Origin: Elusimicrobiales bacterium
GTDB taxonomy: Bacteria > Elusimicrobiota > Elusimicrobia > Elusimicrobiales > UBA9959
Reading direction: 5' to 3'
Length of the DNA stretch: 64,000 nucleotides
Assembly (NCBI GenBank): GCA_041665305.1
Contig: JBAYJD010000008.1
Span: forward strand, 9,209 to 73,208
Shown: positions 1 through 64,000 of the stretch, one piece after another
How positions within the stretch are numbered: position 1 is the first letter of the stretch
Layout of the letters: each line of letters starts with the position of its first letter
Position numbers and translations under genes: made by a program
The notes under the pieces: model-generated
The model's input: the letters and a program-made list of their open reading frames with translations, nothing else
The model's database searches: none
Told to the model about the DNA's origin: nothing

Positions 1-1
1 T

Positions 2-475
2 TACGAGGCGTTCGCGGCGAAAGCCGAAGCCGAAGGATATCTGGGCGCGGCGAGTCTGTTCAAAGCGGCGGCTTTGTCCGAAAGCATCCACGCGGCCAAG
101 CACGCCAAAGCGCTGGAAGCCATGGGCGCGACGCCCAAAGCCGAGCTTAAGACGCCGGTAGTGAAAGCAACCCGCGAGAACCTTAAAGAGGCTCTTAAAG
201 GCGAGAACCATGAAAGCAAAAAAATGTATCCGGCTTTCCTGAAAAAAGCCGAAGCCGACAAGAACCAGCAGGCCATATACAGTTTCAAGGGCGCGATGGC
301 CGCGGAAAAGATGCATGCCCGGTTCTTTGCCAAGGCCTTGGCCGACCTTAAGGACTGGAAGGCGAAAAAGAAATTCATCGTCTGCCAAACCTGCGGCTAT
401 ACTACCATGGACCTGTCGTTGAAAACCTGCCCGGTGTGCTCCCAGCCCCGCGAGCAGTTCAAAGAAGTGGAATAG
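2..475 (+). CDS. rubrerythrin family protein (5' end cut by window edge)
   Basis: Frame open from position 2. Ferritin-like helices with E/H pairs (ESIHAAKH, ENHESKKMYP, AEKMHARF). C-terminal rubredoxin-like CQTC...CPVC. Confidence 0.85.
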   Translation, partial: YEAFAAKAEAEGYLGAASLFKAAALSESIHAAKHAKALEAMGATPKAELKTPVVKATRENLKEALKGENHESKKMYPAFLKKAEADKNQQAIYSFKGAMAAEKMHARFFAKALADLKDWKAKKKFIVCQTCGYTTMDLSLKTCPVCSQPREQFKEVE

Positions 476-543
476 CGCAGCATGAGGGCACGAAGTCATG
501 AAGGCGATATTTAAAACTTTGCGGCTTCGCGGTTTATGAATAT

Positions 544-714
544 CTAGGAGCCTGTCCGACATAAGGAATTTTGGCTGCAATTGCCGTTTTTTGCCTGCGC
601 CTTTGCGTCGCTCAGCTTACAGTCTCATAGGAGACTGCTCGTTTCGAGTCGCTTCGGCTCGGCTTCAAAACCGTCAATTTCGCCTTAAAAACCTTATCCC
701 GGACAGGCTCCTAG
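544..714. repeat. 171-bp MITE-like imperfect palindromic element
   Basis: Terminal inverted repeats CTAGGAGCCTGTCCG (544-558, and reverse complement at 700-714). The arms pair imperfectly along their whole length. Central perfect hairpin cagtctc/gagactg. The left arm recurs at 32698-32744. Confidence 0.7.
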
Positions 715-768
715 GACCGGCTTTGTGAGCCTGGCCGCCCATGACTTTGTGCCCTTTGTTTTTTGTAT

Positions 769-2100
769 ATGAAAAAGCTACTGCTTGCCACCTTTCCCGT
801 CGGCGCGGCCGCAGCGCTGTACTTTTGGTTTTGCGATAACAGCTCAACCCCCGCCGGAAACCTTTTTGCCGACAGGGCGGGCCTGGTCCTGGCCTTCGGC
901 CGGCTGGCTGGGATCATAGCGGCGCTGGGTATTATGAAGCAGCTGCTGCTGATCTCCCGGGCCAAATGGCTTGAGCCGCTTTTCGGCCTGGACCGCCTCA
1001 CGCGCTTTCATCACCTGGCGGGGCTTCTTATCCCCATAGCCCTGTTGGCTCACCCCGTGCTGATCGTCCGGTACCATGCCATGCAGACGGGCAATAGCTT
1101 TATCGCCCAGTATCTTACGGTGCTTGGCTGGGAAGATGTCCTGGCCGCCGCCTGCGGGGCGCTGCTTATTATCTCCGCCGTGATCCTTTCGTTGCCTTTC
1201 GCGCGGCGGCGGCTGAGCTATGAGGCCTGGCACAACGCCCATCTGGCCTCTTATCTCGGTCTGGCGTTAGCCGTCGGCCACCAGTTCGCGCTGGGCGGGG
1301 ACCTTTCCGCGCCGCTTCCGTATTTCGCCAGGACCTGGTACGCGCTTTATGCTTTCGCCCTGGGCAACCTGGCCTGGGGCCGGGTTTTTAAACCCCTCTG
1401 GCTGTACCGCAAGCATAGGTTTGTGGTGGAAAAAATAGTGCCTGAAACCACGGAGGCGGAGTCTGTCTGGATAACCGGGTGCGACATGGCGTCGCTGCCC
1501 GCCGAAGCCGGCCAGTTCGCCCTGCTGCGCTTCTGGGCTCCCGGTTTCAGGTCCCAGGCCCACCCTTTTTCCATTTCAAAGCCGCCGGACGGCAATTATC
1601 TGCGGTTCACTATAAAAAAATCCGGTGATTTTACCGCTTCGGTGCATAATTCGCTGAAGCCCGGCACCCCGGTCCTTATAGACGGTCCCCACGGCGTTTT
1701 CACGGAAAAAAAATGCCTGGGCGACAAAGCCCTGTTCATCGCCGGGGGCATCGGCATCACGCCCCTGCGCTCGCTTGGCGAGCGGCTCCGGGCGTCCGGC
1801 AAGGACTGCGTCCTGCTTTACGCCAACCGCGCGCAGAAAGATATAGTTTTCAGACGGGAGCTGGAGGAACTTGAGGACCTGGGCGGTTTTACGGTGGACC
1901 ACATCCTCAGCGCCGATCCCGAATGGCCGGGCGAAAAAGGGCATATCGACGCCGGCCGGATAAAGCGCCTGGTCCCGGATTTCGCGGAGCGCGACGCCTT
2001 CCTGTGCGGTCCTCCGCCCATGATGACGGCGGTAACGAACGCGCTTATAAGCCTCGGCGTTTCCAGAACCCGCATACATTCCGAGCTCTTCTCGCTGTGA
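769..2100 (+). CDS. ferric-reductase-like transmembrane protein fused to an FAD/NAD(P)-binding oxidoreductase domain
   Basis: N-terminal multi-TM region with conserved His residues. HPFSIS flavin-binding motif. GGIGITP nucleotide-binding motif. C-terminal CGPPPM typical of the FNR-like family. ATG at 769 preferred over the TTG at 763. Confidence 0.8.
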   Translation: MKKLLLATFPVGAAAALYFWFCDNSSTPAGNLFADRAGLVLAFGRLAGIIAALGIMKQLLLISRAKWLEPLFGLDRLTRFHHLAGLLIPIALLAHPVLIVRYHAMQTGNSFIAQYLTVLGWEDVLAAACGALLIISAVILSLPFARRRLSYEAWHNAHLASYLGLALAVGHQFALGGDLSAPLPYFARTWYALYAFALGNLAWGRVFKPLWLYRKHRFVVEKIVPETTEAESVWITGCDMASLPAEAGQFALLRFWAPGFRSQAHPFSISKPPDGNYLRFTIKKSGDFTASVHNSLKPGTPVLIDGPHGVFTEKKCLGDKALFIAGGIGITPLRSLGERLRASGKDCVLLYANRAQKDIVFRRELEELEDLGGFTVDHILSADPEWPGEKGHIDAGRIKRLVPDFAERDAFLCGPPPMMTAVTNALISLGVSRTRIHSELFSL

Positions 2101-2138
2101 CCACAGGATGGCCATGGACATTCATGGCAGGCATTCCT

Positions 2139-3155
2139 TTATCTCTCCAGAATAAGTACGGCGTTGGGGGGGAGAACCGCCGGGAGGTCCCGCAGTTCCT
2201 CGAAGAGCGGCCGCCAGCCTTTCAGCGCCGGCGGGGGGAGCGGAGTTTCCTTTGCCGAGGGGTTAAGCAGTACAAGATAGCTGCGCCCGTTTTCTTTGTA
2301 AGCCGCAGCGCTCAGCGCCGGGCTAAGTCCCGCCGGAGGGGCGGTTTGCCGGCCTTTCAGGAACACCGGGGCCATGCGGTCCAGTTCCGCCGCCATCCGT
2401 TCGTAACTGCTCCAGCGCTCAGGCCGGTCGGCCAACGTCGTCCCGTCCTTGGAATGGTATGAGAAATAAAAAATACCCTTCGCGCCTCGTACAAGCGCCA
2501 GGTAGGTCATAAAGCGCACCTGTTCGAATGTGGGAAAACCTCCCACCTTCTTAACCCTGCGCTGCGGGTATTCCATCCAGTCGAAGGCCTGCAATACCGC
2601 CCACACGGGTTTGTCCGGATTTTTCGCGTCCAGCGCCTTCGCTCCTTCCCGCACAAGCGTCACCTGCTGGCCCACAGAGCCCAGCTCCAGGTGCGGCACC
2701 GGGTACCAGTCCACCATAAGTATGTCGGCGGCGCCGCCGTAGGTGAAGGCGGCGCCGCCTTCACCCATCACAAAAGCCGTTCTTTGCCCGGGGGACCACT
2801 CTTTTGCCCTCCGGTCCATCTTTGCAAGTTCCGCGAGAGGCACTTTGTGCACTTCCGGTTCGTCATAAAGATACCAGGCCAGCATAGGCCAGCTTTTGGC
2901 CGCCTTATCGTAGGCCGAGCCTATGATCATGTCGGGGGCGGCTAACATCTTAAGGCCCAGTTTCCCGGCCTCCTCCGCCAGCGCGGCCAGCAGTTCCGGA
3001 GACTGCCCATAGGTCTGGAAACAGTTGAAACCGGCGCGTTTTATGATCCGCAGTTCCTGCGGTTTGTTTATGCCGTACATGCACACCGGCATGTCGCCCG
3101 CGGCCCGGACGGGATCCGCGGCTGGTAAAAGGAAAAGCAAGAACAGAGTTTTCAT
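2139..3155 (-). CDS. secreted TIM-barrel glycoside-hydrolase-like protein (tentative)
   Basis: Signal peptide MKTLFLLFLLPAA. WYLYDEPE acid/base-like motif and alternating beta/alpha pattern. Function is not firmly recognised. Confidence 0.4.
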   Translation of the reverse strand: MKTLFLLFLLPAADPVRAAGDMPVCMYGINKPQELRIIKRAGFNCFQTYGQSPELLAALAEEAGKLGLKMLAAPDMIIGSAYDKAAKSWPMLAWYLYDEPEVHKVPLAELAKMDRRAKEWSPGQRTAFVMGEGGAAFTYGGAADILMVDWYPVPHLELGSVGQQVTLVREGAKALDAKNPDKPVWAVLQAFDWMEYPQRRVKKVGGFPTFEQVRFMTYLALVRGAKGIFYFSYHSKDGTTLADRPERWSSYERMAAELDRMAPVFLKGRQTAPPAGLSPALSAAAYKENGRSYLVLLNPSAKETPLPPPALKGWRPLFEELRDLPAVLPPNAVLILER

Positions 3156-3244
3156 TTGTAAAATCCCCATTTTATATGCTTGGACAAAGCACGCCTGTTT
3201 ATGGTATCATATCAGTATACCTAATTAGTCATGGAGACAGCAAA

Positions 3245-3889
3245 ATGAAGCTATTCTGGATAGCGTTGGCCGCGGCTTTGATAGGCATTTTAGGATTTTT
3301 TTCCATCAGGACCACGCCCGGTCCGTCGGACAGTTTAAAGATCGCCAGGATCACCGGCGTGGTTAATGTCGTAAAGGACGGCGCGGTGATAATGGCCCTT
3401 AAACCCGGCGACGCCTTCCCCGAGATCAAGGACGGCTCCATGACCTTTGTCGTGGCGTCCGGTTCCATGGAAATGCAATATGACGGCGGGACCATCACCG
3501 CGGGCCCCGGTTCCAGTTTTACCGTGACCTCCAGCAAGGGCCGTCTTGCCATCGCCCTGGGCCCCAGCGCTCCTGTCGCTATAAAAACCAAATTCAACCA
3601 GAATCTCTTGCTTACCCCCAGGAGCGAGGTTACCATGGTGACCTCCAACGACGAAGTGGAGGTGGGGGTGGGCAGAGGCGATGTTGTCGCAAGCAATTCT
3701 TCAGGCGGAGAGGTCCGCAACATTAAAGCCGGCGAAACCGCCTCCCTGCACGCCCCCGCGGGTTTTAGGGACGCCCCGGGCCTTTTGCCTAATACCCCGG
3801 AACCCCCGTCCTCGCCGCCGCCATCCACGACCGTCATTCCCACTCAGACCCTGGAGGAAGGAACAGAGGTAAGCGGCTCCAATCCGTAA
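3245..3889 (+). CDS. N-terminally anchored beta-rich protein, FecR-like region, paralog A
   Basis: Signal/anchor MKLFWIALAAALIGILGF. Roughly half the residues are identical to the 7465-8115 product. Pro/Ser-rich linker and shared C-terminal TLEEGxEVSGSNP. Confidence 0.6.
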   Translation: MKLFWIALAAALIGILGFFSIRTTPGPSDSLKIARITGVVNVVKDGAVIMALKPGDAFPEIKDGSMTFVVASGSMEMQYDGGTITAGPGSSFTVTSSKGRLAIALGPSAPVAIKTKFNQNLLLTPRSEVTMVTSNDEVEVGVGRGDVVASNSSGGEVRNIKAGETASLHAPAGFRDAPGLLPNTPEPPSSPPPSTTVIPTQTLEEGTEVSGSNP

Positions 3890-3916
3890 GGAGCCGGCGC
3901 TATCGATCGGAAAAAC

Positions 3917-5119
3917 ATGAAAAAAATTTTAACAACGGTTTTAATGCTGGCCTCGGTTAAGATGTGCGTCGCGCAGAACGCCCAGTTGGTCCAATTCGGC
4001 GACCTTGAAGTAAACCCGCTGATCCCGGTCCAACGCGGAATAAGTCCTCTGGTCGCGGTCCAGCAGGGGTACGACAGCAATATTTATCTCGACAAAAACG
4101 CTCCCAAAGCCGCCTGGATCAACCGCTCCGGCGTGGGCGTCGGTTTTGTAAGCAAAGGCGGTTCACGCCTTGATCTGAACGGCTCATACATGCTGGAGTT
4201 CTTGTCCTATTCCCGTTCCCCCAAGATCAACAATGCCACGCATCACCTGGCCACGCTGTCCGCCAAGGTCCTGCTGCCGCGGAATACCTCCGTCACCCTT
4301 GACGAAGATTATAAGCAGACCACGGACCAGGCCACCTCCGAACTCACCGCGCGCGCTTTGCGCGTGGAGAACACCGCCGGTGTCGCCGTGGAAGCCCCGC
4401 TTCGCGGTAAACTGGGTTTCAATCTGGCGGCGCAGCACACTTATAATAACTATCTGGCAGGCATCTACAATGTCCTGGACCGCCAGGAAGTCCTGGCCGG
4501 CGGCGACATCACTTATAAAGTGCAGCCCAAGACCAACTTGGTCCTCGGCTACCGTTACGGCACTATGAATTACCGTCTGGCCTCCGCCGAATCCGGCGAT
4601 TCTTCCTACAATAACCTATCTCTCGGCCTGACCGGAAATATAGCACCCAAGCTTGCGGGCCTTGTAATGGCCGGCGTCCAGTTCCGGAACTATGAGCAGC
4701 ACCTTAACCAAGCCAAAGATAAAGCGACCATCGGCGGCTATAGCGCCAGGCTGGCCTGGAAACCCGAGGAACTGACCGATGTTATCTTCTATGCCAAGCG
4801 GGCCGGTGTTGAAACCACATATCTCAACAGCCGCTATTACATCTCCAGCATGGGGGATGTAGAACTTTCGCGCCAGGTGCGCAAAATCAAGGCCTCCCTG
4901 GGCTTAGGATACGAAAGCGTTGTTTTTCCGGAAAAAACCGCAGCCACCGGCAAAAAACGCCGGGATAACAATACAGGCGTGCGCCTTACCGCCGAATACA
5001 ATATACAGACGTGGCTCAAAGCCGGCGCCGCCTACGCCTATAAGAACCGCGCCTCCAACGAAAGCGCCTTCGCGTACAGCGACAACCTGGTCAGCATAGA
5101 TCTTAAAGGAATGTTTTAA
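3917..5119 (+). CDS. outer-membrane beta-barrel protein associated with the polysaccharide locus
   Basis: Signal peptide ending VAQ. Alternating amphipathic beta-strand pattern rich in Y/G/N. C-terminal ...DLKGMF with terminal Phe typical of OMPs. Confidence 0.65.
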   Translation: MKKILTTVLMLASVKMCVAQNAQLVQFGDLEVNPLIPVQRGISPLVAVQQGYDSNIYLDKNAPKAAWINRSGVGVGFVSKGGSRLDLNGSYMLEFLSYSRSPKINNATHHLATLSAKVLLPRNTSVTLDEDYKQTTDQATSELTARALRVENTAGVAVEAPLRGKLGFNLAAQHTYNNYLAGIYNVLDRQEVLAGGDITYKVQPKTNLVLGYRYGTMNYRLASAESGDSSYNNLSLGLTGNIAPKLAGLVMAGVQFRNYEQHLNQAKDKATIGGYSARLAWKPEELTDVIFYAKRAGVETTYLNSRYYISSMGDVELSRQVRKIKASLGLGYESVVFPEKTAATGKKRRDNNTGVRLTAEYNIQTWLKAGAAYAYKNRASNESAFAYSDNLVSIDLKGMF

Positions 5120-5559
5120 CGGCCTTTGGGCGGCTTAAGTTTCTCCGCAACGAGCACCTTTACAGCCTCTTCTATCTGTTTCATCACCGCTTCGTAAACC
5201 GCGGCGCTTTTCCCCATCGGGTCCCGCAGTTCCCCGCCGGCCAGCAGGCGCGTCTTGCCTATGCTCCTGGGAAATTTATCCGCCAGTATTTCTGAATGCC
5301 CTTTCTCCATCACCAGGATCAGTTCGGCCCATTCTATATCCTCTTCCGTCACCAGGGCCGGTTTATGCGCGATGTCCGTTACCCCGGCCTGTTTTAAAAA
5401 AAATTCAATCTGCGCGGGCATCCGGCAGTAAGGCTGAGCGGCCGTGCCGCGCGAGCGGGCCATAAAACCGGCCTTGGCGCCGTAAAGCGTTAGTAGTTTT
5501 TCCGCCGCCGGGCTGCGGCACATATTACCCGTGCACACGAAAAGTATCTTCATCTCCAA
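5116..5559 (-). CDS. low-molecular-weight protein tyrosine phosphatase (Wzb-like)
   Basis: P-loop CTGNMCRS at the N-terminus and a downstream RDPMG with the general-acid Asp. 147 aa. Sits in a locus with a Wzc-like kinase. Confidence 0.9.
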   Translation of the reverse strand: MEMKILFVCTGNMCRSPAAEKLLTLYGAKAGFMARSRGTAAQPYCRMPAQIEFFLKQAGVTDIAHKPALVTEEDIEWAELILVMEKGHSEILADKFPRSIGKTRLLAGGELRDPMGKSAAVYEAVMKQIEEAVKVLVAEKLKPPKGR

Positions 5560-5639
5560 ATTTTACCTTAATTCCGGGGCATGTATATCTTGAATCTCCG
5601 TTAAATATACTGCCCCGGAATTGAAATAAGGTAAAATTT
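5558..5639. promoter_or_regulatory. long inverted repeat filling the divergent intergenic region
   Basis: Left arm aaattttaccttaattccggggca (5558-5581). Right arm tgccccggaattGAAATaaggtaaaattt (5611-5639), the reverse complement with a 5-nt insertion. Each arm abuts a start codon. Confidence 0.6.
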
Positions 5640-5647
5640 AGGCATTG

Positions 5648-7333
5648 ATGGAGATCTTGCTGCTGGGATCTGTTGTTTTTGCTCCGCTGGCTTTCGCTTC
5701 CGTGGAGCCTTGGGCTTTCGGCCTGTTGTATGCCGTCTTCTTCGGTATGGCGGCTTATATCTTTGTGACCGGCCGCGGGCGGGCCGCTAATCCGCTATAT
5801 AAAAATCTGCTGCCCGCCGTGCTGTGCGTGGCGGCTATAGGCCTGCTACAGGCCCTGACGGAAAATCCTGTCAGCGCGCATCCATCCCCGCTTTTTACCG
5901 CCTGGCGGCCCGCCACTCTTAACGCCGTGGTAACCTGGCTGTTCTATGCCTCCGTCCTTTATTGCGTGCCGCAGATAATCACTACCCCGCGCCGCCTTAA
6001 ACGGCTGCTGTGGGTGATATTCGCGACGGGGGTGTTTATAGCGCTTTTGGGCATGCTGCAAAAGACCGGGGATAATACTCTGGTCTACGGCCTGCGCCGG
6101 GTTCAGGGCGAGGAGCCGTTCGGCCCTTTCGTCAACCGCGATCACGCCGCCACTTTCCTTCTTATGTCTGTCATGTCCGGGCTGGGGTTGTTTGTTTCCG
6201 GGTTCGGGGCGTTGAGGCGGGGCCAGGGCCGCGCGCCATTTTTTGACGTGTTGGCCGCGCAGCTCCTTAAGTTGGTAATGATCTGCGCCGCGGTCTGCGG
6301 CCTCATCCGTACGGATTCGCGCGGGGGGCTGCATTCTTTCGCCCTGGTCTCGGCTGCCGCCGGGTTTATTTGCGCCGGTTCGCTTAAAGCGCGAAAATTA
6401 AGGATGGGAGTTTACGCCGGACTTATACTGCTTGCGGCGGTCTACGGCGTTTTTGTTTCACAGAATAAAAAACTGCTGGGCTTAAAGAACGGCTATTTCG
6501 ACACTTCGGTCGTCATGCGGTTTTCAATGTACAAAAGCGGGTTTGACATGTTCGGGGATTTCCCCGTGTTCGGCGTCGGCCTCGGCGCCGTGGAATACGC
6601 TTTCCCTTATTACAGGCTTCCGGGCATTCCCGAGGACCGCCTGGTGCGTCATGTGCATAGCGACTGGTTGGAACTTTTCCTCCAGACAGGTCTTGCCGGC
6701 GGGCTTCTTTACCTAGCCGGTTTCCTTGCCGCGCTGTATTTCTTTTTTAAAACCTGGTCCCGCGCGCGGTCGTTTACGCTCAAGGCTCTTTGCGGCGGCG
6801 CTTTGGGCGCGATAGCCGCGGTTTCGGCGCATAATCTGACGGAGTTCGGCACACAGATGCCGGCCAATGCGCTGGTTTTTTATATCCTGCTGGGCGCTCT
6901 CGCCTCGAAACCCGCCGTGGAAGGCAGGCCCCGCCACGATCCAGCGTGCGAAGAGCCGCCGCAACGCAGCCCCGCGCCTCTGCCCTATGCCGTTACGGCC
7001 GCCGTTTTGGCCGTGCTGCTTTCCGCCTGGACCCTGCCGCAGTTCATAGCCTGGCGTTATGACCGGCTGGCAAAGGACGCGCCTTTTGACCGGAAAATAA
7101 AATTCCGCGCCGCTTCGCTTAAATGGGCTCCCGGGCCGCAAGCCGCCTTCCGTCTTGGCGCGGATTACTACAACCAGGGCCTTATAGATAAAACAGCCCC
7201 CTGCGCCCTGTTCAGGGATTCACGGCAGGTCATAGAGCCGTATCTGCGCCGCGCCGCTGTAAATTACGATCTTAACCGACTGAAGGGGTTCCTTCTTCTG
7301 CAACTGGAGAATTGTTCCGCCAGTGCCGGGTAA
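5648..7333 (+). CDS. O-antigen ligase/polymerase family membrane protein (Wzy_C-type) with soluble C-terminal extension
   Basis: About 10 TM segments. Hallmark loop RFSMYKSG...FGVGLG...HVHSDWLELFLQTGLAGG. Confidence 0.8.
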   Translation: MEILLLGSVVFAPLAFASVEPWAFGLLYAVFFGMAAYIFVTGRGRAANPLYKNLLPAVLCVAAIGLLQALTENPVSAHPSPLFTAWRPATLNAVVTWLFYASVLYCVPQIITTPRRLKRLLWVIFATGVFIALLGMLQKTGDNTLVYGLRRVQGEEPFGPFVNRDHAATFLLMSVMSGLGLFVSGFGALRRGQGRAPFFDVLAAQLLKLVMICAAVCGLIRTDSRGGLHSFALVSAAAGFICAGSLKARKLRMGVYAGLILLAAVYGVFVSQNKKLLGLKNGYFDTSVVMRFSMYKSGFDMFGDFPVFGVGLGAVEYAFPYYRLPGIPEDRLVRHVHSDWLELFLQTGLAGGLLYLAGFLAALYFFFKTWSRARSFTLKALCGGALGAIAAVSAHNLTEFGTQMPANALVFYILLGALASKPAVEGRPRHDPACEEPPQRSPAPLPYAVTAAVLAVLLSAWTLPQFIAWRYDRLAKDAPFDRKIKFRAASLKWAPGPQAAFRLGADYYNQGLIDKTAPCALFRDSRQVIEPYLRRAAVNYDLNRLKGFLLLQLENCSASAG

Positions 7334-7464
7334 ATACCGATACACCGCCCGAGCCGGTCAGGATCGGTAGCCCATATGGCAGACGGGGGAACCTGAAATC
7401 GACAGCCACCCCGAAAATAAGCTATAATCATAGATTATCCACACATCACCACGGAGACAGAAGA

Positions 7465-8115
7465 ATGAAACTATTTCAAATAGCGATATTGACGGTTGCG
7501 GTATCCTTCGGCGCCGGCGCTTTTGCCAAGCCGCCGTCACGGCCGGCGGGGGACCTAAAGATCACCGGGGTCACCGGTACCGTTAATATCGTAAAGAACG
7601 GCGCTGTGGTAATGACCATTAAGGCGGGCGACGCCCTCCCCGCAGTTAAAGACGGCTCCATGTCGTTTGTCGTGGTGGACGGCTCACTCGAACTGCAATA
7701 TGGCGGCGGAACCATTACCGCCGGCCTCGGCGCCAGCTTCACCATAACAGACAACAAAGGCCGTGTTTCCATAACACTGGGCTCCAGCGCTCCGGTATCC
7801 ATAAAAACCAAATTCGGCCAGAATGTGCTGCTTACCGCAAACAGCCAGGCCGCTATAATTACGAAGAACAACAAAGTGGAAGTGAAGGTGGTTAAGGGGC
7901 ATGTCGTTACAAGCAACGCCTCCGGAGGCGACACGCGCGATCTCAAAGCCGGCGAAACCGTTTTTCTGCGCGCGCCCGTGACGCACAGGGACGCGCCCGG
8001 TCTTTCCGACAAGCATGATCATGACGAGCCGACCCCGTCGGACCCGTCGCAGACGACGGTACACCCGACCCGCACCCTGGAAGAAGGTGAAGAGGTCAGC
8101 GGTTCCAATCCTTAA
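7465..8115 (+). CDS. N-terminally anchored beta-rich protein, FecR-like region, paralog B
   Basis: Signal peptide MKLFQIAILTVAVSFGAGAFA. Colinear with the 3245-3889 product. Same C-terminal TLEEGEEVSGSNP. Confidence 0.6.
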   Translation: MKLFQIAILTVAVSFGAGAFAKPPSRPAGDLKITGVTGTVNIVKNGAVVMTIKAGDALPAVKDGSMSFVVVDGSLELQYGGGTITAGLGASFTITDNKGRVSITLGSSAPVSIKTKFGQNVLLTANSQAAIITKNNKVEVKVVKGHVVTSNASGGDTRDLKAGETVFLRAPVTHRDAPGLSDKHDHDEPTPSDPSQTTVHPTRTLEEGEEVSGSNP

Positions 8116-8158
8116 ATTACGGCTTCAATCGCGCTCTTTGTGATATAATCATATCCAT

Positions 8159-8812
8159 ATGAAGACAGGCGCTATATTAGTTCTAACCATGTTCGTTTCC
8201 GCTTGCGCCGGGCCGCGTCCCGCGCATCCCCCGGTTAACGCGCCTGACCAGCAGTCCGCCATGGAACAGCGCCTGCTTAAAGCTGCCGCCGACCTCAAGA
8301 GCCAGAGCCAGGCAAACTACAAAATACAACCCGGCGACCTGCTGGAAATAACCGTCTTCAAAGAAGCCGACATGTCCCGCACCGCGCGCGTAAGCGGCAA
8401 CGGCACCGTAACTTTCCCGCTGGCCGGCAATCTTAAGCTTGCGGACCTTTCCGTGCCCGACGCCGAAAGGTTCCTGGCCGAAAAACTTTCCGAATTTCTG
8501 GTCAAACCGCAGATCTCCGTGCTCATAAAGGAATACGGCAACAAGCAGATCTATGTGCTGGGCGAGGTTAAAAAGCCCGGCGCCATACAACTGCCGCCGG
8601 AGGGCCGGCTTACCGTGCTTGAGGCTATAACCCTGGCCGGCGGCTTCACGGATCTCGCCGCCCCGGACCGTACCAAGGTGCTGCGCAACGCCAACGGCCA
8701 GAACCAGAACATCCCGGTGGATATCGGCCGCATCACCAAACAGGGAGACAAAAGCGCCGACATTTTCCTCGAACCTAACGACACCGTTTATGTCCCCCAA
8801 AGTTTTTTTTGA
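8159..8812 (+). CDS. polysaccharide export protein (Wza-like, Poly_export + SLBB)
   Basis: Lipoprotein-like MFVSAC. YKIQPGDLLEITVF...VSGNGTVTFPLAGNLKLADLS and a second SLBB-like IYVLGEVKKPG. Confidence 0.9.
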   Translation: MKTGAILVLTMFVSACAGPRPAHPPVNAPDQQSAMEQRLLKAAADLKSQSQANYKIQPGDLLEITVFKEADMSRTARVSGNGTVTFPLAGNLKLADLSVPDAERFLAEKLSEFLVKPQISVLIKEYGNKQIYVLGEVKKPGAIQLPPEGRLTVLEAITLAGGFTDLAAPDRTKVLRNANGQNQNIPVDIGRITKQGDKSADIFLEPNDTVYVPQSFF

Positions 8813-8888
8813 GCGTCCAGCCGTCTGACCGTCCGGCGGTTTTCGTGGCCGGGCGGTCTTATTCTTATGACTAATCAGGAAAAAATTT

Positions 8889-10640
8889 ATGAACGATAAC
8901 AACCCCGACAACGACCAGGAAATGGATTTCGCCTACTATCTCGATCTGATAATGCGCCGGCGCTGGGTGGTCGTCTCCGTGTTCGTTTCCACGCTGATAA
9001 TAGCCGCTCTTGTGACTTTTAATACCCGCCCGGTCTTTCAGGCCCAGTCCCTGCTGATCATAGAAAAAGAGCGCGGCAATAACGGCGTCTCCCAGGGCGG
9101 CCCCATGGTCGAACGCGGCGACGAGGACTATTATCAGACCCAGTATAAGCTGCTTAAAAGCGAGGCCCTGCTTAAAACGGTTTACACCCGCCTGAATCTT
9201 GAGACTCTCCCGGAATTTTCCGGCGTGTACGGCTATCTTAAGCTGATGAAACCTGTCGTCGTGTCTCCGGTCCCGCGCAGCCGCCTGGTCTATGTAAAAG
9301 CGGACTCCTTCGACCCGCAGCTGGCCGCCAGGATAGCCAATACTGTGGCTGAAGTTTTTATAGAGCAGAATCTCTCGAACCAGCTTTTTATTTCAAAAGA
9401 CGTCCTTAAGGCCTTGCAGGGCGAAAAATCCGGCGAGCAATCCCGCGAGGTTTATGAGTCCCTCCCCGCCGTGGTGAACAACGTGCTTATACAACAATTG
9501 AAAAAAGACGCCGCCCAGCTGGAGGCGCAGATGTCGGAGGCCTCCGGTCATTACACCGCCAGGCATCCCCAGATCATGTCCATGAGGGCCAATCTTCAGA
9601 CATTGCAGAACCAGATCCAGTCCGAAACCGACAAAGTGGTGCAGAGCCTTAAAATAGACCTTTCCGGCCAGTTGATGGGCAACAATATCCGTCTTATAGA
9701 CGCGGCCGTGCCGCCCTTAAAGCCTGTAAAACCCAATAAACTGCTTAACATGCTGCTTGGCCTGATAGGCGGCCTGGCGCTGGGCATGTTCGCGGCCGTG
9801 CTGGTGGAATTTATAGACCAGACCGTGCGCACGCAGGATGATGTGGAAAATAAGCTTGGCCTGCCTTTCCTGGGCGTGATCCCGCTTACCGCATATTCGG
9901 AAAAGCAGGCGCCTTACAGCCACCTGCTGCTGCGGGAGCCTTCGCTTATAGGCGAAGCCGTCCGTAATCTGCGGACCATGGTTGACTTCGCGGAAGTGGC
10001 CCAGAAAAGCAAATCCTTTATGGTGACCAGTTCCGTCCCTTACGAGGGCAAAAGCTTTGTGTCGGCCAACCTGGCCGCGGCCATAGCCCAGGCGGGTGAA
10101 AAAGTGCTTATAGTGGACGGGGACCTGCGCCGCTCCAGCCTGCACAAAACTTTCCGCGTTTCAAATTCCAAAGGCCTCAGCGATTTCCTGGCCGGCGGCC
10201 GCAGCGCGCATGATCTTAAACCGCTTATCCAGGAAACGGATGTGCCCAACCTTTTTGTTTTACCGTGCGGCCCCAGGCCGCCGAACCCTGCGGAGCTGCT
10301 TAATCTGCCGCGGCTTTCCGCCTTCCTTGCCTGGGCCGGCGAGGATTACAATCGCGTAATTATAGACTGTCCGCCCATGTTCCCCATAAGCGACGCCCTG
10401 CTCTGGGGCAAATGCATCGCCAACTGCATTTTTGTGGTCAAATTCGGCAAAACCCGCGTGCCGCTTATAAAAACGGCCGCAAAACGCCTTGCCGCCTCCG
10501 GTATAAAGCTGCTAGGCGCCGTGGTCAACATGTCCAAATTCGGCGGGCTTTCCTATTCCTCCTACGGCTATGACCAGTACAAATCCAAATACAGTTACCA
10601 CTACGCCCCGGACGCCCCCGAGCCGCCGGAACAGCCCTGA
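8889..10640 (+). CDS. polysaccharide co-polymerase / tyrosine autokinase (Wzc/GumC-like)
   Basis: Wzz-type N-terminal TM and coiled periplasmic region, then a second TM. Walker A PYEGKS, A' LIVDGDLRR, Walker B VIIDCPP. C-terminal Tyr cluster YSSYGYDQYKSKYSYHY. Confidence 0.9.
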   Translation: MNDNNPDNDQEMDFAYYLDLIMRRRWVVVSVFVSTLIIAALVTFNTRPVFQAQSLLIIEKERGNNGVSQGGPMVERGDEDYYQTQYKLLKSEALLKTVYTRLNLETLPEFSGVYGYLKLMKPVVVSPVPRSRLVYVKADSFDPQLAARIANTVAEVFIEQNLSNQLFISKDVLKALQGEKSGEQSREVYESLPAVVNNVLIQQLKKDAAQLEAQMSEASGHYTARHPQIMSMRANLQTLQNQIQSETDKVVQSLKIDLSGQLMGNNIRLIDAAVPPLKPVKPNKLLNMLLGLIGGLALGMFAAVLVEFIDQTVRTQDDVENKLGLPFLGVIPLTAYSEKQAPYSHLLLREPSLIGEAVRNLRTMVDFAEVAQKSKSFMVTSSVPYEGKSFVSANLAAAIAQAGEKVLIVDGDLRRSSLHKTFRVSNSKGLSDFLAGGRSAHDLKPLIQETDVPNLFVLPCGPRPPNPAELLNLPRLSAFLAWAGEDYNRVIIDCPPMFPISDALLWGKCIANCIFVVKFGKTRVPLIKTAAKRLAASGIKLLGAVVNMSKFGGLSYSSYGYDQYKSKYSYHYAPDAPEPPEQP

Positions 10641-11023
10641 AAGTGTTTTATTAAAAATTTTTGCGGCAAAAATTGTTACCATCGCCCGCCTTTTAGCGCG
10701 GTGCTGTCTTCTTGAAAGCCTTGTTTTCACCGCGTTTTGCAGGGACCGCTGTGAAATATTGCCGGCGCACTCCGGAGGTCTGCCGATCGGCATCCCGGCA
10801 ATACAGCCTCTTACCGCTCCCCAAAGTCCCATCCCCGTATGGGACCTTATGCTCAGGCGCATATTATAACTGCGCGTTATACTATTATTAACAGAATAGG
10901 AAGCGTTTAATTTTTTAGCCTTAGCCGGGGTCCAGGAATCATGCATCCTGTTCCCCTGAGTACTAAGATCCTCATTCCTGCGGGTTATTGGCGGGAATCC
11001 ATATATAACGGACCTTGCGACGA

Positions 11024-12544
11024 ATGCATACGAAAACCAAAAGCTTCCGCAAACAATTTCCAGCTAATATGGCCACTAATGTGGCCTCTTTTATAATCAA
11101 TATAGTGGTGGGCCTTTTCATGGTCCCGTACTATATCCGGCATCTCGGGGTCGCCTCTTATGGGCTTATTCCACTGGCTACCTCTCTTACCGCATATCTA
11201 AGTCTCATTGCTATGGCTCTGAACGGGGCTGTTTCAAGGTATCTGGTCATCGACATCCACAAGAATGATATCGCGTCGGCAAACCGTGTTTTCAATACGG
11301 CTTTTTTCGCTATTACAACCCTGGCGCTTGCTCTTATTCCGGTAGGCGCTGTTTTGTCATGGTATGCACCGCATATTTTCAGCATCCCGGCGAATGTTGA
11401 GGGCGGCGCTAAGTGGCTTTTCTTTTTATCTATGCTGAGTTTTTTGGTTGGAATTATAACCGGAAATTTCTCCGTTTCCACTTATGCCTTTAATCGGCTG
11501 GATCTTCAAAACCTTATTAATATTTCAGCCGTTGTCGGCCGCACCCTGCCTGTGATCATTTTCTTTACCCTGTTTGGCGCAGGAGTTCAATGGGTCGGGT
11601 GGGCTTTCATGGCTGGGGCTTTGATAGCATTGTCTTTGAGCGTTCTGGCTTGGAGAAAACTTACGCCGTTTCTTGCCATAAACACCAGAGATTTTGATTT
11701 GAAAAAACTAGGCCAGTTAACCAATATGGGCTGGTGGCTCACAATAAATCAAGTGGGGACCTTGTTGTTCCTGAACACGGATATAATAATTGTCAATCTG
11801 CTTTTTGGCCCGGAAATTACAGGCAAATATGGCGCGGTTATGCAGTGGCCTATGCTTTTGCGGACTATGGCCGGAGTTTTTGCGGGTGTCTTTTCCCCTA
11901 TGGTGCTTATTTTGTTCGCGCGCGGTGATCATGAGAAGATGCTGTTGTTGTGTAAAAAGTCCCTCAAATTTCTCAGTTTGGGCATGGCGTTGCCTATAGG
12001 TCTTATTTGCGGCTTTGGCGGCATAGTTTTAAAACTTTGGCTAGGGCCTGAATTTACCAGATACTCAGTTCTATTGGTCATAATGTGCGCTCATTTGAGT
12101 GTAAACCTTGCTGTGTTGCCGTTGTTTTCGATACAAACGGCAGCCAACAAGGTCAGGGTTCCCGGCTGGGTTACGCTTGCAAGCGGTGTCATGATGCTTA
12201 TTCTGGCCTTGATCTTGGGTAAATTCACTCCCTTGGGTGTATACGGCGTGGCGCTGGCCGGCGCCGTTATGCTTACTCTTAAAAATGTGGTGTTTACACC
12301 AATATACGCAGCTATGATCCTCGGCATAAATAAAACCGCTTTTTTAAACCCGCTTCTTGGCGGCGTAACCGGAACGATCCTGGTATGGGCGGCGTGTGTT
12401 GTAAGTAGTAAAATTGTTATGCCGGGATCATGGATAACGCTTATTGTTCCCTCAATCCTTATAAGCCTGGTTTATTGCGCCGGAGTTTATTTTAAAGCGA
12501 TAAACCGTGAGGAAAAGGAAATTGTATTGTCGGTTATAGGATGA
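11024..12544 (+). CDS. polysaccharide flippase (Wzx, MOP superfamily)
   Basis: About 12-14 TM helices over the whole length. Position within the glycan assembly cassette. ATG at 11024 preferred over the TTG at 11015. Confidence 0.75.
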   Translation: MHTKTKSFRKQFPANMATNVASFIINIVVGLFMVPYYIRHLGVASYGLIPLATSLTAYLSLIAMALNGAVSRYLVIDIHKNDIASANRVFNTAFFAITTLALALIPVGAVLSWYAPHIFSIPANVEGGAKWLFFLSMLSFLVGIITGNFSVSTYAFNRLDLQNLINISAVVGRTLPVIIFFTLFGAGVQWVGWAFMAGALIALSLSVLAWRKLTPFLAINTRDFDLKKLGQLTNMGWWLTINQVGTLLFLNTDIIIVNLLFGPEITGKYGAVMQWPMLLRTMAGVFAGVFSPMVLILFARGDHEKMLLLCKKSLKFLSLGMALPIGLICGFGGIVLKLWLGPEFTRYSVLLVIMCAHLSVNLAVLPLFSIQTAANKVRVPGWVTLASGVMMLILALILGKFTPLGVYGVALAGAVMLTLKNVVFTPIYAAMILGINKTAFLNPLLGGVTGTILVWAACVVSSKIVMPGSWITLIVPSILISLVYCAGVYFKAINREEKEIVLSVIG

Positions 12545-12545
12545 A

Positions 12546-13880
12546 ATGGCCAATGTAAGTCAAATTATTAAGAATGAATTATGCTCCGGCTGCGGGGTTT
12601 GCGCCGGGGTATGCCCTATTGCCGCTATTGAAATGAACTTTAATGCTGCGGGAGAATATAACCCCGATGTCAACGATGCCTGCACAAATTGTGGATTGTG
12701 TTTAAAAGTTTGCCCCTTTTTCGACCCTAATCCGAACGAGGATGAAATTTCCGACAGGCAATTTAAAAATATTCCCGATATCAACTATAACAAACAAACC
12801 GGGTATTATTTGGATTGTTTCGCAGGTTTTGCGCCTGAGTACCGCGAGATATCCGCCTCCGGCGGGCTGCTCAGTTTTACCTTGCAGAGATTATTTGGAA
12901 CCGGCGCAATAACTAAAGCGGTTTGTGTTATCCCTAACGCGGATCCACAAAAATTATTTAAATTCACAGTGATAAATTCCGCGAGTGAACTAGCCGCTGC
13001 GGCGGGTTCGGTTTATTATCCCGTAGAGATGTCGGAAATTGTCAGGGAGATAACAAAAACACCGGGCAATTATGCCGTTGTTGGCCTCCCGTGTTTTATT
13101 AAAGCAATCCGGAACGCGACCATTATTAACTCTACTATAAAAGACAGAGTTAAGTTTTGTCTTGGGTTAACATGTGGGCAACTAAAAAGCAAGTATTATA
13201 CGCGATATTTGGCTTGTAAAGCTGGCCTGAACGAAGAACTGAAATCCGTAAAATTCAGAGGGAAGGATTTAGATCGTCCGGTATGTATTATCCATGAATT
13301 TGTTCCTAATTCTGGCCGGACAGTTCGTGTTTATTGGTCAGATATAATTGCTAAGGTTTTTACTGGTCGTATGTTTGCGTTACGCGCTTGTTCATTTTGT
13401 GATGATATCTTTGCGGAATGCGCTGATGCCGTTTTTATGGATGCATGGCATCCGAAGTATTCTGAAAACCCCGAAGGCACAAGCTTTGTTATTAATCGAA
13501 GTCTTCTTCTCAATGAAATATTATCGAGTTCTATAACGGTGCAATCAGTAGATATTGAGAATGTTATTTTAAGTCAATCTGGTGTGATTAATATAAAGCG
13601 ATCACATTTGGCCTATAGATTGTATCTTGCTAGAAAAGCTGGACAACCAGTTCCGAATACAAGGATCCTTCCCCTAAGAAAGCTTAATTTTTTTAACCGT
13701 AAGGAGGTAGAAATCAAAGAAGCGCTTAGGGCGGCAAGCAAAGGATTAGCGGAGACGATGTCTCAAAATGGCTCCATAGATATCAGTAAAATTGATTCAG
13801 ACCTTAAGCCGCTTTTTGTGCGTCAGATGTTTTGGGCTACAATTTACAAAGTATTGGCAATATTGCTTGGAAGGCGGTGA
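12546..13880 (+). CDS. 4Fe-4S ferredoxin / coenzyme F420 hydrogenase-dehydrogenase beta-subunit-like protein
   Basis: Two ferredoxin motifs, CSGCGVCAGVCP and CTNCGLCLKVCP. Long FrhB-like C-terminal domain. Classical neighbour of polysaccharide pyruvyl transferases. Confidence 0.75.
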   Translation: MANVSQIIKNELCSGCGVCAGVCPIAAIEMNFNAAGEYNPDVNDACTNCGLCLKVCPFFDPNPNEDEISDRQFKNIPDINYNKQTGYYLDCFAGFAPEYREISASGGLLSFTLQRLFGTGAITKAVCVIPNADPQKLFKFTVINSASELAAAAGSVYYPVEMSEIVREITKTPGNYAVVGLPCFIKAIRNATIINSTIKDRVKFCLGLTCGQLKSKYYTRYLACKAGLNEELKSVKFRGKDLDRPVCIIHEFVPNSGRTVRVYWSDIIAKVFTGRMFALRACSFCDDIFAECADAVFMDAWHPKYSENPEGTSFVINRSLLLNEILSSSITVQSVDIENVILSQSGVINIKRSHLAYRLYLARKAGQPVPNTRILPLRKLNFFNRKEVEIKEALRAASKGLAETMSQNGSIDISKIDSDLKPLFVRQMFWATIYKVLAILLGRR

Positions 13881-13882
13881 CT

Positions 13883-14635
13883 ATGGAAAATGAAAATAAT
13901 TTCAGGTTGGTCGGGCCCCGACCTAAAAAAAATAGTGGAGGGCTGGTCTATGGAATAGGAACCTTCTGCAAAGTTAAAGCATTTATACATAAACTTTATG
14001 ATTTCTATTGTTTGACAGGATGTTCTCCTTTAGTGTGGTGGCAAATCATTTATATTAATCTGCTACGTAAAAATACTATATCAAAAAGGCACATAGGCCT
14101 TTTATTAGCACGACACTGTGCTATTCTTGTAGATAAAAGCGCTCAAATTGAAGTGAAGGCACATTTTGTTTTGGGTTGGAAGCAATTTAGAAGTTCCAGG
14201 GTGGAAACCCGGTTGCTTATTGGTGAAAAAGCATCGCTTGTTATTAATGGGAGCTTTACTGCGTATTCTGGTTCAGATATCCGCATTTTACCCCATGGCA
14301 GATTGACTCTCAATGGCGGTTTTTGCAATGACGGAGTGCAGATTACATGTGGAAAGAAAATTACTATTGGAACAAATTGCGCAATTGCGCGAGAAGTGAT
14401 AATACGTGATTATGATGCGCACCAACTGCAAGACCCCACACACGAAGTTTCAAAAGAAATTTATATCGGAGATAACGTATGGATTGGAACTCGTGCCATT
14501 ATCCTGAAAGGGGTTGCGATTGGCAATGGGGCGGTTATTGCCGCTGGTGCTGTGGTTACAAAAGATGTTCCCGGAAATTGTTTAGCGGCTGGAATTCCTG
14601 CTAGGGTGATTCGAGAAAATGTGACATGGCAATAA
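13883..14635 (+). CDS. hexapeptide-repeat O-acetyltransferase (LbH fold)
   Basis: C-terminal hexapeptide repeats IGDNVWIGTRAIILKGVAIGNGAVIAAGAVVTKDVP. ATG at 13883 follows the upstream stop at 13880. Confidence 0.8.
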   Translation: MENENNFRLVGPRPKKNSGGLVYGIGTFCKVKAFIHKLYDFYCLTGCSPLVWWQIIYINLLRKNTISKRHIGLLLARHCAILVDKSAQIEVKAHFVLGWKQFRSSRVETRLLIGEKASLVINGSFTAYSGSDIRILPHGRLTLNGGFCNDGVQITCGKKITIGTNCAIAREVIIRDYDAHQLQDPTHEVSKEIYIGDNVWIGTRAIILKGVAIGNGAVIAAGAVVTKDVPGNCLAAGIPARVIRENVTWQ

Positions 14636-14700
14636 TGTAAAGCTGTGTTTGCAAATAGAAGTAATTTGTGACATCAATAAAATTTTAAGGCGCTGATTTT

Positions 14701-15912
14701 ATGAAAAATAATAATAATTTCATTTTAGCGGGAAATGGCTCATATCTAAATAGAGGTTGTGAGGCTATTGTTCGCGGTACTACAGTTGTGTTCAGGCAAA
14801 ATTTTCATGAACCATCCTTTGATTTGGTATCAATATTCCCGAACGAAGCATCATTTGACCGGCAAAGAGCCGAGGAGCGGGATCCGGCTATCAGTCATTT
14901 TTCTTTTGCCCGGCAGGTAAAAAGATTTGAGTCTCTTTGGTGGAAAAGAAACCTTTTAAAAATATTTGCTCCTGAGAAAGCCTCGCAGGAATATTATCGT
15001 CCCATGCTGCAACTTTTTAACGGCGCCGCGGCGGTGCTTTCAGTCGGCGGCGATAATTATTCCTTGGAATATGGCTTGCCGGGAATTTTCACCGGGTTGG
15101 ACGATGTGACGCTTGCCGAAAAAAAACCGTTGATTATTTGGGGCGCGTCTATCGGGCCTTTCAACAAAAGACCTGAGTATGAAAAATATATGGCAGCTCA
15201 TTTACGCAAAGTTACGGCCATCTTTGCTAGGGAAACTGCGACCCTGGGATATCTCGATTCGATTGGAGTGAAAGACAACATCTATTACGCAGCGGACCCG
15301 GCTTTTTTAATGGAACCGCAAAAACCGGTTGACGGTTTTAGTCCTCTGGCAGGGGCGGTAGGCATTAACTTAAGTCCCCTGATGGCGCGTTTTGTTTCCG
15401 GCGGCAATCTCGCCGCTTGGGTAAAACTTGCGGCAGAAATGGTCCAGACAACTGCCGGGCTGATAAATCGTAAAATTTATCTTATTCCACATGTTACGGT
15501 CCCTCATGATGATGATCATTCTTTTTTGTCTGCTGTTAAAAAGTTACTGCCATCTCCGGAGATAGAACTGCTGGACGCCGGTTATAACGCCGCTGAATTG
15601 AAGTATATAGTTTCAAAACTGGCGGCAGTGGCCGGTTCCCGCACACATTTTACAATCGCCGCGTTTTCAACAGCCACTCCAGTGCTCAGTTTGGCGTATA
15701 GTATGAAGGCGCGCGGGCTGAACAAAGACATTTTCGGCCATTCGGACTTTTGCCTGGAGCCAGATAAATTGAGCCCCGGTCTTTTTGCCGATAAGATTAA
15801 AATATTGCTTGAGCAGGGGCCGGTTATACGCATGGTACTGGCTGAAAAAGCTCCGGCCTTATCCTGTTCAGCGGCCTCGGCTGGAAGCAGGCTTCGGGAA
15901 CTGCTTAAATGA
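14701..15912 (+). CDS. polysaccharide pyruvyl transferase family protein
   Basis: GNGSYLNRGCEAI N-terminus, GGDNYS, and SRTHFTIAA near the C-terminus (R-x-H region of the family). Adjacent to the FrhB-like FeS protein. Confidence 0.7.
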   Translation: MKNNNNFILAGNGSYLNRGCEAIVRGTTVVFRQNFHEPSFDLVSIFPNEASFDRQRAEERDPAISHFSFARQVKRFESLWWKRNLLKIFAPEKASQEYYRPMLQLFNGAAAVLSVGGDNYSLEYGLPGIFTGLDDVTLAEKKPLIIWGASIGPFNKRPEYEKYMAAHLRKVTAIFARETATLGYLDSIGVKDNIYYAADPAFLMEPQKPVDGFSPLAGAVGINLSPLMARFVSGGNLAAWVKLAAEMVQTTAGLINRKIYLIPHVTVPHDDDHSFLSAVKKLLPSPEIELLDAGYNAAELKYIVSKLAAVAGSRTHFTIAAFSTATPVLSLAYSMKARGLNKDIFGHSDFCLEPDKLSPGLFADKIKILLEQGPVIRMVLAEKAPALSCSAASAGSRLRELLK

Positions 15913-16862
15913 CTCCGCCGATCACGGTGGTTATCCCGCTTTATAACAAGGCCGCATTTATTGCGCGAGCCGTTAAATCAGTGGTTAACCAGACCGTACA
16001 GGACTTTGAATTGATGGTGGTCGATGACGGTTCTACAGACAACGGCGGAGATATCGTTGAAGAGGTCCGGGACCGGCGTGTCAGGCTTGTGCGGCAGAAT
16101 AATGCCGGGGTTGCTGCGGCAAGAAACTATGGTGTGGCGCTAGCCAGGTCCGAGATTGTCAGCTTTCTAGACGCCGACGATGAATACCGCCCTGAATTTT
16201 TGGCGACTATTTTGCGACTGCATGAAAAATATCCGTCGGCAGGATTGTGCGCGACAGCCTATTCCGTAAAGCTTCCCAGCGGCAGGGAACTTAAACAGAG
16301 ATACCTGGCTATGCCGTCTTTTCCCTGGGAAGGGATAATTCCGGATTATTTTGAAAGCGCGTTGGGGGCTCAGCCGGTAAGCGCCAGTTCTTCCGCGGTT
16401 ATGAAAGCGGTCCTGCTCGAGGCGGGAGGTTTTCCGGCCGGTGAAAAGTTGGGAGAGGATCTGGATACCTGGTTTCGGATAGCTTTAAAATATCCAGTAG
16501 CTTTTTCCAGCTATAAAGGGGCTGTATACAACATAGATACTGTCACGAGCGCCTGCGGCTCACTTGCGGAAATCCCGGAGTTCAGGCTGGTTGAAACGGC
16601 CAGGCGGGCGCTTAAAGATGGAACTGTCAAGACAACCAGTGTGAACGCGGTAAAAGGATTGATAGACATGCGACTGATCATTTCGGCGTCATATGCCCTG
16701 AAATGCGGGGAAAAGGCAAAAGCGAGGGTATATTTGTCGCAGGTGTCCACTTCAATCTTTAACCGTGATAAGGCTATTATGAAATTCGCCTCGCTTGTCC
16801 CTTTATGGTTGTTAAAAAAAATCCTTGGCGCAAAAGAGCGCTTTGGTTTATATTTGCCTTGA
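15909..16862 (+). CDS. glycosyltransferase family 2 (type a)
   Basis: VVIPLYNKAAFI...VVDDGSTDNG...FLDADDE (DxD). Clearly paralogous to 20285-21229. Confidence 0.9.
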   Translation: MTPPITVVIPLYNKAAFIARAVKSVVNQTVQDFELMVVDDGSTDNGGDIVEEVRDRRVRLVRQNNAGVAAARNYGVALARSEIVSFLDADDEYRPEFLATILRLHEKYPSAGLCATAYSVKLPSGRELKQRYLAMPSFPWEGIIPDYFESALGAQPVSASSSAVMKAVLLEAGGFPAGEKLGEDLDTWFRIALKYPVAFSSYKGAVYNIDTVTSACGSLAEIPEFRLVETARRALKDGTVKTTSVNAVKGLIDMRLIISASYALKCGEKAKARVYLSQVSTSIFNRDKAIMKFASLVPLWLLKKILGAKERFGLYLP

Positions 16863-16868
16863 TAATTT

Positions 16869-18140
16869 ATGGCACGCATAAGTGAACGCCAAGAAAGACT
16901 AAGTCTGCGGCTTGTCCTGCTGATGACGCTGGCTTTTTTATTAGGATCTAGGAACGCACGGGACCTCCTGGATCTCTTGCCTTTCGCAAGTTTGATTTCC
17001 CATGGGGTAATGTTTCTGATCTTTGGAATTATCGGTTTATTCTCTTTCGCTTTTCTTCGTTCCCTTTTAACGGGAGTTCCATCGGAAAGCGGCCTGAAGT
17101 CCTTTGTCCCTGTGATGATAGTTATCGCCCTGAAGTATTTACTGCTCTTTATTCTTGATCCCGGAGAGTTTATGACCGGTCTGGGAATGGCCGCGCCCGG
17201 CGGTTTTTTTGTGAGTAATCTTATGGATATGTTTCAATTCGGCATTATTTTTCTTCCAGCAATCATGTTTTTGCTGTATAGTCGGGATTTTTACGAGCTT
17301 TCCATGATCAATCTGTCTTTGGTTATTGGTTGCTCTGTCGCTCCGGCTGTCGGGTTTGTTTTTTTTCCAGAAATGATAGGCACCCGCGAAACTAATGTGG
17401 GTGGGATTAGTTTTAGCGGAAGTTTCTGGAACTCTTCTGTTATAGGCGTTGTGGCCACACTGTGGTCTTCGCTGAGTCTCTGGGAACATTATTCGCGGGG
17501 GAAAAAATGGTCGCTTATCGCGTTGCTTACTTTTATTGTTCTTGGCGCAATGGTCGGGCTTTCCCGCACCGCCTTTGTCTGCCTTGGCGGTTCGTTTATG
17601 GCATATCTGTCCGTATCAAAGGGCTTTTTTAAAAAAACCGGGGTAGCTGTTGTAATCCTTGCGGGATTATTCGTGTTTTTTAAAAGTTTTGACGCAGTTA
17701 CCGTTAATTTGGAAAAAAGAATGGCGCATGAAAGCGATCTTAAAGAAGATTCAAGGGTGCGTCTTTGGAAAGATTATTACGAGCATCTTCCGGAGTTTTT
17801 TGCCTTTGGAGTTTGGAAGGAAGGATATAGAAGTTATTCAACTGAAGGAAAAGGCCCGCACAGTATTTATTTGAACTGGCTGGCAAGATTCGGCATCTTC
17901 GGGCTTGCCGCATTTTTCTGGCTTTTGTTCGGTCTTGTTCGTTCAACGCTTAGAATGTGCAAGCTTTTTTCCAGGGATAAAATGGCAATGACGGCCGCCT
18001 GGATTATCTCTTATCTTGCTCTCGGCTCCTATAATGAATCCGGGTTTATGGAACCATGTTTTTATGCGGTAATGGCATTTATCTTTGTTCAGGTCAGGCT
18101 TGGCGTCGCGCAGAGCCGGACGGAAAATATCGCTTTATGA
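16869..18140 (+). CDS. O-antigen/EPS polymerase (Wzy-like membrane protein)
   Basis: About 10-11 TM segments with one larger loop (RMAHESDLKEDSRVRLWKDYYEH...PHSIYLNWLARFG) typical of Wzy/O-antigen ligase-like proteins. Confidence 0.7.
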   Translation: MARISERQERLSLRLVLLMTLAFLLGSRNARDLLDLLPFASLISHGVMFLIFGIIGLFSFAFLRSLLTGVPSESGLKSFVPVMIVIALKYLLLFILDPGEFMTGLGMAAPGGFFVSNLMDMFQFGIIFLPAIMFLLYSRDFYELSMINLSLVIGCSVAPAVGFVFFPEMIGTRETNVGGISFSGSFWNSSVIGVVATLWSSLSLWEHYSRGKKWSLIALLTFIVLGAMVGLSRTAFVCLGGSFMAYLSVSKGFFKKTGVAVVILAGLFVFFKSFDAVTVNLEKRMAHESDLKEDSRVRLWKDYYEHLPEFFAFGVWKEGYRSYSTEGKGPHSIYLNWLARFGIFGLAAFFWLLFGLVRSTLRMCKLFSRDKMAMTAAWIISYLALGSYNESGFMEPCFYAVMAFIFVQVRLGVAQSRTENIAL

Positions 18141-19261
18141 AAATTTTAATCTTAAATGAAACTTTAAATCTGGGGGGGGCTGAAACCCTGGCGGTTGAGC
18201 TGGTCAACGGGTTATCCGCGGCGGGGAGCAATGAGGTTTTGTTCGCTGCGGCAGACGGACCGCTCAGGGACCGGCTTTCCCCTGAAATTAAGTTTTATCC
18301 CATACCGTTGTATTCCCCTTACCGTGTTTTCGCGATAATCCGCAGCCTGGAGAAAATTATCGATGAAATAAAACCTGACATTATTCACTCACAGGGCGCC
18401 ACGGTGGGAGTACTGGCAGGTTTTGCTGCAAAGCGGGTGCATAGCCGGGCTAAGGTGATTTTGACGCATCATTCCAATAGCGCGGAAAGATTGCCGGATT
18501 TTCTGTCCACCCTGTTGTTTAAAAAGTATTGCGATTTTTTTGTGGCTATTTACAGAGAAAAATACGAAGCGCTGCTGCGATCGGGGATTCAGGAAACCAA
18601 ACTGGCCCTGGTCCCGAATTTTATTGATCTTAGCTCGGTCAAACAAATTGTGCGAGGGATCGACACTGCGCGGTTAAAAAATGAGTTGGGGATACAAGAA
18701 GGTTCATTTGTGCTGGTTACAGCGGGCAGGCTGATCCCTGATAAGCGGTTTGACGCTTTTATTAAAATCGTGGCGCTATGCGCCGAAAAAAGCGGCAAAC
18801 GATTTACGGGTATTATTCTTGGCGAAGGCGAAGCAAGGCCGGAACTTGAAGCTTCTGCCGCCAAAATGCCTTTGAACGCCGAGATAATGCTTCTCGGCTA
18901 TCAGAAGGAGGTGCTCAAGTTTTTATCTTTGGCTGATGTGTTCGTTTTCCCTTCGCGGGCGGAGATGCTGCCTATGTCGCTATTGGAAGCGTCCGCGGTA
19001 GGATTGCCTGTCGTGTGTTCCGATATCCCAGGTAATCGGGAAATCGTTAACCATGGTTTTAACGGATTTGTGGTAAAGGGCCCCGAGGCGGATTATTGCG
19101 ACGCGGTGTTGAGGGTAGTGAATGATGCGGAGCTGGCTGCGAAGATGCGTGTGAACGCTGAAAAGATTATAACCGAAAAATTTGAAAAAAGCGTCGTGCT
19201 GAAAAAATTCATGCAGTTATATTCCAGGTTGGCTGTTCCTGGGCCGGGAGATGAGCTGTGA
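18137..19261 (+). CDS. glycosyltransferase family 4 (GT-B)
   Basis: MKILILNETLNLGGAET N-terminus. C-terminal E-x7-E region FPSRAEMLPMSLLEASAVGLPVV. ATGA overlap with the upstream stop. Confidence 0.85.
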   Translation: MKILILNETLNLGGAETLAVELVNGLSAAGSNEVLFAAADGPLRDRLSPEIKFYPIPLYSPYRVFAIIRSLEKIIDEIKPDIIHSQGATVGVLAGFAAKRVHSRAKVILTHHSNSAERLPDFLSTLLFKKYCDFFVAIYREKYEALLRSGIQETKLALVPNFIDLSSVKQIVRGIDTARLKNELGIQEGSFVLVTAGRLIPDKRFDAFIKIVALCAEKSGKRFTGIILGEGEARPELEASAAKMPLNAEIMLLGYQKEVLKFLSLADVFVFPSRAEMLPMSLLEASAVGLPVVCSDIPGNREIVNHGFNGFVVKGPEADYCDAVLRVVNDAELAAKMRVNAEKIITEKFEKSVVLKKFMQLYSRLAVPGPGDEL

Positions 19262-20277
19262 CAGACTCTCCGTTTATTTCAATAATTATCCCATGCCGGG
19301 ATGAGGAGCCGTTCATTGCAAAGTGCCTTGATTCGATCCTCGCTCAGGACTACCCATCAGCCCGGATGGAGGTTCTGATTGCCGAGGGAATGAGTTCGGA
19401 TCGGACTCGTGTTATTCTGGAAGATTATTCCAGCCTGCATCCCAATATCCACTGGTTTGAGAATCCGGCAAAAATTACCGTTGCGGGGCTGAATCTTCTC
19501 ATCGGCCGTGCAAAAGGCGAGATCATCCTTCGCATGGACGCGCATAGTCTTTTCCCCAGAGAGTATGTGTCCAAATGTGTCCGATATTTAAACGAATACA
19601 AGGTCGATAATGTAGGCGGGGTTTTGGAAACCTTGCCGGGAGCGGACACAGCTGTTGCGCGGGCAATTGCGCTGGCTCTTACGAGCCGGTTCGGCGTGGG
19701 GGGGGCCGCGTTTAGAATAGGCGTGAGCGAACCCGCAATCGTTGATACAGTTCCTTTCGGATGTTATCGCAGCGGGATCTTTGCCAGGATCGGATTATTT
19801 AACGAGAATCTTATTCGCAGCGAAGATAATGAGTTTAATGCGCGGTTGGCGAAGACTGGCGGTAAAATTCTTCTGCATCCGGAAATTAAATGCGGTTATT
19901 TCGCGCGGCCTGACATTCCCTCCATCATTAATCAATATTTTAGGAACGGCTTTGGTTGTGTTTATAGCGCCAAATTCGCCGAAAGCCCGTTTTTTTTGCG
20001 GCATCTGGCGCCGGTAGGGTGTCTGATCTTTTTTGCCGCATGTATGCTTCTGGGCATCTGGTTTAAATACTTATTGTGGCTGGGCTGCGGCTCATTACTG
20101 TTATACATCATCGGGGCGCTTGCCGCCTCGGCTATCCTTGCAGTGAAATATGGGTGGAGGCATTTTTTGTATCTTTTGATCGTTTTTCCTGTATTGCATA
20201 TTTCATACGGGATCGGTTCCTTATGGGGAATTTGCCGGTTGTTGTTGGAGGGGGGGCGTTTTAGGAATAGCCGATAG
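19258..20277 (+). CDS. glycosyltransferase family 2 with C-terminal TM segments (type b)
   Basis: ISIIIPCRDEE...RMDAHS...SEDNEFNARL, then 3-4 TM helices. Paralog of 22410-23534. Confidence 0.85.
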   Translation: MTDSPFISIIIPCRDEEPFIAKCLDSILAQDYPSARMEVLIAEGMSSDRTRVILEDYSSLHPNIHWFENPAKITVAGLNLLIGRAKGEIILRMDAHSLFPREYVSKCVRYLNEYKVDNVGGVLETLPGADTAVARAIALALTSRFGVGGAAFRIGVSEPAIVDTVPFGCYRSGIFARIGLFNENLIRSEDNEFNARLAKTGGKILLHPEIKCGYFARPDIPSIINQYFRNGFGCVYSAKFAESPFFLRHLAPVGCLIFFAACMLLGIWFKYLLWLGCGSLLLYIIGALAASAILAVKYGWRHFLYLLIVFPVLHISYGIGSLWGICRLLLEGGRFRNSR

Positions 20278-20284
20278 TATTTTT

Positions 20285-21229
20285 ATGCCTAAAATATCCG
20301 TGGTAATACCGCTTTACAATAAGGCGGCGCATATTATACGCGCTTTGGATTCCGTGACGGCGCAGACGGAACGTGATTTTGAAATTGTAGTGGTTGATGA
20401 CGGGTCAACTGACGGCGGCGGAATGATAGTGAGAACTTATCCCGATCCGCGGGTTAAATATCTCCATCAGGAAAACTCCGGGGTGTCCAGCGCACGTAAT
20501 AATGGGGTCGCCCACGCGCAATCGGATTTTATAAGTTTTTTGGACGCGGATGACGAATATGCTCCAAAATTCATCGCGACACTTCTGGCTTTGAGGCAAA
20601 AATATCCCCAAGCCGGGATATATTCAACGGCATACTATTTTGTCGGAGTTAACGGCAGGAAGATAAAGCCGAAATATCGGGCTATTCCTCAATTCCCATG
20701 GGAAGGTATACTGCCAAATTATTTCGAATCTGCACTGGGCGAACCTCCGGTATGCGCGTCGGCCTCTGCAGTCGCTAAAGCGGTTTTAAGCTGTGTGGGC
20801 AACTTCCCTTTAGGGGAAGCGTTCGGAGAAGATTTGGATATGTGGTTCCGCATCGCCATGAAATATCCGGTCGCGTTTTCAAGTTACGAGGGGGCAGTTT
20901 ACCATTGTGAGGCGCAGAACCGGATTTCCAGCAGATATCTGGCAATAAAAGGGTTTAAGCTTGTGGAAACAGCTAAAAATGCCTTAAATAGCGGGTCTGT
21001 GGCGAGGGAGAGCGTCTCCTTTGTAAAAGGTATCATTGATAAGCATTTGCTGATATCCGCCACTCATTGTATTTATGACGGTGATAATTTGCTCGCAAAA
21101 AAATACCTTGCCCAAATGCAAACTAATTTTTTTCTTAATAAAAAACGGTTTCGCGAGGTGTGTCTGCATATTCCGTATCCAATCCTGAAACTGATAATAT
21201 TTGTAAGGAATAAATTCAGGGAGATGTGA
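20285..21229 (+). CDS. glycosyltransferase family 2 (type a, second copy)
   Basis: VVIPLYNKAAHI...VVDDGSTDGG...FLDADDE. Colinear with the 15909-16862 product, including PWEGI.PNYFESALG and GEDLDMWFRIAMKYPVAFSSY. Confidence 0.9.
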   Translation: MPKISVVIPLYNKAAHIIRALDSVTAQTERDFEIVVVDDGSTDGGGMIVRTYPDPRVKYLHQENSGVSSARNNGVAHAQSDFISFLDADDEYAPKFIATLLALRQKYPQAGIYSTAYYFVGVNGRKIKPKYRAIPQFPWEGILPNYFESALGEPPVCASASAVAKAVLSCVGNFPLGEAFGEDLDMWFRIAMKYPVAFSSYEGAVYHCEAQNRISSRYLAIKGFKLVETAKNALNSGSVARESVSFVKGIIDKHLLISATHCIYDGDNLLAKKYLAQMQTNFFLNKKRFREVCLHIPYPILKLIIFVRNKFREM

Positions 21230-22368
21230 TCATGGATCATACTTCTCAGCCCTTCAGGGTATTGCATGTAATGTCCAGCGTAAATAGCGGCAGCGGCATT
21301 ATGAATGTGGTCATGAATTTGTATCGTAATATCGACCGCGCAAAAATCCAGTTCGACTTTTTATACTTGGAGGAAACCCCCAGTACCTGTAAATCTGAAA
21401 TTGCCGAATTAGGGGGGCGAATATTTTATATTGAAAAGCCAGGGTTGTTAAGTGCAAAACACTTTATATCCAGGATGGACGCTTTTTTTAGGGAACATGC
21501 CCGGGATTATGCGGTCATACACTTGCATGAGTTATTGATAAATGCGGTTTGTCTTGGGCTTGCCAAGAAACATGGGATCAATCATCGTATAGTTCATGCC
21601 CACGCTACAAAATATTCGGATAAAAAAATAAACGCTTTAAGAAATTATTTTTTATGCTTAACGCTGAAAAAATACGCGAATATCCTATTCGCTTGTTCCA
21701 GGAAAGCCGGAGAATTTCTATTCGGCAGAGCTGATGTTAAGAATGGAAAGGTCCATATTTTGAATAATGCGATCGATTGTGAAAAGTACGGCTATAATCC
21801 GGAAACGCGGCGTAAGGTTAGGAAGGAGTTGAGACTCGAGAACTGTTTTGTTATCGGACATGTCGGGCGATTGTGGAAACAGAAAAACCATGCGTTTTTG
21901 CTGGACATATTCTTTGAGTTATATAAAACGGAAAAAGATGCCGTGCTGCTTTTGGCCGGTAGCGGAGAGCTTGAACGGGAGATTAGGGATAAAGCGCATC
22001 GCCAGGGAATAAATAAGAGCGTCATATTCTTGGGGAACAGATCCGATGTCCGCGATTTGCTGCAGGCGATGGATGTGTTCGTTCTGCCGTCATTTTTTGA
22101 GGGCCTGCCGTTGACCTTGGTGGAGGCGCAAGCATCCGGGCTGCGATGTTTTACATCGACAAATGTCACGGAAGAGGCGAAGGTTACCGATTTGGTGCGG
22201 TATATTTCCCTTAGTAAATCAGCGGCGTTTTGGGCGGACACCATTTCGGCATGTCGAGGGTATGAACGGCAAGATGCTGCGATACTTGTCAAAAATAATG
22301 GATACGACATCAAAGATGTGGCCGGCAAATTGACCCAGTATTATTCAAAGCTGGCAGGACGGGCATAA
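21226..22368 (+). CDS. glycosyltransferase family 4 (GT-B, second copy)
   Basis: C-terminal VLPSFFEGLPLTLVEAQASGL (E-x7-E) and GRLWKQKN. Confidence 0.85.
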   Translation: MIMDHTSQPFRVLHVMSSVNSGSGIMNVVMNLYRNIDRAKIQFDFLYLEETPSTCKSEIAELGGRIFYIEKPGLLSAKHFISRMDAFFREHARDYAVIHLHELLINAVCLGLAKKHGINHRIVHAHATKYSDKKINALRNYFLCLTLKKYANILFACSRKAGEFLFGRADVKNGKVHILNNAIDCEKYGYNPETRRKVRKELRLENCFVIGHVGRLWKQKNHAFLLDIFFELYKTEKDAVLLLAGSGELEREIRDKAHRQGINKSVIFLGNRSDVRDLLQAMDVFVLPSFFEGLPLTLVEAQASGLRCFTSTNVTEEAKVTDLVRYISLSKSAAFWADTISACRGYERQDAAILVKNNGYDIKDVAGKLTQYYSKLAGRA

Positions 22369-22409
22369 GATACCGCGATAATCAGGCAAGGTATAATTTA
22401 TATTCAACC

Positions 22410-23534
22410 ATGGAAAGCAAACATCCGATATTGAGTTTTATAGTGGTCGCGCGAAATTCCGGTAAATATTTGCCTGATATTTTTACCGATATAGCAGCCC
22501 AGGATTTCCCAAAATCAGATGTTGAGTTTTTGTTGGTAGACGGCATGAGCGCGGATAATACAAAACAACTTGTCCGTGAATTTTCAGCCGCTAACACGGA
22601 TGTGCAATTCCGGTTCCTTGAAAACCCCGGAAAAATACTATCATCCGGCTGGAATGCGGCGCTTAAAGAGGCGAAAGGTGATATTATTATGCGTATTGAT
22701 GCGCATTCCAGAATACCGGTAAATTTTATTAGTAAAAATGTCGAAGCGATCAAGTCCGGTCACGCTATAGTCGGAGGCCCCAGAATTACCAGGTTGCCGG
22801 AAAATGGTGTGCCCCGCTTTCTGGCCCTTGCTGAGGTTTCCCGTTTCGGCGCCGGGTGCGCCAGCTACAGGCATGTCGGCAAGGCCGGATATACGGACAC
22901 GCTTGCCCATGCCGCCTATCGCAGGGATGTTTTCGGAAAAGTGGGCGGATATAACGAGGAACTGGTCCGGAATCAGGACAACGAAATCCATCGCCGGATG
23001 AAAAATGCCGGATACCGGTTTTGGTTCACCCCGGAAATATGGTCGGAACATTTCGCGCGCACAGATCTCTCAACGCTGCTAAAACAGAAATTCGGCAATG
23101 GATACTGGATCGCTATTGTTTCCGGCTTTTGCCCCAAATGCTTTGGGCTCAGGCATTTTGTGCCGTTTATGTTTCTTATGGCATTGTTCATAACAATAAT
23201 TGCCGCAATATTTGTCACGCCGGAGCCGCTGTACCTGCTCCTTTCAGTTTATTGCGGATCCGCGGCGTTTTTTACCGCAGAAGCTGTAAAGAGTGAAAGT
23301 ATAGAAATTAAATTATTGAGTTTGTGCATGCCGATTCTTTTTTTGTTTATGCATTTTTCTTATGGGTTAGGCACCTTGTGCGGATTTCTAATATTACCGT
23401 TTAAATGGAAGCGATTACGCTCATATAAACCGCCATTCCCAATAACCGAGTCTGGTTGCCTTGACGCCGTGTCGTTGCGCAGCGGGCCGGCTAAGAGCTT
23501 TGAGGAATTAGGTGAAGGAAAAGCGATAGGTTAA
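22410..23534 (+). CDS. glycosyltransferase family 2 with C-terminal TM segments (type b, second copy)
   Basis: LSFIVVARNSGKYL...RIDAHS...NQDNEIHRRM, then TM helices. Same architecture as 19258-20277. Confidence 0.85.
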   Translation: MESKHPILSFIVVARNSGKYLPDIFTDIAAQDFPKSDVEFLLVDGMSADNTKQLVREFSAANTDVQFRFLENPGKILSSGWNAALKEAKGDIIMRIDAHSRIPVNFISKNVEAIKSGHAIVGGPRITRLPENGVPRFLALAEVSRFGAGCASYRHVGKAGYTDTLAHAAYRRDVFGKVGGYNEELVRNQDNEIHRRMKNAGYRFWFTPEIWSEHFARTDLSTLLKQKFGNGYWIAIVSGFCPKCFGLRHFVPFMFLMALFITIIAAIFVTPEPLYLLLSVYCGSAAFFTAEAVKSESIEIKLLSLCMPILFLFMHFSYGLGTLCGFLILPFKWKRLRSYKPPFPITESGCLDAVSLRSGPAKSFEELGEGKAIG

Positions 23535-23536
23535 TT

Positions 23537-24505
23537 ATGAAAAAAATACTAGTTACCGGGGCGGCGGGGTTTATCGGGGCGCGGGTGGCGGCTAAGCTGC
23601 TTGAGCGCGGCGTTGAGGTTGCGGCCATTGACAACCTTAACGATTACTATGATGTCCGCGTTAAACAGTACCGGCTGAAGACTCTGAAGGCTTATAAAAA
23701 TTTCACTTTTTATAAATGCGACATAGAGAACCGCGCGGCAATGAACCGGATCTTTAAAAGCGGAAGGTTCGATGCGGTGATAAATCTTGCCGCCAGGGCC
23801 GGCGTCAGGTACAGCATGGAAAATCCGTTCGTTTACATGACCACCAACGCAGACGGGACCCTGAATCTGCTTGACGCAGCCCGTGAGTACGGCGTTAAAA
23901 AGTTCGTGCTGGCGTCAACTTCCTCGCTGTATGCGGGGCAAAAAATGCCGTTCGCCGAAACCCTGCCGGTCAACACGCCGATCTCGCCTTACGCCGCCAC
24001 CAAGAAGGCCGCGGAGGTTATGGCATATACCTATCATTACCTGTATGGCCTTGATGTGACCGTGCTGCGTTATTTTACGGTTTACGGTCCGGCCGGCCGT
24101 CCCGATATGAGCGTGTTCCGCTTTATTAAGTGGATCGACGAGGGCAAGCCGTTGCAGCTTTTCGGCGACGGCTCCCAGAGCAGGGATTTTACTTTTGTGG
24201 ACGATATCGCCGAAGGCACGATCAAGGCCTTGAAGAAAGTCGGGTGCGAAACGGTGAATCTTGGAGGCAATTCTCCTCACGAGATCAACGAGATGATCGC
24301 CCTGATAGAGGAATTTCTGGGTAAAAAGGCTGAAATTAAGCGGCAGGCTTTTCATAAAACCGACATGAAAGCTACCTGGGCCGATATTCATAAGGCTAAG
24401 GGCCTATTGAACTGGCGGCCCAAACTTGACCTGCGCCGGGGTCTTAAGCTTACGGTAGACTGGTACCAGGCTAATAAAAAATGGCTTGCAGGAATAAAGG
24501 TGTAA
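23537..24505 (+). CDS. NAD-dependent nucleotide-sugar epimerase (UDP-glucuronate 4-epimerase-like SDR)
   Basis: GAAGFIGARV Rossmann motif and YAATKKAAE (YxxxK). Extended-SDR length. Confidence 0.8.
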   Translation: MKKILVTGAAGFIGARVAAKLLERGVEVAAIDNLNDYYDVRVKQYRLKTLKAYKNFTFYKCDIENRAAMNRIFKSGRFDAVINLAARAGVRYSMENPFVYMTTNADGTLNLLDAAREYGVKKFVLASTSSLYAGQKMPFAETLPVNTPISPYAATKKAAEVMAYTYHYLYGLDVTVLRYFTVYGPAGRPDMSVFRFIKWIDEGKPLQLFGDGSQSRDFTFVDDIAEGTIKALKKVGCETVNLGGNSPHEINEMIALIEEFLGKKAEIKRQAFHKTDMKATWADIHKAKGLLNWRPKLDLRRGLKLTVDWYQANKKWLAGIKV

Positions 24506-24641
24506 AGTCGACCGGCTTACCAGGGAATTCGTAGCCCTGGAGTAGTGTCCGTATATTTACCCCTAACTACCAAACGGAGGCGTTAAAATTGTATTACGGT
24601 ATAAAATGGGGGATTCAACAGGAACTTGAGGAGGCTTGTTT

Positions 24642-25784
24642 ATGGAAATATCTTTTCACCGCGCGCATATAACCGAGGATGAAATTAACGGTGTGGTGGC
24701 GGCTGTTAAATCGGGCTGGCTTACCATGGGGCCTAAAACCGTTGAATTTGAGGAGAAGTTCAAGGATTATGTTTTTGCCGGTTCGGCCGTGCCGGCTGAA
24801 AACCGGTTTGCGGTGTCTTTTAATTCCGCCACGGCGGCGCTGCACCTGGCGCTTAAGGCTATCGGTTTAAAAAAAGGCGACGAGGTTATCATCCCCACGA
24901 ATACCTTTATCGCCACCGCCGAGGTCGTGACCTATTTCGGCGCCGTCCCGGTGCTTTGCGATGTCGAGTATGATACACATAATATGGATGTTTCCAAACT
25001 TAAGGCGCTTATAACATCCAGAACCAGGGCTGTTATCCCCGTGCATTACAGCGGCCAGATGTGCGATATGGACGAGCTCATGGCTCTGGCCAAAGAGCGC
25101 GATTTGAAAATTATCGAGGACGCCGCGCATTGTCTGCCCTCGTCTTATAAAGGCCGGCGCGCCGGGACCATAGGCGACATAACCTGTTTTAGTTTCTACG
25201 CCACCAAAACTCTGGCGTGCGGCGAGGGGGGGATGGCCGTTACCACGAACCCCGATTATGCCAAGACCATGAAGATCAACCGCCTGCACGGCATAAGCCG
25301 CGACGCCTGGGACCGCTATACGGCCAAAGGCAACTGGTTCTATGAGGTTGTGGATAACGGGAACAAATACAATACCACCGATATTCATTCCGCCCTGGGG
25401 CTGGCGCAGCTGGCCAAACTTGAAAAAATGTGCGCCATGCGCAAAAGAACGGCCGGTATTTATAATGCGGCTTTTGCCGGTTCTGCCGTAACCATGCCCG
25501 TGGTCCGCGCGGACAGGGATACCGCCTGGCATCTGTACGCTATAAAGGTGAATAACCGCGACGAATTGATGGCAAAGCTTAAAGAAAACGGCATTTCGAC
25601 TTCATTGCATTTTATTCCGGTTCACCGGCAGCCGTATTACACCGCAAAATACGGTTATAAAAAGGAGGATTATCCGGTGTCTGAAAAGATTTACGCCGGG
25701 TCCGTCTCCCTGCCTATTTACCCGGATCTGACGGAAGAGGAATCCCGTTTCGTGGCGGCCAGGGTCCTTGAATATGCGAAATAG
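24642..25784 (+). CDS. DegT/DnrJ/EryC1-family nucleotide-sugar aminotransferase (PglE-like)
   Basis: PLP-lysine context SFYATKTLACGEGG. Strong RBS gaggagg before the ATG at 24642. Confidence 0.85.
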   Translation: MEISFHRAHITEDEINGVVAAVKSGWLTMGPKTVEFEEKFKDYVFAGSAVPAENRFAVSFNSATAALHLALKAIGLKKGDEVIIPTNTFIATAEVVTYFGAVPVLCDVEYDTHNMDVSKLKALITSRTRAVIPVHYSGQMCDMDELMALAKERDLKIIEDAAHCLPSSYKGRRAGTIGDITCFSFYATKTLACGEGGMAVTTNPDYAKTMKINRLHGISRDAWDRYTAKGNWFYEVVDNGNKYNTTDIHSALGLAQLAKLEKMCAMRKRTAGIYNAAFAGSAVTMPVVRADRDTAWHLYAIKVNNRDELMAKLKENGISTSLHFIPVHRQPYYTAKYGYKKEDYPVSEKIYAGSVSLPIYPDLTEEESRFVAARVLEYAK

Positions 25785-26418
25785 TTTGTACGCGCTTTAC
25801 GGCAAGCGCGTCTTTGACATGCTGGCCGCAGCGTGCGGCCTTCTGGTGTTAAGTCCGGTCTTTATTTTAGCCGCGATAGCGGTTAAATTAAGCGGGCCCG
25901 GCCCGGTGCTGTTCGGCCACAGGCGCATAGGGCTTGATTTTAGGCCGTTCTATACGCATAAATTCCGCACTATGGTGGCCGGCGCGGACCGGAAAGGCTC
26001 CGCTATCACCACCGGCGGCGACGCCAGAATAACCGCCGTCGGGCGGTTGCTGCGCAAGACCAAAATCGACGAGCTGCCGCAATTGTTCAATGTGCTTGTG
26101 GGCGAGATGAGCCTGGTCGGCCCTAGGCCGGAAGTGGCGCAGTATGTCGAACTGTTCCGGGAAGACTATAAAACAGTGCTGAGCGTGCGCCCCGGCATAA
26201 CCGATTACGCGGCGATAGAGTACAGGGATGAAGAGGGTGTGCTGCGGGAGCTGGTCGGCGGGGAGGAATCCCCCAAACGATATCCTACCACTCATGACGC
26301 CTATGTGGCTGAAGTGCTTCCCGCCAAGATCGCTCTTTATAAGAAGTACATAGCGGAGCAATCCTTCCTGACGGACATAAAAATAATCATAAGAACATTC
26401 GGGAAAATAGTTGGCTAG
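25774..26418 (+). CDS. undecaprenyl-phosphate sugar phosphotransferase (small PglC-like initiating enzyme)
   Basis: Single N-terminal re-entrant helix. KFRTM, DELPQLFNVLVGEMSLVGPRP hallmark. The last ~20 codons are duplicated at 29591-29648. Confidence 0.9.
   Translation: MRNSLYALYGKRVFDMLAAACGLLVLSPVFILAAIAVKLSGPGPVLFGHRRIGLDFRPFYTHKFRTMVAGADRKGSAITTGGDARITAVGRLLRKTKIDELPQLFNVLVGEMSLVGPRPEVAQYVELFREDYKTVLSVRPGITDYAAIEYRDEEGVLRELVGGEESPKRYPTTHDAYVAEVLPAKIALYKKYIAEQSFLTDIKIIIRTFGKIVG
26349..26376 (+). repeat. left copy of 28-bp exact direct repeat bounding the islet
   Basis: catagcggagcaatccttcctgacggac is identical at 29591-29618. Similarity continues imperfectly for ~25 more nt in both copies. 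Confidence 0.9.
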
Positions 26419-26510
26419 ACGGCTGGACAGGTTGGAAAGTAGCTGTATGATCGGGGGCTAGCTTAATAGTGGTCGTTTTAAATAAGTGCATGAAATTTTA
26501 TATAAAATAC

Positions 26511-26539
26511 TTGCATTTATGAAAAAATTGCTGTATACT
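26511..26539 (+). promoter_or_regulatory. sigma-70-type promoter for the abiE operon
   Basis: TTGCAT (26511-26516), 17-nt spacer, TATACT (26534-26539). Lies 18 nt upstream of the ATG at 26557. Confidence 0.55.
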
Positions 26540-26556
26540 ATAAGCATCGGGGCATT

Positions 26557-27129
26557 ATGAAGAACGCGGAAAAATTAAAAAATTATATGCAGCCGGACCG
26601 GGTTTACAGACGCCAGGATCTGGAGGGGTGTTCAACTGCCGTGGACCGTGATTTGAAAACTCTTGTGGAGAGCGGCGAAGTGCGGAAACTTTCCGGCGGG
26701 CTTTACTATCGTGCCGGCAAAAATGCGTTTGGCTTTACATCGCCTGGTGACGAAGAACTTGTGCGGGCCTTCCTTAAGACCGATGATTTCCTGCTGACTT
26801 CATACAATTACTTCAATCAGCTAGGCCTGGGCCTTACTCAGGTCTATAGCGCCGGGTTGGTGTATAACCATAAACGAGCCGGGGAGTATTCTCTGGGCGG
26901 TAAAAGATTTAAGTTCCGTCTGGTGCCCGCATATCCACATGAGCTAAGCCGGGAATTCCTCCTGGTTGACTTGCTGAATAATCTTAAACGGCTGCCTGAT
27001 AATACCTATGGCGCCCTTGAGAATTTAAAGATCCGCTTAAAGGAATTCGACCGTACCGGTTTGACTGTCTGCGCGCAACGATATGGGAGTCCGGGGGCTA
27101 GAAAGATCCTACGGGGGATTTATGCCTGA
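26557..27129 (+). CDS. AbiEi-family type IV toxin-antitoxin antitoxin (transcriptional regulator-like)
   Basis: About 190 aa with a winged-helix-like N-terminus (DLKTLVESGEVRKLSGGLYY). 8-nt overlap with the AbiEii-type gene. Confidence 0.7.
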   Translation: MKNAEKLKNYMQPDRVYRRQDLEGCSTAVDRDLKTLVESGEVRKLSGGLYYRAGKNAFGFTSPGDEELVRAFLKTDDFLLTSYNYFNQLGLGLTQVYSAGLVYNHKRAGEYSLGGKRFKFRLVPAYPHELSREFLLVDLLNNLKRLPDNTYGALENLKIRLKEFDRTGLTVCAQRYGSPGARKILRGIYA

Positions 27130-28069
27130 CTTTTTCCATGTCAGGCCTGACGCTAAGGAGCTTTTTGAAACGCTTGCCTCACAAAAAGGCCTGCCCCCGG
27201 TCGTGGTGGAAAAAGATTACTGGGTAATGCACTGCCTATGGGGACTAAAGCGGCTGGGTTTGCATTTTGAGATGAAAGGCGGCACTTCTCTGTCTAAAGG
27301 GTGGCGTGTTATTGAGCGGTTTTCCGAAGACATTGATATCCGTTTTGAGCCCCCTCCGGGGTTAAGTGTGAAGGGAGACAAGCCGGCGCAGGTTGAAGCG
27401 CGCTTTGATTTTTATGACGCGTTGGCGGAGAAAATAAAAATACCGGGAATTATGGCGCAGAGGAATCGCGCCTATGATGATGAGAAAGCTCAAAATGGCG
27501 AAATAAGCCTGAAGTACGATTCTTTTTTTGCGTTAAATCCCGGCCTGGGGTTAAGGCCCGAGGTACTGTTGGAAGCCGGTTTTGCCAGAACCGCGCCGAA
27601 CGAACCCAGGGATTTCAGCAGTTGGGCTATGGACAAAGCCCTGGCCGCCGGACTTAAGATCGCTGACAACCGCGCCGGCGGCGTTCTGTGTTTTAATCCC
27701 GAATATACCTTCGTGGATAAGCTCCAGACAGTATGCAGGCGTTTTCGGCAATGGCGGGACCGCAACGATCCGCAAAAAGACAGACCGCGGCAGTTCAGCC
27801 GGCATTATTATGATCTGTACATGCTGCTGGTTGTTGACCGGGTTAAGAATTTTATAGGCACTGCGGGTTATAATAACTATAAAAGCGAAAAAATAAAAGG
27901 ACTTGACGCAAAGGAGTTTTCGTCGCGCAGCGCTTTCGTCTTTAGTGATGCCGGGACTTACGACCTGTTTGAAAAAGAATTTAAAGAATTAAACGGTCTG
28001 TTATTGTCTACTGGTCCGTCATTCAAGGAAGTTGTTGCAAGATTACGGGAGTGGTCTCCCGGATTATAA
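27122..28069 (+). CDS. AbiEii/AbiGii-family nucleotidyltransferase toxin (DUF1814)
   Basis: Hallmark VVEKDYW...GGTSLSKGWRVIERFSEDIDI. Confidence 0.85.
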   Translation: MPDFFHVRPDAKELFETLASQKGLPPVVVEKDYWVMHCLWGLKRLGLHFEMKGGTSLSKGWRVIERFSEDIDIRFEPPPGLSVKGDKPAQVEARFDFYDALAEKIKIPGIMAQRNRAYDDEKAQNGEISLKYDSFFALNPGLGLRPEVLLEAGFARTAPNEPRDFSSWAMDKALAAGLKIADNRAGGVLCFNPEYTFVDKLQTVCRRFRQWRDRNDPQKDRPRQFSRHYYDLYMLLVVDRVKNFIGTAGYNNYKSEKIKGLDAKEFSSRSAFVFSDAGTYDLFEKEFKELNGLLLSTGPSFKEVVARLREWSPGL

Positions 28070-28206
28070 CCAGGGACCAGGTCGGACAGGATCACCAAAA
28101 GGTATTCTACTCTTCATGATGCTTACAAGGAGCCTGGTAAGCAAATCAATTTGTTAATATTACACGCATATTGTAAAAACAACGAGTTGTTTGTGTAATC
28201 AACTCC

Positions 28207-29595
28207 ATGAAAAGAACCGTAGAGGTGCGGCTTGATGCCTGGCTGGCAAGTCCGGACCGGCGCCCGCTTGTTCTGCGTGGGCCCCGGCAGGTTGGGAAAA
28301 CCTGGCTGGTGCGGGAGTTGGCTGCCCGTTCCGGCCGCCGCCTGGTAGAGATTAATTTTGAACGGGATCCTTCCCTGAAGCGAATTTTCAAATTCAAGGA
28401 TCCCCGCCGGGTTTTGGGAGAGCTTTACCTTGCTCTATCTGTTGATATCGATCCGGATAACAGTTTGCTTTTTTTAGACGAGATCCAGGGTGCGGGAGAG
28501 GTGCTTGCCGGTTTACGCTGGTTTTATGAGGAACTGCCCCGGTTGCCGGTGGCGGCGGCGGGTTCGTTGCTGGATTTTGCGCTCGCCGACCATGCTTTCA
28601 GCATGCCGGTAGGACGCATAGCTTTCCAGCATATTGAACCGATGGGGTTTCCCGAATATCTTATAGCCCACGGGCAGGAACGCCTGCTGTCTCCGATCTC
28701 CGCCTGGCGTCCCGGCGAAGAGCTTTCCGTAACGGCGCATGCGCAGGCTTTGAGCTGGTTTTACCGGTTTGCGATGGTCGGCGGTATGCCGGCGGTGGTG
28801 GCGGCGGATGTGGGCGGGCGTGAGCCGCGTCATGTGCGGGAACTGCAAAAAGATCTGGTGGCCGCTTATCGTGCGGACTTTGCAAAGTATTCCGGCCGGA
28901 TGGACAGGGATATCCTTGACGCTGTGTTGAAAACTGTGGTCGCGTCGCTGGGCAGGAAGTTCGTCCACGCTCATGTGCGTGAAGGCGTAAAACAACATCA
29001 AGCAAAACGCGCGTTGGATATGTTGAGCATGGCGCAACTTGTGCATCAGGTCCGTTACACCGCGGCCAACGGGTTGCCTTTGGGCGCAGAAGTGAAAAAT
29101 TCTTTCCGTAAGGTGGTGGCGGCGGATGTGGCGGTTGTTCACGCGATACTGAACACTCCCGCCGCTCAGTCCTACCCGGAGTGGGACTCTTTGGCCCCGG
29201 CGCTGCGGGGTCAGTTGACAGATCAACTGGCGGCTGCTCAGTTACGGTTGACAGATTCCGGGGCTGGTGACGGTCCGGAGCTCTACTACTGGCAGCGAGA
29301 AGGGGGGCGTCCCGGAGAGATCGATTATCTGGTGCAAATGCTGGGCCGCATTATTCCTGTAGAACTCAAGCCAGGAGCGTCAGGCGCTATGAAAAGCCTT
29401 CACCAGTTTATGTTTGAGCGACGCCTGCCGCTCGCCGTGCGGGGTGACTCAAACCCTCCCTCCGTGATAAATGTGGATGTGAAAACTACACAGGGCAATG
29501 CCGTGCGTTACAAGCTTGTAAGCGTACCCGTCTACATGCTCTGGAATCTGCCGGCTATACTGGCGAAAGAACTTGGAACGGTGGGCGCCACATAG
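28207..29595 (+). CDS. AAA-family ATPase with DUF4143-type C-terminal domain
   Basis: Walker A GPRQVGKTW, Walker B LLFLDEIQ. C-terminal EIDYLV...PVELK restriction-endonuclease-like motif typical of this family. Much higher GC than the flanking TA genes. Confidence 0.8.
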   Translation: MKRTVEVRLDAWLASPDRRPLVLRGPRQVGKTWLVRELAARSGRRLVEINFERDPSLKRIFKFKDPRRVLGELYLALSVDIDPDNSLLFLDEIQGAGEVLAGLRWFYEELPRLPVAAAGSLLDFALADHAFSMPVGRIAFQHIEPMGFPEYLIAHGQERLLSPISAWRPGEELSVTAHAQALSWFYRFAMVGGMPAVVAADVGGREPRHVRELQKDLVAAYRADFAKYSGRMDRDILDAVLKTVVASLGRKFVHAHVREGVKQHQAKRALDMLSMAQLVHQVRYTAANGLPLGAEVKNSFRKVVAADVAVVHAILNTPAAQSYPEWDSLAPALRGQLTDQLAAAQLRLTDSGAGDGPELYYWQREGGRPGEIDYLVQMLGRIIPVELKPGASGAMKSLHQFMFERRLPLAVRGDSNPPSVINVDVKTTQGNAVRYKLVSVPVYMLWNLPAILAKELGTVGAT

Positions 29596-29648
29596 CGGAG
29601 CAATCCTTCCTGACGGACCTGAAGATAATCACAAAGATAGTCTGTTAA
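29591..29648 (+). repeat. right copy of the direct repeat, a remnant alternative 3' end of the sugar-transferase gene
   Basis: Read in the transferase frame it gives IAEQSFLTDLKIITKIVC-stop, against IAEQSFLTDIKIIIRTFGKIVG-stop at the intact gene end. Confidence 0.85.
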
Positions 29649-29801
29649 TTCATAATTTATGCCGGACAGACTTCGCCGGGCGGATGGGTCTTTCGGTCCT
29701 TTCCGGGTTCCCCTTTGGCCTCATGCGGCCATTCACGGCATTAGCTATACTATTACCATGCTTCAGGCGGTTACTCACATGAAAATAGAGGGGGAACTTC
29801 T

Positions 29802-31712
29802 ATGAAACTTCTTGCTTTTGCTAAAAAACGGATACGCTATCTTTCGTGCCTACTGGACGCGGGGATCGTGATCTTCTCCTACGGCGCCGCTTTTTTGCTG
29901 CGGTTCGGGCCTCACGCGCCTGGACTCCAGGTGGATCTGTTCTTTAAAACTTTCTTAATGATCATCGCCGTCAATCTGCTGTCGTTCGGATATTTCGGCC
30001 TGTATCGCAGCATCTGGCGCTATACGGGGATGAACGACCTGTTCGCCGTTATCAAGGCCGTGGTCACGGGCAATCTGCTGGCGTCGGCGTTCGTGCTGTT
30101 TTTCTGGCGCGAGGGCTTTTCCCGCTCCATCCTTATCATAGCGCCGCTGCTGACGCTGCTCCTGGTCGGCGGCAAAAAATTCCTTGTAAGGGAATTCCTG
30201 AACAGGCGCGTCAAACAGCCGGCGCCCGGCCGGTCGAAAGTTTTTATTTTCGGCGCGGGCGACCTCGGCGAAAGCGTGCTGCGGGAGCTGCATAGGGCCT
30301 GGCCGCATAAATACAAGGTCGCGGGATTTCTTGACGATTCGTCCGACAAATGGGGCCGCGCGATCCACGGCATACCGATTCTCGGCGGCAGAGAGGAAAT
30401 GGTCAGGCTTATAGAGAAGCACGGCGTGGACGAGATCGTCATCGCCATAAGCCATTCGCGGGGGAGGATCCTCGGCGATCTGATGGAGATCTGCGACGCA
30501 GGAAAACTTAGAAAGAAAGTCCAGTTTAAAACCGTCCCCACGGTTTATGAGGCTTTGACCGGTTCCGGGCAGAGCAGGCACTCTTTGCGGAAAATAGAGC
30601 TGAGCGATCTGCTTCACCGCAGGCCCGTGCAGACCGACATGATGAAGGTGGCCGGGCTTATACAGGGCAGGACGGTCCTTGTTACGGGCGCGGGCGGCAC
30701 TATCGGCTCGGAATTGTCCAGGCAGATCATGAAGTTCAAGCCCAAAACCCTGCTTTTGCTGGAAAACCACAATACGGCGCTGTTTTATATCGAAAAAGAG
30801 CTTGCCGCCGCCACTGATTCCACCAAAGTGGTCCCGATAGCGGGAGATGTCAAGGACCGGAGTCTGCTGGAAAATGTGTTTTCCGCGTATAAGCCGGACC
30901 TTGTTTTTCACGCCGCCGCGCACAAGCATGTGCCGCTGATGGAGTCAAACCCGCAGGAAGCGGTCAAGAACAATACGCTCGCCACCCGCGGCCTGGTTGA
31001 GACGGCCATGGCCCACGGCACGGATAGGATGCTTTTTATCTCGACCGACAAGGCCGTCAGGCCGTCGAGCGTTATGGGGGTTTCCAAGCGCCTGAGCGAG
31101 ATGGTGATCTCTTCTCTGTCCGGCAAGTCCAAGACCAAGCTTATGTCGGTGCGGTTCGGCAATGTTCTGGGCAGTTCAGGCAGCGTGGTTAATATTTTTA
31201 GGGAACAGATAGCCAACGGCGGGCCGGTGACCATCACCCACCCCGACGCCACCCGGTACTTCATGACCACCCAGGAAGCCGTGCAGCTGGTGCTGCAGGC
31301 TTGCGCCCTGAGCGCGGGAGGCGAGGTGTTCGTTTTAAATATGGGAGAACCTGTCAAGGTCATGGATCTGGCCAAAAATGTCATAAGGCTGGCCGGTTTC
31401 GAGCCGGGCAGGGATATCGAGATCCGCTCCATCGGGCTGCGGCCGGGAGAAAAGCTGCATGAGGAATTGTTCCGCCCCACCGACATAAGGGGCGAAACGG
31501 GGCATCCGGATATTTTTATGGCCGTGCCGGAAGGCAGGCTGGTGTCGGACGCCGATATCGTGGAACTGAGAGCGCTTTGCCAGCTGCCGGACCCGGCGCC
31601 GCTGCTTGCCAAAGCCAAAGAGATGGTGCGTTCTTTTAACAGGCTTTTTAACAACGGCGCGGAATTGGAAGCTGATGAAGCCGAAACGGAAAGTTCCGAC
31701 GGGGGGAAATGA
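29802..31712 (+). CDS. membrane-anchored UDP-HexNAc 4,6-dehydratase (CapD/PglF/WbpM family)
   Basis: Four N-terminal TM helices. VTGAGGTIGSEL and FHAAAHKHVPLME hallmark. Confidence 0.9.
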   Translation: MKLLAFAKKRIRYLSCLLDAGIVIFSYGAAFLLRFGPHAPGLQVDLFFKTFLMIIAVNLLSFGYFGLYRSIWRYTGMNDLFAVIKAVVTGNLLASAFVLFFWREGFSRSILIIAPLLTLLLVGGKKFLVREFLNRRVKQPAPGRSKVFIFGAGDLGESVLRELHRAWPHKYKVAGFLDDSSDKWGRAIHGIPILGGREEMVRLIEKHGVDEIVIAISHSRGRILGDLMEICDAGKLRKKVQFKTVPTVYEALTGSGQSRHSLRKIELSDLLHRRPVQTDMMKVAGLIQGRTVLVTGAGGTIGSELSRQIMKFKPKTLLLLENHNTALFYIEKELAAATDSTKVVPIAGDVKDRSLLENVFSAYKPDLVFHAAAHKHVPLMESNPQEAVKNNTLATRGLVETAMAHGTDRMLFISTDKAVRPSSVMGVSKRLSEMVISSLSGKSKTKLMSVRFGNVLGSSGSVVNIFREQIANGGPVTITHPDATRYFMTTQEAVQLVLQACALSAGGEVFVLNMGEPVKVMDLAKNVIRLAGFEPGRDIEIRSIGLRPGEKLHEELFRPTDIRGETGHPDIFMAVPEGRLVSDADIVELRALCQLPDPAPLLAKAKEMVRSFNRLFNNGAELEADEAETESSDGGK

Positions 31713-32689
31713 TGAAAACGGGCGGAATTTTAATTGTGGGCGGCGCCGGGTATATCGGTTCCCATGTGAACAAGCTATTGAGCGAACAGGGCTTCCGTAC
31801 GGTGGTGTTCGATAATTTGTCCACTGGCTATAAGAAGCTTGTGAAATGGGGGGAATTCTATTTGGGCGACCTGGCCGATTTAAAGCGTATAAAGGCCTGT
31901 TTTAAAAAATACCGGCCCTCGGCGGTGATGCATTTCGGCGCGTGTATCTCGGTAGGCGAATCCGTGGAGGCCCCGGCGCTTTATTACCGCAACAATCTGG
32001 TCAACACTGTAAACCTTCTGGACGCCGCGCTGGAATACGGGGCGCCGCCTTTTGTTTTTTCCTCCACAGCCGCCGTTTACGGATATCCGAAGACCCCGAA
32101 GGTGACCGAGACCACGGCCCTTAACCCGATAAATCCATATGGCCGGACGAAGAAAATGGTGGAGGAGATCCTTGCCGATTACGACCGGGCTTACGGCCTG
32201 CGCAGCGTGCGGCTGCGCTATTTTAACGCCGCCGGCGCGGACCCGGACAGTGAGACCGGGTCTTTGCATCCTAAGGAAACCAATCTGATCCCGGTGGCCC
32301 TGGCCGCGGCGTCGGGCGAGAAAGCGGTGCGCGTATTCGGCGGGGACTATCCGACTCCGGACGGCACCTGCCTCAGGGATTATATCCATGTGTCGGATCT
32401 GGCCTCCGCGCATGTCCTGGCGCTTAAATATTTGCGCGGGGGCGGCAAAAGCGAGGTGTTTAATTTAGGCAACGGGAACGGTTTCAGCGTCAAGCAGGTG
32501 CTGGCGGCGGCTGAGAAGGTTATCGGAAAGTCCATTAAAGCCGTGCCGGCCCCCCGCAGGCCCGGAGATCCCGCCATTCTGGTGGCGGACGCCTCCAAAG
32601 CGTGCAAAGCGCTCGGCTGGCGCCCGGAACATCCGAAACTGGAAGATATAATAGAGACCGCCTGGCGCTGGCACAAAAAGAACCTTTAA
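31709..32689 (+). CDS. galE: UDP-glucose 4-epimerase
   Basis: GGAGYIGSH, PYGRTKKMVE (YxxxK), DGTCLRDYIHVSDLA. ATGA overlap with the upstream gene. Confidence 0.9.
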   Translation: MMKTGGILIVGGAGYIGSHVNKLLSEQGFRTVVFDNLSTGYKKLVKWGEFYLGDLADLKRIKACFKKYRPSAVMHFGACISVGESVEAPALYYRNNLVNTVNLLDAALEYGAPPFVFSSTAAVYGYPKTPKVTETTALNPINPYGRTKKMVEEILADYDRAYGLRSVRLRYFNAAGADPDSETGSLHPKETNLIPVALAAASGEKAVRVFGGDYPTPDGTCLRDYIHVSDLASAHVLALKYLRGGGKSEVFNLGNGNGFSVKQVLAAAEKVIGKSIKAVPAPRRPGDPAILVADASKACKALGWRPEHPKLEDIIETAWRWHKKNL

Positions 32690-32697
32690 AAAGGTCC

Positions 32698-32744
32698 AGG
32701 AGCCTGTCCGGCATAAGGAATTTTGGCTGCAATTGCCGTTTTTT
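32698..32744. repeat. half copy of the MITE-like element
   Basis: aggagcctgtccgGcataaggaattttggctgcaattgccgtttttt matches 546-592 with one visible mismatch. Lies between convergent galE and the dehydrogenase gene and overlaps the latter's stop codon. Confidence 0.8.
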
Positions 32745-34032
32745 ACAGCCGCCAGGTTTTTATGCCGGCTTTTTTCAGCGCCTGAACATCGTACATTCCC
32801 TTTACATCCACAAGCACGGGGTTTTTCCTGACCAACAGGCGGCGCAGCGCCCGCGCATCCATGGTCCTGTACTGGTCATGGGAGACGGCGGCTATCAGCG
32901 CGGCGGCCGGTTTCAGCTTGTTCAGGTCCACCAGCTTTACGCCGTACTCATGGGCAGCCTCGGCTTTGTCGGCCAGGGGATCGTGCACCTGCACGGTGAT
33001 CCCGTAGTCCTTAAGCTCGCGGATGATGTCATACACCTTGGAGTTGCGCAGATCGTTGCAATTCTCTTTAAAGGTGAGGCCCAGCACGGTAACCACGCTG
33101 TCCAGCACATTATGGCCGGACCGTACCATTTCTTTTACGGTCCGTTGCGCTATGAATTTGCCCATGCCGTCGTTGATCCTTCTGCCCGCGAGTATGACCT
33201 GGGGAATGTAGCCCAGCGATTCGGCTTTATGGGTGAGATAATACGGGTCCACGCCTATGCAATGTCCCCCGACAAGGCCGGGCTTGAATTTTAAAAAATT
33301 CCATTTGGTGCCCGCCGCCGCCAGCACTTCGCCGGTATCTATCCCCATATGGTCGAAAATTATGGCCAGTTCGTTCATAAAGGCTATGTTGATATCGCGC
33401 TGGGAGTTCTCTATGACCTTGGCCGCCTCGGCCACCTTGATGGAGGACGCTCTGTGCACGCCGGCGGTCACCACTTCGCCGTAGACCTCGGCGACCACCG
33501 CAAGCGACTCCGCGTCCATGCCGGACACGATCTTAAGTATTTTGGTGAAAGCGTGTTCCCTGTCGCCGGGGTTTATGCGCTCCGGGCTGTAGCCCACTTT
33601 AAAATCCCTGCCGCATTTCAGGCCGGATTCGCGCTCAAGGATCGGGACGCACACATCTTCGGTCACTCCGGGATAGACGGTGGATTCGTAGACCACAATG
33701 GCGCCTTTTCTCAGCGCTTTACCGGCCGTTTCGCTGGCCCGTATGACCGGGGTCAGGTCCGGGATGTTGGCTTTGTCCACCGGAGTGGGCACGGCGACGA
33801 TATGAAAATCAGCCCGGCTCAGTTCTTTGATGTCGCCGGTGTAATGGATGTCGGCCGCTTTCAGGTCCGCGGGCAAAACTTCTTCGGTGCGGTCAAAACC
33901 TTTTTTAAGTTCAGCGATCCTGTCGGGTTTTATGTCGAAGCCTATAGTTTTGCGCAGTTTGCCGAAAGCGACGGCCACGGGCAGCCCCACATAACCAAGG
34001 CCTATAACCGAAACGAACCGTTTGGTATTCAT
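32743..34032 (-). CDS. UDP-N-acetyl-hexosamine 6-dehydrogenase family (TviB/WbpO/Cap5O-like nucleotide-sugar dehydrogenase)
   Basis: GLGYVGLP Rossmann motif and catalytic-Cys context LVGGHCIGVDPYY. 429 aa. Confidence 0.85.
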   Translation of the reverse strand: MNTKRFVSVIGLGYVGLPVAVAFGKLRKTIGFDIKPDRIAELKKGFDRTEEVLPADLKAADIHYTGDIKELSRADFHIVAVPTPVDKANIPDLTPVIRASETAGKALRKGAIVVYESTVYPGVTEDVCVPILERESGLKCGRDFKVGYSPERINPGDREHAFTKILKIVSGMDAESLAVVAEVYGEVVTAGVHRASSIKVAEAAKVIENSQRDINIAFMNELAIIFDHMGIDTGEVLAAAGTKWNFLKFKPGLVGGHCIGVDPYYLTHKAESLGYIPQVILAGRRINDGMGKFIAQRTVKEMVRSGHNVLDSVVTVLGLTFKENCNDLRNSKVYDIIRELKDYGITVQVHDPLADKAEAAHEYGVKLVDLNKLKPAAALIAAVSHDQYRTMDARALRRLLVRKNPVLVDVKGMYDVQALKKAGIKTWRL

Positions 34033-34054
34033 AATGTTGTGTGCGATCCTTCGG

Positions 34055-34510
34055 TCATTTTTTGTGAGCCAATTCGAATTTTCTGTCGGCGGCCAGGTTC
34101 TTGATCTCCTGCGCGAAGGAGGGGTTCTCCGCCAGCACCTGGTCGAAATGGTCTCCCATCAGGACGAAGATCTTTGAGCTTTCTTCGCATGTCACCGTGG
34201 CGCTGCGGGGGGCGCGGTCCAAAAGCGCCATCTCGCCGAAGCAGTCCCCCGGCCCGAAATGCGCCAGGGTCCTTGAAAGAAAAAAGGCCTCCCGCACGCT
34301 TACTTTAAGCCTGCCTTCGCAGACCACAAAAAAAGTGTCGCCGGGCTCTCCCTGCCTGCACACCCTCTCCCCGCTGTCGTACTGGTAGAAGTTTATGCGG
34401 TTCAGGATCTTTTCCAGCAGTCCTATGTTCATGGCGGCGAAAAAATTTATTTTCTTCACCATTTTGGTGAACTGTATGGCGTCGGCGTCCGTAAGCGGCA
34501 GTTTTTTCAT
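34055..34510 (-). CDS. stand-alone cyclic-nucleotide-binding domain protein
   Basis: cNMP-binding beta-barrel motifs GEPGDTFFVVCEGRL and FGEMALLDRAPRSATV. No HTH follows. ATG at 34510 preferred over the longer ORF. Confidence 0.75.
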   Translation of the reverse strand: MKKLPLTDADAIQFTKMVKKINFFAAMNIGLLEKILNRINFYQYDSGERVCRQGEPGDTFFVVCEGRLKVSVREAFFLSRTLAHFGPGDCFGEMALLDRAPRSATVTCEESSKIFVLMGDHFDQVLAENPSFAQEIKNLAADRKFELAHKK

Positions 34511-34592
34511 TTTGCAGGCACCCCTTCTGAGCTTAATTATATCAAACTTTGAAATGCCTTCGTAAAAATGAGAATATATACGCTTACCGCCT

Positions 34593-37316
34593 ATGACAGA
34601 CCCCGCCATAAAACCGACTCTTGCCGTCAATCCTCACGGCCATCTTTACTGGGACGCTGCCGGAGGCGAGGAGGCCTGGCCGGACCCTTCGGCCGCGGCG
34701 CGCCTGGCGGAGGCTTTCGCTTCGGGAGCGCCGCAGGGGCTGCTGCATCTGGGTTCTCGGGAGCCGGAGACCCCGCTGCCTGCGGCCGCCGCATTCTGGA
34801 GGGAAATAAGCCGCCGCTGCCTTTCCGGTTTTTGCCGGACCGTTGTGGACGGCGCGGGCGGCCTGCCGCCTTGCGCGCCGGCGCCGCTGGAAGAGTTGCG
34901 CTCCTGGCTGGAACGGCTGCCCCCCGTCAAAGGCGGAGAGTATCTTACCGTGGAGGCGCTGGCGGGGATCTGGACCTCGCTCGACGCTCACGCGCGCGCC
35001 GGGGCCGCCGCGCATCCCGGCGGCCCCGCGGAATTTTTAAAAACCCTGGGTCCGGTCTGGCATACCGTGGGCCGGGTGGTCTTCCATCTAGCCGAGAACC
35101 GTAAAAATGAAAATTATCCGTTCGCTTTTCTTGCGACTTACGCCTCGGGGGTGTCGGGGCACGGCCGGGTGAGGTATCAGCCGCTGGCGGAGGCGCTGAA
35201 GGAATACGCCGGCGGGGGCAATAAAGCGGCGCTGCTGCGCCTGCTGGCTCCCGTGCACGCGGCGGCGGAAAAAAGCGCGGTCGCGCGCGAACTGCTGGAA
35301 ACCGGCGCGTTGTTCAAGCCTCTGGCCTGGAGCCCGTCCCAGGCTTACCGGTTTTTAAAAGACGCCTCCGTGATCTCCGAAGGCGGGGTGGTAGTGCGGC
35401 TGCCGGACTGGTGGCGCGGCGGCCGCGCGCCCCGGGCGCGGGTGGGCGTGCGCCTGGGCGACGCCGCGGGCGCGGGGCTGGGGCTGGGCGCGCTGCTGGA
35501 TTTTAAGCTTGAAAAAAGCCTGGACGGAGAGCCCCTGAGGGAGGCCGACTGGAAAACGCTGATGAGCTCGTCCGGCGGGCTGGTCCTGATCCGGGGCCGC
35601 TGGATCGAAGCCGACCCGGAAAAACTGAAAACGGCGCTTGAACACTGGGAGCGCGTAGGGAAGTCCGCGGACGGCGTGAGCCTGGCCGAAGCTATGCGTC
35701 TTCTTTCGGGCGCGGATCTCAACGGCGGCCCTGCGGACGGAGTTGAGGCCGCCGCGGTAAGGGAGTGGAGCGGGGTTAAAGCCGGCGGCTGGCTTGCGGC
35801 CGCGCTGGCCGGTCTCCGCGATCCCGGCAAGGCGGGGAAGCTTCCCGCGATGCCGGGGCTTGCGGCCGAATTGCGGCCTTACCAGAAAACCGGCGTCGCC
35901 TGGCTGCGTTTTATGACCGGGCTTGGCCTGGGCGCCTGCCTGGCCGACGATATGGGCCTGGGAAAAACGGTCCAGGTGCTGGCCCTCCTGCTGGCCCGCA
36001 AAGCGGAACAGCGCGCGGCCCCGCCCAGCCTGATCGTCGCGCCGGCCTCCCTGCTCGCGAATTGGCGTGCGGAAATTATGCGCTTCGCCCCTTCATTGAA
36101 GCACCGGATCCTGCATCCGTCGGAAATGGAGACGGACGAGTGGAAGGCTCTTCAAAAAGACGCCGGCGGGGCCGTGGCCGGTTACGATCTGGTCCTGACC
36201 ACCTACGGGCTGGTCGCAAGGCTTGAGAGCCTGCGCCGGGCGCGATGGGATGTTGTGGCGCTGGACGAAGCCCAGGCCGTCAAGAATTCCGCCGCGCGCC
36301 AGACCCGCGCCGTTAAGGAGCTTGCCTGCGCCCAGCGTCTTGTCCTGACAGGCACGCCGGTGGAGAACCGTCTGGGCGACCTGTGGTCCATTTTCGACTT
36401 TCTTAACCCCGGCCTGCTAGGGTCCGCCGCGCAATTCGGCCGGTTCATAAAGGCGGGGCCGCGGGACGGGAGCGGCCTGGGGGCGCTGCGCGCGCTGGCC
36501 AAGCCGTATATCCTGCGCCGGATGAAGACGGATAAAAGCGTGATAACGGACCTCCCGGAGAAGACGGAGGTGAAGGCTTATTGCGGGCTGGCGCCCAGGC
36601 AGGCCGCGCTTTATGAAGCCGCCGTGCGCGAGCTGGGGTCGCAGGTGAAAAATGCCGGAGGGGGGATACGGCGCCGCGGCCTGGTGCTGTCATATCTGAT
36701 GCGGTTGAAACAGATCTGCAACCACCCGTCGCATTGGCTGCGGGACGGGGGCTACGCGGAAGCCGAAAGCGGCAAATTCCAGCGGCTGCGGCTTATCGCC
36801 GAGGAGATCGCTTCCCGCCAGGAAAAGGCGCTGGTCTTCACGCAGTTCCGGGAACTGACCGGCCCGCTGCTGGAATTCCTTACCGGCCTGTTCGGGCGCC
36901 CGGGGCTGGCTCTGCACGGCGGAACGCCGGTAAGGGCCCGCAAAGGGCTGGTGGACGCCTTCCAGGCTGAGAACGGCCCGCCGTTCTTTGTGCTTACCTC
37001 CAAGGCCGGAGGTTCGGGGCTGAATCTGACGGAAGCGTCGCATGTGATCCACTTCGACCGCTGGTGGAACCCGGCGGTGGAGAACCAGGCCACGGACCGC
37101 GCCTTCCGGATCGGGCAGAAACGCAATGTGCTGGTGCATAAATTCGTCTGCCGGGGCACGCTTGAAGAGCGCATCGACGAGCTGATAGAAAGCAAGGCGC
37201 GGCTGGCGGACAGCGTGATAGGCGGGGGCGGGGAAACGATGCTGACCGAAATGAGCGACGCCGACCTGCTGAAATTCGTTTCGCTCGATCTCAACCGGGC
37301 CGCCGAGTCGCAATAA
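34593..37316 (+). CDS. SNF2-family helicase/ATPase with long N-terminal SNF2-associated region
   Basis: LRPYQ..GVAWL, LADDMGLGKT (motif I), LDEAQAVKN (II), LTGTPVENRL (III), helicase-C GGSGLNLTEASHVIHFDRWWNPAVENQATDRAFRIGQ. Confidence 0.9.
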   Translation: MTDPAIKPTLAVNPHGHLYWDAAGGEEAWPDPSAAARLAEAFASGAPQGLLHLGSREPETPLPAAAAFWREISRRCLSGFCRTVVDGAGGLPPCAPAPLEELRSWLERLPPVKGGEYLTVEALAGIWTSLDAHARAGAAAHPGGPAEFLKTLGPVWHTVGRVVFHLAENRKNENYPFAFLATYASGVSGHGRVRYQPLAEALKEYAGGGNKAALLRLLAPVHAAAEKSAVARELLETGALFKPLAWSPSQAYRFLKDASVISEGGVVVRLPDWWRGGRAPRARVGVRLGDAAGAGLGLGALLDFKLEKSLDGEPLREADWKTLMSSSGGLVLIRGRWIEADPEKLKTALEHWERVGKSADGVSLAEAMRLLSGADLNGGPADGVEAAAVREWSGVKAGGWLAAALAGLRDPGKAGKLPAMPGLAAELRPYQKTGVAWLRFMTGLGLGACLADDMGLGKTVQVLALLLARKAEQRAAPPSLIVAPASLLANWRAEIMRFAPSLKHRILHPSEMETDEWKALQKDAGGAVAGYDLVLTTYGLVARLESLRRARWDVVALDEAQAVKNSAARQTRAVKELACAQRLVLTGTPVENRLGDLWSIFDFLNPGLLGSAAQFGRFIKAGPRDGSGLGALRALAKPYILRRMKTDKSVITDLPEKTEVKAYCGLAPRQAALYEAAVRELGSQVKNAGGGIRRRGLVLSYLMRLKQICNHPSHWLRDGGYAEAESGKFQRLRLIAEEIASRQEKALVFTQFRELTGPLLEFLTGLFGRPGLALHGGTPVRARKGLVDAFQAENGPPFFVLTSKAGGSGLNLTEASHVIHFDRWWNPAVENQATDRAFRIGQKRNVLVHKFVCRGTLEERIDELIESKARLADSVIGGGGETMLTEMSDADLLKFVSLDLNRAAESQ

Positions 37317-37336
37317 CATCATACAGGAGAATTATC

Positions 37337-38206
37337 ATGGGCTGGGGTTATTCTAATTTTTACAAACCGTATGTGAGCGCGCAGGAGTGCCGCCGCCGCG
37401 CGGAAAAAGCGGCGGCTAAAATGATGAAGGGCGGGCGCGCTCTCTCCCCCGTAGGGCTGGAGGGGCAGGCCATCGCCCGGTCCTTCTGGGGAAAAGCGTG
37501 GTGCGCCAATCTGGAATCTTACGGCGATTATTCCAACAGAATGCCGCGCGGCCGCTCCTATGTGCGCAACGGCTCCGTCATCCACCTCGACATCCGGCGG
37601 GGGGAAGTGGAGGCTTTGGTCAGCGGCGCGTTTTTATACAAGGTAAAAGTGAAGATCGCGCCGGTAGAGCCGGGGCGGTGGCGGGCTTTGTGCCGGGAAT
37701 GCGCGGGCGGCATAAGTTCGCTGATGGACCTGCTGCGCGGGAAGCTGTCGGAGCGGGTGATGGGGATCATGACGCGCCGCGGCGTCGGCTTGTTCCCCTC
37801 GCCGAAAGAGATAAAACTTGCCTGCGATTGTCCGGACGGGGCGCGGATGTGCAAGCATGTGGCGGCGGCGCTTTACGGGGTGGGCGCGCGGCTCGATACG
37901 AAGCCGGAACTGTTGTTCCTGCTGCGCCATGTCAGCCATCAGGAACTGCTCGCTCATTCCGGCACCTTGTCGGATTTAACCGAAACGAAAACAGCTCCCG
38001 GGCACGCGACGCTGTCCGCGGCGGAAATAAACGAGGTTTTCGGCATCGAGATGGAAACCGGCGAAGCGACGGCTGGCGGCGCGCCGGAGGTCCCGCCGGC
38101 CGCCAGGCGGGCCCGCAAGACGGACGCAAAACCCGCGCGACGGAGACCGCCGGTTAAAAAAAGTTTAAAGCGGAAAAATAAGCCTGTCTCCAAACGGCGC
38201 CGGTGA
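37337..38206 (+). CDS. SWIM zinc-finger protein with basic C-terminal tail
   Basis: CDCPDGARMCKHVAAALYGV (CxC...CxH SWIM signature). Lys/Arg-rich tail. Immediately downstream of the SNF2 gene, a recurrent pairing. Confidence 0.85.
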   Translation: MGWGYSNFYKPYVSAQECRRRAEKAAAKMMKGGRALSPVGLEGQAIARSFWGKAWCANLESYGDYSNRMPRGRSYVRNGSVIHLDIRRGEVEALVSGAFLYKVKVKIAPVEPGRWRALCRECAGGISSLMDLLRGKLSERVMGIMTRRGVGLFPSPKEIKLACDCPDGARMCKHVAAALYGVGARLDTKPELLFLLRHVSHQELLAHSGTLSDLTETKTAPGHATLSAAEINEVFGIEMETGEATAGGAPEVPPAARRARKTDAKPARRRPPVKKSLKRKNKPVSKRRR

Positions 38207-38226
38207 GACGCCCCGCTTGCGGGCCT

Positions 38227-40494
38227 TCAAAGGTCAAGCTGTTTAAGCCGTACGGGCAGTTTTACGCTGATAACGGTTCCTTTGCCGGGTTCGCTCTCTG
38301 CGGTTATCTCGCCGCCGTGAAGGCGGACTATCTGCCGGCAGACATAAAGACCCAGTCCGGTGCCTTTCGCCTTGGTCGTGAAGAACGGTTCGAAGATCTT
38401 GTCTAGATTCTCCGTTTCTATCCCCGGTCCGGTGTCTTCGATACGGACATTGAGCTCCCCGGCGCTTTCAGCGCCGCGGATCCGTATTTTCCCTCCGGGT
38501 CCGGAGGCAAGGGCGTCGCAGGCGTTATCCAGAATATTGGAAAAAACCTCTTTTATCTGCAGCGGATCGGCGTCGATCCTCGTGTGTTTAAGCGGATCGA
38601 TATCCTTGGTTAGCGGGATCCGTCTTTTAGATTTGTTTTTGGCCAGTTCGATCGATTCTTCGAGGATGCCTGAAATATCCGTTTTTTCATATTGCGGAGG
38701 TTTCAGGCGCGAATAGAACAGCAGATTGCTTATGATCTGGTTGCTTTCGGCCACTTTGTTACTGATGTTGTTAAGATGGGTCTCCAGCAGCGGATTGCCG
38801 GCTTTTCTTCTGATGTTGGCGGCCGCCATGCTTATGGCCGCCAGGGGATTTCGCAGTTCATGCGCGACGGTGGCCGATAAGACGCCGATATCCGAAAGGC
38901 GTTTGCCTCTTTCCAGTTCTATTTGCGTTTTGATCAGTTCCCGCGTCCGTTCTTTGACAAGGCGCTCGGTGGCTTCTTTATCGCGCTTCAGGATCTCCTC
39001 GGCCTTTTTGCGTTCGGCGCGCAGGCGCAGCGCCTGTATCCCGTAGGCCAGGTCGTCGGCCAGTTCCGAGAGCATCTGGATCTCATTCGTATGGAAGGAA
39101 TTCGGTTTTTTAGAGTAGATCGTTATGGCGCCCAGGGTTTCTCCCGCCGTGATCAGCGGGAAAACTATCGAAGACGCGTAGCCGCGTTTTAACGCCTCCT
39201 TGCGCCAGGGCCTGAAATCGGGATCCGTCAGCATGTTCGCGCACATGCAGGGCTTTCCGGTGCGGATGGCCGTGCCTGTCGGCCCCCGGCCTCGTTCGGT
39301 ATCCGCCCAGGTGATATTCAGGGTCTTCAGGTAGCCGTCCTCGAACCCCGCCTGCGCCGCCGGACGCACTGTTTTCGCCTCGTCGTGTAAGGCGAATCCG
39401 ATCCAGACCATGAAATAACCGCAATCCCTGACTATAATACCGCAGACCTCTTCCAGATATTCCTGCTCGGAGTCCGCGTGCAGCATCGCCTTGCTGGAAT
39501 CGCTGTGCGCCGTGAGCGTTTTGTTCAGCTTTATAAGCTCTTTTTCGTTTTTGCGCGAAACGGCCTCGGTGCGCTTTCGCGCCGTGATATTGCTGAAGGA
39601 GAGCAGGACGCATCTCTTCCCGTTGACGACGAGAGGGTCCGCGCCGACATCCAGCCAGATAGCGGTGCGCCGTCCGTTAAGCAGCAGAACGGCTTGAGCT
39701 TCCACGCCGTGGACCGGTTTCCCGGAGCGCAAGACCGTTTCAAATGTTTTGCGGATGGGGCAGGAAGAGCACTGCGGCGTGTGTCCGCAACCCGCAGGGT
39801 CGTTTAAGGCGTAGACGCATCCGACCAGATCTCCGGGCTGAAGGCTGCCGCTGAGCGCGGCGTCCCTGCCGATCCAGTTCGCCGCCGCGTTATTTATCCG
39901 TTTTACGGCGCCGCGCTCATCGAGCAGGAACATGCCGACATTTACCGCGTCGAAGATCTTTTTAAGATTGGCCCTCTCTTCGTTTAATAGTTTTTCCATG
40001 CGTTTTCTTCCGGTGATATCCCTGAAGTTCACGGCAAAATAGCCCTTGCGGGGGCTGAAAGCGGAAACGGAGTGCCATTTTTTAAGCCGTTCCGAATAAC
40101 TTTCGAATTGCGCGGGCTTCCCCGTCAGAGCGACCTTTCCGTATTTGTCCAGCCAGTCCGCGGGGTTCCGCTTTATGCCCGGAAGGACCTGCGTAATTTT
40201 TTTGCCGGCGATATTTGTCCGTTTGAGGCCGGTAAGTCTTTCGAACGCCCGGTTGACCTCAAGGAAGATAGAGTCGCACGGCTTTCCAGCGTCGTCCAGC
40301 ACCAGTTTGTGGTAGGCGAAGCCTTCCGACATGTTGTTGAACAGGGTCCGGAATATTCCCTCGCTTTTTACCGCGGCATCCTTGGCCGTCGGCGTTGCGG
40401 AACTCAGGATGCCGGCTGCCGCCGGGGCGCCGGTTTTTAAGCTTTTGCGACGAACAGTTCGTATATTCTTCATAGAAGCCTTATAACGCGGCAT
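38227..40494 (-). CDS. PAS/GAF multi-sensor histidine kinase
   Basis: Several PAS-like modules and a GAF-like region. H-box SATVAHELRNPLAAI. ATPase boxes NILDNACDAL, DTGPGI, GTGLGLYVC. Confidence 0.85.
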   Translation of the reverse strand: MPRYKASMKNIRTVRRKSLKTGAPAAAGILSSATPTAKDAAVKSEGIFRTLFNNMSEGFAYHKLVLDDAGKPCDSIFLEVNRAFERLTGLKRTNIAGKKITQVLPGIKRNPADWLDKYGKVALTGKPAQFESYSERLKKWHSVSAFSPRKGYFAVNFRDITGRKRMEKLLNEERANLKKIFDAVNVGMFLLDERGAVKRINNAAANWIGRDAALSGSLQPGDLVGCVYALNDPAGCGHTPQCSSCPIRKTFETVLRSGKPVHGVEAQAVLLLNGRRTAIWLDVGADPLVVNGKRCVLLSFSNITARKRTEAVSRKNEKELIKLNKTLTAHSDSSKAMLHADSEQEYLEEVCGIIVRDCGYFMVWIGFALHDEAKTVRPAAQAGFEDGYLKTLNITWADTERGRGPTGTAIRTGKPCMCANMLTDPDFRPWRKEALKRGYASSIVFPLITAGETLGAITIYSKKPNSFHTNEIQMLSELADDLAYGIQALRLRAERKKAEEILKRDKEATERLVKERTRELIKTQIELERGKRLSDIGVLSATVAHELRNPLAAISMAAANIRRKAGNPLLETHLNNISNKVAESNQIISNLLFYSRLKPPQYEKTDISGILEESIELAKNKSKRRIPLTKDIDPLKHTRIDADPLQIKEVFSNILDNACDALASGPGGKIRIRGAESAGELNVRIEDTGPGIETENLDKIFEPFFTTKAKGTGLGLYVCRQIVRLHGGEITAESEPGKGTVISVKLPVRLKQLDL

Positions 40495-40647
40495 ATGCCG
40501 TCCCCCCGGCCCCGCCCGCGGTCCCTTTAGAATTCTATAAAATTAAAACAGGGAGAGCGACGAATGGCGCCGCCCCTATTTTTCAGAAGTGCTATAATCA
40601 AGTCCTTGCCTGGTTTCTTTGCGCGAGGCGGAAGGTCGCGGGAAAAT

Positions 40648-43191
40648 ATGCCGGTAGAAAAAACGGGTTATGACAAGCTTATCCTTGACGCGCTTAGCGA
40701 AGGCGTCTACGGCATGGATATGAACGGGAATGTCGTGTTCGTCAACAAAGCCGCGGAGCGGATCCTTGGTTACGACGCGGCCGGGCTTATAGGAAAGCAT
40801 TCCCATGAATGTTTTCATTACGCTAGGCCGGACGGTTCGAAATACGATCCCAAAGACTGCAATATCTACGCCACTTCCCATGACGGGAAAGTGCGCCGTA
40901 TAGACACGGAGGCGTTCTGGAAGAAGGACGGGACAGCCGTGCCGGTGGAATATGTCGCCACGCCCGTGACCGAAAACGGGACTATAACGGGCGTCGTAGT
41001 GTCGTTTAACGACCTGACCGCCAGGCTGCTTGCGGAAGAAAAGACCAGGGAATATCTCCAGACGAGCGCGATCACCAATCACATCCTGAAACTTTCGCTG
41101 GAGAATAAACCGCTGTCGGAGATCCTGCAGAACACGCTCGATGAAATACTCTCGGTCAAATGGCTGTCAATAGAGACCAAAGGGGCGATCTTTCTCGCCG
41201 ACGAAAAGACGCGCTGTCTAAAGATGGCGGCCAAGGCCGGCCTGGGCGAGTTTATTTTAAAGACCTGCGCCGAAGTGCCCGCTGGCCGCTGCCTTTGCGG
41301 CAAGGCTTTGTTAAGCGGCAAGCCCGTGTTTAAGGCCCATCTTGACGGCGAGCATGAAAACTCTTATCCTGGGATCCCCGATCACGGGCACTATATAATC
41401 CCGATCACGGCCGGCGGCAGGGTGTACGGCGTTCTTAACGTTTATACCGGGCACGGCCATGCCCGCTCCGCTTACGATATTAATTTCCTCTCCGGCATAG
41501 CCGACATCCTGGCCGGCGTGATCTACAGGAGAAAACTGAACGAGAGGCTCGCGCTGTTGAGGGACCTGCGGCTCAAGGCCCTTGAAGCGCGGGATATAAG
41601 CGCGGCGCTTAAACTGCTGACTGACAACATTTGTGAAATAACCGGCTGGGCGGCAGGCGAGGTGTGGCTGCCTGGCCTGGATAAGCTCCATCTGTCCCGG
41701 TCCTATTATTACGGTAAAAACGAGCGCAGGCTGGAAACCTTCGCCAGCCGGTCGAAAAATTTTACTTTTAAAAAGGGGGAAGGCCTTCCCGGCGCCGTCT
41801 GGCAGAAGCTTGAGCCGGTCTGGTTCAGGGAGATGCCCAAAAGCGGGAATTTGCCCAGGAAAAAGATGGCGATGACGGCCGGGCTCAGGTCCGGCGTCGG
41901 AATCCCCATAATCGCGAACGGGGAGTTCATCGCCGCTATAACCTTTTTATCCACCGAAGTGAAGATCGGGGACGAGGAGCTGGTGAATTTTCTCGGCGAG
42001 GCGGCGGGCCAGTTGGGCATGATCTTCCACCAGAACCTGCTGGCGGAACAGCTGGTGCAGACGCAGAAAATGGACACGGTGGGGAAACTTGCCGGCGGCA
42101 TCGCGCACGATTTTAATAATATCCTCGGCGCGATCCTCGGCTACACAGGATTTCTGATCAGGGACCTTAAGAACATGCCCAGCCAGCTTTCCGACGCGCT
42201 GGAAGTAAAAAAAGCCGCGGAAAGGGCCGCCGCGCTGACGAAACAGCTGCTTGCCTTCAGCCGCAAGAAGCCGGCCGTTCAGCGGATCATAGATCTGAAC
42301 GGCACGATCAAGGGCCTGGCCTTGATGCTGGGAAAGATCATAGGGGAGAACATTAAACTTGAGATCGTTCCGGAAGCAGGCGTGCCGCTTGTAAAGATCG
42401 ATCCGACCCACCTTGAGCAGATCGTGATCAACCTTGTGGTGAACGCCAGGGATGCCATTGCGGGCAGCGGAGTTATAACGATAAAAACCGGCCAAAAGCG
42501 GTTCGCGGAGGGTGCGGCTCCGGCCGGCCTGAAAGCGGGAACATACGCCATGCTCACCGTCTCCGACACCGGCTCCGGCATGAGCGAAGAAATTAAAAAA
42601 AAGATATTCGAACCGTTCTTCACCACCAAGCCGCCTGGAAAAGGGACCGGAATGGGGCTTGCGATCGTCTATGGGGTTATAAAGCAGAATAATGCGCAGA
42701 TAACCGTCGACAGCGTGCCGGACGAGGGCTCCACCTTCACGGTATATATCCCGGCGTCCTCCTGCGACGGCCAGGCGGACGCAGAGGCCGGACACCGGGC
42801 GGAAGACGCCCGCCTGCGCGGTTCCGAAACCATACTTATAGCGGAGGATGACGAAGCGTTCAGGCCCGTGCTTGTGCGGGTCCTGAAAGAGCACGGTTAC
42901 AATGCTCTTGCCGCCGCCGGCGCCGCCGGGGCGCTGGAGCTTGCGGAACAACACGCCGGAGAGATCCATCTGCTGCTGACGGACATACGGATGCCGGGCA
43001 AAAGCGGAGCCGAGTTAGCCGGCGAGATGCTGAAATTGCGCCCCGGCATCAAGCTTCTTTATATGACCGGCCACATCGACATTGATGTCGAGATCCAGGA
43101 AAAGCATCACATAACAGACGATGCGCTGTTTTACAAACCGATAGAATACCCGCGCCTGCTTGCCAGGATCCGTGAAGTGCTAAATAAATAG
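40648..43191 (+). CDS. hybrid PAS/GAF histidine kinase with C-terminal receiver domain
   Basis: H-box [39 protein letters not shown]. Receiver ILIAEDDE...[10 protein letters not shown]. Start uncertain (40564 or 40648). Confidence 0.85.
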
Positions 43192-43226
43192 GGACAGCGA
43201 CCGGTTATTAAATGGTCGCTGTCCCT
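43190..43226. terminator. bidirectional hairpin between convergent genes
   Basis: Perfect 13-bp stem agggacagcgacc / ggtcgctgtccct with an 11-nt loop. A/T-rich flanks on both sides. Confidence 0.7.
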
Positions 43227-43231
43227 ATTTA

Positions 43232-43978
43232 TCAATATTCGCGGAGTTCGATCTCTTCGGGGTCCGCGTCGGCGGCGGTTCGTTTCTTGTAGTCCCTGCA
43301 ATACTCCGCGCTTGTAGAACCCGCGGGATTATCCTTTAAGAATGTGTCGATCTCCTCGACAGCGATGAACCCGCCTTCTACCCTTTTGTATTTTTGGTCT
43401 TTTTCCGGAGCCCGTTGGGGGTCGATGTCGAAGGAGGCCATTCCGGTCCTGGCCGCGGCCGCCAGATGACTTTGCCTTTTTTTGTCCGGGTTCATCAGGT
43501 CTTCGCCCTGGTAAACGGCGCGGCAGCCGGCCGCGGCCGCCGCTTCCATCGCTTTGCAGAACATGTATCGGTTCGGCTTGCGCCTGAAATTCCAGCCGGG
43601 GATCAAAACCCCGCCGGAATTTTCAAAAACAGACCAATCAAATACCGCGCCGTCATGGAGGTGGCTTCTTTTGAAATCCAGCTCCACCTCGGCCTTTAAG
43701 TCTGCCATGGACATGGTTTCTGGAATATTGATGATCATTCCGACCGGAAACCCTTTGTCCCGGAGGGCCTTCAGATAATTCAAGACGCCGGGGCGATAAA
43801 ATTCCTCCAGAAAATTACCGTATTGGTCGCGGTGGGAGGTGTCGGTGATAGTATTGCCCATATCAAAAAATATCCATGGCCGGAGACATGCGCCCTCAGC
43901 CCCGGCCCGCGTTCCGGAAACGGCCGCGCAAGCGCAGAATAAAAGCAATACCCTGGTCGTTTTGAAATTCTTCTTCAC
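43232..43978 (-). CDS. secreted hypothetical protein (possible degenerate HAD-like fold)
   Basis: Signal peptide LLLFCACAAVSGTRAGA. FFDMGNT resembles HAD motif I but lacks the second Asp. Function not supported. Confidence 0.4.
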   Translation of the reverse strand: MKKNFKTTRVLLLFCACAAVSGTRAGAEGACLRPWIFFDMGNTITDTSHRDQYGNFLEEFYRPGVLNYLKALRDKGFPVGMIINIPETMSMADLKAEVELDFKRSHLHDGAVFDWSVFENSGGVLIPGWNFRRKPNRYMFCKAMEAAAAAGCRAVYQGEDLMNPDKKRQSHLAAAARTGMASFDIDPQRAPEKDQKYKRVEGGFIAVEEIDTFLKDNPAGSTSAEYCRDYKKRTAADADPEEIELREY

Positions 43979-44281
43979 GTCATTTCCTCCATCGAACCGC
44001 AGTCAGTCGTTTTACCGCGCAAATATTATATACCCACCAGAGTCCTGCGGCCAGGACTTTAGGCCTATTCTATGCAAGGAATTAGACCTAACAAAACGAT
44101 CCTGCGGCTGAAGAAGAAACTGAAAGCGGAGCGCTGCTTTTATCCCTTTATCGAGCCGCTTCCGGTCTTCACCGAGGTTTCGCCGGCGTTTGGTATCCTT
44201 GAAACGAAGATGTCGCCGTCCAAAATCTATCAGGCATTGCGGTAGCGCTTAAGACTTACTAGAATTCATAGCCTCCTAACT

Positions 44282-44300
44282 CTGCCATAAAAATTGCTCC
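44282..44300 (+). promoter_or_regulatory. variant -24/-12 element, copy 1 (upstream of the sigma-54-like gene)
   Basis: CTGCCATAAAAATTGCTCC, i.e. TGCCAT-N5-TTGCT with the same spacing as TGGCAC-N5-TTGCW. Lies 39 nt before the ATG at 44339. Confidence 0.6.
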
Positions 44301-44338
44301 ATTTTCGCATAACGGCTATAATATGCGAGGGTGAGGCT

Positions 44339-45397
44339 ATGAGCAAATTCCATAAATTCGGTTTCAACCATTCCGCAAGAACTAAAGCGGCGGCTATGGG
44401 CGCTATGAAGCTGGCGCAGATGTCCGAAATGTCGGAAGGCGAATTTGAAAGCTTTCTGAAGAAGATCGAAGATAACCGTTTTTTTAAATTGCTTAAAGCA
44501 TCCGGCGCCGTCAGCCTGGCGGAATTCCCGAATGCGCGTTATGCCGCAAAAAAATACGCCGGCTACGGGCTTAAACTGTCCTCCGGAGGTCTGCCGGAAC
44601 TAGCCGACGGCAAAGGCGATCTGGTCGGCCTGATACAGGGTATAGGCCAGGAAAAATTTGAAACCTGCTTCCTGAAAGACGCGGCCATGAGTGACGTAGA
44701 GCGGGCAGAGGAATGCGACATAACCGTCAAAGACGCCGCCCGCCTGCGTGATTTCGTCAACCGCGCGTTTATACAGGCTGAATTTGAAAGCGCGCCCGAA
44801 GCTCCTGTGTCGGAAGTGTTCAGTGTCGTGGCCGGCATAGAGCTTGAAAACGGCAAGCCTCTCCTGGCGTTCTTTCACCGGGAAATCTGGAAAGGCTGTT
44901 ATAAAGTGGACGGGGAAAAACTTTCAGAAGCGTTGAAAGGCCTCCCCGCCTCTGAACAAACCGCCGTGGAAAAGCTTGTAAGGCGTATGGAACTGGCGGA
45001 CAAGCGAAAATCCACGCTTTACCGCGCGCTGGAAATAGTTATGGAGCGGCAAACCGAGTACCTGATAACCGGAGAGCCTGTGCGCAGGGCGCCGTTGCCG
45101 CAGAAAGTTCTGGCAGCGGAACTTGAAGTCCATCCCAGCGTTCTTAACCGGCTTATCTCAAATAAATCCATACAGATGCCTTGGGGCACCGAAGCGCCTA
45201 TGTCGGTGCTGCTGCCCAGCTCTAAAGCCATAAATTTAGAGCGGCTATACGCCATAGCCGTTGAAAATCCTGGTATGAACGACACTGAGTTGCGCGCCGA
45301 GCTTAAAATCCGCCACGGCGTAGAATTATCCCGCCAGTCCATAGTGCAATACCGCAAAGATTTATCATTGTCCAGGAATACTTCCAGCACGCTGTAA
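44339..45397 (+). CDS. short divergent sigma-54 (RpoN)-like factor
   Basis: The C-terminal half aligns by eye with RpoN. Pre-HTH region KRKSTLYRALEIVMERQTEYL. HTH LPQKVLAAELEVHPSVLNRLISNKSIQMPWG (compare MHESTISRVT..KY..TP.G). RpoN-box-like SRQSIVQYRKDL (compare ARRTVAKYR). N-terminus MKLAQMSEMSEGEFESFLKKIEDN resembles region I. About 352 aa against the usual ~450-500. Confidence 0.65.
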   Translation: MSKFHKFGFNHSARTKAAAMGAMKLAQMSEMSEGEFESFLKKIEDNRFFKLLKASGAVSLAEFPNARYAAKKYAGYGLKLSSGGLPELADGKGDLVGLIQGIGQEKFETCFLKDAAMSDVERAEECDITVKDAARLRDFVNRAFIQAEFESAPEAPVSEVFSVVAGIELENGKPLLAFFHREIWKGCYKVDGEKLSEALKGLPASEQTAVEKLVRRMELADKRKSTLYRALEIVMERQTEYLITGEPVRRAPLPQKVLAAELEVHPSVLNRLISNKSIQMPWGTEAPMSVLLPSSKAINLERLYAIAVENPGMNDTELRAELKIRHGVELSRQSIVQYRKDLSLSRNTSSTL

Positions 45398-45412
45398 AAC
45401 CCACTGTTGGGT

Positions 45413-45445
45413 TTCAAAATGAAAGCATTTATCTCAAAATGAGAT
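45413..45445. promoter_or_regulatory. enhancer-like repeat pair upstream of the lanthipeptide operon
   Basis: TCAAAATGA at 45414 and 45434 (20-bp phasing), ~100 bp upstream of the -24/-12 element at 45532. Confidence 0.5.
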
Positions 45446-45531
45446 GATGTTTGCTTCTTTTCTACTCCCCTGCCTCCGCAGATTTCCTGATTTCCCCAAT
45501 AGAAACGCATAAAATCGTCCAGTACATCCAT

Positions 45532-45550
45532 CTGCCATGAAAATTGCTCC
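45532..45550 (+). promoter_or_regulatory. variant -24/-12 element, copy 2
   Basis: CTGCCATGAAAATTGCTCC. Lies 46 nt before the lanA1 ATG. Confidence 0.6.
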
Positions 45551-45595
45551 ATAGAAGGTGTAGGCGGTCAAAACAAGCTAAGGAGAACGAACCAA

Positions 45596-45688
45596 ATGAC
45601 TAAAGTACTTGAACTGCAGAAACTGGAAACCGGATCAGAGGGCGAGACCCGCTTGGGCAGTTGGATCAGCAACAGCTGCGGGCAATAG
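45596..45688 (+). CDS. class III lanthipeptide precursor (30 aa), absent from the ORF track
   Basis: MTKVLELQKLETGSEGETRLGSWISNSCGQ. RBS aaggag. Leader VLELQ motif. Core S-x-x-S-x-x-C. Confidence 0.8.
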   Translation: MTKVLELQKLETGSEGETRLGSWISNSCGQ

Positions 45689-45724
45689 TGAGTGTGCCGA
45701 TATTAAACAATAGGAGAAAATAAA

Positions 45725-45826
45725 ATGAACACGATACTTGAGTTGCAGAAACTGGAAGTAAAGTCGGAAAACGAGACTCGCGGGGGAAGCTGGATCAGCA
45801 ACTGCTGCGGCGGGCAGAACGAATGA
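45725..45826 (+). CDS. class III lanthipeptide precursor (33 aa), absent from the ORF track
   Basis: MNTILELQKLEVKSENETRGGSWISNCCGGQNE. RBS aggag. Leader ILELQ motif. Core SWISNCC. Confidence 0.8.
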   Translation: MNTILELQKLEVKSENETRGGSWISNCCGGQNE

Positions 45827-45838
45827 GCGGTAGGATAA

Positions 45839-45872
45839 CTCCGGAGGTGGGGAGATTCGGCCACCTCCGGAG
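45839..45872 (+). terminator. strong hairpin between precursor genes and lanKC (attenuator or mRNA stabiliser)
   Basis: Perfect 12-bp stem ctccggaggtgg / ccacctccggag with a 10-nt loop. No clear U-tract. Confidence 0.5.
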
Positions 45873-45889
45873 CGGATTGTTAAGTTCGG

Positions 45890-48556
45890 GTGGGTAATGA
45901 TATGAATAGCGCAAACAACTTGAATTACTACCTGTTCGCAGACAAACGGTTCTATGAGCCCATGGATTATTGCGTGGTAAATGAGGGCGATTATTTTGAT
46001 TTCGTCCGAAGCCAGGCTGATGCGGAATGGAAGTTTGTCAGAAGCGGTATCTGGATAAACTGTATATACCTTAAACATACGATGCCTCTTCAGGGCTGGA
46101 AAATACATTTGTCGGCGACTCATTCGGATTCTGAAGGCATTTTCAGCGCGGCGGCAGAGTTTCTTATGGCGAACAAGGTGACTTTTAAGTTCCTGTTAGA
46201 CAAAAAAACATTGGCGATAACCAATTCAAAAGGCTGGTCTCGCGGCGCTTCCGGGAAATTTATGACGGTGTATCCGACGGATCCGGAGCACTGCAAGTGG
46301 CTGCTGGAAAAACTGCATTCACTGACGGCGGATTTTTGCGGCCCGTATATCCTCTCTGATATGCGTTATAAAGACAGCAAAGTCCTGTACTACAGATATG
46401 GCGGATTCAGGCCGAATTTACGGCTTGATGTGAATGGGAAACGTATCCCGGTGCTGGTTTCCCCTGATGGAAAAGAGGAGGCCGATGTGCGGCCGCCGTA
46501 TTACCGTCTCCCCGGATGGGTGGATGAGATATTCCCGAAGAAGAATACAAATGAGTCTGGTGGCGGATTGAATAACGGGAGATATGCAGTTGAGAGATCT
46601 CTGCATTTCTCCAATACAGGCGGGATATATATCGCCTATGACAATATCGGGAAAAAAAGAGTTGTGCTGAAAGAGGCGCGTGCGCATGTCAACGCGTTCG
46701 CGGAAAATGTGGACGCCGCCAGAATGCTTAAGAGGGAGTATGATATCCTGAAAAAAGTCGGGAACTGCGGCATCGCGCCGGAGCCGGTTGAATTATTCAG
46801 GGAATGGGAGCACCTTTTCCTGGCGGAAGAATATCTGGAGGGTTATATCACGCTTCACGCTTTCGCCGCGCAGAACAGTATTCTGCTGGAGGCGCGCCCT
46901 ACCGAAGAGAAGGTTAAATCCTACCTGGAAAAATATATCGCAATTTTCAGAAAACTCGCGGGAATTATTGAGGCCCTTCATTCCCGGAATATCATATTCG
47001 GGGATTTTTCGGTCAATAATGTCCTGGTCAATCCCGCCACGCTGGATATAAAAATTATCGACCTGGAAGGGGCGCTTGTGGAGGGCGAGGAGGAAGCTTA
47101 TAAACTTTTTACACGCGGGTTTGCCGCCGTCGAGCAGGTCAAGGGGGCGGCGCCTACGCGGGAAAGCGATTATTACGCATTCGGCGCGATAATGCTGTAT
47201 ATGCTGACGCATATAAACGGGATTCTGGATTTAAAGCCTGATGCCGGAACTGAAGCATTGCAGATGGTGGGCCGGGATTTTGGCATACCTGTAAAGTTGA
47301 GAAGGATTATAAATACCCTCATGCACTCCGATCCCGCGAAGCGGCGGGGCCCGGGTGTTTTGCGCGATCAGAAGCAGGAAACTGCTTTAAGGAAGACATG
47401 CGCGGTCAGATTGTCCGCAGCTGCTCCCCGGTTGTCCAGGAAGTACATTACTGATACCGTGCGGTCGGCATGCAGCTTTATTGAATCGAGCGCGGACTAC
47501 GCCAGGAAAGACAGGCTCTTTCCCGCAGACCCGGAAATTTTTGAAACGAATCCGCTCAGTCTTGCGCATGGGGCCGTAGGGGTTCTTTATACATTATCAA
47601 AACTCGGACGCAAGCCTGCTCCCGAAATGCTGCAATGGGTGCGCCAGCATGAAATTTCCGGCAAAAATTGTCCGCCCGGCTTATATCCGGGAATGTCCGG
47701 CATAGCCTGGGGACTGCTTGAGCTTGGCGATAAGGCTGGCGCCGAGGCTGTGTTCGGTAAAACATTCAATTCCCCGCTTTTAGCTGTTTCTTCATCGCTG
47801 TATACCGGCCTGGCCGGTTGGGGGATGACCAATCTTAAGTTCTGGCTGGCCACCCGCAAGGAAATTTACCTGGACAATGCCAAAAAGGCGGGGGAAACAT
47901 TGCTTGATTCCGCGCGCAACGATTCTCACGGTGCGCACTGGCCTGATCAGGCCGGCAAAGTGCCTATCGGGCTGGCGCACGGAGCGGGAGGAATAGGTCT
48001 TTTCCTGCTGTATCTTTACGCGGCCACCGGCAATCAAAAATACCGGCAAAAAGCCGTGGAGGCATTGGATCACGACATCGCTTATGCCGATGCGTTCGGA
48101 AACGGTAATATGGCCTGGGCGAAGACAGCCGGAGAGAACGGGGCGCTTTACCCTTACTGGGAATACGGCAGCGCCGGTATCGGAATTGCCTGCCTGCGCT
48201 ATTTCAGCGTGTTAAAGGAACCTAAGTACATGAAACTTGTGGAAAAGATATATGAAAGCTGCGCGACAAAATATGCGATTTTCCCAGGAAGAAATATGGG
48301 CATGGCAGGTCTGGGCGAGTTTCTGCTTGACGCTTATGCCGTGACAAAAGACGTAAAATACCTCAATAGCGCGCACAGTGTCGCAAGCGGATTCAAACGT
48401 TTTGCGATACGAAGCCCAAAAGGCGTCGCGTTCCCCGGCGACGGTCTGGCACGGATAAGTTGTGATTACGCCGCCGGGATGAGCGGGATCATACTGTTCC
48501 TCGACCGGCTGGTGTCAGGCCGGCCTGCGGATTTTATGCTTGATGAATTGCTTTAA
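45890..48556 (+). CDS. class III lanthipeptide synthetase (LanKC: lyase-kinase-cyclase)
   Basis: Central kinase-like VVLKEARAH, FGDFSVNNVLVN, IIDLEGA. C-terminal LanC-like GxxG repeats (SLAHGAVG, GMSGIAWG, GLAGWG, GLAHGAGG). The Zn-ligand positions read WEYGSAG and GRNMGMAG rather than WCxG and CHG, as expected for class III. Start is GTG 45890 or ATG 45902. Confidence 0.85.
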   Translation: MGNDMNSANNLNYYLFADKRFYEPMDYCVVNEGDYFDFVRSQADAEWKFVRSGIWINCIYLKHTMPLQGWKIHLSATHSDSEGIFSAAAEFLMANKVTFKFLLDKKTLAITNSKGWSRGASGKFMTVYPTDPEHCKWLLEKLHSLTADFCGPYILSDMRYKDSKVLYYRYGGFRPNLRLDVNGKRIPVLVSPDGKEEADVRPPYYRLPGWVDEIFPKKNTNESGGGLNNGRYAVERSLHFSNTGGIYIAYDNIGKKRVVLKEARAHVNAFAENVDAARMLKREYDILKKVGNCGIAPEPVELFREWEHLFLAEEYLEGYITLHAFAAQNSILLEARPTEEKVKSYLEKYIAIFRKLAGIIEALHSRNIIFGDFSVNNVLVNPATLDIKIIDLEGALVEGEEEAYKLFTRGFAAVEQVKGAAPTRESDYYAFGAIMLYMLTHINGILDLKPDAGTEALQMVGRDFGIPVKLRRIINTLMHSDPAKRRGPGVLRDQKQETALRKTCAVRLSAAAPRLSRKYITDTVRSACSFIESSADYARKDRLFPADPEIFETNPLSLAHGAVGVLYTLSKLGRKPAPEMLQWVRQHEISGKNCPPGLYPGMSGIAWGLLELGDKAGAEAVFGKTFNSPLLAVSSSLYTGLAGWGMTNLKFWLATRKEIYLDNAKKAGETLLDSARNDSHGAHWPDQAGKVPIGLAHGAGGIGLFLLYLYAATGNQKYRQKAVEALDHDIAYADAFGNGNMAWAKTAGENGALYPYWEYGSAGIGIACLRYFSVLKEPKYMKLVEKIYESCATKYAIFPGRNMGMAGLGEFLLDAYAVTKDVKYLNSAHSVASGFKRFAIRSPKGVAFPGDGLARISCDYAAGMSGIILFLDRLVSGRPADFMLDELL

Positions 48557-48566
48557 GGAGAATCCA

Positions 48567-50117
48567 ATGTTTAAGAATATGCGGCTTATTGTTCGGCCTT
48601 ATACAACCTCGTTTACCCTCGCATTGGCGGGCGTGGTCGCTATGGATGCGGTCATGAGCCTGCTCAATCCGCTTTTATTGAAATACATATTTGATGAGGG
48701 AGTGATAAAAAAGGATTTCAGGCTGTTTATTGTGGTTACTGTCGGGTTTATGATCCTTGCGACCTTATTCCGGTTGTTCTCTTTATGGAACAACCTTTAC
48801 GTGCAGGATCTGAAAAACAGAATACTTAAACGGCTTATAGGAAGCATGCTGGAAAGCTACTATAAAATGCCGTATATACAGGTCATGAAGAATAAAACCG
48901 GCTATTATACCTCAAGGATTTATGACGAGCCGCTGAGCGCCTCATCCACGGCGATAGATCTCGCTTTCGCGGTATGCCCGGCCGCTGTTTCGTTTCTTGT
49001 GGCGTTTGGGGTTGTTGTTTTCTTGTCGATCAAAGCCACGTTTGCGCTGGTGCTTACGGTGCCGTTCCTTATAATGCTCGCAAATAAATACCATTCCGAG
49101 ATCAAGCAGCATTCCCGCGACGAAAAAGAGGGGGAGGGCGAGTTGCGCGGCGTTATAACCGGTTCTGCGGAATCATATCGTACCGTCAACCTGTTCGGCC
49201 TGCATTCCGCGGTGCTGTCAAAAATTAACGAGAAGTTCGAAAAGTACACGACAAGTCTTAATGCCCGTGTCAGAAACAGCGCAAAACATAACACTTATGG
49301 CGCTATTTTCATGTCCTACGGCGAAATGCTGGTTATAATCGTCTGCGGATACGCGATTTTGAAAGGGGAGATGAGTTTCGGGGGATTCATGGCTTTTATG
49401 AACGCATTCTGGCTTGCCGTCGGCAATATGAGAACGCTTGTGCAGAAAATACCTGAATTCTCACGGAACTCAATGGCGTTGCATCGGTTGGCGGAGTTCG
49501 GCATGCCAGCTTCAGAAGCGGCTGGTACCGGCGGTGGAACCGGGATCGGCGCAATTACACTTGAAAACGTGGGGTTCAGCTATGGTGATAAGCAAGTATT
49601 TTCAAACCTGAGTTTCAGCGCGGGCAAAGGCGAAAAATTGCTGCTAAGCGGCAAGAACGGCTCCGGAAAATCCACGGTGGCGAATATGCTCTCCGGATTC
49701 CTCGCGCCGGATAATGGGACCGCGCGGATTCTGGGCGTTGAAAAGACCAGCGCCTGCGTCTCCCCGCATCACTTCGCGCCTGGCACATTACGCGACAACC
49801 TGAAATTCGATAGCCATACGGACGAACAGCGCCGATACCTGAATGGCGTGCTGGCGGACTTCAAGCTGACGGAAAGTCTTGATAAGAGCCCTGATGCGCT
49901 GTCCGCCGGGCAGAAGAAAAAGGCCGAGATCGCTATGGGGTTGATGAAAGACGCTGAATTGTTTCTGTTCGACGAACCTCTCGCCAACGTGGACGTGGAG
50001 AGCAAGCCGATAATAATGGAGCATATCTTTAACCGGACCAAAGATAAAATCCTGGTAGTTGTAATGCATGGGGATGATGAATTCCGTGGGCAGTTTACCA
50101 GGATGGTGAGTTTATGA
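48567..50117 (+). CDS. ABC transporter, fused permease/ATPase (peptide exporter)
   Basis: Six N-terminal TM helices. Walker A GKNGSGKST, signature LSAGQKKK, Walker B LFLFDEP. RBS aaggag. Confidence 0.85.
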   Translation: MFKNMRLIVRPYTTSFTLALAGVVAMDAVMSLLNPLLLKYIFDEGVIKKDFRLFIVVTVGFMILATLFRLFSLWNNLYVQDLKNRILKRLIGSMLESYYKMPYIQVMKNKTGYYTSRIYDEPLSASSTAIDLAFAVCPAAVSFLVAFGVVVFLSIKATFALVLTVPFLIMLANKYHSEIKQHSRDEKEGEGELRGVITGSAESYRTVNLFGLHSAVLSKINEKFEKYTTSLNARVRNSAKHNTYGAIFMSYGEMLVIIVCGYAILKGEMSFGGFMAFMNAFWLAVGNMRTLVQKIPEFSRNSMALHRLAEFGMPASEAAGTGGGTGIGAITLENVGFSYGDKQVFSNLSFSAGKGEKLLLSGKNGSGKSTVANMLSGFLAPDNGTARILGVEKTSACVSPHHFAPGTLRDNLKFDSHTDEQRRYLNGVLADFKLTESLDKSPDALSAGQKKKAEIAMGLMKDAELFLFDEPLANVDVESKPIIMEHIFNRTKDKILVVVMHGDDEFRGQFTRMVSL

Positions 50118-50126
50118 TGCGGTTTT

Positions 50127-50205
50127 CTCATTTTGAGAAAAGAGATCCCATAAGTTTTCATTGATGGGGTTTGTCAAAATGAGAGTAAGTATCTTAAAAT
50201 GAAAC
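50127..50205. promoter_or_regulatory. enhancer-like repeat array upstream of the second precursor operon
   Basis: Palindrome TCTCATTTTGAGA (50127-50139), TTTCATTGA (50157), TCAAAATGA (50174), TTAAAATGA (50194). The last two are 20 bp apart. The array ends ~87 bp before the promoter. Confidence 0.55.
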
Positions 50206-50280
50206 ATTGTTGTCTGGCTTTTAAATCCTTTGCATCCCGGACTGTTGAATTTTCCCAATGAAGGCAATTAAATTTGATAA

Positions 50281-50299
50281 CTGCCATAAAAATTGCTCC
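50281..50299 (+). promoter_or_regulatory. variant -24/-12 element, copy 3
   Basis: CTGCCATAAAAATTGCTCC. Lies 43 nt before the ATG at 50342. Confidence 0.6.
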
Positions 50300-50341
50300 G
50301 TAGTGGGTGTAAGTGCAGAAAACCACTAAAGGAGAACTTAA

Positions 50342-50509
50342 ATGAACGCAATGCAGATGAACCTTAACAATACGGACGAAAATAACTTCACTTCCGGGTT
50401 CAACCGTGCGCCTGAGTTGGAGGATGTGTTTATGTCTGGTTTCAACCGCGCGCCAGAGCTGGAAGAGAGTTTTACTTCCGGTTTCAATCGCGCTCCCGAA
50501 CTGGCCTAA
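50342..50509 (+). CDS. repeat-containing RiPP precursor (55 aa), absent from the ORF track
   Basis: MNAMQMNLNNTDENNF-TSGFNRAPELEDVF-MSGFNRAPELEESF-TSGFNRAPELA. RBS aaaggag. Three 14-codon units with SGFNRAPEL invariant while 8 of its 9 codons differ synonymously between units. Confidence 0.8.
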   Translation: MNAMQMNLNNTDENNFTSGFNRAPELEDVFMSGFNRAPELEESFTSGFNRAPELA

Positions 50510-50521
50510 TCTGGTTATGAT

Positions 50522-50553
50522 CCGGGCCGGGGACAGTAAAGGTCCCGGCCCGG
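50522..50553 (+). terminator. GC-rich hairpin between precursor and radical SAM gene
   Basis: ccgggccgg(g)gac / gtcccggcccgg, a 12-bp stem with one bulge. No U-tract. Confidence 0.5.
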
Positions 50554-50566
50554 TTCCGGAGCTTAT

Positions 50567-51703
50567 ATGACAAAACCATTTTTCTCTTATTCCACTCCAC
50601 GAATAAACAGCCTTGTATTCAAGCTGGTGGACTATTGCAATCAAGGTTGCACTTATTGCTACCGTGAAAACGACAAAGAGCGTCCAGTGCGCATAATGTC
50701 AGATGAACTGATAGAAACTACTATCGTGAAATATATAGATTTTCTTAAGTCCAAAGGAAACGCCCGCAGCGTAGTATATCTGATCTGGCATGGCGGGGAG
50801 CCATTGCTGGCAGGAATCAGTAAGTTCAGGACGATAATGGAAATACAGGCGCAGCTTGCGGCCAGGTATGAGGTCGGTTTTGTGAATTCCGTGCAAACCA
50901 ATGGGGTCTATATTGATGAGGAATGGGCAAAGTTCTTCAACGAAAACAGGTTCCTGGTCGGGGTGAGCCTGGACGGCCCTAAGCAGATTCATGATATCTA
51001 CAGAAAAAACAAAGGCGGAGTTTCCACCTTCGCGGAGACGATGCGCGGGATCAAATTGCTGCAAGCGCACAAAATAAAAACTAATCTTATCGGTGTTGTA
51101 ACCAATGAGAGCGCTCCGCACGCCGATATGATGTATGAGTTTTTCAGGGATTTTGGCGTGCAGGACATAGACCTCATCCCTTGTTTTGATTATAACGATC
51201 CGCTTACCTTGTCGCCGGAGCTGTACCGCGCTTTTATGGTTACGATTTTTAAGCGGTGGCGTTCGGACGGATTTGCGCCGCTGAGAATAAGGTTCCTTTC
51301 CGATGTTTTGAAAAAGATCTCGGTGCTGCGTTCCGGCGGTTGCGCTACTATAGGCTGCGAGCTTATGGGCGGCTGCGGGCAGAACTGGTCCATAGGCGTG
51401 GAAGGGGAAGTATATCCGTGCGAGTGCCTCACCCCGATAAAGCGCATGGAGCTGGGAAATATTATGGAATCTTCTTTTGAAGGGCTCATGTCCTGCGGCG
51501 CTTTCACTAACGTGAAATCGGAGAACAATGATATCGCGCAAGATTGCCGCGACTGCGACGTGCTGGCGGTATGCCGGGCAGGCTGCCTCAACAGGCGTCT
51601 TAAGGATTATAAACTTGACGGGAAAAGGGACCCTTACTGCCTTGCCCGCCGTGACGTGATCAAACTTGCCCTGGAGGATGCGTATGCAATCCCGGCTAAA
51701 TAA
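50567..51703 (+). CDS. radical SAM/SPASM-domain peptide maturase
   Basis: CNQGCTYC (CxxxCxxC), WHGGEPLL. C-terminal Cys clusters GGCATIGCELMGGCGQ...YPCEC and CRDCDVLAVCRAGC typical of SPASM auxiliary clusters. Confidence 0.85.
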   Translation: MTKPFFSYSTPRINSLVFKLVDYCNQGCTYCYRENDKERPVRIMSDELIETTIVKYIDFLKSKGNARSVVYLIWHGGEPLLAGISKFRTIMEIQAQLAARYEVGFVNSVQTNGVYIDEEWAKFFNENRFLVGVSLDGPKQIHDIYRKNKGGVSTFAETMRGIKLLQAHKIKTNLIGVVTNESAPHADMMYEFFRDFGVQDIDLIPCFDYNDPLTLSPELYRAFMVTIFKRWRSDGFAPLRIRFLSDVLKKISVLRSGGCATIGCELMGGCGQNWSIGVEGEVYPCECLTPIKRMELGNIMESSFEGLMSCGAFTNVKSENNDIAQDCRDCDVLAVCRAGCLNRRLKDYKLDGKRDPYCLARRDVIKLALEDAYAIPAK

Positions 51704-52877
51704 AAACGCCTGGTTATTGTTGTCAGCCGTAGCCATTTCATCCGTAGGGGATTGGCTCAATATCCTTGCCCTGATTACTGTGTTTAGCAAGGCGTATGGG
51801 GCGGCAAGCGTGGCATTCCTGATGGCGATGCGGGCTGTTCCCGGCGTCCTGCTGGGGCCGTGGGTTGCCAATCACATAGATCGCTTTCAGAAAACACGCG
51901 TACTCATTTTTTTAAGCGTCGCTCAGGCAGCCCTGGCGTTAACATTGGGCGTTCTCTCTGACCGTTGGGCGCTTCTCGGCGCGGCGGCGGCGCTTTCCAC
52001 GCTTAATTTGTTCTCCGCCCCTTTGATCAAGGCTCTCCTCCCCACGGTATGCAACTCCGCATCGCTTAGCCGCGTGAATTCGTATTTCGCATCTATACAG
52101 TCAAGTTCCTATGTTCTGATACCGCTTCTTAGCGGGGTGCTGATATCAATCTTTGGCCCGGCGGCATGTTTTAATATAGATGCGGCGACATTTGTCGTCT
52201 TTGGCGTAATGATCGCAGCTGTGCATGTTTCTGATGCGGGGCGTGTCGGCGTTCAGGGGGGGGCGGTAGAGTCCGGGAGTCTCTTCAGGGATCTGCTAAA
52301 TACGCCTGATCTAAAGCGGACATTGTTTGCTTTTGCAGTGGCGGGATTTTCACTGGGGACGATCTACTCGGTGGAGATTTCTTTTTTCGCCAAATACCTG
52401 AATGTAGATCCTCGCGGTTACGGAAGCTTTGTGGCGATCGCCGGCGCGGGTGTGTTGATGGGATCCCTGCTCTGCGGGCGGTTTACGGCTTCGGCAACGC
52501 TTGAGCGGGTGTTTGTAGCGGGGCTTGCCTTATTCGGGACAATGACGGTGCTCTTTTCTTTTAACCGCAGTTTGGTTGTGGCGATCGGGTTGATTATGCT
52601 GTCAGGATTCGGAGAGGGCCTGTTTTCCGTTTCAGGCACCATCCTCGTCCAATTACAATCGCGCGCGGACCGGTTGGCCGGAAATTTTACACTGCTTGGC
52701 GTTTTGTCCAAGAGCTTCAGTCTTTTTGCGATGCTTGTAGCCGCAATGTTTATGGATTACATGCAGCCGGCAGGATTGTTGCTTGTGGCGGGGCTGGTTG
52801 CATTGGGTGTAGCTGCGGTATGGGGCGTAACAAAAGCTCAGGTCAGCAATGTTGCTGCGCCAAAATGCGCCGAATGA
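51684..52877 (+). CDS. MFS transporter (putative peptide exporter)
   Basis: 12 predicted TM helices. N-terminus LLLSAVAISSVGDWLNILAL typical of the MFS_3/EntS-like group. Overlaps the rSAM 3' end. RBS ggagg. Confidence 0.75.
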   Translation: MQSRLNKNAWLLLSAVAISSVGDWLNILALITVFSKAYGAASVAFLMAMRAVPGVLLGPWVANHIDRFQKTRVLIFLSVAQAALALTLGVLSDRWALLGAAAALSTLNLFSAPLIKALLPTVCNSASLSRVNSYFASIQSSSYVLIPLLSGVLISIFGPAACFNIDAATFVVFGVMIAAVHVSDAGRVGVQGGAVESGSLFRDLLNTPDLKRTLFAFAVAGFSLGTIYSVEISFFAKYLNVDPRGYGSFVAIAGAGVLMGSLLCGRFTASATLERVFVAGLALFGTMTVLFSFNRSLVVAIGLIMLSGFGEGLFSVSGTILVQLQSRADRLAGNFTLLGVLSKSFSLFAMLVAAMFMDYMQPAGLLLVAGLVALGVAAVWGVTKAQVSNVAAPKCAE

Positions 52878-52904
52878 ATGCGTTTTGGTGAAAAAGGGCT
52901 ATCG

Positions 52905-52983
52905 GCTCATTTTGAGATAGTAGTTTTGTCTAATCTTCATTGAAAGGATTTTCAAAATGAAAATGTTTATATCAGAATGATAG
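52905..52983. promoter_or_regulatory. enhancer-like repeat array upstream of the third precursor operon
   Basis: GCTCATTTTGAGA (52905), CTTCATTGA (52935), TCAAAATGA (52952), TCAGAATGA (52972). Same order and near-identical spacing as the array at 50127-50205. Confidence 0.55.
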
Positions 52984-53069
52984 GTTTTGTTTGTTCTTAA
53001 ATCCCTGAAAATATCGTCAGGCAGTCATTTCTCCAATGGGGGCGTATGAAATAGGTTGGTTGTCCGCCC

Positions 53070-53088
53070 CTGCCATAAAAATTGCTCC
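53070..53088 (+). promoter_or_regulatory. variant -24/-12 element, copy 4
   Basis: CTGCCATAAAAATTGCTCC. Lies 40 nt before the ATG at 53128. Confidence 0.6.
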
Positions 53089-53127
53089 GTAGGAGGCGTA
53101 AGCAGACATAATATACGGAGGATACAA

Positions 53128-53304
53128 ATGAAACGGATAACGATCAAAATAGCAATAGCGGGGATATCGGCTTTGTTTATAATGGCAGTTTTACTGAAGC
53201 CGCAGCACTTGACTGGCGGCGAGGCCAGCAAAAAGCAGACCGTAGTTCACTATACCAGCGTTGGAGTGTTTCCCAATTCGCCGCTGTTCTATGCGGAGAA
53301 CTAA
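53128..53304 (+). CDS. small peptide (58 aa) with hydrophobic N-terminus, candidate precursor or secreted peptide
   Basis: MKRITIKIAIAGISALFIMAVLLKPQHLTGGEASKKQTVVHYTSVGVFPNSPLFYAEN. RBS acggagg. The longer track ORF from 53056 would begin inside the promoter element. Confidence 0.6.
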   Translation: MKRITIKIAIAGISALFIMAVLLKPQHLTGGEASKKQTVVHYTSVGVFPNSPLFYAEN

Positions 53305-53442
53305 GCAAAGACCCACGGTGGATATAGGTCCAAAGGCCCTTACAAACTTATGAGTCACAGACTACACTATTGTATGATTCTTGACAGCTCGGGGGATTGG
53401 CCTCGGAATATCTGCGACCGGACCTTGATCATGTGTATCCAG

Positions 53443-53487
53443 GGAAAGCAGAATCGAATTTGCTTTTCCTCTTTTAATTGAAAAGCA
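53443..53487 (+). promoter_or_regulatory. two mutually exclusive hairpins (terminator/antiterminator-like)
   Basis: Hairpin 1 is ggaaagca / tgcttttcc (53443-53469), followed by tctttt. Hairpin 2 is tgctttt / aaaagca (53461-53487). Both use the same tgctttt segment. Confidence 0.4.
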
Positions 53488-53529
53488 GTTTCTGAAATGG
53501 CAGAATACAGCAGATAAGGAGAATGCGAT

Positions 53530-53730
53530 ATGACGAACAAAGATAAAGTGATTGTATCGTTCCTGGTGTCCATCGGGATATTTTCTTCCGCCCAAGCGGT
53601 TCGCTATGTTAAGACTCTTGAAATTAGTGAGAAGAACTCCATGATATCCGTGGCCAAACTATCTAATTCCGGCATAGTTCTTTGTGAAGATTCTACCAGT
53701 CGTTCCGGTTTAGATAATCATAAAGGATAA
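53530..53730 (+). CDS. small protein (66 aa) with signal-peptide-like N-terminus, translationally coupled to the radical SAM gene
   Basis: MTNKDKVIVSFLVSIGIFSSAQA... RBS aaggag. Its TAA overlaps the ATG of the next gene (TAATG). Confidence 0.55.
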   Translation: MTNKDKVIVSFLVSIGIFSSAQAVRYVKTLEISEKNSMISVAKLSNSGIVLCEDSTSRSGLDNHKG

Positions 53731-54629
53731 TGGATGGGCACGCTTTGGGGCAGACCGTCGATATTCGTAAGCTAGGAATAGTTGTCGGTACCGCATGCAA
53801 TTTTAATTGCAGCCATTGCTTGATCAAGAAGGAAGACAGGCGTGAACGACTGTCTCTGAAAGAGGTTCGGCTATTGTGCGATACGGTGGCCAGATATCGT
53901 CCGAAGTCGATTTTGTTCACCGGAGGGGAACCGACCTTTTGGATCAAGGAAATAAACGAAATTATTTCCTCCCACCCTTGCCCTGAAAACCTTAAAATCA
54001 CTTTGACCACTAATGGCCATTTCGCAGGGTCGGTCTCTTTGGCGAAGAAGGTGCTCTCCTCGTTTACCAGACTTGATTATGTGCAATTGTCGTATGATGT
54101 TTTCCATAAAATCTTCCTGTCGTTTTCAAAAGCTAAAAATCTTCATTCAGCGTGTACGGAGTTGCGGGTCGGTTTCAGCGCGATTCTAACGATGTCGTCT
54201 CCGTTGGACCTGCTTCTCGTTAAACAGTTGCGAAGTTTCGGGCGGTTCAAGATAGGGGTGCAAAAGGTCGCTAGTATTGGAGAGGCGAAGAGAAACGGCA
54301 TTCGGTTCATCTTCCCATGCTTTGACGAGAAAGTACTCTCTAAATATTGTCCCAACAGGAACAGTCTCGGGTATATTTGCGGACGCGGATTCTCGATCTG
54401 TTGTGCGGAACTGGCCTTTAATAATTCTATGCCCGGGGTGTTTCACTCAACGCTGGGTGAACATTTGGCCAGTCCTTTATACGGATTGATGCGGAAACAC
54501 AATTTTGCGGAACTGATGAAAATATTGCGGGTACCTAAAAAGTCCCTGCTGCCGGATCATTCCTCGGAGTGTGTGCTGTGCGACCATATTTTTAAAAATG
54601 CCAGGAGGAAAGTGCGGTTGACGCCGTAA
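53730..54629 (+). CDS. radical SAM protein with C-terminal Cys-rich (twitch/SPASM-like) region
   Basis: CNFNCSHC (CxxxCxxC), FTGGEPTF. C-terminal CPNRNSLGYICGRGFSICC and CVLC. Confidence 0.8.
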   Translation: MDGHALGQTVDIRKLGIVVGTACNFNCSHCLIKKEDRRERLSLKEVRLLCDTVARYRPKSILFTGGEPTFWIKEINEIISSHPCPENLKITLTTNGHFAGSVSLAKKVLSSFTRLDYVQLSYDVFHKIFLSFSKAKNLHSACTELRVGFSAILTMSSPLDLLLVKQLRSFGRFKIGVQKVASIGEAKRNGIRFIFPCFDEKVLSKYCPNRNSLGYICGRGFSICCAELAFNNSMPGVFHSTLGEHLASPLYGLMRKHNFAELMKILRVPKKSLLPDHSSECVLCDHIFKNARRKVRLTP

Positions 54630-54636
54630 ATCGTGT

Positions 54637-55332
54637 ATGAAATCAAACCCCCGTCTTGTTCAGAAGGAAAAAGGAAAAATAACCTATCAAATGCCGGATT
54701 TTACCCGGCTTAATACTTCGGCGATAGATAAGCTTGCCTGGCCGAAGGAAATCCCGGTCTTGTGGCTGAAATACTACGAAAACCTCGACGGCTGCTACGA
54801 GGCGTTGGATAAAAGGATATCCCGCAAATATATCGTGCGGGTAATATACTCCGCCGATAAGAAAGATATTCATTTGAAGGGGAGAAAGGAATCTGCCTGC
54901 GCGATAAAAGCCAGGGAATCGCTTACAACGGCGGAATTATTGGCACTATATCTTGAAACACATGCTAAATCCTTTATCGCGCCGTGGGCCGGACAACTTG
55001 ATAGTAAATATATAGACGAGGTTTCCTCGTTCATTAAAGAAGATCTGCCGATCTCAAAGTCGTTGAGCTTCTTTAAGGATAAATCCCCAGTGGGATTGGT
55101 GCTCCTGACGGAGTTAGGCAGCGGAGCTGGGCTTATTTCATGGATATGGTTCGCGCCGTCTTTAAGCATTGCTGAAAGACGGAAAGCGCACAATCTCTTT
55201 GCCGCCTGGCTGAGGAACGGGAAATATCCGCAAATTAAAAGTGTCGTTCATTCTTTCAACCTGCGCTCTAACAGATTCTTTATAAAAATGGGATTCCATA
55301 CTCAATGCATTGCTATCACCAGACGAAGCTGA
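54637..55332 (+). CDS. GNAT-family acetyltransferase-like protein (tentative)
   Basis: C-terminal pattern GLVLLTEL...ISWIWFAP...RRKAHNLFAAWL...NLRSNRFFIKMGF resembles GNAT motifs A/B. The N-terminal half is unassigned. Confidence 0.5.
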   Translation: MKSNPRLVQKEKGKITYQMPDFTRLNTSAIDKLAWPKEIPVLWLKYYENLDGCYEALDKRISRKYIVRVIYSADKKDIHLKGRKESACAIKARESLTTAELLALYLETHAKSFIAPWAGQLDSKYIDEVSSFIKEDLPISKSLSFFKDKSPVGLVLLTELGSGAGLISWIWFAPSLSIAERRKAHNLFAAWLRNGKYPQIKSVVHSFNLRSNRFFIKMGFHTQCIAITRRS

Positions 55333-56711
55333 TCTTTCTGCTTCTGGCCGCTTGCGGCGTTCTCTGCGGTTGCCGGAAGGCGGAACAGCGGACGGATACA
55401 TGGACAGTGTTGCTCAGTGACCTTCCCGTACGCCTGTTTGTCGCTGACGCCGGGCTTAATGGGACTTTTTACCTTTTAAAACAGACGCATGAGCCGCTTT
55501 TTAGGCAGGATGACGGGGAAATTTTTTCTTCTCGGCTTTTGGAGAAGTGGAGCAGGGATATCCGGTCTTCTGAATATCTTTTCTGTCCCGACACCTCTTT
55601 GCGTTTTGACGCAGATAACACTTTTTCAATGGCATTCTTTTATAAATATATACGGAAAACCGCTAAGGCGTTCGACCAGGGGGCGGAGGTTGAAAAACAT
55701 GGTGAATGCGTTAGGATAAAATTGGGAAGTCACTCGAATTTCCTGGCTTACCTGTCTCTTTTCGAAAACGCTCCTACTTTGAAAAGGACGGAAAAGATAG
55801 AGGTCGGACTCGGCGCTTTTTCCGTTGAAACATTGTCCGCCGAAAAGGTCGTGCTTAAAAGAAAGCAGAGAGTTTCCAATGGCTATAACGCGATAGTGTT
55901 CCACCAGTATAAGGGCGGCGGTGACCCAAATTTACAGAATAGGCAGATAAGTGATTTCAATAATATCCCATCATTCGAGATACCGGAATGGGTAAAGAAA
56001 GATTATCGGCATTTTGATAGTCCTATACTCCGGTCGATAAGCCTTATAATAAATTACCCCGATAAGGCGGTCCGGAAAGCGGTCTATAACTGTCTTAACT
56101 ATGATTCCCTTCGGCGCGCCTATGTGCCGCGGCGAAAAAACTTTTATGATATATGCAATATACTTCCCGTTGGGGTTCCCGGTGCCGAAGCCGGGCCTCC
56201 GAGGCAGGAATGCTATGGTATAGCGAGAATAAACCGTCATTTTGAATTGACATTCCTGAACCTTGCCTATAATAATGATAAAACGCTGAAGGAAGTGTTA
56301 TCGGCTTTTCATAAAAGAACGGGGATAAAGATCGTCGTCAGGACATATCCTGATAACCAGATCGATGCGGCGCTTCTTCAATCCCCACGCCGGTATAATC
56401 TGGCGATAGTGGTTATGGATGCTGTTCGTCCTAATCATGAAGCGTTCTTTGATTATTTAATCAAGAAAAACGGATACTTTGATACCGATAATCCCGCACT
56501 AACACACTTGTATGAAAAAATGTTGAAAGAACCGGATGAGGAAAAGAAAAATAGTTTAGCGAAAGTCATAGCAGAAAAGCTGGATTCCGAAGCGCTGGTT
56601 TTGCCTCTGTATCAGAATGTGGCGACTTTCTATTATCCGAGAAACATAAAAAGTATTATTCTCGGCAGAGGTTTTATCGAATATCCAGAGGTTGCGGAGT
56701 TCAGATGGTAA
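55305..56711 (+). CDS. lipoprotein, solute-binding protein family 5-like (peptide/oligomer binding)
   Basis: Lipobox-like LLAACGVLCGC. Size and LLKQTHEPLF / periplasmic-binding fold pattern. Overlaps the kinase gene start by 7 nt. Confidence 0.5.
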   Translation: MHCYHQTKLIFLLLAACGVLCGCRKAEQRTDTWTVLLSDLPVRLFVADAGLNGTFYLLKQTHEPLFRQDDGEIFSSRLLEKWSRDIRSSEYLFCPDTSLRFDADNTFSMAFFYKYIRKTAKAFDQGAEVEKHGECVRIKLGSHSNFLAYLSLFENAPTLKRTEKIEVGLGAFSVETLSAEKVVLKRKQRVSNGYNAIVFHQYKGGGDPNLQNRQISDFNNIPSFEIPEWVKKDYRHFDSPILRSISLIINYPDKAVRKAVYNCLNYDSLRRAYVPRRKNFYDICNILPVGVPGAEAGPPRQECYGIARINRHFELTFLNLAYNNDKTLKEVLSAFHKRTGIKIVVRTYPDNQIDAALLQSPRRYNLAIVVMDAVRPNHEAFFDYLIKKNGYFDTDNPALTHLYEKMLKEPDEEKKNSLAKVIAEKLDSEALVLPLYQNVATFYYPRNIKSIILGRGFIEYPEVAEFRW

Positions 56712-58864
56712 AAATTATAGGCCGGGCTTTTTCTTATAACTGGAAATACTACAGCGCGGCGGTGGCCGTGTTTGTGGTTTTCTGGCAGATGTTTTCCGTG
56801 TTCTCTGCCGTGCGCGTAGCTGATGATAATCTGCTAACCGCCATGCGGCAGAATGCGGCCTATTTTGAAAAAGCATTTCTTAAAGGTGATGTGTTTGAGA
56901 CTCAGCGCATAATGTGGCGCATAAAGAACGACAATATAAAGCACATAACATTCCACCCCACTGAGTTTAACGGCAGTAAGTGGATATTTAAAGAGGCCAT
57001 AATCGGGAATATTTACGACAGACCTCGCGCGCAGCTAACGTGCAATGTGCCTTTTATATCAAATGGCGCAGTGCTTGGCCAGCTGGAATATGTTATAGAT
57101 CTGGTGGATGTCAACGCTGTCGTCTTCGGTGAGAACTATATTTTATTTATAACCATAGTGGCTTTTTTTATGGGCCTTTTGTTTCTGTCCAATGTCGGGG
57201 CTATTAAAACTATTTTCAGCATAGAGCGCTGTGTTACAGAAACAAACGCTCTGGTCGATGCCGGTAAACACGCCGACATTCAGGATTCTATACAACGCAG
57301 CATCCAGTTGCTGCCGCAAAGTTTGCGCGATACACCATTCGCCGTGTTGATAAGCGGGTTGGCGGAAGTGCTGAAAAAAGCCTCCCGTCTTGAAAGTGAC
57401 CTTGCTGTTTCAAAAGCCACATCTGATATGGCGGTGCAAGTGGCGCATGACATTCGGTCGCCGCTGGCGGCGTTGGATACAGCGCTGAATAAAACTGATC
57501 AGCTCCCGGAACAACAGCGCATTATGGTGCGCCATGCGGTGAACCGGATACGCGATATCGCCAACAATCTCCTTGAAAAGAACCGGCAGCAGGCCAAAAC
57601 CTCTTCAGTGGCCATATCCCAGCCCACTGATGCCCGCGAAGCTCAGGAAACGCGCCTGCTTTCAAGCGCTATAGACCCGGTTATAACCGAGAAACGCCTG
57701 CAATTTGAATCAAAGCCGGGAATAAACATTGATTTTGAGCTGACAAAGGAATCTTACGGCTTGTTCGCTAAAATACAGCCGGTGGAATTCAGGCGCATAA
57801 TTTCAAATCTTGTGAATAATGCCGTTGAAGTGTTGGGCGATCAAGGCAAGGTCTCCGTAGGCTTGGGCCAGGATGCCGGGAATATTGTTTTAACTGTCGC
57901 CGATAACGGCAAAGGCATTCCGGCTGAAATACTGGCGAAACTCGGCCAGAGGGGAGAAACGCACGGGAAGGCTGGCGGATCGGGTCTGGGGCTTTTCCAT
58001 GCAAGAACAACAGTGGAAAGTTTGGGTGGCAGTCTTGCGATAGCTTCCGAAGTAGGCAAAGGCACGACGATTACAATAAAATTGCCCAGGGCGGAGGCTC
58101 CAAATAATTTTGTGCCTGTGCTTGAACTTGTTCCCGGCCGGCCCGTGGTAGTCTTGGATGATGACGCTACAATACACCAGATCTGGGATGGCCGGTTTGA
58201 GTCCGCCAGGGTTCAGGAGCGCAATATCGAAGTAATTCATTTCAGCGAGCCGGATAAACTGCGCGAATGGGTTAAAACCAACACGGCAAAGGCCGAAAAA
58301 GCGGTTTATCTGTTTGACTATGAGTTGATCGGTTATAAAGAAACGGGACTTAGCCTTGCCGAAGAGCTGGGGATATGCGGCACGACAATATCTGTGACCA
58401 GCCGTTACGACGAGAAACGCATAATTGATGAGTGCAAGCGTCTTAAAGTGCGGATGATCCCCAAGGGGCTGGCAAGCCTTGTGCCGATAGCCATCCAAAA
58501 GCCTGATGCAAAACCGGAAGCAGTGCCTCCCTCCGGCCAGGTAGACGCCGTTTTAGTTGATGATGATAAATTGGCCCGCATGAGTTGGGAAATGGTCGCC
58601 AAGGCAAAAGGCGTAAACCTGGTTGTCTTCGACAATCCGGGCGATTTCCTCGCCCGTATAGAGGAATTCCCCAAAGAGACGCCTGTTTATCTTGATTCCG
58701 AGCTGGACGACGACCAGGAAAACGGCGTTAAAGGCCAGAATATAGCCGTGGATCTGCACAACAAAGGCTATGCCGATATCACGCTTGAGACCGGCCACAT
58801 GCCGGAAGATTTCGCCCACTTGCCCTGGCTTAAAGTGATAGACAAAACTCCGCCCTGGAGTTAA
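56705..58864 (+). CDS. membrane sensor histidine kinase with two C-terminal receiver-like domains
   Basis: TM, ~130-aa periplasmic loop, TM. H-box VAHDIRSPLAAL. NLVNNAVEV, DNGKGIP, GGSGLGLFHA. Then VVVLDDD...LFDYEL and AVLVDDD...YLDSEL modules. Confidence 0.85.
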   Translation: MVKIIGRAFSYNWKYYSAAVAVFVVFWQMFSVFSAVRVADDNLLTAMRQNAAYFEKAFLKGDVFETQRIMWRIKNDNIKHITFHPTEFNGSKWIFKEAIIGNIYDRPRAQLTCNVPFISNGAVLGQLEYVIDLVDVNAVVFGENYILFITIVAFFMGLLFLSNVGAIKTIFSIERCVTETNALVDAGKHADIQDSIQRSIQLLPQSLRDTPFAVLISGLAEVLKKASRLESDLAVSKATSDMAVQVAHDIRSPLAALDTALNKTDQLPEQQRIMVRHAVNRIRDIANNLLEKNRQQAKTSSVAISQPTDAREAQETRLLSSAIDPVITEKRLQFESKPGINIDFELTKESYGLFAKIQPVEFRRIISNLVNNAVEVLGDQGKVSVGLGQDAGNIVLTVADNGKGIPAEILAKLGQRGETHGKAGGSGLGLFHARTTVESLGGSLAIASEVGKGTTITIKLPRAEAPNNFVPVLELVPGRPVVVLDDDATIHQIWDGRFESARVQERNIEVIHFSEPDKLREWVKTNTAKAEKAVYLFDYELIGYKETGLSLAEELGICGTTISVTSRYDEKRIIDECKRLKVRMIPKGLASLVPIAIQKPDAKPEAVPPSGQVDAVLVDDDKLARMSWEMVAKAKGVNLVVFDNPGDFLARIEEFPKETPVYLDSELDDDQENGVKGQNIAVDLHNKGYADITLETGHMPEDFAHLPWLKVIDKTPPWS

Positions 58865-59034
58865 CCCTTTAAATCCTTCTCAAGCCGGGACAGGCAATCC
58901 ATGATATCCTGCCCCGCTTCTTTCATAAGGGCAAGCAATTCCAGCTTTTTCTCAAGCGTGCAGGTCTTGAACATTTCCGCGATTGTTTTAAGGCTCGTGC
59001 ATTGCGAGCGTATCTTGTGAAGCGGCTTTTCCAT
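58861..59034 (-). CDS. small helical protein, possible Hpt-like phosphorelay component (speculative)
   Basis: MEKPLHKIRSQCTSLKTIAEMF... has a His in an HxxxxS-like context resembling Hpt helices. Sits between the kinase and the regulator. Start ambiguous (59034-59079). Confidence 0.3.
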   Translation of the reverse strand: MEKPLHKIRSQCTSLKTIAEMFKTCTLEKKLELLALMKEAGQDIMDCLSRLEKDLKG

Positions 59035-59038
59035 TTTG

Positions 59039-60400
59039 TTATTTTCTTCCATCCGGTTCATCGCCCTTGTTCGGTCCAAATTTCTTTAACCTGGCATAAA
59101 GCAGGTTGGTGGAGATCTTAAGATTGGCCATTACCTTGCTTTTGTTGCCGTTGTTCTCCTGCATATTGCGGCGGATTATCTCGTAGGTGAACAGTTCGGA
59201 CGCGGCGTCCAGGCCGTTTTTTACGGCGTATTTATACTGCGCGTTCGTAAGGAACCCGCCTGGCGGCAGGGGGTTAAGTTCCTGCGAAAGGTGCTTACGG
59301 ATAGTTTCAAGCGTGACGCGGTTTCCCGTGCCTGAAACAAGCAGGTCCACCAGCTTCTTCAATTCCCGGATATTGCCCGGCCATTCGTATTGGAGCATGA
59401 AAGTTCTGGCGTCCGGCGCAAATGATAATTGCCGTGCCCCGCTCGTGAATTGCCGTATGAGGGGGAAAATATCGCAGGAGCGTTCGCACAACGGCTTAAG
59501 GTTGACGGTCAGGCCGTGTATGCGCTGAAAGAAGTCCAGCCGCAGTTTCCCTTGCGTTATAAGCGCCTTAAGGTCTTCTAGCGTGGCGCTGATTATCCTG
59601 AAATCGGAACGCTCCGGTTTGTCGGAGCCCAGCGGGTAAAACGATTTCTCCTCAATGGCTTTAAGCAGCTTGGTCTGCATATTAAGGCTCATAGAACCTA
59701 TTTCATCCAAAAACAATGTGCCGTTGTTGGCCTGCAAGAGTCGGCCCTTTCTGTTTTCATTTGCCCCGGTGAATGCGCCTTTCCTGTAGCCGAACAATTC
59801 GGCTTCCATCAATTCCTCGGTATAGGCCGAGCAATTCATGGCGACGAATTCGCCGGAACGTCCGGAATATTTGTGAATTATCCGGGCCAGGCAGGTTTTT
59901 CCTGTGCCGGTTGGCCCAAGGATAAGGATAGGGGAGCCGGAGGCCGCGTATTTAAGCGCTTCGGTGACATTGGCGCGCGTTGCCGGGTCTTCGGTTATAA
60001 ATTCCTCGGAGAAGACTTTATTGAGGTTCCCGCTTTTGCCGCGCTGCAGGTATTTGGCGATAACCGCGCTGATATTGGCTTTCTCGTTGCCTTTGATATA
60101 GAAATCGTCGCAGCCGAGTTCATAGGCCTTATTTATGATATCGTCGGAATCCGAGCTTGTCATGACCACGGAGTAAAACCCTTTTGATCTGGCGTCCGCG
60201 ATAAGTTTTAAACCCGAATAATCATCATCAAGCCCCAGCATCAGGTCCAGGAAGCATAGGTCATAAGAACCGCCGGCCAGTTTTTTCCTGGCGGTCTTTG
60301 TATCTTTTGCGAAGTCCACGGCATGGCCTGTCAACTGGGCCGCCATGACCGCCTGCGCCGGATTTTCGTCTTCAACCACCAGAATCTTCAGTTTGTCCAT
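59039..60400 (-). CDS. sigma-54-dependent response regulator (NtrC-type enhancer-binding protein)
   Basis: Receiver ILVVEDE...CFLDLML. AAA+ Walker A GPTGTGKT, intact GAFTGA loop, Walker B LFLDEIG, EWPGNIREL. C-terminal Fis-type HTH KSKVMANLKISTNLLYARLKKFG. Confidence 0.9.
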   Translation of the reverse strand: MDKLKILVVEDENPAQAVMAAQLTGHAVDFAKDTKTARKKLAGGSYDLCFLDLMLGLDDDYSGLKLIADARSKGFYSVVMTSSDSDDIINKAYELGCDDFYIKGNEKANISAVIAKYLQRGKSGNLNKVFSEEFITEDPATRANVTEALKYAASGSPILILGPTGTGKTCLARIIHKYSGRSGEFVAMNCSAYTEELMEAELFGYRKGAFTGANENRKGRLLQANNGTLFLDEIGSMSLNMQTKLLKAIEEKSFYPLGSDKPERSDFRIISATLEDLKALITQGKLRLDFFQRIHGLTVNLKPLCERSCDIFPLIRQFTSGARQLSFAPDARTFMLQYEWPGNIRELKKLVDLLVSGTGNRVTLETIRKHLSQELNPLPPGGFLTNAQYKYAVKNGLDAASELFTYEIIRRNMQENNGNKSKVMANLKISTNLLYARLKKFGPNKGDEPDGRK

Positions 60401-60615
60401 TAAACCCCTCCAAAATGAGAGAAACCACTTTCAAAATGCAATATTTAACCCCAAAAATATTATACAGAACTTTGCCGTAAGGATACATCGTTATATTGTT
60501 ATTTATGTGCGCGGTCTGCGGGATCTTCCGGGAGTTAATGCGGGAGTTGAAAATGAGCTCGGGAGCAATTTCAAAACTGGTGGCTAAAGACAGGCTTCAA
60601 GCCCAAGCCCTGTTA

Positions 60616-60637
60616 GGAAGATAGGAAGCAGCGTCCC
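60616..60637. repeat. left arm of the perfect 22-bp inverted repeat flanking the protease gene
   Basis: ggaagataggaagcagcgtccc. The exact reverse complement is at 62030-62051. Confidence 0.9.
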
Positions 60638-60729
60638 CTGCCCCCCTTTTTTTTACAAAAGCCTTGACACAGATTAACAAAAGTTTTACGATTCCCTTCT
60701 AAGGTCATAGTTCCGGTCCGGAGGAGAAA

Positions 60730-61941
60730 ATGAAACGAGTATTCGTACTGGCGTCGGGGCTCATCACCGCCGCCGCCGTCTGCGCGCAGGCGTCCCAGAA
60801 GATAATAAGCTTTGAGACCGCCTACCGTGGCGCTATAGACAAGAATATAGAAGAAGTAGGTGGGAAGGTAACGCGCAAATTCACCCTGATAGACTCCGTG
60901 GTTGCGATATTCCCCGACAATGCGAAGACCGACGCGATTATGTCCATTAAGGGCGTGACCGCCGTTTACGAGGATAAATACAGGAAATGGCTGAACGAAG
61001 CGCCAGTTTCATTGAGTGCGGTCCAGTTCCCTTCGGTAAAGGAAATTATCGCCAAGGCCCGCTCCGGCGAAGGCTGGAACAGGCCCGCACCGTTCGCGAC
61101 CAGACCGTCCGAAACCGAGATACCTTGGGGCGTTAAGCGCGTTAACGCTTCCGCTGCCTGGGGAACATTGACCGGCAAAGGCGTCAAAGTCTGTATCATA
61201 GACACCGGCGTGGACGGCAATCATCCCGACTTGGCGCCTAATTATAAGGGCGGTTACAATGCCGTGGTCTCTACCGAGCCTCCGACCGACGAACACGGCC
61301 ACGGCACACACGTCGCCGGCACCATAGCCGCCGCGTTGAACGATAAGGGCGTGGTCGGAGTGGCCCCCAACGCCGAAATATACGGGGTCAAGGTCCTTGG
61401 CAAGGACGGCTACGGTCAGGATTCCTGGGTGGCCGCAGGAGTGGAATGGGCCATCATGAATCACATGAACGTGACCAACATGAGCCTCGGTGACAAGGAA
61501 GAGTCCGTCCCGCTGAAGCAAATGATGGAAAAAGCCGACCAGGCCGGGATAACCCAGGTTGTGGCGGCCGGAAACTTGATGACATTCTGGGGCACCTGCC
61601 CGGTCATGTATCCCGCCAAGTACGACGTGGCCATCGCGATCTCCGCCTCAGATTCATCCGACAAGATAGCGTCTTTCTCCTGCCGTGGACCCGAAGTGGA
61701 CCTGATAGCGCCCGGCGCCAGGATTAACTCCACTAAACCCGGCGGCGGCTACCAAACGATGGACGGGACCTCGATGGCCTGTCCTCATGTGGCGGGCCTG
61801 GCTGCGCTGGCGGTGAACGCCGGTGCCAAAACCCCGGCCGAAGTGCGCGCGGCCTTGGTCAAGGCGGCCTCTCCTCTCGCCGGCCTGAGGCCCGAGGAAG
61901 AGGGCGCGGGCCTGGTGAATGCGGCCAAACTGCTGAAGTAA
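60730..61941 (+). CDS. secreted subtilisin-like serine protease (peptidase S8)
   Basis: Signal peptide. Propeptide-like N-terminus. Catalytic triad contexts IDTGVD, HGTHVAG, GTSMACPHVAG. Confidence 0.9.
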   Translation: MKRVFVLASGLITAAAVCAQASQKIISFETAYRGAIDKNIEEVGGKVTRKFTLIDSVVAIFPDNAKTDAIMSIKGVTAVYEDKYRKWLNEAPVSLSAVQFPSVKEIIAKARSGEGWNRPAPFATRPSETEIPWGVKRVNASAAWGTLTGKGVKVCIIDTGVDGNHPDLAPNYKGGYNAVVSTEPPTDEHGHGTHVAGTIAAALNDKGVVGVAPNAEIYGVKVLGKDGYGQDSWVAAGVEWAIMNHMNVTNMSLGDKEESVPLKQMMEKADQAGITQVVAAGNLMTFWGTCPVMYPAKYDVAIAISASDSSDKIASFSCRGPEVDLIAPGARINSTKPGGGYQTMDGTSMACPHVAGLAALAVNAGAKTPAEVRAALVKAASPLAGLRPEEEGAGLVNAAKLLK

Positions 61942-61960
61942 GTTTAAAGTCTCACGAACG

Positions 61961-61998
61961 AAAAAGCCTCTGTGACGAAAGTCCAGAGGCTTTTTTAT
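61961..61998 (+). terminator. rho-independent terminator
   Basis: agcctctg / cagaggct stem followed by tttttt, 20 nt after the protease stop. Confidence 0.8.
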
Positions 61999-62029
61999 TC
62001 GGGAAAAATCGGGACAGACAGAAATTTAC

Positions 62030-62051
62030 GGGACGCTGCTTCCTATCTTCC
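62030..62051. repeat. right arm of the perfect 22-bp inverted repeat
   Basis: gggacgctgcttcctatcttcc is the reverse complement of 60616-60637. Confidence 0.9.
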
Positions 62052-62437
62052 AAACTATTCACCACCGAGCCCGCGTTACCGGCAGGATTGCTTTTGGCCA
62101 GCATTGAAGTCCGGGGGCTACGACGCCGCCGAATTACTGCCGACGCAAAATCAGCCCCTCCTGGAAACCCAAAAAAAGTATATATTTTCCCGGCTTTTTC
62201 TCTGTCCTGGCCACTTTTCTGGCACCGCATCAATAACGGCGAAAGAGTTGTCAGGGAAATGTTATATTGACGGGACCAAAAAACCTACCGGCCGCCGGCC
62301 CCAAAGTTCCAATACCGTCGTAGCCCTCCAAGAACGATGGGACTTACCACTGCCGCTCTGCATAATATACTAAGTCACTTAGTCTTTCATGTTGTGATTG
62401 GGGAAGTTTTATCGGCAATTTATCGGCAATTTTTGGG

Positions 62438-62500
62438 GAAAATAGCCATTTTCATCGCGACAGGACGTTGTCGGGATTGTCTGCTATACTTTTTTTATGA
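62438..62500 (+). promoter_or_regulatory. promoter/operator module, copy 1
   Basis: cattttcatcgcgacaggacgttgtcgggattgtcTGcTATACTttttttATG. Extended -10, internal cgaca/tgtcg palindrome, and the ATG 6 nt after the -10. Confidence 0.55.
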
Positions 62501-63021
62501 AATCTCAAAAAGTGTCGAACATTGTTGTTCCGGAAGCGCTAGAAAAACAGATAATTCTGATCCGCGGCCACCGGGTGATGCTGGACCGTGACCTGGCCAG
62601 GACATACGGAGTGACAACTGCGCGTCTCAACGAGCAGATTAAGAGGAATCGCAAACGGTTTCCTGATGATTTTGTGTTTCAACTCACTAAACAGGAGATG
62701 ACCGATTGGATATCGCAAACTGCGACATCCAATTCCGCGATAAAGATGGGTTTGCGTAAGCCTCCGTTCGCCTTCACGGAACACGGCGCGGTTGCCGCAG
62801 CCTTCGTCCTCAACAGTCCCATCGCCGTGGCCGCCAGCGTTCAAATCGTGCGGGCTTTCGTACGGCTTCGAGAGATGGTTGGTACCCATGCGGCCCTGGC
62901 GCGCAAACTTCAGGAACTGGAAAAGAGGTATGACACCCAATTCAAGGTTGTATTCGATGCGATCAGGGAACTGATGAGCCCGCCGGAAACGCCGAGGCGG
63001 GCCATTGGCTTTCGGCCATAA
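62497..63021 (+). CDS. ORF6N-domain DNA-binding protein
   Basis: IRGHRVMLDRDLARTYGVTTARLNEQIKRNRKRFPDDFVFQLTKQE is the canonical ORF6N/KilA-N-related motif. Confidence 0.85.
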   Translation: MKSQKVSNIVVPEALEKQIILIRGHRVMLDRDLARTYGVTTARLNEQIKRNRKRFPDDFVFQLTKQEMTDWISQTATSNSAIKMGLRKPPFAFTEHGAVAAAFVLNSPIAVAASVQIVRAFVRLREMVGTHAALARKLQELEKRYDTQFKVVFDAIRELMSPPETPRRAIGFRP

Positions 63022-63030
63022 GGTTTTCTT

Positions 63031-63345
63031 ATGAACACATTGATGGAGTATTTGTATCGAGATGCGTCGAATTACAAACAGTACGGCAGCATCGTGTTGC
63101 AGGGGTCTATAGCTCTAACCAGCATCCGCCATTTATTGTTCGATAAAACATATTTTATCCCGTCCCAGGTCGGTCTTCCCGATTTACACCATAAATTTGC
63201 AGAGCAGGGCTTTGAGTATCCGACCGAGGATGACCACGAGTGGCATGAAATCATATCAATGCGGCCGACTTCACGGGAACCGACAACTCCGCTGCAGCGA
63301 AACGAGTTTTTGTCCCGGTTGAGGAAATCTAAGGGCGAAAAATAA
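63031..63345 (+). CDS. hypothetical protein (104 aa)
   Basis: Open frame starting 9 nt after the ORF6N gene stop, so apparently co-transcribed with it. No motif recognised. Confidence 0.45.
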   Translation: MNTLMEYLYRDASNYKQYGSIVLQGSIALTSIRHLLFDKTYFIPSQVGLPDLHHKFAEQGFEYPTEDDHEWHEIISMRPTSREPTTPLQRNEFLSRLRKSKGEK

Positions 63346-63400
63346 TCATTTTCATCGCGACAGGACGCTGTCGGGGTCGTCTGCTATACTTTTAATATGA
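63338..63400 (+). promoter_or_regulatory. promoter/operator module, copy 2
   Basis: Same ~63-bp module, exactly 900 bp downstream of copy 1, with ~7 substitutions. Followed by the ATG at 63397 of a 44-codon ORF of uncertain reality. Confidence 0.5.
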
Positions 63401-63593
63401 GATTCTATTTTAAACCTAGCGGAAATCATCATCGGAAATCTGCAAAAGATATTGAGGGCGAAGCAAAAAAGTCATTGACGTTTTTGGGCTCAAGTGTTAT
63501 ACTATACTTGCGTCTGGGAGGAGTCGCCTAGCGTCTCCTAAGAAAGGCTGTCAAGCCTTATCCCCAGTCGCTTTTTTTTGGGGGGTACAAATC

Positions 63594-64000
63594 ATGTACT
63601 TTTGTTATATTGACGAATCTGGGACACCGGACATCCCAGGTAATTCGAATCATTATATCTTAGCAGGTGTTTCTATCCCGGTTTTTGAATGGAAAGATCT
63701 GGATGCACAAGTAACAGCCTTCAAAAATAGATGGGCGCTTGCTGACGCAGAAATCCATGTCGCATGGCTGCTGCGTTCATTATACGAGCAAAACAAGATT
63801 CCCAATTTTGAATCGCTATCGTATTCTGATAGAAGAACTCAGGTTATTTACTTCCGCAACACGGAAATATTACGTTTGCAGAAAAGCAATCCCAAGTCTT
63901 TGCCACAAGTCAGAAAGACCCATAGAAACACAGAGGCATATATCCATTTGACAATATCGGAGCGTCGCCAAATTGCGCTTCAGTTTGCGGAATTAATAGG
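63594..64000 (+). CDS. DUF3800-family protein (3' end cut by window edge)
   Basis: MYFCYIDESGTPD N-terminus is the DUF3800 signature. The frame is open to the end of the window. Absent from the ORF track because no stop codon is reached. Confidence 0.65.
   Translation, partial: MYFCYIDESGTPDIPGNSNHYILAGVSIPVFEWKDLDAQVTAFKNRWALADAEIHVAWLLRSLYEQNKIPNFESLSYSDRRTQVIYFRNTEILRLQKSNPKSLPQVRKTHRNTEAYIHLTISERRQIALQFAELI

What the first reader, a model, noticed from the sequence alone, without database searches (positions are those of the whole stretch)
50342..51703. Triple-repeat precursor (SGFNRAPEL x3) paired with a radical SAM/SPASM maturase
The 55-aa ORF contains three 14-residue units, F-(T/M)-SGFNRAPEL-(E/A)-x-x. 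The nonamer is invariant at the protein level although 8 of its 9 codons differ synonymously among units (ggg/ggt/ggt, cgt/cgc/cgc, cct/cca/ccc, ttg/ctg/ctg and so on). That is direct evidence of purifying selection on the peptide rather than recent DNA duplication. The adjacent enzyme has CxxxCxxC plus two C-terminal Cys clusters (SPASM), and an MFS exporter overlaps its 3' end. A repeated aromatic-x-basic triad (F-N-R) fits the substrate pattern of three-residue cyclophane-forming rSAM/SPASM enzymes (triceptide-like). Thioether chemistry is impossible because there is no Cys, and other C-C or C-O crosslinks remain open. I do not recognise SGFNRAPEL as a described core.
Basis: partly seen in the sequence, partly recalled or inferred. 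Interest (0 to 1): 0.8.

Follow-up and report, generated by a model that had tools for sequence, protein, structure and literature searches.

The report
Unnamed Phe-x-Arg-Ala repeat peptide cassette
A 55-residue peptide with three identical SGFNRAPEL units sits beside a radical SAM enzyme and an exporter, and the same trio recurs in distant bacteria with an invariant Phe-x-Arg-Ala core, so it is a real and apparently unnamed modified-peptide family whose chemistry (probably a Phe-to-Arg ring) is still untested.

Summary
ORF 50342..50509 encodes 3x SGFNRAPEL. Across 12 copies of the nonamer (this window plus three relatives) at least 15 substitutions are all synonymous.

The pairing is also real. 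In about 16 distinct loci whose radical SAM/SPASM enzyme is 34-88% identical to this one, a small adjacent ORF carries 1-4 copies of F-x-R-A-(P/S/C); the most distant partner has F-V-R-G-P. An exporter (MFS or ABC) follows the enzyme in at least 11 of these loci. Hosts include Clostridium, Oscillospiraceae, and Bdellovibrionales and Limnocylindrales MAGs.

The enzyme has no recognition (RRE) domain and a full SPASM domain. It fails every curated NCBIfam cut-off: anSME 251 of 349, DynA 220 of 450, and all named cyclophane synthases. Its model matches both anSME (TM 0.85) and the triceptide synthase ChlB (TM 0.83).

Best reading: each F-x-R is closed into a three-residue cyclophane (Phe ring to an Arg side-chain carbon) and the product is exported. 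The chemistry is inferred, not shown.

No name for the peptide or enzyme was found in Pfam, NCBIfam, source annotations or the searchable literature. The non-open triceptide catalogue could not be checked.

The neighbouring LanKC has its own two precursors. The cassette lies in an island whose precursor genes share a sigma-54-like promoter.

The parts
50281..50299 (+). Promoter-like motif CTGCCATAAAAATTGCTCC with sigma-54 -24/-12 spacing but GC instead of GG at -24, about 60 nt upstream of the precursor ATG
   Evidence: The motif occurs four times in the window, all on the + strand and all in the island; 0.03 are expected by chance. Relatives have TGGCAT-N5-(T/A)TG(C/A) at the same place upstream of their precursor genes. 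Function as a promoter is inferred.
50328..50334 (+). Ribosome-binding site AAAGGAG, 7 nt before the ATG
   Evidence: Read directly from the sequence.
50342..50509 (+). Precursor peptide gene (55 aa): a 15-aa N-terminal stretch (MNAMQMNLNNTDENN) followed by three 14-residue units
   Evidence: Orthologues with the same 3x SGFNRAPEL are in L081, L090 and L112.
50387..50428 (+). Repeat unit 1, FTSGFNRAPELEDV (F-N-R at 50399..50407)
50429..50470 (+). Repeat unit 2, FMSGFNRAPELEES
50471..50506 (+). Repeat unit 3, FTSGFNRAPELA, followed by the stop codon
50522..50553 (+). G+C-rich stem-loop (10 bp) between the precursor stop and the rSAM start, with no T tract; a possible attenuator or mRNA-stability element
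   Evidence: Fold energy -31.6 kcal/mol, z = -2.35 against shuffles. It was not called as an intrinsic terminator. The role is inferred.
50567..51703 (+). Radical SAM/SPASM peptide maturase (378 aa) with no N-terminal RRE domain; CxxxCxxC at residues 24-31
51684..52877 (+). MFS exporter. The ORF is open from TTG 51666; ATG 51684 lies 7 nt after GGAGG. It overlaps the end of the rSAM gene.
   Evidence: Pfam MFS_1 and TIGR00900. An MFS gene follows the enzyme directly in L081, L083, L084, L088, L089 and the P0004 contig, and after a second rSAM in L114. ABC exporters take that place in L002-L004.

Best explanation
This is a three-gene RiPP cassette: a multi-core precursor, a radical SAM/SPASM maturase and an exporter. 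It belongs to a rare, unnamed family whose cores share F-x-R-A-(P/S/C). The enzyme has no RRE domain and binds each short unit directly. It abstracts a hydrogen from the Arg side chain, most likely at C-beta as in triceptide, darobactin and dynobactin enzymes. The resulting carbon radical adds to the Phe ring two residues upstream, and the auxiliary clusters take the electron. The result is a three-residue Phe-x-Arg cyclophane, a loss of 2 Da per unit and of 6 Da for this peptide. The MFS pump exports the product, either whole or after cleavage into three SGFNRAPEL-containing pieces. Expression probably runs from a sigma-54-type promoter shared with the other precursor genes of the island. Shown here: the gene trio, its conservation, the invariant F/R/A, selection on the peptide, and the enzyme's fold and cluster ligands. 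Inferred: the crosslink, its position, proteolysis, export and regulation.
For: 1. Co-occurrence. Enzymes 34-88% identical to this one have an adjacent small ORF with 1-4 F-x-R-A units in L001/L088, L002, L003, L004, L081, L083, L084, L085, L087, L089, L090, L112, L114 and L115; L113 has F-V-R-G-P. F, R and A are invariant in 23 aligned units while x varies. In the window's six-frame translation the motif occurs only 13 times outside the precursor, in about 128,000 residues.
2. Selection. At least 15 substitutions in 12 nonamer copies are all synonymous.
3. Copy number. It differs between near-identical precursors (P0128 has 4 units, P0129 has 3; L085 has 3, P0136 has 2), as expected of independent core units.
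4. Exporter. An MFS or ABC exporter follows the enzyme in at least 11 loci.
5. Enzyme. It has Radical_SAM plus SPASM domains and invariant C24/C28/C31 plus eight C-terminal Cys. CxxxCxxC starts at residue 24, so there is no RRE. The AF2 model (pLDDT 91.8) matches anSMEcpe at TM 0.84-0.85 and the triceptide synthase ChlB at TM 0.82-0.83. Profile scores to DynA, GrrM/OscB, YhhB, AmcB, FxsB and XyeB are all significant but sub-threshold.
6. Precedent. Aromatic-x-Arg motifs are known substrates: YhhB acts on HNR, ChlB on YDR, and Phe motifs give paracyclophanes (PMC11499958). WprB makes a Trp-C5 to Arg-C-gamma link on three repeated WPR motifs, each modified independently (PMC11851443).
7. D202. 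It is invariant in 36 of 36 family members, is Gln in anSMEcpe and in 10 of 14 anSME-like outgroup proteins, and aligns with D196 of ChlB. An Asp at a similarly numbered position (HtkB D214, HaaB H204) governs acceptance of a basic X3 residue (PMC11499958).
Against: No experiment or structure shows any modification. The enzyme scores slightly higher against anSME than against any crosslinking family, and it fails every curated cyclophane-synthase cut-off. D202 is also present in many unclassified neighbours outside the family. The invariant Ala after Arg has no role in the triceptide model. No protease is conserved in the cassette. A loss of 2 Da would not distinguish a crosslink from a dehydrogenation.
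Confidence: 0.6

Rival explanations
1. The cassette is the same, but the chemistry differs. The enzyme acts on the conserved F-x-R-A without making a Phe-to-Arg C-beta ring. Options are an anSME-like two-electron oxidation or dehydrogenation of Arg or another residue, a link at Arg C-gamma or C-delta, a four-residue Phe-to-Ala ring, or epimerisation.
For: The best profile and PDB matches are to anSME, an oxidase rather than a crosslinker. The acidic residue next to an auxiliary-cluster Cys (anSME D277, as I recall the numbering, in the motif PCD) is kept as E286 in the family's CECL motif. Ala after Arg is invariant and unexplained by a three-residue ring. Arg C-gamma and C-delta links are known (WprB and RrrB; PMC11851443).
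Against: All characterised peptide-crosslinking relatives of this clade act on i/i+2 aromatic-x-X motifs. The invariance of both F and R at exactly that spacing fits a bond between them. The Ser/Cys position of the sulfatase motif (four residues before Arg) is not conserved in the family (units). Family members fail the anSME cut-off while true anSMEs pass it.
Confidence: 0.3
2. The repeat peptide is a substrate of the upstream class III lanthionine synthetase LanKC (Ser dehydration), either instead of or in addition to the rSAM. The whole block would then be one hybrid cluster.
For: LanKC (45890..48556, 747 bits against a cut-off of 575) and an ABC transporter lie immediately upstream on the same strand. 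Each unit contains Ser and Thr. The promoter motif is shared with the LanA genes.
Against: LanKC has two cognate precursors of its own (45596..45688 and 45725..45826) that pass the class III lanthipeptide model NF038154. The repeat peptide matches no lanthipeptide model and has no Cys. None of the other loci examined has a confirmed LanKC next to the cassette. L081 has an 859-aa protein 4.5 kb downstream for which only kinase-type Pfam families (Pkinase, APH) are on record. Ser is not conserved across the family's units.
Confidence: 0.05
3. The small ORF is not a real gene, and the rSAM is an orphan sulfatase-type maturase acting on a protein encoded elsewhere.
For: The short ORF has no database family. 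anSME is the top profile hit.
Against: The pattern of synonymous-only change, the ribosome-binding site and the recurrence of F-x-R-A ORFs next to homologues in several phyla are incompatible with a chance ORF. The anSME cut-off is not met.
Confidence: 0.02

Closest known systems
Triceptides and their three-residue cyclophane-forming rSAM/SPASM enzymes (XyeB, GrrM/OscB, FxsB, YhhB on HNR, ChlB on YDR, HtkB on HTK)
   Same: A short precursor with one or several aromatic-x-X3 motifs sits next to an RRE-less rSAM/SPASM enzyme. Arg is a known X3 residue and Phe a known aromatic partner (PMC11499958). The model matches ChlB at TM 0.82-0.83, and D202 aligns with ChlB D196.
   Different: The enzyme is below the curated cut-off of every named family: GrrM/OscB 162 of 310, YhhB 150 of 445, AmcB 147 of 425, FxsB 126 of 370, XyeB 109 of 450. 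It is only about 23% identical to ChlB. The core has an extra invariant Ala and a conserved P/S/C after Arg. The crosslink itself is unverified.
WprA/WprB (three WPR motifs, Trp-C5 to Arg-C-gamma; PMC11851443)
   Same: The precursor has three repeated aromatic-x-Arg motifs, each modified independently by one rSAM.
   Different: WprB belongs to the StrB/WgkB-related group, needs a separate RRE protein (WprC) and has only one auxiliary cluster (twitch domain). The enzyme here has a full SPASM domain and no RRE partner.
DynA and DarE (dynobactin and darobactin maturases)
   Same: These are anSME-like rSAM/SPASM enzymes that make i/i+2 aromatic crosslinks. DynA is the second-best NCBIfam hit over its full length (220 bits), and family members score nearly as well against DynA as against anSME.
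   Different: The cut-offs of 450 and 650 bits are not met. There are no Trp/His/Tyr motifs. Known examples have a single core rather than repeats.
Anaerobic sulfatase-maturating enzyme (anSME, PDB 4K36-4K39)
   Same: This is the best sequence and structure match: 176 bits, TM 0.85, 28-29% identity. The length and the SPASM Cys pattern are the same, and neither has an RRE.
   Different: The score of 250.7 is below the 349.45 cut-off, whereas true anSMEs among the outgroup score 388-399. There is no C/S-x-P/A-x-R target position conserved in the peptides. Family-specific residues differ: D202 in place of Gln, plus E265, N273, C287 and R343. The enzyme is paired with a small repeat peptide and an exporter rather than with a sulfatase.
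TvgA/TvgB (repeating TVGG motif, poly-cyclopropylglycine; PMC9062424)
   Same: It is a multi-core precursor made of short tandem units, each modified by one rSAM, and is proposed to yield several small products.
   Different: The motif, the chemistry (Val gamma-carbons) and the enzyme clade are different.

Membership tests
Triceptide (three-residue cyclophane RiPP) | Precursor core contains aromatic-X2-X3 motif(s) | tested here: met
   F-N-R occurs three times in the window peptide. F and R are invariant in 23 units from the relatives.
Triceptide (three-residue cyclophane RiPP) | Adjacent rSAM/SPASM maturase | tested here: met
   Radical_SAM plus SPASM domains and invariant cluster Cys. Adjacency is conserved in about 16 distinct loci.
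Triceptide (three-residue cyclophane RiPP) | Maturase belongs to a named 3-CyFE family by curated HMM (XyeB, GrrM/OscB, FxsB, YhhB, AmcB) | tested here: not met
   All are below cut-off: 109 of 450, 162 of 310, 126 of 370, 150 of 445 and 147 of 425. The same holds for five other family members.
Triceptide (three-residue cyclophane RiPP) | Aromatic carbon to X3 C-beta bond (loss of 2 Da per motif, shown by NMR) | not testable with these tools
   This needs co-expression, MS/MS and NMR.
Anaerobic sulfatase maturase (TIGR03942) | Score at or above the curated cut-off of 349.45 bits | tested here: not met
   The window enzyme scores 250.7 and family members score 229-266, while outgroup P0043 scores 399 and P0054 scores 388.
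Anaerobic sulfatase maturase (TIGR03942) | Substrate carries C/S-x-P/A-x-R, with the Cys or Ser as the target | tested here: not met
   The residue four positions before the invariant Arg is S, A, D, G or T across the family and is not conserved. The motif definition is from my own knowledge.
Dynobactin/darobactin maturases (DynA NF041298, DarE NF038005) | Curated cut-offs of 450 and 650 bits, and Trp/His/Tyr-based motifs | tested here: not met
   Scores are 219.8 and 101.7 bits. The core has no Trp, His or Tyr.
SPASM-domain radical SAM enzyme | CxxxCxxC plus a C-terminal domain with ligands for two auxiliary 4Fe-4S clusters | tested here: met
   PF13186 scores 29.8 against a cut-off of 21.5. 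C264, C270, C285, C327, C330, C336, C340 and C358 are invariant in 36 sequences. The fold matches anSME.
Sactipeptide/ranthipeptide | Cys in the core to donate sulfur | tested here: not met
   The 55-aa peptide has no Cys. Cys is present in some relatives but is not conserved.
Class III lanthipeptide precursor | Match to the NF038154 or NF038159 model; Ser/Ser/Cys core | tested here: not met
   The repeat peptide has no NCBIfam hit. The two upstream LanA ORFs score 26.4 and 31.9 against a cut-off of 22.

The most novel reading that the evidence does not exclude
The F-x-R-A family performs a peptide modification not yet described for radical SAM enzymes. Candidates are a Phe-Arg link at a new position, a ring that uses the invariant Ala, or an anSME-style oxidation of Arg. 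Its three-copy product would be a secreted signal sensed by the island's binding-protein-like gene, histidine kinase and sigma-54-dependent response regulator. That circuit would feed back on the TGCCAT-N5-TTGC promoters that precede each precursor gene, possibly through the island's own sigma-54-like factor.
Probability: 0.15. Interest if true: 0.75.

Novelty: new variant of a known kind. Interest (0 to 1): 0.55.

Why it matters
The enzymes closest to this one include the makers of darobactin and dynobactin (antibiotics that target BamA) and of the triceptides. New clades in that neighbourhood are a proven source of new ring chemistries and bioactive peptides.

This analysis defines such a clade by sequence:
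- It has a very simple, portable cassette of three genes and needs no recognition protein.
- It has a sharp substrate signature (F-x-R-A).
- It has cultured hosts (Clostridium botulinum, C. paraputrificum, and C. diolis for the peptide alone), so the prediction of a 2 Da loss per unit is directly testable.

The analysis also shows that a large set of anSME-like enzymes around this family falls below every curated family threshold. Annotating them as 'sulfatase maturase' by similarity would therefore be wrong.

Tried and rejected
No docking evidence could therefore be obtained.
- A 14-residue unit profile was too short for the protein search. The full-length precursor profile found only 9 peptides, all unnamed, probably because short ORFs are rarely called as genes.
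- The genome scan with the family alignment used a generic pattern (WHGGEPLxxG). It returned mostly anSME-level relatives, and only L001-L004 belong to the family.
- The metagenome scan added only close relatives (L090, L091).
- Literature: none of six core strings occurs in the library. The triceptide landscape paper (JACS 2022, 144, 11580) is not held, and the supplement of PMC11499958 is not held. I could not check whether this clade is already a node in those networks, nor align HtkB or HaaB.
- Taxonomy of the window: GalE has a 100% match only to an unnamed 73.7-kb contig. The next hits are 63% identical and come from mixed phyla (Elusimicrobia, Peregrinibacteria, Methanobacterium), so the organism is unresolved.
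- Sulfatase-motif idea: S-G-F-N-R in this peptide resembles S-x-P-x-R, but the Ser position is not conserved in relatives, so I rejected it.
- D246 as an Arg-binding candidate was dropped, because anSME and ChlB have an Asp one residue earlier in the HMMER alignment.
- No conserved protease was found in the cassette. M3 peptidases lie near it only in L083 and L089.
Full report
**Observation**

The ORF at 50342..50509 (+) encodes MNAMQMNLNNTDENNFTSGFNRAPELEDVFMSGFNRAPELEESFTSGFNRAPELA. It has a good ribosome-binding site, AAAGGAG, 7 nt upstream of the ATG.
- The three SGFNRAPEL nonamers differ at eight of nine codons, always synonymously.
- At the DNA level the array has period 42 and only 75% matches.
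- Three relatives (L081, L090, L112; enzymes 81-88% identical) carry the same triple nonamer.
- Over the 12 copies there are 10 variable sites, 9 of them at the third codon position of the + frame. That is at least 15 substitutions, none changing an amino acid.
- Only about 25% of possible single changes are synonymous, so the chance of this pattern is about 8e-10.
- The linkers between units do change (EDV/EES, EER/EEQ, EEA/EET, EDR/EEQ).

The peptide is therefore a real gene product under strong purifying selection. The overlapping minus-strand ORFs are not the coding frame.

**The neighbouring genes**

ORF 50567..51703 (378 aa) has Pfam Radical_SAM and SPASM domains.
- CxxxCxxC starts at residue 24, so there is no N-terminal recognition (RRE) domain.
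- In an alignment of 36 family members, C24, C28 and C31 plus C264, C270, C285, C327, C330, C336, C340 and C358 are invariant. That is enough for two auxiliary clusters.
- The MFS gene overlaps the last ~20 nt of the rSAM gene. Its likely start is ATG 51684, 7 nt after GGAGG.
- A 10-bp G+C stem-loop without a T tract lies between the precursor and the enzyme gene (50522..50553).

**What the enzyme is**

Against NCBIfam it hits many peptide-modifying rSAM/SPASM families and anSME, but reaches no curated cut-off.

| Family | Score (bits) | Cut-off (bits) |
|---|---|---|
| anSME | 250.7 | 349.45 |
| DynA | 219.8 | 450 |
| GrrM/OscB | 161.6 | 310 |
| YhhB | 149.8 | 445 |
| AmcB | 147.4 | 425 |
| PapB | 130.1 | 340 |
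| FxsB | 126.1 | 370 |
| XyeB | 109.4 | 450 |
| DarE | 101.7 | 650 |

- Five other family members behave the same way (anSME 229-266, DynA 208-248). Two outgroup proteins annotated as anSME pass the cut-off (399 and 388).
- In the PDB the best sequence match is anSMEcpe (176 bits), followed by the triceptide synthase ChlB (88 bits).
- An AlphaFold2 model (pLDDT 91.8, pTM 0.90) superposes about equally on both: TM 0.84-0.85 for anSMEcpe and 0.82-0.83 for ChlB. The sactipeptide enzyme CteB scores 0.70.

**Family and rarity**

- The word-indexed search found about 39 clusters (90% identity) with 34-88% identity to the enzyme. Scores then drop to proteins that are 30-33% identical and mostly anSME-like.
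- NCBI names the Clostridium botulinum, C. paraputrificum and Limnocylindrales members only 'radical SAM protein'.
- An exhaustive profile search of 1.84 billion representatives gave 7 representatives above 400 bits and about a dozen at 327-381. Below that scores fall off continuously; 4,608 proteins have E <= 1e-30.
- A seven-residue family signature (K19, D202, D246, E265, N273, C287, R343) is kept at five or more positions in only about 10 further representatives.
- Many neighbours keep K19, H75 and D202 but lose the rest. They too fail all curated cut-offs.

The family is small. It sits in a larger unnamed zone between anSME and DynA.

**The decisive evidence: partner peptides**

Next to each family enzyme for which DNA could be read there is a small ORF with the same core.

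| Locus | Host or sample | Enzyme identity to window | Units and core |
|---|---|---|---|
| L001/L088 | Bdellovibrionales MAG | 49% | 1x, ...SDENTAQFCRAPELQ |
| L083 | C. botulinum | 50% | 2x FSRASEQ |
| L084 | C. paraputrificum | 47% | 3x FGRACE |
| L085 | metagenome contig | 50% | 3x FARASE |
| L002 | Eubacteriales MAG | 43% | 4x DGFARASQL |
| L003 | Oscillospiraceae MAG | 41% | 1x FARASQT |
| L004 | Oscillospiraceae MAG | 41% | 3x FDRASK(I/L) |
| L087 | Limnocylindrales | 42% | 1x CFCRAPEPKY |
| L115 | metagenome contig | 43% | 1x CFCRAPEPKY |
| L089 | metagenome contig | 38% | 3x FCRAS(M/V)Q |
| L114 | metagenome contig | 37% | FCRAPVP and FSRAPMK |
| L113 | metagenome contig | 34% | FVRGPKP, in an ORF downstream of the enzyme |

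- In 23 aligned units F, R and A are invariant. The residue between F and R is N, A, C, S, G or D.
- A peptide-profile search added C. diolis (2x FCRASEQ). It also found near-identical precursors that differ only in copy number (4 against 3, and 3 against 2). All are annotated 'hypothetical'.
- Downstream of the enzyme lies an MFS exporter in L081, L083, L084, L088, L089 and the P0004 contig, and after a second rSAM in L114. L002-L004 have ABC exporters instead.
- Some Cys-containing relatives add a second rSAM/SPASM or a B12-rSAM (L087, L114, L115).

The conserved unit is precursor, maturase, exporter.

**Mechanism**

The two invariant side chains sit at i and i+2. That is the spacing used by every characterised crosslinking relative of this clade.
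- Triceptide synthases join an aromatic carbon to C-beta of X3. Examples with Arg at X3 are YhhB on HNR and ChlB on YDR, and Phe motifs give paracyclophanes (PMC11499958).
- Darobactin and dynobactin enzymes share an origin with the triceptide synthases (PMC12912966).
- WprB links Trp-C5 to Arg-C-gamma on three repeated WPR motifs, each independently. RrrB links Arg-C-delta to Tyr (PMC11851443).
- In HtkB and HaaB one residue (D214 and H204) decides whether a basic X3 is accepted (PMC11499958). Here D202 is invariant in the family, is Gln in anSMEcpe and in most anSME-like outgroup proteins, and aligns with D196 of ChlB, with a one-residue gap adjacent.

I therefore rate a Phe-x-Arg three-residue cyclophane per unit as the most likely product, at about 0.6. 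The exact Arg carbon is open.

The main rival, at about 0.3, is a different reaction on the same motif. An anSME-like oxidation, a ring involving the invariant Ala, or another Arg carbon cannot be excluded, because the enzyme is at least as close to anSME as to any crosslinker and the Ala is unexplained.

The sulfatase motif itself is not present. The position four residues before Arg is not conserved.

**Relation to the upstream LanKC**

LanKC (45890..48556) passes the class III model (747 bits against 575). It is preceded by two small ORFs, MTKVLELQKLETGSEGETRLGSWISNSCGQ and MNTILELQKLEVKSENETRGGSWISNCCGGQNE, which pass the class III lanthipeptide model.

The repeat peptide matches no lanthipeptide model, and no other locus examined has a confirmed LanKC beside the cassette. 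These are adjacent but separate RiPP systems.

**Regulatory context**

The motif CTGCCAT(A/G)AAAATTGCTCC occurs four times in the window, all on the + strand; 0.03 are expected by chance. The copies lie:
- at 44283, at the start of a 367-aa ORF that matches only the sigma-54 DNA-binding domain;
- at 45533, before the first LanA gene;
- at 50282, before the repeat-peptide gene;
- at 53071, before a 58-aa ORF.

It has the spacing of a sigma-54 -24/-12 promoter but reads GC where GG is expected. Relatives have TGGCAT-N5-TTGC, -ATGC or -TTGA at the corresponding places.

The island also encodes a sigma-54-dependent response regulator, a histidine kinase, a solute-binding-like protein, a second rSAM and an S8 protease. 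In L081 that second rSAM block lies directly upstream of the cassette, whereas here it is downstream. Co-regulation is inferred, not shown.

**Novelty**

- Pfam and NCBIfam have no model for the peptide.
- No source names the peptide or the enzyme.
- None of six core strings occurs in the searchable literature.
- I could not inspect the published triceptide networks (about 3,900 pathways and 5,369 enzymes), so prior cataloguing of the clade as an unnamed node cannot be excluded.

I class the finding as a new variant of a known kind: an rSAM/SPASM RiPP with an aromatic-x-basic repeat core, but with a distinct enzyme clade, a distinct core signature and unverified chemistry.

The source organism is unresolved. 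GalE's closest named relatives are about 60-63% identical and come from mixed phyla.

Noticed in passing
window 44283..44297, 45533..45547, 50282..50296, 53071..53085 (+): There are four copies of TGCCAT(A/G)AAAATTGC, with extended conservation CTGCCAT.AAAATTGCTCC; 0.03 are expected by chance. The spacing is that of a sigma-54 promoter, but -24 reads GC instead of GG. Relatives L081 and L112 have TGGCAT at the equivalent sites.
   Followed up: partly
window 44294..45397 (+): This 367-aa ORF matches only the sigma-54 DNA-binding domain (42 bits; rpoN cut-off 277) and has no detectable activator-interacting or core-binding regions. Its C-terminal box reads SRQSIVQYR where, from memory, canonical RpoN has ARRTVAKYR. 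It may be an island-specific sigma-54-like factor matching the variant -24 element.
   Followed up: partly
window 45596..45688, 45725..45826, 45890..48556, 48540..50117 (+): A complete class III lanthipeptide cluster lies here: two LanA genes (LELQ/ILELQ-type leaders, SWISNSC and SWISNCC cores; both pass NF038154), LanKC (747 bits) and an ABC transporter.
   Followed up: partly
window 53530..53730, 53730..54629, 54637..55332, 55305..56711, 56705..58864 (+): This looks like a third RiPP-like block. It holds a conserved 66-aa ORF (homologue in L081 at 4687..4881), a radical SAM without SPASM (weak YydG-like hit, 51 bits against 300), a 231-aa protein with no family, an SBP_bac_5-like protein and a histidine kinase. 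The same block lies directly upstream of the repeat-peptide cassette in L081.
   Followed up: partly
window 53128..53304 (+): A 58-aa ORF with a hydrophobic N-terminus (MKRITIKIAIAGISALFIMAVLL...) is preceded by the fourth promoter motif. It has no family match.
   Followed up: no
window 59039..60400 (-) and 60730..61941 (+): A sigma-54-dependent response regulator (Response_reg plus Sigma54_activat) and a subtilase S8 protease (weak QhpE and PatA/PatG similarity) lie at the edge of the island. They are candidates for the regulator and the processing protease.
   Followed up: no
window ~44000..58000: G+C content is 0.46-0.51 across the RiPP island, against 0.55-0.64 in the region just upstream (roughly 30-44 kb), which suggests acquired DNA. 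A second low-G+C stretch (0.42-0.49) at about 12-24 kb covers what looks like a polysaccharide locus (tyrosine kinase, GalE, TviB-like and Polysacc_synt_2 genes were identified nearby).
   Followed up: no
P0128 vs P0129; L085 vs P0136: Near-identical precursors differ only in the number of units (4 against 3 DGFARASQL; 3 against 2 FARASE). Units are gained and lost as modules.
   Followed up: partly
L087 5169..6894; L114 4124..5275; L115 4146..5821: Relatives whose cores contain Cys (CFCRAPEPKY, CFCRAPVP) carry a second rSAM/SPASM or a B12-binding protein plus an rSAM with a PqqD domain. This suggests extra modifications, possibly thioethers or methylation.
   Followed up: no
P0265-P0400 (one search list): A large set of anSME-like rSAM/SPASM proteins keeps K19, H75 and D202 but falls below every NCBIfam cut-off (anSME 267-337 of 349; DynA 224-288 of 450). 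This is an unnamed zone between anSME and DynA that similarity-based annotation would mislabel.
   Followed up: partly
L083 2762..4546 (-); L089 8959..9119 (+): M3-family oligoendopeptidase genes lie near the cassette in two unrelated loci. They may be processing enzymes or a coincidence.
   Followed up: no

Follow-up and report, generated by a model that had tools for sequence, protein, structure and literature searches.

The region from position 53,128 to 55,332 of the window (the whole stretch of 64,000 nucleotides of an Elusimicrobiales genome that was analysed) is composed of two units: the small peptide gene ORF58, preceded by a sigma-54-type promoter, and a conserved Elusimicrobia cassette which starts at ORF66. 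Both transcription units are best explained as parts of one regulatory circuit, in which a modified, probably D-amino-acid-containing peptide signal would be sensed extracellularly and would drive the sigma-54 promoters of the island. This explanation as a whole, two units and a modified-peptide signalling circuit, is given moderate confidence. Gene content, conservation, homologies and RNA matches were observed; that the peptide is epimerised, exported and bound by the receptor, how the circuit is wired and in which direction the switch works are inferred.

Table 1. Features of the two units and of the regulators of the island (positions in the window).
Feature	Position	Strand	Description
Short sigma-54 paralog	44294..45397	+	Sigma54_DBD, E = 7.8e-11, above Pfam cut-off; driven by the first promoter copy
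Upstream activator-type site	52950..52980	+	TTTCAAAATGA-N-ATCAGAATGA, ~120 nt 5' of promoter
Sigma-54-type promoter	53069..53090	+	CTGCCATAAAAATTGCTCCGT; -24 TGCCAT, -12 TTGCT
ORF58 small peptide	53128..53304	+	N-terminal hydrophobic segment, conserved SPLFYAE tail
Sigma-70-like promoter	53340..53368	+	TTACAA-17-TACACT, directly 5' of aptamer, read from sequence
Degenerate 2'-dG-II purine-riboswitch aptamer	53376..53447	+	RF03165, 32.1 bits, E = 2.7e-4, full model length
Intrinsic terminator	53441..53480	+	12-pair stem 53441-53470, then T-tract CTTTTAATT
Promoter-like element	53478..53506	+	TTGAAA-17-(TGg)CAGAAT, from promoter scan; between terminator and ORF66
ORF66 precursor-type peptide	53530..53730	+	Conserved ~40-residue N-terminal part, hypervariable C-terminal ~22 residues
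Radical SAM enzyme, 299 aa	53730..54629	+	Distant homolog of EpeE/YydG-like peptide epimerases
ORF231 GNAT-fold protein	54637..55332	+	Optional tailoring candidate
Family-5 (peptide/nickel) solute-binding-like lipoprotein	55305..56711	+	Lipobox LLAAC visible in sequence
Membrane histidine kinase	56705..58864	+	HATPase_c and HisKA; start overlaps end of binding-protein gene
Sigma-54-dependent response regulator	59039..60400	-	Pfam Response_reg and Sigma54_activat, E = 6.7e-57

All sequence features noted in a previous sequence-only reading are found: the fourth copy of a promoter, the 58-aa ORF behind it (RBS GGAGGA) with the quoted C-terminal tail, the 66-aa ORF with an N-terminus ending in IFSSAQA (RBS AAGGAG), and the TAATG overlap of its stop codon with the start of the radical SAM gene. 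The C-terminal cysteines noticed in the enzyme are C207, C224, C225, C281 and C284, which are invariant across the family, and the GNAT-like gene corresponds to a 231-aa ORF with a predicted GNAT fold. The combination of a compact radical SAM enzyme, a small peptide as its partner and a GNAT-like candidate for tailoring is supported. The proposed arrangement as a single promoter-driven operon is contradicted by a terminator, flanking promoter-like elements, a riboswitch relic and the neighbourhoods of homologs. That reading had left two candidate substrates, and had suggested a comparison of which small ORF co-varies with the enzyme; among 41 distinct radical SAM homologs an ORF66-family ORF lies directly upstream in 36, while the ORF58 family is near only one, which is the window itself, and is absent from the other cassettes. 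Neither the riboswitch nor the binding-protein and kinase genes had been noticed in it, nor had the specific kinship of the enzyme to EpeE/YydG.

The cassette contains, in this order, the small ORF, the radical SAM gene, in some cases a gene for a protein of ~235 aa, a gene for a binding-protein-like protein of ~470 aa and a kinase gene, an order kept in the loci L001-L005 and in more than 30 others. Beyond 55332 the conserved unit continues with the lipoprotein and histidine kinase genes, up to 58864. Its hosts are Elusimicrobiota, with distant copies in Oligoflexia, Deltaproteobacteria and Halobacteriovorax, and several paralogous cassettes can occur within one MAG (L126 and L136, the latter with two; likewise L127 and L132). 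No dedicated exporter or leader protease gene is present in the cassette. An S8 subtilase gene is located near it (60730-61941) as a candidate link only.

The radical SAM enzyme carries the CX3CX2C motif, whose three cysteines (C23, C27, C30) do not vary among 18 members of the family, and matches Pfam Radical_SAM (E = 5.8e-11). Its sole full-length match in the PDB is the peptide epimerase EpeE/YydG (E = 1.2e-22 with the family profile, 4.7e-11 with the single sequence), aligned over positions 9-288 to 30-326; the next profile matches cover the N-terminal core only, at ~1e-6. With the AlphaFold model (pLDDT 87) the top nine Foldseek matches are all EpeE (8ai1-8ai6, TM 0.67-0.73). The invariant cysteines 224 and 225 align with C222 and C223 of the EpeE P-C-C motif, with a presumed offset of the crystal-construct numbering, and Cys223 is the hydrogen donor of EpeE (PMC5682303, PMC13012085). 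EpeE D210, altered in the deposited D210A mutant structure, aligns to an Asn, and the equivalog cut-off of NCBIfam TIGR04078 (YydG) is not reached (50.6 vs 300 bits). Judged from these comparisons the enzyme is a distant EpeE/YydG relative and not an equivalog, for which L-to-D epimerisation of hydrophobic residues is the most likely chemistry.

Among 1.84 billion proteins the ORF66 family comprises 57 cluster representatives, all of 51-92 aa. In an alignment of 45 distinct members column entropy is low at residues ~1-42 and high in the last ~22. The N-terminal part consists of a K/D-rich start and a signal-like hydrophobic stretch of ~12-13 residues, followed by xQA-xQYVxxLSxxxKxxL. By this leader/core pattern and by its adjacency to the enzyme gene ORF66 has the features of a RiPP precursor, and the best explanation of its sequence is a ribosomal precursor peptide which is the conserved partner of the radical SAM enzyme. 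Sec signal peptides have a charged n-region, a hydrophobic region of 7-15 residues and small residues at -3 and -1; in the ORF66 family A is found at -1 and Y at +3 in 43 of 45 members each, and about two thirds have a small residue at -3. As conservation goes far beyond the needs of a Sec signal, the N-terminus may serve as a leader recognised by the enzyme and not for export, or may serve both purposes. In about 21 of the 45 cores a Cys stands right after a hydrophobic triplet, which makes thioether chemistry possible in some members.

The AlphaFold model of ORF231 (pLDDT 77.8, pTM 0.74) has more than 100 GNAT-type PDB matches in Foldseek, including tandem-GNAT proteins (best E = 2.9e-9, TM ~0.5); the list also includes the aminoacyl-tRNA-dependent Fem and MprF domains. 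Five of 25 orthologs match Acetyltransf_1 and four Acetyltransf_3; the ortholog matches are sub-threshold and fall to Acetyltransf_1, 3 and 9 and to no other family. In GNAT enzymes the acyl-CoA pyrophosphate-binding signature Q/R-x-x-G-x-G/A is located after strand 4. This signature is absent from ORF231, where the segment WFAPSLSIAERRKAH contains no Gly, and is also missing from the family consensus (IxWxW....L...ER..AH). The gene follows 19 of 40 radical SAM homologs and is lacking in about half of the cassettes.

The lipoprotein is similar to family-5 solute-binding proteins. The window protein itself scores 21.1 bits against Pfam SBP_bac_5 (cut-off 32.4), which is the only Pfam family matched, by nine of 34 orthologs (best E = 3.3e-7), and the family profile matches the NikA, CntA and OppA structures in the PDB (E = 5e-7). 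In 33 of 35 cases its gene lies no more than 3.5 kb from the radical SAM homolog, and the protein is probably the extracellular receptor. The kinase gene is conserved 3' of it in relatives. In the kinase, hydrophobic segments at residues 15-39 and 136-173 enclose an outer loop of ~95 residues, and receiver-like C-terminal extensions are present with a weak Response_reg match (E = 0.015). The earlier suggestion that one of the peptides could be a pheromone fits this conserved downstream pair.

In close relatives the site equivalent to the spacer between ORF58 and ORF66 carries canonical aptamers of 72.7-86.1 bits, with the three-way junction and the conserved junction nucleotides of the 2'-dG-II riboswitch. 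The gene context of this rare class was previously barely known: 12 metagenomic examples had been reported with no lineage (PMC5473149), and a structure is available for env1 (PMC6847200). We found at least 120 loci of this class. In Elusimicrobia MAGs they mainly accompany genes for small secreted peptides, along with signalling genes of the binding-protein, kinase and sigma-54 types, and genes for secreted 'DFDG' proteins. Some of the riboswitch-linked cassettes contain no modifying enzyme and encode only a small peptide of clear Sec type, a binding protein of family 5 and the same type of kinase; the binding protein of the sister cassette passes the SBP_bac_5 cut-off (35.4 bits). Sensing of a secreted peptide by binding protein and kinase is supported because these enzyme-free sister cassettes keep the trio. 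In 97 of 101 other loci the terminator is arranged as in the window: all 28 group-A aptamers and 69 of the 73 others have the hairpin and a T-run behind them. In the relatives the riboswitch would gate transcription into the second unit as an ON switch.

The window copy is below the Rfam gathering score (32.1 vs 60 bits). Most of helices P1 and P2 is retained, two mismatches lie in the centre of P3 (ACCGGA/UCAUGU, compared to ACCUGA/UCAGGU in L209), J1/2 is changed from UAA to CAG with one inserted base, and in J2/3 a G is replaced by A and an A by G. The ligand is contacted by the U22-A52 pair, A23-G46, C50/C51 and C78 (PMC6847200); with the window sequence tentatively mapped on the numbering of this structure, conserved contacts are not kept in the window (C at 22 and the inserted base, A at 46, G at 52), although the 22-52 change could still pair as C-G. 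The predicted minimum-energy fold of the window leader does not contain the aptamer (z = -0.03, vs -4.95 for L001). Of the "structured spacer" formerly described, one clear intrinsic terminator and the weak 2'-dG-II match stand, while by the same RNAfold z-score the whole is not unusually structured. Because the aptamer is degenerate, the window copy is probably not subject to gating by 2'-dG.

The 5' arm of the terminator overlaps the 3' strand of helix P1, as in the expression platform of an ON switch. It is flanked by two elements that may be promoters, as judged from their sequence. For the sigma-70-like one upstream, the block GGCCCTTACA...TAAACT is kept in L001, L128, L209 and L212, and its positional signal is weak across all riboswitch loci. 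The element downstream is kept in the window and in L001, L002, L128, L209 and L212, and the motif AAATGGCAGAAT is found in 19 of 28 ORF66-type leaders. With the aptamer decayed in this genome, the conserved element 3' of the terminator probably supplies expression of the second unit.

ORF58 is a lineage-specific gene and cargo of its promoter, outside the conserved cassette. Three homologs (68-72% identity) keep the reading frame, and a sigma-54-type promoter is found in all three known contexts. In L206 and L208 the gene occurs without the cassette, being followed by an insertion sequence in the former and preceded by unrelated genes in the latter. Three copies of the 16-mer promoter core are exact (44283, 50282 and 53071) and the remaining one, at 45533, differs at a single position, with ~1.2 matches at up to three mismatches expected by chance; the four copies precede the gene of the sigma paralog, an operon for a class III lanthipeptide, a radical SAM/SPASM operon with a repeat peptide, and ORF58. 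Sigma-54 promoters have GG at -24 and GC at -12 with canonical spacing. Spacing and the -12 TTGC are present, but all four window copies read GC at -24 (TGCCAT), a form restricted to the window and L206, whereas the 39 distinct TGGCATAAAAATTGCTC copies of related loci have GG (TGGCAT or TGGCAC).

The upstream site is composed of two TCAAAATGA-like direct repeats of the repeat family D2, copies of which lie at 45412, 50172, 52950 and 60429, and the same type of site precedes the ORF58 homolog in L206. Activator, sigma factor and a putative site repeated ~120 nt upstream are all present for the promoter. The response regulator, with a receiver and an AAA+ activator domain, is encoded divergently 3' of the kinase gene, has an upstream-site-like repeat at its own 5' end (60429-60459) and would bind the upstream site; its homologs adjoin cassettes in L004, L005, L018, L065 and L135. 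The short sigma-54 paralog, 69% identical to a 348-aa paralog beside a riboswitch-linked kinase in L100, is probably the dedicated sigma factor of the island.

The two units may then function as follows. The sigma-54-type promoter and its upstream site would drive ORF58, a peptide with a signal-like or membrane-anchor-like N-terminus, and most of its transcripts would probably stop at the terminator. The second unit would be expressed as a conserved Elusimicrobiota cassette from ORF66 through the histidine kinase. In the cytoplasm the EpeE/YydG-like enzyme would modify the variable C-terminal core of ORF66, epimerisation using C225 as hydrogen donor together with the C-terminal auxiliary cluster, and ORF231 could add an optional tailoring step; as an iron-sulfur enzyme of the cytoplasm, the radical SAM protein would need to work on the peptide prior to export, which probably proceeds by Sec via the signal-like N-terminus. 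The product would be bound by the lipoprotein, which would signal to the co-translated kinase, and the kinase would control the divergent response regulator, which together with the sigma-54 paralog would fire the four repeated island promoters.

Alternatively, ORF66 could yield an antimicrobial epipeptide-type toxin, with the binding protein and the kinase sensing the toxin or envelope damage and inducing production and immunity in a nisin-like manner. The only close relative of the enzyme, EpeE/YydG, makes a membrane-active toxin (PMC7026026, PMC13012085), the surrounding regulon drives other RiPP operons (lanthipeptide and radical SAM/SPASM), and hypervariable cores would also fit bacteriocin diversification. 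We still regard a toxin as unlikely: the cassette has no immunity transporter or protease, unlike epeXEPAB, its constant partners are the receptor-type binding protein and the kinase (33/35), sister cassettes without enzyme keep peptide, binding protein and kinase, and the cores of the ORF66 family are short, polar or acidic and non-amphipathic. Only a small chance is given to an ORF66 that stays anchored in the membrane by its N-terminal hydrophobic segment and, with a possibly modified tail on the periplasmic side, modulates the binding protein and the kinase in the manner of MgrB and other small membrane proteins that regulate kinases. The ~12-13-residue stretch suits a signal peptide and is short for a membrane span, the small residue at -1 is nearly invariant, and a diffusible, specificity-determining signal accounts better for a tail that is hypervariable and has a modifying enzyme in the cytoplasm; the hydrophobic N-terminus with its strongly conserved juxtamembrane segment, the lack of exporter and protease and the conserved gene order with the kinase speak for the anchor.

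Two further explanations concern the choice of substrate. That one sigma-54-driven operon is present, with ORF58 or both peptides as enzyme substrate or pheromone, is suggested by the adjacency of ORF58 on the same strand, by the absence of a terminator between ORF58 and the aptamer region and by ORF58 itself, a genuine small ORF which is conserved, as is its C-terminal tail; it becomes very improbable with the single co-occurrence among 41 enzyme homologs, the copies without cassette in L206 and L208, and the intrinsic terminator and two promoter-like elements which separate ORF58 from ORF66. It is harder still to believe that the enzyme acts on a nucleoside or nucleotide and that ORF66 is an unrelated small membrane protein. 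The position of relatives under a 2'-deoxyguanosine riboswitch and the matches to MoaA, viperin and QueE models (E = 1e-7 to 1e-12) would favour this, but those matches extend over no more than residues ~11-126, the generic core, and over its full length the enzyme resembles specifically the peptide epimerase EpeE, in sequence as in fold. ORF66 closely co-occurs with the enzyme gene and shows the leader/core pattern, and the same riboswitch precedes cassettes without enzyme.

Returning to the modified-peptide signal, the system could tentatively be extended to a quorum-sensing-like family of Elusimicrobiota, although we would not yet call this probable. Its members would have a secreted peptide licensed by a 2'-dG riboswitch (with D-amino acids in the ORF66 type), an extracellular binding protein with kinase and, as output, RiPP and secreted-protein operons controlled by a private sigma-54 paralog with its activator; the riboswitch possibly reports DNA breakdown or cell lysis. 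If true, the orphan 2'-dG-II class would gain its biology, and the system would be the first case of a peptide signal made by an epimerase and the first of EpeE type to be described outside Bacillota.

Among known systems, epeXEPAB (yydFGHIJ) of Bacillus subtilis shares with the cassette a small precursor gene followed by the gene of a radical SAM enzyme of ~300 aa, with CX3CX2C, a C-terminal auxiliary-cluster domain and a CC motif with the hydrogen-donor cysteine; identity is only ~19%, with homology over the full length by sequence and fold. It includes the EpeP protease and the EpeAB transporter, neither of which has a counterpart in the cassette of the window or of L001-L005, whereas the window cassette has the GNAT-fold protein, the lipoprotein and the histidine kinase and a precursor with signal-like conserved N-terminus and hypervariable core. 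Epipeptides have been described as restricted to Bacillota (PMC13012085), while the hosts of the window-type cassette are the Elusimicrobiota and the distant groups named above. As for the riboswitch, the window copy matches the 2'-dG-II class over the full model length, but with 32 bits, altered J1/2 and J2/3 and weakened P3.

Vibrio quorum sensing by LuxP/LuxQ/LuxO also combines a periplasmic binding protein and a membrane kinase with a sigma-54-dependent response-regulator output. The proteins are non-orthologous, the binding protein of the cassette resembling the family-5 peptide/nickel type and not LuxP; the cassette itself encodes the presumed signal, a peptide of ribosomal origin which an enzyme would modify, and the short sigma-54 paralog is private. 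Phr/Opp, AgrD/AgrC and nisin/NisK likewise start from a small peptide which is gene-encoded, carries an export-type segment at its N-terminus and has its active part in a variable C-terminus. A peptide-binding protein or a kinase senses it, and RiPP or bacteriocin operons are induced. The cassette differs from these Gram-positive signals by its phylum, the radical SAM chemistry, the sigma-54 output and the riboswitch gate, and its receptor would be an extracellular binding protein with a kinase, where Gram-positive signals use import or direct kinase binding.

The sequence-only reading took 53128-55332 for a single promoter-driven operon with two candidate substrate peptides. The features on which it was built (promoter copy, the small peptide ORFs ORF58 and ORF66, the overlap, the radical SAM ORF and the 231-aa GNAT-fold ORF231) are all present in the window, and the string of genes continues unbroken past ORF231 to a lipoprotein and a histidine kinase, the end of the lipoprotein gene overlapping the start of the kinase gene.

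Features of the cassette and its surroundings in the window
Feature	Position	Strand	Remark
Short sigma-54 paralog (Sigma54_DBD), ~345-367 aa	44294-45397	+	gene behind the first promoter copy
Lanthipeptide operon	~45596-50117	+	second promoter copy
Repeat-peptide radical SAM/SPASM operon	50342-52877	+	
Paired TCAAAATGA-like boxes	52950-52980		~120 nt upstream of promoter
Repeated promoter CTGCCATAAAAATTGCTCCGT, fourth copy	53069-53090		
ORF58	53128-53304	+	good ribosome-binding site
Promoter-like element	53340-53368	+	TTACAA-17-TACACT, 5' of aptamer
2'-dG-II aptamer match	53376-53447		
Terminator	53441-53480		directly after aptamer match
Promoter-like element	53478-53506	+	TTGAAA-17-TGgCAGAAT, 3' side of terminator
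ORF66	53530-53730	+	good ribosome-binding site
Radical SAM ORF, 299 aa	53730-54629	+	start overlaps ORF66 stop codon
ORF231, 231 aa	54637-55332	+	next after radical SAM ORF
Lipoprotein, 468 aa	55305-56711	+	
Membrane histidine kinase, 719 aa	56705-58864	+	
Sigma-54-dependent response regulator	59039-60400	-	opposite strand to cassette
S8 subtilase	60730-61941	+	own sigma-70-like promoter; adjoins response regulator

Radical SAM homologs were gathered by protein search, by a metagenome scan with an aptamer pattern and by a genome scan. As word-index protein searches yielded few matches (21 for the radical SAM protein, 7 for ORF231 and 4 for ORF58), most homologs were taken from the aptamer DNA-pattern scan and the genome scan. 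Neighbourhood counts use the strict phmmer set, HMM iteration having drifted to generic radical SAM proteins (156 matches). At least 300 nt of upstream sequence was available for 41 of the 43 distinct homologs. To the question raised by the sequence-only reading, which small ORF co-varies with the enzyme, the neighbourhood table gives a clear answer: an ORF66-family ORF lies directly upstream in 36 of the 41, and an ORF58-family ORF is near one, that of the window alone. The five exceptions are the distant cassettes L003-L005 and L145, plus L132; in L003-L005 a small ORF is nonetheless present at the ORF66 position, and a more sensitive profile assigned the distant small ORFs of L003, L140, L143 and L144 to the ORF66 family. 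ORF58 has three homologs of 68-72% identity with the reading frame kept; in one locus (L206) the homolog has the upstream site and promoter of the window and an insertion sequence after it, and in another (L208) the homolog comes after unrelated genes. Because the homologs keep the frame, the family is near the enzyme in the window alone and the context differs in L206 and L208, ORF58 is a real small gene, carried as promoter cargo and no partner of the enzyme. In L206, a close relative, the insertion has a DDE transposase (770-2210) exactly where the cassette's upstream promoter block starts in the window, with two further transposase genes downstream. ORF58, ORF66 and ORF231 have no match in Pfam or NCBIfam.

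ORF66 looks like a precursor peptide. Across 45 distinct aligned family members the N-terminal ~40 residues are near-invariant (M-x-N-x-DK-IIAAFLVS-G-FS-xQA-xQYV-xLS-xxxK-xxL), a conservation well above what export requires, and the C-terminal ~22 are hypervariable, the variable part often opening with a hydrophobic triplet that is followed by Cys in about 21 of the 45. An exhaustive search returned 57 cluster representatives, all of 51-92 residues and matched mainly in the N-terminal part. Since the hydrophobic stretch is of 12-13 residues only and the -1 position is a small residue (Ala) in 43 of 45 members, a cleavable signal fits the N-terminus better than a membrane span. The S8 subtilase is a candidate protease for the processing of ORF66 or of other island peptides. 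Two Elusimicrobiaceae MAGs (L126 with L136, and L127 with L132) hold two or three paralogous cassettes of the ORF66/radical SAM type apiece, every cassette behind a riboswitch of its own and, in L136, two of them on a single contig, which suggests parallel signalling channels.

In the radical SAM protein Pfam detects the radical SAM core only. Among NCBIfam models the YydG epimerase scores best, with a full-length alignment at 50.6 bits against a cut-off of 300, and EpeE/YydG is the sole full-length PDB match (E = 1.2e-22 with the family profile, 4.7e-11 with the single sequence), the others covering the N-terminal core alone at ~1e-6. The nine best structural matches to the AlphaFold model (pLDDT 87.4) are all EpeE (TM 0.67-0.73, E ~1e-14), followed by viperin-like enzymes at ~3e-8. 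EpeE epimerises Val and Ile, and the hydrophobic triplet of the ORF66 core would be a plausible target. Eight cysteines (C23, C27, C30, C207, C224, C225, C281 and C284) are invariant across the family, and in the alignment the CC pair lies opposite the EpeE motif containing Cys223, the hydrogen-atom donor (PMC5682303, PMC13012085).

The remaining cassette genes are of recognisable kinds. The model of ORF231 (pLDDT 77.8) matches GNAT and tandem-GNAT proteins, and sub-threshold matches of its orthologs are exclusively to GNAT families; the usual acyl-CoA glycine signature is absent from both the sequence and the family consensus. ORF231 follows 19 of 40 radical SAM homologs, as expected of an optional tailoring step. 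The lipoprotein bears a lipobox and lies within 3.5 kb of 33 of 35 radical SAM homologs. Its family matches SBP_bac_5 and nothing else (9 of 34 members); a single-sequence PDB search gave zero matches, and the family profile was needed to reach nickel- and oligopeptide-binding proteins (E = 5e-7). The histidine kinase has a ~95-residue outer loop between two hydrophobic segments.

The structured spacer of the sequence-only reading held in part: a terminator hairpin and an aptamer match are found there, and the aptamer is absent from the predicted fold (z = -0.03, versus -4.95 for the related locus L001). In the Rfam scan the match is to the 2'-dG-II (2'-deoxyguanosine-II) purine-riboswitch class over the full model length, at 32.1 bits (E = 2.7e-4; gathering score 60). 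The terminator is a hairpin of 12 pairs followed by a T-tract, and its 5' arm overlaps aptamer helix P1 on the 3' strand. At the equivalent position L001 and L002 have bona fide 2'-dG-II aptamers of 80 bits, and twelve equivalent aptamers located via the protein, not the RNA, score 72.7-86.1 bits; among these are the aptamers of L209 and L212, loci in which the radical SAM protein shares 88% (L209) and 81% (L212) identity with that of the window. With respect to its relatives, the window aptamer has CAG and one extra base for UAA in J1/2, two altered J2/3 positions and two mismatches gained in the middle of P3. The spacer was judged to be a known riboswitch that has decayed, with its terminator, and not a novel structured RNA. 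A functional specificity variant was also set aside, since relatives with enzymes 81-88% identical keep the canonical aptamer and P3 is weakened, although compensation by C22-G52 possibly leaves that reading a little room. In our reading the window presents an aptamer in decay while terminator and downstream genes remain intact, with a small doubt because the changed positions 22 and 52 (numbered as in PMC6847200) could still pair. The promoter-like element on the 3' side of the terminator is kept across loci despite diverged neighbouring sequence, its motif occurring in 19 of 28 ORF66-type leaders. A second, independent instance of riboswitch loss is the Elusimicrobia cassette L128. There aptamer and terminator are both lost (~5130-5430), the upstream GGCCCTTACA...TAAACT block is retained and a near-perfect extended -10 (TGATAGAAT) precedes the ORF66 homolog.

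For the 2'-dG-II class the structure is solved and the ligand known, with the biology nearly blank. Published accounts list 12 examples, every one from a metagenome and none with an assigned lineage (PMC5473149); the class is far commoner, with at least 120 loci in the metagenome scan with the aptamer pattern (L006-L125), and is located in named Elusimicrobia MAGs. In 97 non-identical loci among the matches listed, the first gene after the aptamer encodes a secreted ~200-300-aa 'DFDG' protein in 26, an ORF66-family peptide in 25, other Sec-type small peptides (largest single cluster) in 7, radical SAM/SPASM maturases in 5, and remaining small clusters and singletons in 18; in 16 no ORF of at least 45 aa starts between +85 and +200. 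The 'DFDG' proteins, behind about a quarter of the aptamers among the matches listed, have an N-terminal signal and a DFDG motif, and a sigma-54-driven member is found in L001 (4427-5146). Behind the Sec-type peptides come a family-5 binding protein and a kinase of the same kind as in the window cassette; an enzyme is absent. Such sister cassettes (L038, L100, L013, L083 and others) run from the riboswitch through a Sec-type peptide of ~60 aa and a family-5 binding protein of ~535 aa to a hybrid kinase, with a sigma-54 regulator or paralog in addition and without a modifying enzyme. Of the indirect evidence that a peptide is secreted and then sensed by binding protein and kinase, they are the strongest piece. 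In L102, L108 and L121 a radical SAM/SPASM-like gene comes directly after the aptamer, followed in L108, the locus of the three that was inspected in more detail, by peptide, binding protein and kinase. No aptamer was found at E < 1 in the distant cassettes L003-L005, L140, L143 and L144 or in the Elusimicrobia cassettes L128, L130 and L141, and all non-Elusimicrobia cassettes are without one; the riboswitch is therefore common among cassettes, not obligatory. The class gains a host lineage and a set of controlled genes: those for secreted peptides, those for secreted proteins, and the two-component/sigma-54 cassettes with which peptides are sensed. A group II intron fragment (RF02003, 71 bits) sits at 8292-8397 in L129, an Elusimicrobiales cassette locus, where the contig ends.

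The -24 GG of sigma-54-type promoters is near-invariant. Related loci hold 39 distinct copies of a stereotyped TGGCATAAAAATTGCTC promoter with TGGCAT at -24, and the GC form, TGCCAT, is restricted to the window (44283, 45533, 50282 and 53071) and L206 (534); throughout this lineage a core promoter element has changed in concert. The short sigma-54 paralog is 69% identical to one beside a riboswitch-linked kinase in L100. These circuits may have it as their own sigma factor, which could account for the unusual -24 element. Its translation probably begins downstream of the listed TTG, since that start overlaps the promoter. Other promoter copies drive a class III lanthipeptide operon and a repeat-peptide radical SAM/SPASM operon. 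The former has two paralogous small precursors (88-nt repeat, 74% identical), then an 888-aa class III-type synthetase (RamC_N, kinase and LanC domains) and an ABC transporter. The latter encodes a 55-aa peptide with three SGFNRAPELE-type repeats, a maturase best matching anaerobic sulfatase, dynobactin and cyclophane-forming maturases, and an MFS transporter. Since this operon type also lies directly after the kinase in L001 (10854-12882), it travels with the signalling cassette. Further along, two 65-nt direct repeats (62439-62503 and 63339-63403, 88% identical), the first before an ORF6N-domain gene, each have a GC-rich hairpin (CGACAGGACGTTGTCG) and, just ahead of a start codon, a -10-like TATACT.

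The anatomy and homologies of the cassette are well supported. From kinship and gene context we propose that the ORF66-type peptide would be epimerised and exported, that the modified peptide would be sensed outside with output via sigma-54, and that the riboswitch gating would have been lost in this genome; taken whole, this mechanism falls just on the probable side. A nucleotide substrate, as for a MoaA- or viperin-like enzyme, was rejected, the match being limited to the generic core. Foremost among the rival readings is an epipeptide-like toxin that induces its own synthesis, with which the enzyme's kinship to EpeE would agree; the genes around the homologs and the enzyme-free sister cassettes speak for a sensed peptide. 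In the model of a sensed, epimerised signal, several RiPP operons of uncultivated bacteria could be controlled by a nucleoside, acting as cue, coupled to a modified peptide signal and to a sigma factor reserved for the circuit.

As far as the literature consulted shows, the parts are of known kinds and the combination is new; new too are the lineage of the 2'-dG-II class and the genes that accompany it. A literature search gave no paper joining Elusimicrobia, riboswitch and deoxyguanosine. Epipeptides have been described as confined to Bacillota (PMC13012085). The window-type EpeE/YydG-like homologs sit in Elusimicrobia MAGs and, in the genome scan, more distant copies in Oligoflexia, Deltaproteobacteria and Halobacteriovorax, so that homologs of this type of peptide epimerase now reach past Bacillota. 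Here they are tied to signalling genes, whereas the known epipeptide setting has genes for toxin export and immunity.

What the first reader, a model, noticed from the sequence alone, without database searches (positions are those of the whole stretch)
55305..60400. Binding-protein-coupled hybrid kinase, small helical protein and bEBP: a possible peptide-sensing phosphorelay closing a feedback loop
A family-5-like (peptide-type) lipoprotein overlaps the start of a kinase that has a periplasmic loop and two receiver-like domains. Convergent with it are a 58-72-aa helical protein with an Hpt-like His and the NtrC-type regulator. The arrangement suggests the order kinase, internal receiver, Hpt, then regulator. 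The peptide-binding fold of the lipoprotein raises the possibility that a product of the island is the signal, giving quorum-like autoinduction. The Hpt assignment in particular is weak.
Basis: inference. Interest (0 to 1): 0.55.

Follow-up and report, generated by a model that had tools for sequence, protein, structure and literature searches.

The report
Binding-protein kinase relay with mini phosphotransfer protein
This is a real regulatory module, conserved across the phylum Elusimicrobia: a secreted binding protein paired with a sensor kinase, a 60-residue histidine-bearing hairpin protein and a sigma-54 activator, which probably sense the modified peptide encoded next to them and switch on the peptide gene island, including their own operon.

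Summary
All four genes exist at the stated coordinates, and they are conserved together in about 45 Elusimicrobia genomes.

- **Lipoprotein.** It is a remote family-5 solute-binding protein. Its stop codon overlaps the kinase start by 7 nt in 32 of 41 cassettes.
- **Kinase.** It carries a receiver-like tail with invariant acidic pocket, Asp and Lys and near-invariant Thr. The window's subclade has a second, inserted receiver-like domain. The fold evidence is sub-threshold.
- **Small ORF.** It belongs to a family of 58-63-residue proteins that always overlaps the 3' end of the REC-sigma54 activator gene. It is not an Hpt fold. It is a two-helix hairpin resembling the kinase's own DHp/H-box, with a His conserved in at least 90% of members.
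- **Neighbours.** Upstream lie a conserved precursor peptide with a hypervariable C-terminus and a radical SAM enzyme. These diversify together with the binding protein, while the kinase stays conserved.
- **Promoters.** Sigma-54-type promoters with upstream repeats precede this operon, other peptide operons and a sigma-54-like gene.

The best reading is a LuxPQ/LuxU/LuxO-like peptide-sensing phosphorelay with autoinduction, using a minimal DHp-only phosphotransfer protein. No biochemistry was done; phosphotransfer and the ligand are inferred.

The parts
52941..52984 (+). Upstream activator-site-like repeats (TTTTCAAAATGAAAA ... TCAGAATGATAGG), about 90-130 nt upstream of the -24/-12 element
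   Evidence: Similar repeats (TGAAAAT core, often as an inverted repeat TTTTCATTTGAGAATA..TATTCTCAAATGAAAA) occur upstream of 37 of 68 sigma-54-type promoters in the related loci. Binding by the activator is inferred.
53071..53085 (+). Sigma-54-type -24/-12 promoter element TGCCATAAAAATTGC, heading the operon 53128-58864
   Evidence: One of four identical 19-bp elements in the window. Relatives carry TGGCAT-N5-TTGCTCTGTAG at equivalent places.
53128..53304 (+). 58-aa ORF with an N-terminal hydrophobic segment; first gene after the promoter
   Evidence: Called as a gene on the source contig and conserved in L004. Function unknown.
53530..53730 (+). 66-aa precursor-like peptide: conserved signal-peptide-like N-terminus and helix, hypervariable C-terminal ~20 aa. 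Candidate signal.
   Evidence: Found immediately upstream of the ~290-aa radical SAM gene in nearly all cassettes. Mean pairwise identity is 0.44 for the N-terminal part and 0.15 for the C-terminal part.
53730..54629 (+). Radical SAM enzyme (299 aa), distantly YydG-like; presumed modifier of the precursor
   Evidence: Pfam Radical_SAM E 5.8e-11. Best NCBIfam hit is TIGR04078 rSAM_yydG, E 1.9e-13, full length but far below cutoff. Its divergence correlates with that of the binding protein (rho 0.65).
54637..55332 (+). 231-aa protein of unknown function, present in most cassettes between the radical SAM and binding-protein genes
   Evidence: No Pfam or NCBIfam hit. Conserved position.
55305..56711 (+). 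Extracytoplasmic lipoprotein, a remote family-5 (cluster C) solute-binding protein; proposed ligand-specific adaptor of the kinase
   Evidence: No ABC permease gene lies next to the pair in the neighbourhoods examined; the kinase gene follows immediately with an overlap in 39 of 41 cassettes.
56705..58864 (+). Hybrid sensor histidine kinase: TM1 (about res 15-36), periplasmic domain (37-143), TM2 (144-166), DHp (His248), CA (359-465), inserted receiver-like domain (about 478-600, D538), terminal receiver-like domain (about 612-719, D664)
58861..59052 (-). 63-aa (possibly 66-aa, start 59061) stand-alone DHp-like helical hairpin with conserved His12; proposed histidine phosphotransfer protein
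59039..60400 (-). NtrC-type enhancer-binding protein: REC (D52), sigma-54 AAA+ (GAFTGA), Fis-type HTH
44339..45397 (+). Sigma-54-like protein of about 350 aa (only the DNA-binding domain is recognised by Pfam); probable partner sigma factor. The ORF as listed starts at 44294.
   Evidence: Pfam Sigma54_DBD E 7.8e-11. Adjacent to the activator/small-gene pair in L007, L008, L010, L020, L026, L028, L039 and L045, and beside a contig-truncated activator fragment in L044.
44283..44297 (+). Same -24/-12 element, upstream of the sigma-54-like gene
45533..45547 (+). Same -24/-12 element (TGCCATGAAAATTGC), upstream of the lanthipeptide synthetase region
50282..50296 (+). Same -24/-12 element, upstream of the three-repeat precursor gene (50342-50509)

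Best explanation
The module is a binding-protein-dependent, four-step phosphorelay that controls a sigma-54-type regulon of peptide operons, including its own.

Proposed mechanism (inferred unless marked):
1. The 66-aa peptide (53530) is modified by the adjacent radical SAM enzyme and exported.
2. Outside the cell it is bound by the family-5-type lipoprotein. This protein is the variable, ligand-specific adaptor, and it docks on the highly conserved periplasmic domain of the kinase.
3. That changes the balance of kinase and phosphatase activity.
4. The phosphoryl group passes from His248 to a C-terminal receiver Asp (D664, possibly also D538).
5. It then passes to His12 of a dimer of the 63-aa DHp-like hairpin, which is co-translated with the regulator.
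6. From there it reaches D52 of the enhancer-binding protein.
7. The regulator binds the upstream repeats. With the cassette's own sigma-54-like factor it opens the TGCCAT-N5-TTGC promoters in front of the sensor operon, the other peptide operons and the sigma gene, giving positive feedback.

Shown by sequence and comparison: gene content, order, coupling and conservation; the hairpin fold prediction and its DHp similarity; the promoter elements.

Inferred: every phosphotransfer step, the ligand, the sign of the response, and which sigma factor is used.
For: 1. Conserved cassette: precursor, radical SAM enzyme, (231-aa protein), binding protein, kinase. It is present in 49 loci from genome representatives. 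The binding-protein stop overlaps the kinase start in 39 of 41 cassettes.

2. The binding-protein family profile matches solved NikA/OppA proteins (E 5e-6). Every member has an export signal. No permease gene is adjacent, as is typical of signalling binding proteins (review PMC8050422).

3. Division into specificity and transducer parts.
- Mean pairwise identity: binding protein 0.38, radical SAM 0.40, precursor C-terminus 0.15; kinase periplasmic domain 0.76, kinase core 0.62.
- Binding-protein divergence tracks radical SAM divergence (rho 0.65) and precursor divergence (0.34-0.44), but hardly tracks kinase divergence (0.13-0.18).

4. Every Elusimicrobia kinase carries a receiver-like tail in which the DxD pocket residues, the Asp and the Lys are invariant and the middle Asp and the Thr near-invariant.
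- Response_reg is the only Pfam hit in 5 of 5 tails (E 0.002-0.19).
- The best PDB profile hit is a hybrid-kinase receiver (E 0.03).
- Most of the top 50 Foldseek hits to a low-confidence model are receivers.

5. The small protein.
- Always located after the activator gene (12 of 12 loci).
- His conserved in at least 90% of 98 diverse members.
- AF2 hairpin model with pLDDT 90.
- 43 of 67 members give weak HisKA hits and none hit Hpt.
- hhalign against 42 cognate DHp domains: 86.7%, E 4.4e-6, 46 columns, His aligned with the phospho-His.
- HK853 DHp recurs among the top Foldseek hits.

6. Natural control: the Bacteriovoracaceae cassettes (L052, L053) have a kinase without the receiver tail and no small gene after the activator.

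7. Sigma-54-type promoters with upstream repeats precede the sensor operon and the other operons. GAFTGA is present in the activator.

8. Precedents. LuxP/LuxQ, LuxU and LuxO have the same logic (PMC5394107); that luxU lies immediately downstream of luxO is from my own knowledge. A family-5 binding protein controls the hybrid kinase ChiS (PMC8050422).
Against: - No experiment of any kind supports the model.
- The receiver fold of the kinase tail and of the inserted domain is supported only by sub-threshold hits and conserved motifs. The single-sequence AF2 model is poor (pLDDT 46).
- The DHp similarity of the small protein is modest: no PDB sequence hit and Foldseek E values above 0.5.
- A few family members lack the His. 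In the window's subclade the acidic residue next to the His is Lys (HKIRS).
- No 60-aa DHp-only phosphotransferase was found in the literature searched.
- Family-5 binding proteins also bind nickel, sugars and opines, so the fold does not prove a peptide ligand.
- The receiver-tail control rests on only two or three non-hybrid cassettes, from a different phylum.
- The pairwise-distance correlations are not phylogenetically independent.
Confidence: 0.55

Rival explanations
1. This is an ordinary two-component system in which the kinase phosphorylates the regulator directly. The C-terminal receiver-like domains act as phosphate sinks or autoinhibitory modules. The small hairpin is a modulator rather than a carrier. 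It could be a receiver-directed phosphatase or anti-activator that uses the HisKA-type H-x-x-x-S motif, comparable in size and shape to Spo0E-family phosphatases. Alternatively it could be a DHp mimic or Sda-like inhibitor that docks on the kinase.
For: - The small protein is only a hairpin with no CA-like domain, unlike Spo0B and ChpT. PMC9981736 lists only HPt proteins or pseudo-kinases as known phosphotransferases.
- Ser at His+4 is invariant across the 67 close family members, and that position belongs to the phosphatase motif of HisKA kinases (own knowledge).
- A few family members lack the His.
- Receiver assignment of the kinase tail is sub-threshold.
- The gene is tied to the regulator, as would suit a regulator-specific modulator.
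Against: - His is the best-conserved residue across 98 diverse members.
- The receiver tail keeps the acidic pocket, Asp and Lys invariant and the Thr near-invariant, which argues for real phosphorylation.
- No member matches the Spo0E-like Pfam family or any other family consistently except HisKA.
- Cassettes with a non-hybrid kinase lack the small gene. That is expected for a relay component but not for a generic regulator modulator.
Confidence: 0.25
2. The lipoprotein is not a receptor for an island peptide. Either it senses an unrelated extracellular solute (a metal, sugar, or nutrient or cell-wall peptide), so the module reports environment rather than self. Or it serves the neighbouring peptide in maturation, export, anchoring or immunity, while the kinase senses something else through its own very conserved periplasmic domain.
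For: - Family-5 proteins bind nickel, chitobiose, opines and peptides (PMC8050422).
- The top PDB matches are nickel-binding proteins.
- The kinase periplasmic domain is the most conserved part of the cassette (0.76), which might mean it recognises a constant ligand itself.
- The precursor has a Sec-like signal sequence, unusual for a radical SAM substrate.
Against: - The binding protein is one of the fastest-evolving parts of the cassette and co-diverges with the radical SAM enzyme and the precursor. That is hard to reconcile with a constant nutrient or metal ligand.
- The precursor C-terminus is hypervariable, as in pherotype systems.
- Several genomes carry two or three cassettes with different binding proteins and precursors but near-identical kinases.
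- Translational coupling to the kinase is conserved in 39 of 41 cassettes.
- The sensor operon sits behind the same activator-type promoter.
Confidence: 0.2
3. The small ORF is a chance reading frame lying in the overlap between two convergent genes and is not expressed.
For: - It is short and overlaps both neighbours.
- It has no Pfam or NCBIfam hit as a single sequence.
Against: - More than 250 hits to the family profile, the 120 listed all 58-66 aa with E <= 5e-20, and 105 clusters at 50% identity.
- Conserved position after the activator gene even where the kinase is elsewhere.
- Near-invariant 35-residue core.
- Synonymous changes are as frequent as, or more frequent than, non-synonymous ones.
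- Confident fold prediction.
Confidence: 0.02

Closest known systems
Vibrio LuxP/LuxQ - LuxU - LuxO quorum-sensing phosphorelay
   Same: - A periplasmic binding protein encoded next to a hybrid histidine kinase.
- A small His-phosphotransfer protein encoded immediately downstream of a REC-sigma54 activator.
- Several receptors can feed one carrier (PMC5394107; PMC8050422; the luxOU operon arrangement is from my own knowledge).
- Here, several genomes carry two or three binding-protein/kinase cassettes.
   Different: - LuxP is a Peripla_BP_4 protein that binds AI-2; here the binding protein is a remote family-5 type.
- LuxU is a four-helix-bundle HPt of about 114 aa; here the carrier is a 60-aa DHp-like hairpin.
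- LuxO drives small RNAs through the housekeeping sigma-54; here the targets are peptide operons and a cassette-specific sigma-54-like gene.
- There is no sequence orthology: LuxO and LuxN are only mid-ranking NCBIfam hits.
Vibrio ChiS hybrid kinase controlled by the chitin-oligosaccharide-binding protein CBP
   Same: An SBP_bac_5 family binding protein regulates a hybrid sensor kinase through its periplasmic domain (PMC8050422 Table 1; PMC12704726).
   Different: - CBP also serves an ABC transporter and binds a sugar.
- ChiS binds DNA itself, with no relay to a sigma-54 activator.
- Here no permease gene is adjacent, and the ligand is probably a peptide.
Spo0B (Bacillus) and ChpT (Caulobacter) dimeric histidine phosphotransferases
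   Same: The relay histidine sits on a DHp-type helical hairpin that would dimerise into a four-helix bundle and exchange phosphate with receiver domains (PMC9981736; PMC3433190). The small protein aligns His-to-His with the DHp of its partner kinase.
   Different: Spo0B and ChpT keep a C-terminal CA-like alpha/beta domain (pseudo-kinases of about 190-250 aa). The protein here is the hairpin alone, at 58-63 aa.
AioX/AioS/AioR arsenite sensor
   Same: A signalling-only binding protein, a membrane kinase and a sigma-54-dependent activator are encoded together (PMC8050422; the sigma-54 dependence of AioR is from my own knowledge).
   Different: - The binding-protein family differs (phosphonate-binding type).
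- The kinase is not hybrid and there is no phosphotransfer protein.
- The ligand is inorganic.
Peptide pheromone systems with pherotype diversification (agr, ComCDE) and the YydF/YydG epipeptide
   Same: - A hypervariable signal peptide co-diversifies with its receptor component and its modifying enzyme.
- The operon appears to be autoinduced.
- The radical SAM enzyme's best family hit is the YydG epimerase.
   Different: - Those systems are from Firmicutes and use direct membrane-kinase or stress sensing, without a binding protein, phosphorelay or sigma-54.
- The YydG similarity here is far below the family cutoff.

Membership tests
Family-5 (cluster C) solute-binding proteins, Pfam SBP_bac_5 PF00496 | Match to the family profile at Pfam's curated gathering score | tested here: not met
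   21.1 bits against a cutoff of 32.4, E 2e-4, covering residues 146-348. Only 4 of 73 homologue clusters carry a precomputed PF00496 hit.
Family-5 (cluster C) solute-binding proteins, Pfam SBP_bac_5 PF00496 | Profile-level homology to solved family-5 proteins across both lobes | tested here: met
   The profile of 44 orthologues hits NikA, OppA, MppA and related chains, which make up 25 of the 28 chains listed. Best E is 5e-6, with separate N-lobe (62-123) and C-lobe (317-461) stretches.
Family-5 (cluster C) solute-binding proteins, Pfam SBP_bac_5 PF00496 | Extracytoplasmic location (signal peptide or lipobox) | tested here: met
   The window protein has LAAC/LCGC lipobox candidates. All 44 aligned members have an N-terminal hydrophobic export signal, and 15 match a strict lipobox pattern.
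Family-5 (cluster C) solute-binding proteins, Pfam SBP_bac_5 PF00496 | Binds an oligopeptide (or other solute) in the inter-lobe cleft | not testable with these tools
   No structure model was made and no binding assay is possible. The ligand is inferred only from synteny and co-divergence.
Hybrid histidine kinase | DHp with phospho-acceptor His plus a CA (HATPase_c) domain | tested here: met
   HATPase_c E 4.6e-23. HisKA is weak (16.9 bits), but a canonical H-box AHDIRSPL is present at His248. Many NCBIfam kinase models align over residues 240-465.
Hybrid histidine kinase | Fused receiver domain with the acidic pocket, phospho-Asp, Thr/Ser and Lys | tested here: inconclusive
   - In the tail, D8, D10, D53 and K103 are invariant, and D9 and T85 are conserved in at least 90% of sequences. 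The corresponding residues of the inserted domain are invariant.
- Pfam Response_reg is the only hit for 5 of 5 tails but is sub-threshold (E 0.002-0.19), and there is no hit for the inserted domain.
- The PDB profile top hit is a receiver at E 0.03; the inserted domain has no hit.
- The AF2 single-sequence model has pLDDT 46; its Foldseek list is dominated by receivers, but with E >= 0.011.
HPt domain proteins (Pfam Hpt PF01627; LuxU, Ypd1, ArcB-C) | Monomeric four-helix-bundle domain of about 110-120 aa matching the Hpt profile | tested here: not met
   None of 67 members match Hpt even at E <= 10. The protein is 58-63 aa and is predicted as a two-helix hairpin (H8-28, H33-62, pLDDT 90). No HPt protein appears among the top 50 Foldseek hits.
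HPt domain proteins (Pfam Hpt PF01627; LuxU, Ypd1, ArcB-C) | Conserved phosphorylatable His on an exposed helix | tested here: met
   His12 is invariant in 67 close members and conserved in at least 90% of 98 diverse members. It lies in helix 1 of the model.
DHp-type (pseudo-kinase) histidine phosphotransferases, Spo0B/ChpT class | Helical hairpin homologous to the kinase DHp, with His in an H-box | tested here: met
   - 43 of 67 members hit HisKA weakly (best E 0.0027).
- hhalign of the 98-sequence family against 42 cognate DHp domains: probability 86.7%, E 4.4e-6, 46 columns, His aligned.
- An earlier comparison with a shallower profile gave 19 columns, P 5e-4.
- HK853 DHp appears at ranks 2, 4, 5, 6, 8, 15, 25, 27 and 43 in Foldseek.
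- The support is moderate, not decisive.
DHp-type (pseudo-kinase) histidine phosphotransferases, Spo0B/ChpT class | C-terminal CA-like alpha/beta domain | tested here: not met
   The protein ends after helix 2. Nearly all 105 family clusters are 41-108 aa stand-alone proteins. The two long hits are unrelated repeat proteins.
DHp-type (pseudo-kinase) histidine phosphotransferases, Spo0B/ChpT class | Homodimeric four-helix bundle that shuttles phosphate between two receiver domains | not testable with these tools
   Only single-chain prediction was available, and no biochemistry.
NtrC-type bacterial enhancer-binding proteins | Receiver + sigma-54-interaction AAA+ domain with GAFTGA + DNA-binding HTH | tested here: met
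   Response_reg E 2.3e-10, Sigma54_activat E 6.7e-57, AAA_lid_14. D52, GAFTGA 208-213, Walker A at 162 and a C-terminal HTH at 429-442.
NtrC-type bacterial enhancer-binding proteins | Target promoters of the -24/-12 class with upstream activator sites | tested here: met
   Four TGCCAT-N5-TTGC elements in the window. Across the related loci 71 -24/-12-type elements were found, 52 of them TGGCAT-N5-TTGC; 68 had enough upstream sequence to examine, and 37 of those carry the upstream repeat. Sequence evidence only; in the window the -24 dinucleotide is GC, not GG.
LuxPQ-LuxU-LuxO-type circuit (architecture, not orthology) | Binding-protein gene next to a hybrid kinase gene; phosphotransfer gene directly downstream of the sigma-54 activator gene | tested here: met
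   Binding protein next to kinase in 41 of 41 cassettes with enough flank, overlapping in 39. Small gene after the activator in 12 of 12 loci.
LuxPQ-LuxU-LuxO-type circuit (architecture, not orthology) | Sequence orthology to LuxP, LuxQ, LuxU | tested here: not met
   The binding protein is family-5-like rather than Peripla_BP_4. The kinase periplasmic domain has no Pfam or PDB match. The small protein is not an HPt.

The most novel reading that the evidence does not exclude
The 58-63-aa protein may define a third structural class of bacterial histidine phosphotransfer proteins: a bare DHp hairpin dimer, with neither a CA-like domain nor an HPt bundle. It would sit at the hub of a phylum-wide Elusimicrobia cell-cell signalling system. 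In that system, interchangeable modules of radical-SAM peptide plus family-5 binding protein (pherotype-like, several per genome) plug into one conserved kinase, carrier and activator chain, which acts through its own sigma-54 paralogue and matching promoters.
Probability: 0.35. Interest if true: 0.78.

Novelty: new variant of a known kind. Interest (0 to 1): 0.62.

Why it matters
Elusimicrobia are almost entirely uncultured, and nothing is known about how they communicate or regulate secondary metabolism. This module would give a concrete, testable circuit with four features:
- a modified secreted peptide;
- a dedicated binding-protein receptor whose sequence diversifies with the peptide;
- a conserved kinase;
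- a minimal 60-residue phosphotransfer protein feeding a sigma-54 activator.

If the hairpin really carries phosphate, it shows that the DHp hairpin alone is sufficient for relay function. That bears on how Spo0B- and ChpT-type carriers evolved from kinases, and it offers a very small, engineerable relay part.

The variable binding protein and peptide on a constant kinase form a natural plug-in design for ligand specificity. The same activator-type promoters in front of the lanthipeptide, cyclophane-type and epimerase-type peptide operons give a handle for switching on a silent multi-peptide island in a heterologous host.

Tried and rejected
- **Hpt assignment.** Rejected: no Hpt profile hit in 67 members, and the size and fold are wrong.
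- **PDB sequence search with the small-protein profile.** Only chance hits, E > 1.
- **Foldseek of the hairpin model.** Nothing significant, as expected for a two-helix model.
- **Kinase C-terminal 254 aa against PDB by phmmer.** Only chance hits.
- **hhalign of small receiver-like alignments against the activator's receiver.** Probabilities of 1-11%, uninformative.
- **Single-sequence AF2 of the kinase C-terminus.** pLDDT 46; used only as a weak hint. Orthologues from fetched loci could not be supplied to the predictor.
- **Kinase periplasmic domain.** No Pfam or PDB match.
- **Canonical TGGCAC-N5-TTGC scan of the window.** Not enriched (50 matches against 66 expected). It did, however, expose the TGCCAT variant.
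- **Long hits in the representative search (P0287, P0295).** These are unrelated repeat proteins. P0221 looks like a chimeric call.
- **Oligoflexia locus L048.** Small ORFs with H-box-like motifs follow both activator genes, but they do not match the family significantly (E 0.8 or none). They are counted only as positional analogues.
- **Metal- or redox-site idea based on the two conserved Cys.** Dropped, because the Cys are lost in L040 and in the wider family.
- **Literature searches.** No prior description of this cassette or of a DHp-only phosphotransferase in the held library. Absence there is not proof of novelty.

Full report
**Source and setting**

The window is a contig of an Elusimicrobiales metagenome-assembled genome (ENA ERZ27249449; NCBI tags WCW52_03020 and WCW52_03030). 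The finding lies at the 3' end of a multi-peptide island. In order, the island holds:
- a sigma-54-like gene (44294-45397);
- a RamC_N/Pkinase/LANC_like lanthipeptide synthetase (45890-48556);
- an ABC exporter;
- a 55-aa precursor with three SGFNRAPEL repeats (50342-50509);
- a SPASM radical SAM enzyme of the cyclophane or anaerobic-sulfatase-maturase type (50567-51703);
- an MFS transporter;
- two small ORFs;
- a second radical SAM enzyme (53730-54629);
- a 231-aa protein of unknown function;
- the four genes of the finding;
- a secreted S8 protease.

**Check of the observation**

*Lipoprotein (55305-56711).*
- It has a signal peptide with a lipobox.
- On its own it matches Pfam SBP_bac_5 only weakly (21.1 bits, below the cutoff of 32.4).
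- A profile of 44 orthologues matches solved NikA, OppA and MppA proteins in both lobes, and 25 of the 28 listed chains are such proteins (best E 5e-6).
- I accept a family-5 fold, but a remote one.
- Its stop overlaps the kinase start by 7 nt. That exact overlap is kept in 32 of 41 related cassettes, and a 4-nt overlap in 7 more.

*Kinase (56705-58864).*
- It has two TM segments around a periplasmic stretch of about 107 aa, an H-box at His248 and a strong HATPase_c match.
- Alignment of 42 orthologues shows that all Elusimicrobia versions end in a domain of about 105 aa in which the first and third Asp of the DDD motif, the IDSEL Asp and the Lys of GKxPPW are invariant, and the middle Asp and the TGH Thr are conserved in at least 90%.
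- The window, L004, L014, L025, L030, L040 and L048 carry a further domain, inserted between CA and this tail, with the same set of residues.
- Evidence that these are receiver folds is consistent but sub-threshold:
  - Response_reg is the only Pfam hit for five of five tails, at E 0.002-0.19;
  - the best PDB profile hit is a hybrid-kinase receiver at E 0.03;
  - a poor single-sequence model (pLDDT 46) still gives a Foldseek list made mostly of receivers, headed by the two-domain RcsC C-terminus;
  - the inserted domain has no profile hit.

*Regulator (59039-60400).* It is a complete NtrC-type activator, with D52, GAFTGA and a C-terminal HTH.

**The small ORF**

This was the weakest point of the finding and turned out to be the most informative.
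- It is a real gene. The family has more than 250 hits at E <= 10, the 120 listed being 58-66-aa proteins with E <= 5e-20, and 105 clusters at 50% identity in an exhaustive search. Almost all are 41-108 aa stand-alone proteins.
- In every Elusimicrobia locus where a complete activator gene is seen, the small gene follows it with an overlap (12 of 12 loci). This holds even where the kinase lies kilobases away.
- The core KLLHDLRSKCSSLKSAAELYKDCSxAEKKEMLALM is nearly invariant in the main clade.
- Across 98 diverse members, only the His and one Met stay at 90% or above.
- It is predicted with pLDDT 90 as a two-helix hairpin.
- It never matches the Hpt profile, whereas 43 of 67 members weakly match HisKA.
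- A profile-profile comparison with the DHp regions of the 42 partner kinases gives 86.7% probability, E 4.4e-6 over 46 columns, with the conserved His on the phospho-accepting His (HDLRS against HDIRS).
- HK853 DHp recurs among the non-significant top Foldseek hits.

So the protein is best described as a stand-alone DHp-like hairpin, not an HPt domain. Published phosphorelays use either an HPt protein or a pseudo-kinase such as Spo0B or ChpT (PMC9981736). I found no report of a hairpin-only carrier.

**Context from related loci**

Eleven neighbourhoods looked up by exact protein, and 49 loci from species-representative genomes, show one conserved cassette. Its order is: precursor of 62-70 aa, radical SAM enzyme of about 290 aa, usually the 231-aa protein, then the binding protein and the kinase.

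The precursor has a conserved signal-peptide-like N-terminus and helix, and a hypervariable C-terminal stretch of about 20 residues, often with a Cys.

Mean pairwise identities over 34 cassettes:

| Component | Mean pairwise identity |
|---|---|
| Binding protein | 0.38 |
| Radical SAM enzyme | 0.40 |
| Precursor, N-terminal part | 0.44 |
| Precursor, C-terminal part | 0.15 |
| Kinase periplasmic domain | 0.76 |
| Rest of the kinase | 0.62 |

Correlation of binding-protein divergence with other components:

| Compared with | Spearman rho |
|---|---|
| Radical SAM enzyme | 0.65 |
| Precursor | 0.34-0.44 |
| Kinase | 0.13-0.18 |

These correlations are descriptive only, because the pairs are not phylogenetically independent.

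At least seven genomes carry two or three cassettes, with different binding proteins and precursors and near-identical kinases. This is the pattern expected if the binding protein is a ligand-specific adaptor for the neighbouring peptide and the kinase is a constant transducer.

**A natural control**

In two Bacteriovoracaceae cassettes (L052, L053) the activator gene heads the same operon, the kinase ends right after the CA domain, and no small gene is present. In the Oligoflexia locus L048 the kinase has both receiver-like domains. Each of two activator genes there is followed by a small helical ORF with an H-box-like motif, although neither matches the family significantly. Receiver tail and small protein therefore go together, as a relay requires. 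The number of independent contrasts is small.

**Output side**

The window holds four copies of a 19-bp element, CTGCCAT[A/G]AAAATTGCTCC[A/G]T, each about 45-55 nt upstream of a ribosome-binding site. They stand in front of:
- the sigma-54-like gene;
- the lanthipeptide region;
- the three-repeat precursor;
- the 58-aa ORF that heads the operon running through the precursor, radical SAM enzyme, binding protein and kinase.

Related loci carry the canonical sigma-54 form TGGCAT-N5-TTGCTCTGTAG at equivalent places, 52 of the 71 -24/-12-type elements found. In 37 of the 68 that had enough upstream sequence to examine, repeats of the type TTTTCAAAATGAAAA or TCTCAAATGAAAA lie about 95-125 nt upstream, the usual place for activator sites. 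The sensor operon is therefore itself behind an activator-type promoter, which supports the proposed positive feedback.

**Mechanism proposed**

The peptide encoded at 53530 is modified by the radical SAM enzyme and exported. It is then captured by the lipoprotein, which modulates the kinase through the conserved periplasmic domain. Phosphate then flows:
1. from His248 to the receiver Asp (D664, and/or D538);
2. to His12 of a dimer of the hairpin;
3. to D52 of the activator.

The activator, working with the cassette's sigma-54-like factor, opens the island promoters. Every chemical step is inferred. I put the relay reading at about 0.55.

The main rival (about 0.25) is direct kinase-to-regulator transfer, with the hairpin acting as a receiver phosphatase, anti-activator or DHp mimic. 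A separate, orthogonal doubt (about 0.2) is whether the lipoprotein's ligand is really the neighbouring peptide.

**Comparison with known systems**

- In logic and gene layout this is closest to Vibrio LuxPQ-LuxU-LuxO (PMC5394107; PMC8050422).
- In the type of binding protein it is closest to CBP-ChiS (PMC8050422).
- In the type of carrier it is closest to Spo0B and ChpT.
- It is not an orthologue of any of these.
- It fails the defining tests for an HPt protein, and for a pseudo-kinase carrier because it has no CA-like domain.
- I therefore rate it a new variant of a known kind.

**Limits**

- There are no experiments.
- The receiver-fold and DHp assignments rest on moderate or sub-threshold statistics plus conserved residues.
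- Orthologous kinase sequences could not be fed to the structure predictor.
- No multimer prediction was possible.
- Genome-wide counts of cassettes against carriers could not be made from the fetched loci.

Noticed in passing
window 44283-44297, 45533-45547, 50282-50296, 53071-53085; sigma-54-like gene 44294-45397: In the window, L004 and L040 the -24 element reads TGCCAT (GC) where relatives read TGGCAT (GG). Over all loci the counts are 10 against 52. The window's sigma-54-like protein has the RpoN box LSRQSIVQYRKD, where nine relatives have LSRRS[VI]AQYRKD. This looks like an Arg-to-Gln change co-varying with the loss of the near-universal -24 GG, that is, a re-specified sigma-54 paralogue and promoter pair.
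   Followed up: partly
window 44294-45397 and L007, L008, L010, L020, L026, L028, L039, L044, L045: A sigma-54-like protein of about 350 aa accompanies the activator/small-gene pair. Only the DNA-binding domain is recognised by Pfam, and region I is abbreviated. In L010 all three genes overlap in one operon. It seems to be a cassette-specific sigma-54 paralogue.
   Followed up: partly
window 52941-52984 and about 95-125 nt upstream of the other -24/-12 elements; L039 about 3994 and 7815: Conserved upstream repeats (TTTTCAAAATGAAAA / TCTCAAATGAAAA, sometimes a perfect inverted repeat) occur in 37 of 68 promoters and are probably the activator's binding sites. The promoter of the window's sigma-54-like gene (44283) lacks them within 130 nt.
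   Followed up: partly
window 50342-50509 and 50567-51703: A 55-aa precursor carries three SGFNRAPEL repeats and is followed by a radical SAM/SPASM enzyme. That enzyme's best family hits are the anaerobic sulfatase maturase, DynA and cyclophane-forming maturases. It is probably a repeat-type cyclophane (triceptide-like) peptide. The same gene pair occurs next to the kinase in L002.
   Followed up: no
window 45600-48556: A RamC_N/Pkinase/LANC_like (class III/IV) lanthipeptide synthetase sits behind its own TGCCAT-type promoter. The 45550-45890 gap probably holds its precursor gene or genes.
   Followed up: no
window 53530-53730 and orthologues: The conserved precursor begins with what looks like a Sec signal peptide (charged n-region, hydrophobic core, AQA), which is unusual for a substrate of a cytoplasmic radical SAM enzyme. 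Many C-termini contain an [IVL][IVL][IVL]C motif.
   Followed up: partly
window 56813-57133 (kinase residues 37-143): The kinase periplasmic domain is the most conserved segment of the cassette (median pairwise identity 0.86), yet it has no Pfam or PDB sequence match. It may be an undescribed sensor or docking domain.
   Followed up: partly
L046 (two tandem cassettes); L017+L034 on one contig; L025/L030, L016/L042, L024/L036/L045, L019/L039, L018/L032, L023/L046: Several genomes carry two or three paralogous cassettes of precursor, radical SAM enzyme, binding protein and kinase. This suggests several peptide channels converging on one carrier and activator.
   Followed up: partly
L048, L052, L053, L054, L060: The cassette also occurs in Bdellovibrionota (Oligoflexia, Bacteriovoracaceae, Bdellovibrionaceae), with the activator gene at the head of the operon. 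Two of these have a non-hybrid kinase. This points to horizontal spread or an ancient origin.
   Followed up: partly
window 54637-55332: A 231-aa protein with no family match is conserved between the radical SAM and binding-protein genes. Its C-terminus (…SNRFFIKMGFHTQC…) looks GNAT-like by eye. Some relatives have an annotated acetyltransferase nearby.
   Followed up: no
window 60730-61941: A secreted S8 subtilase is encoded divergently from the activator. It is a candidate for extracellular processing of the exported peptides.
   Followed up: no
window 11000-33000: A long same-strand gene run has lower G+C (0.42-0.50) than the flanks (0.55-0.63). It may be a polysaccharide-type or horizontally acquired cluster. 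It was not examined.
   Followed up: no
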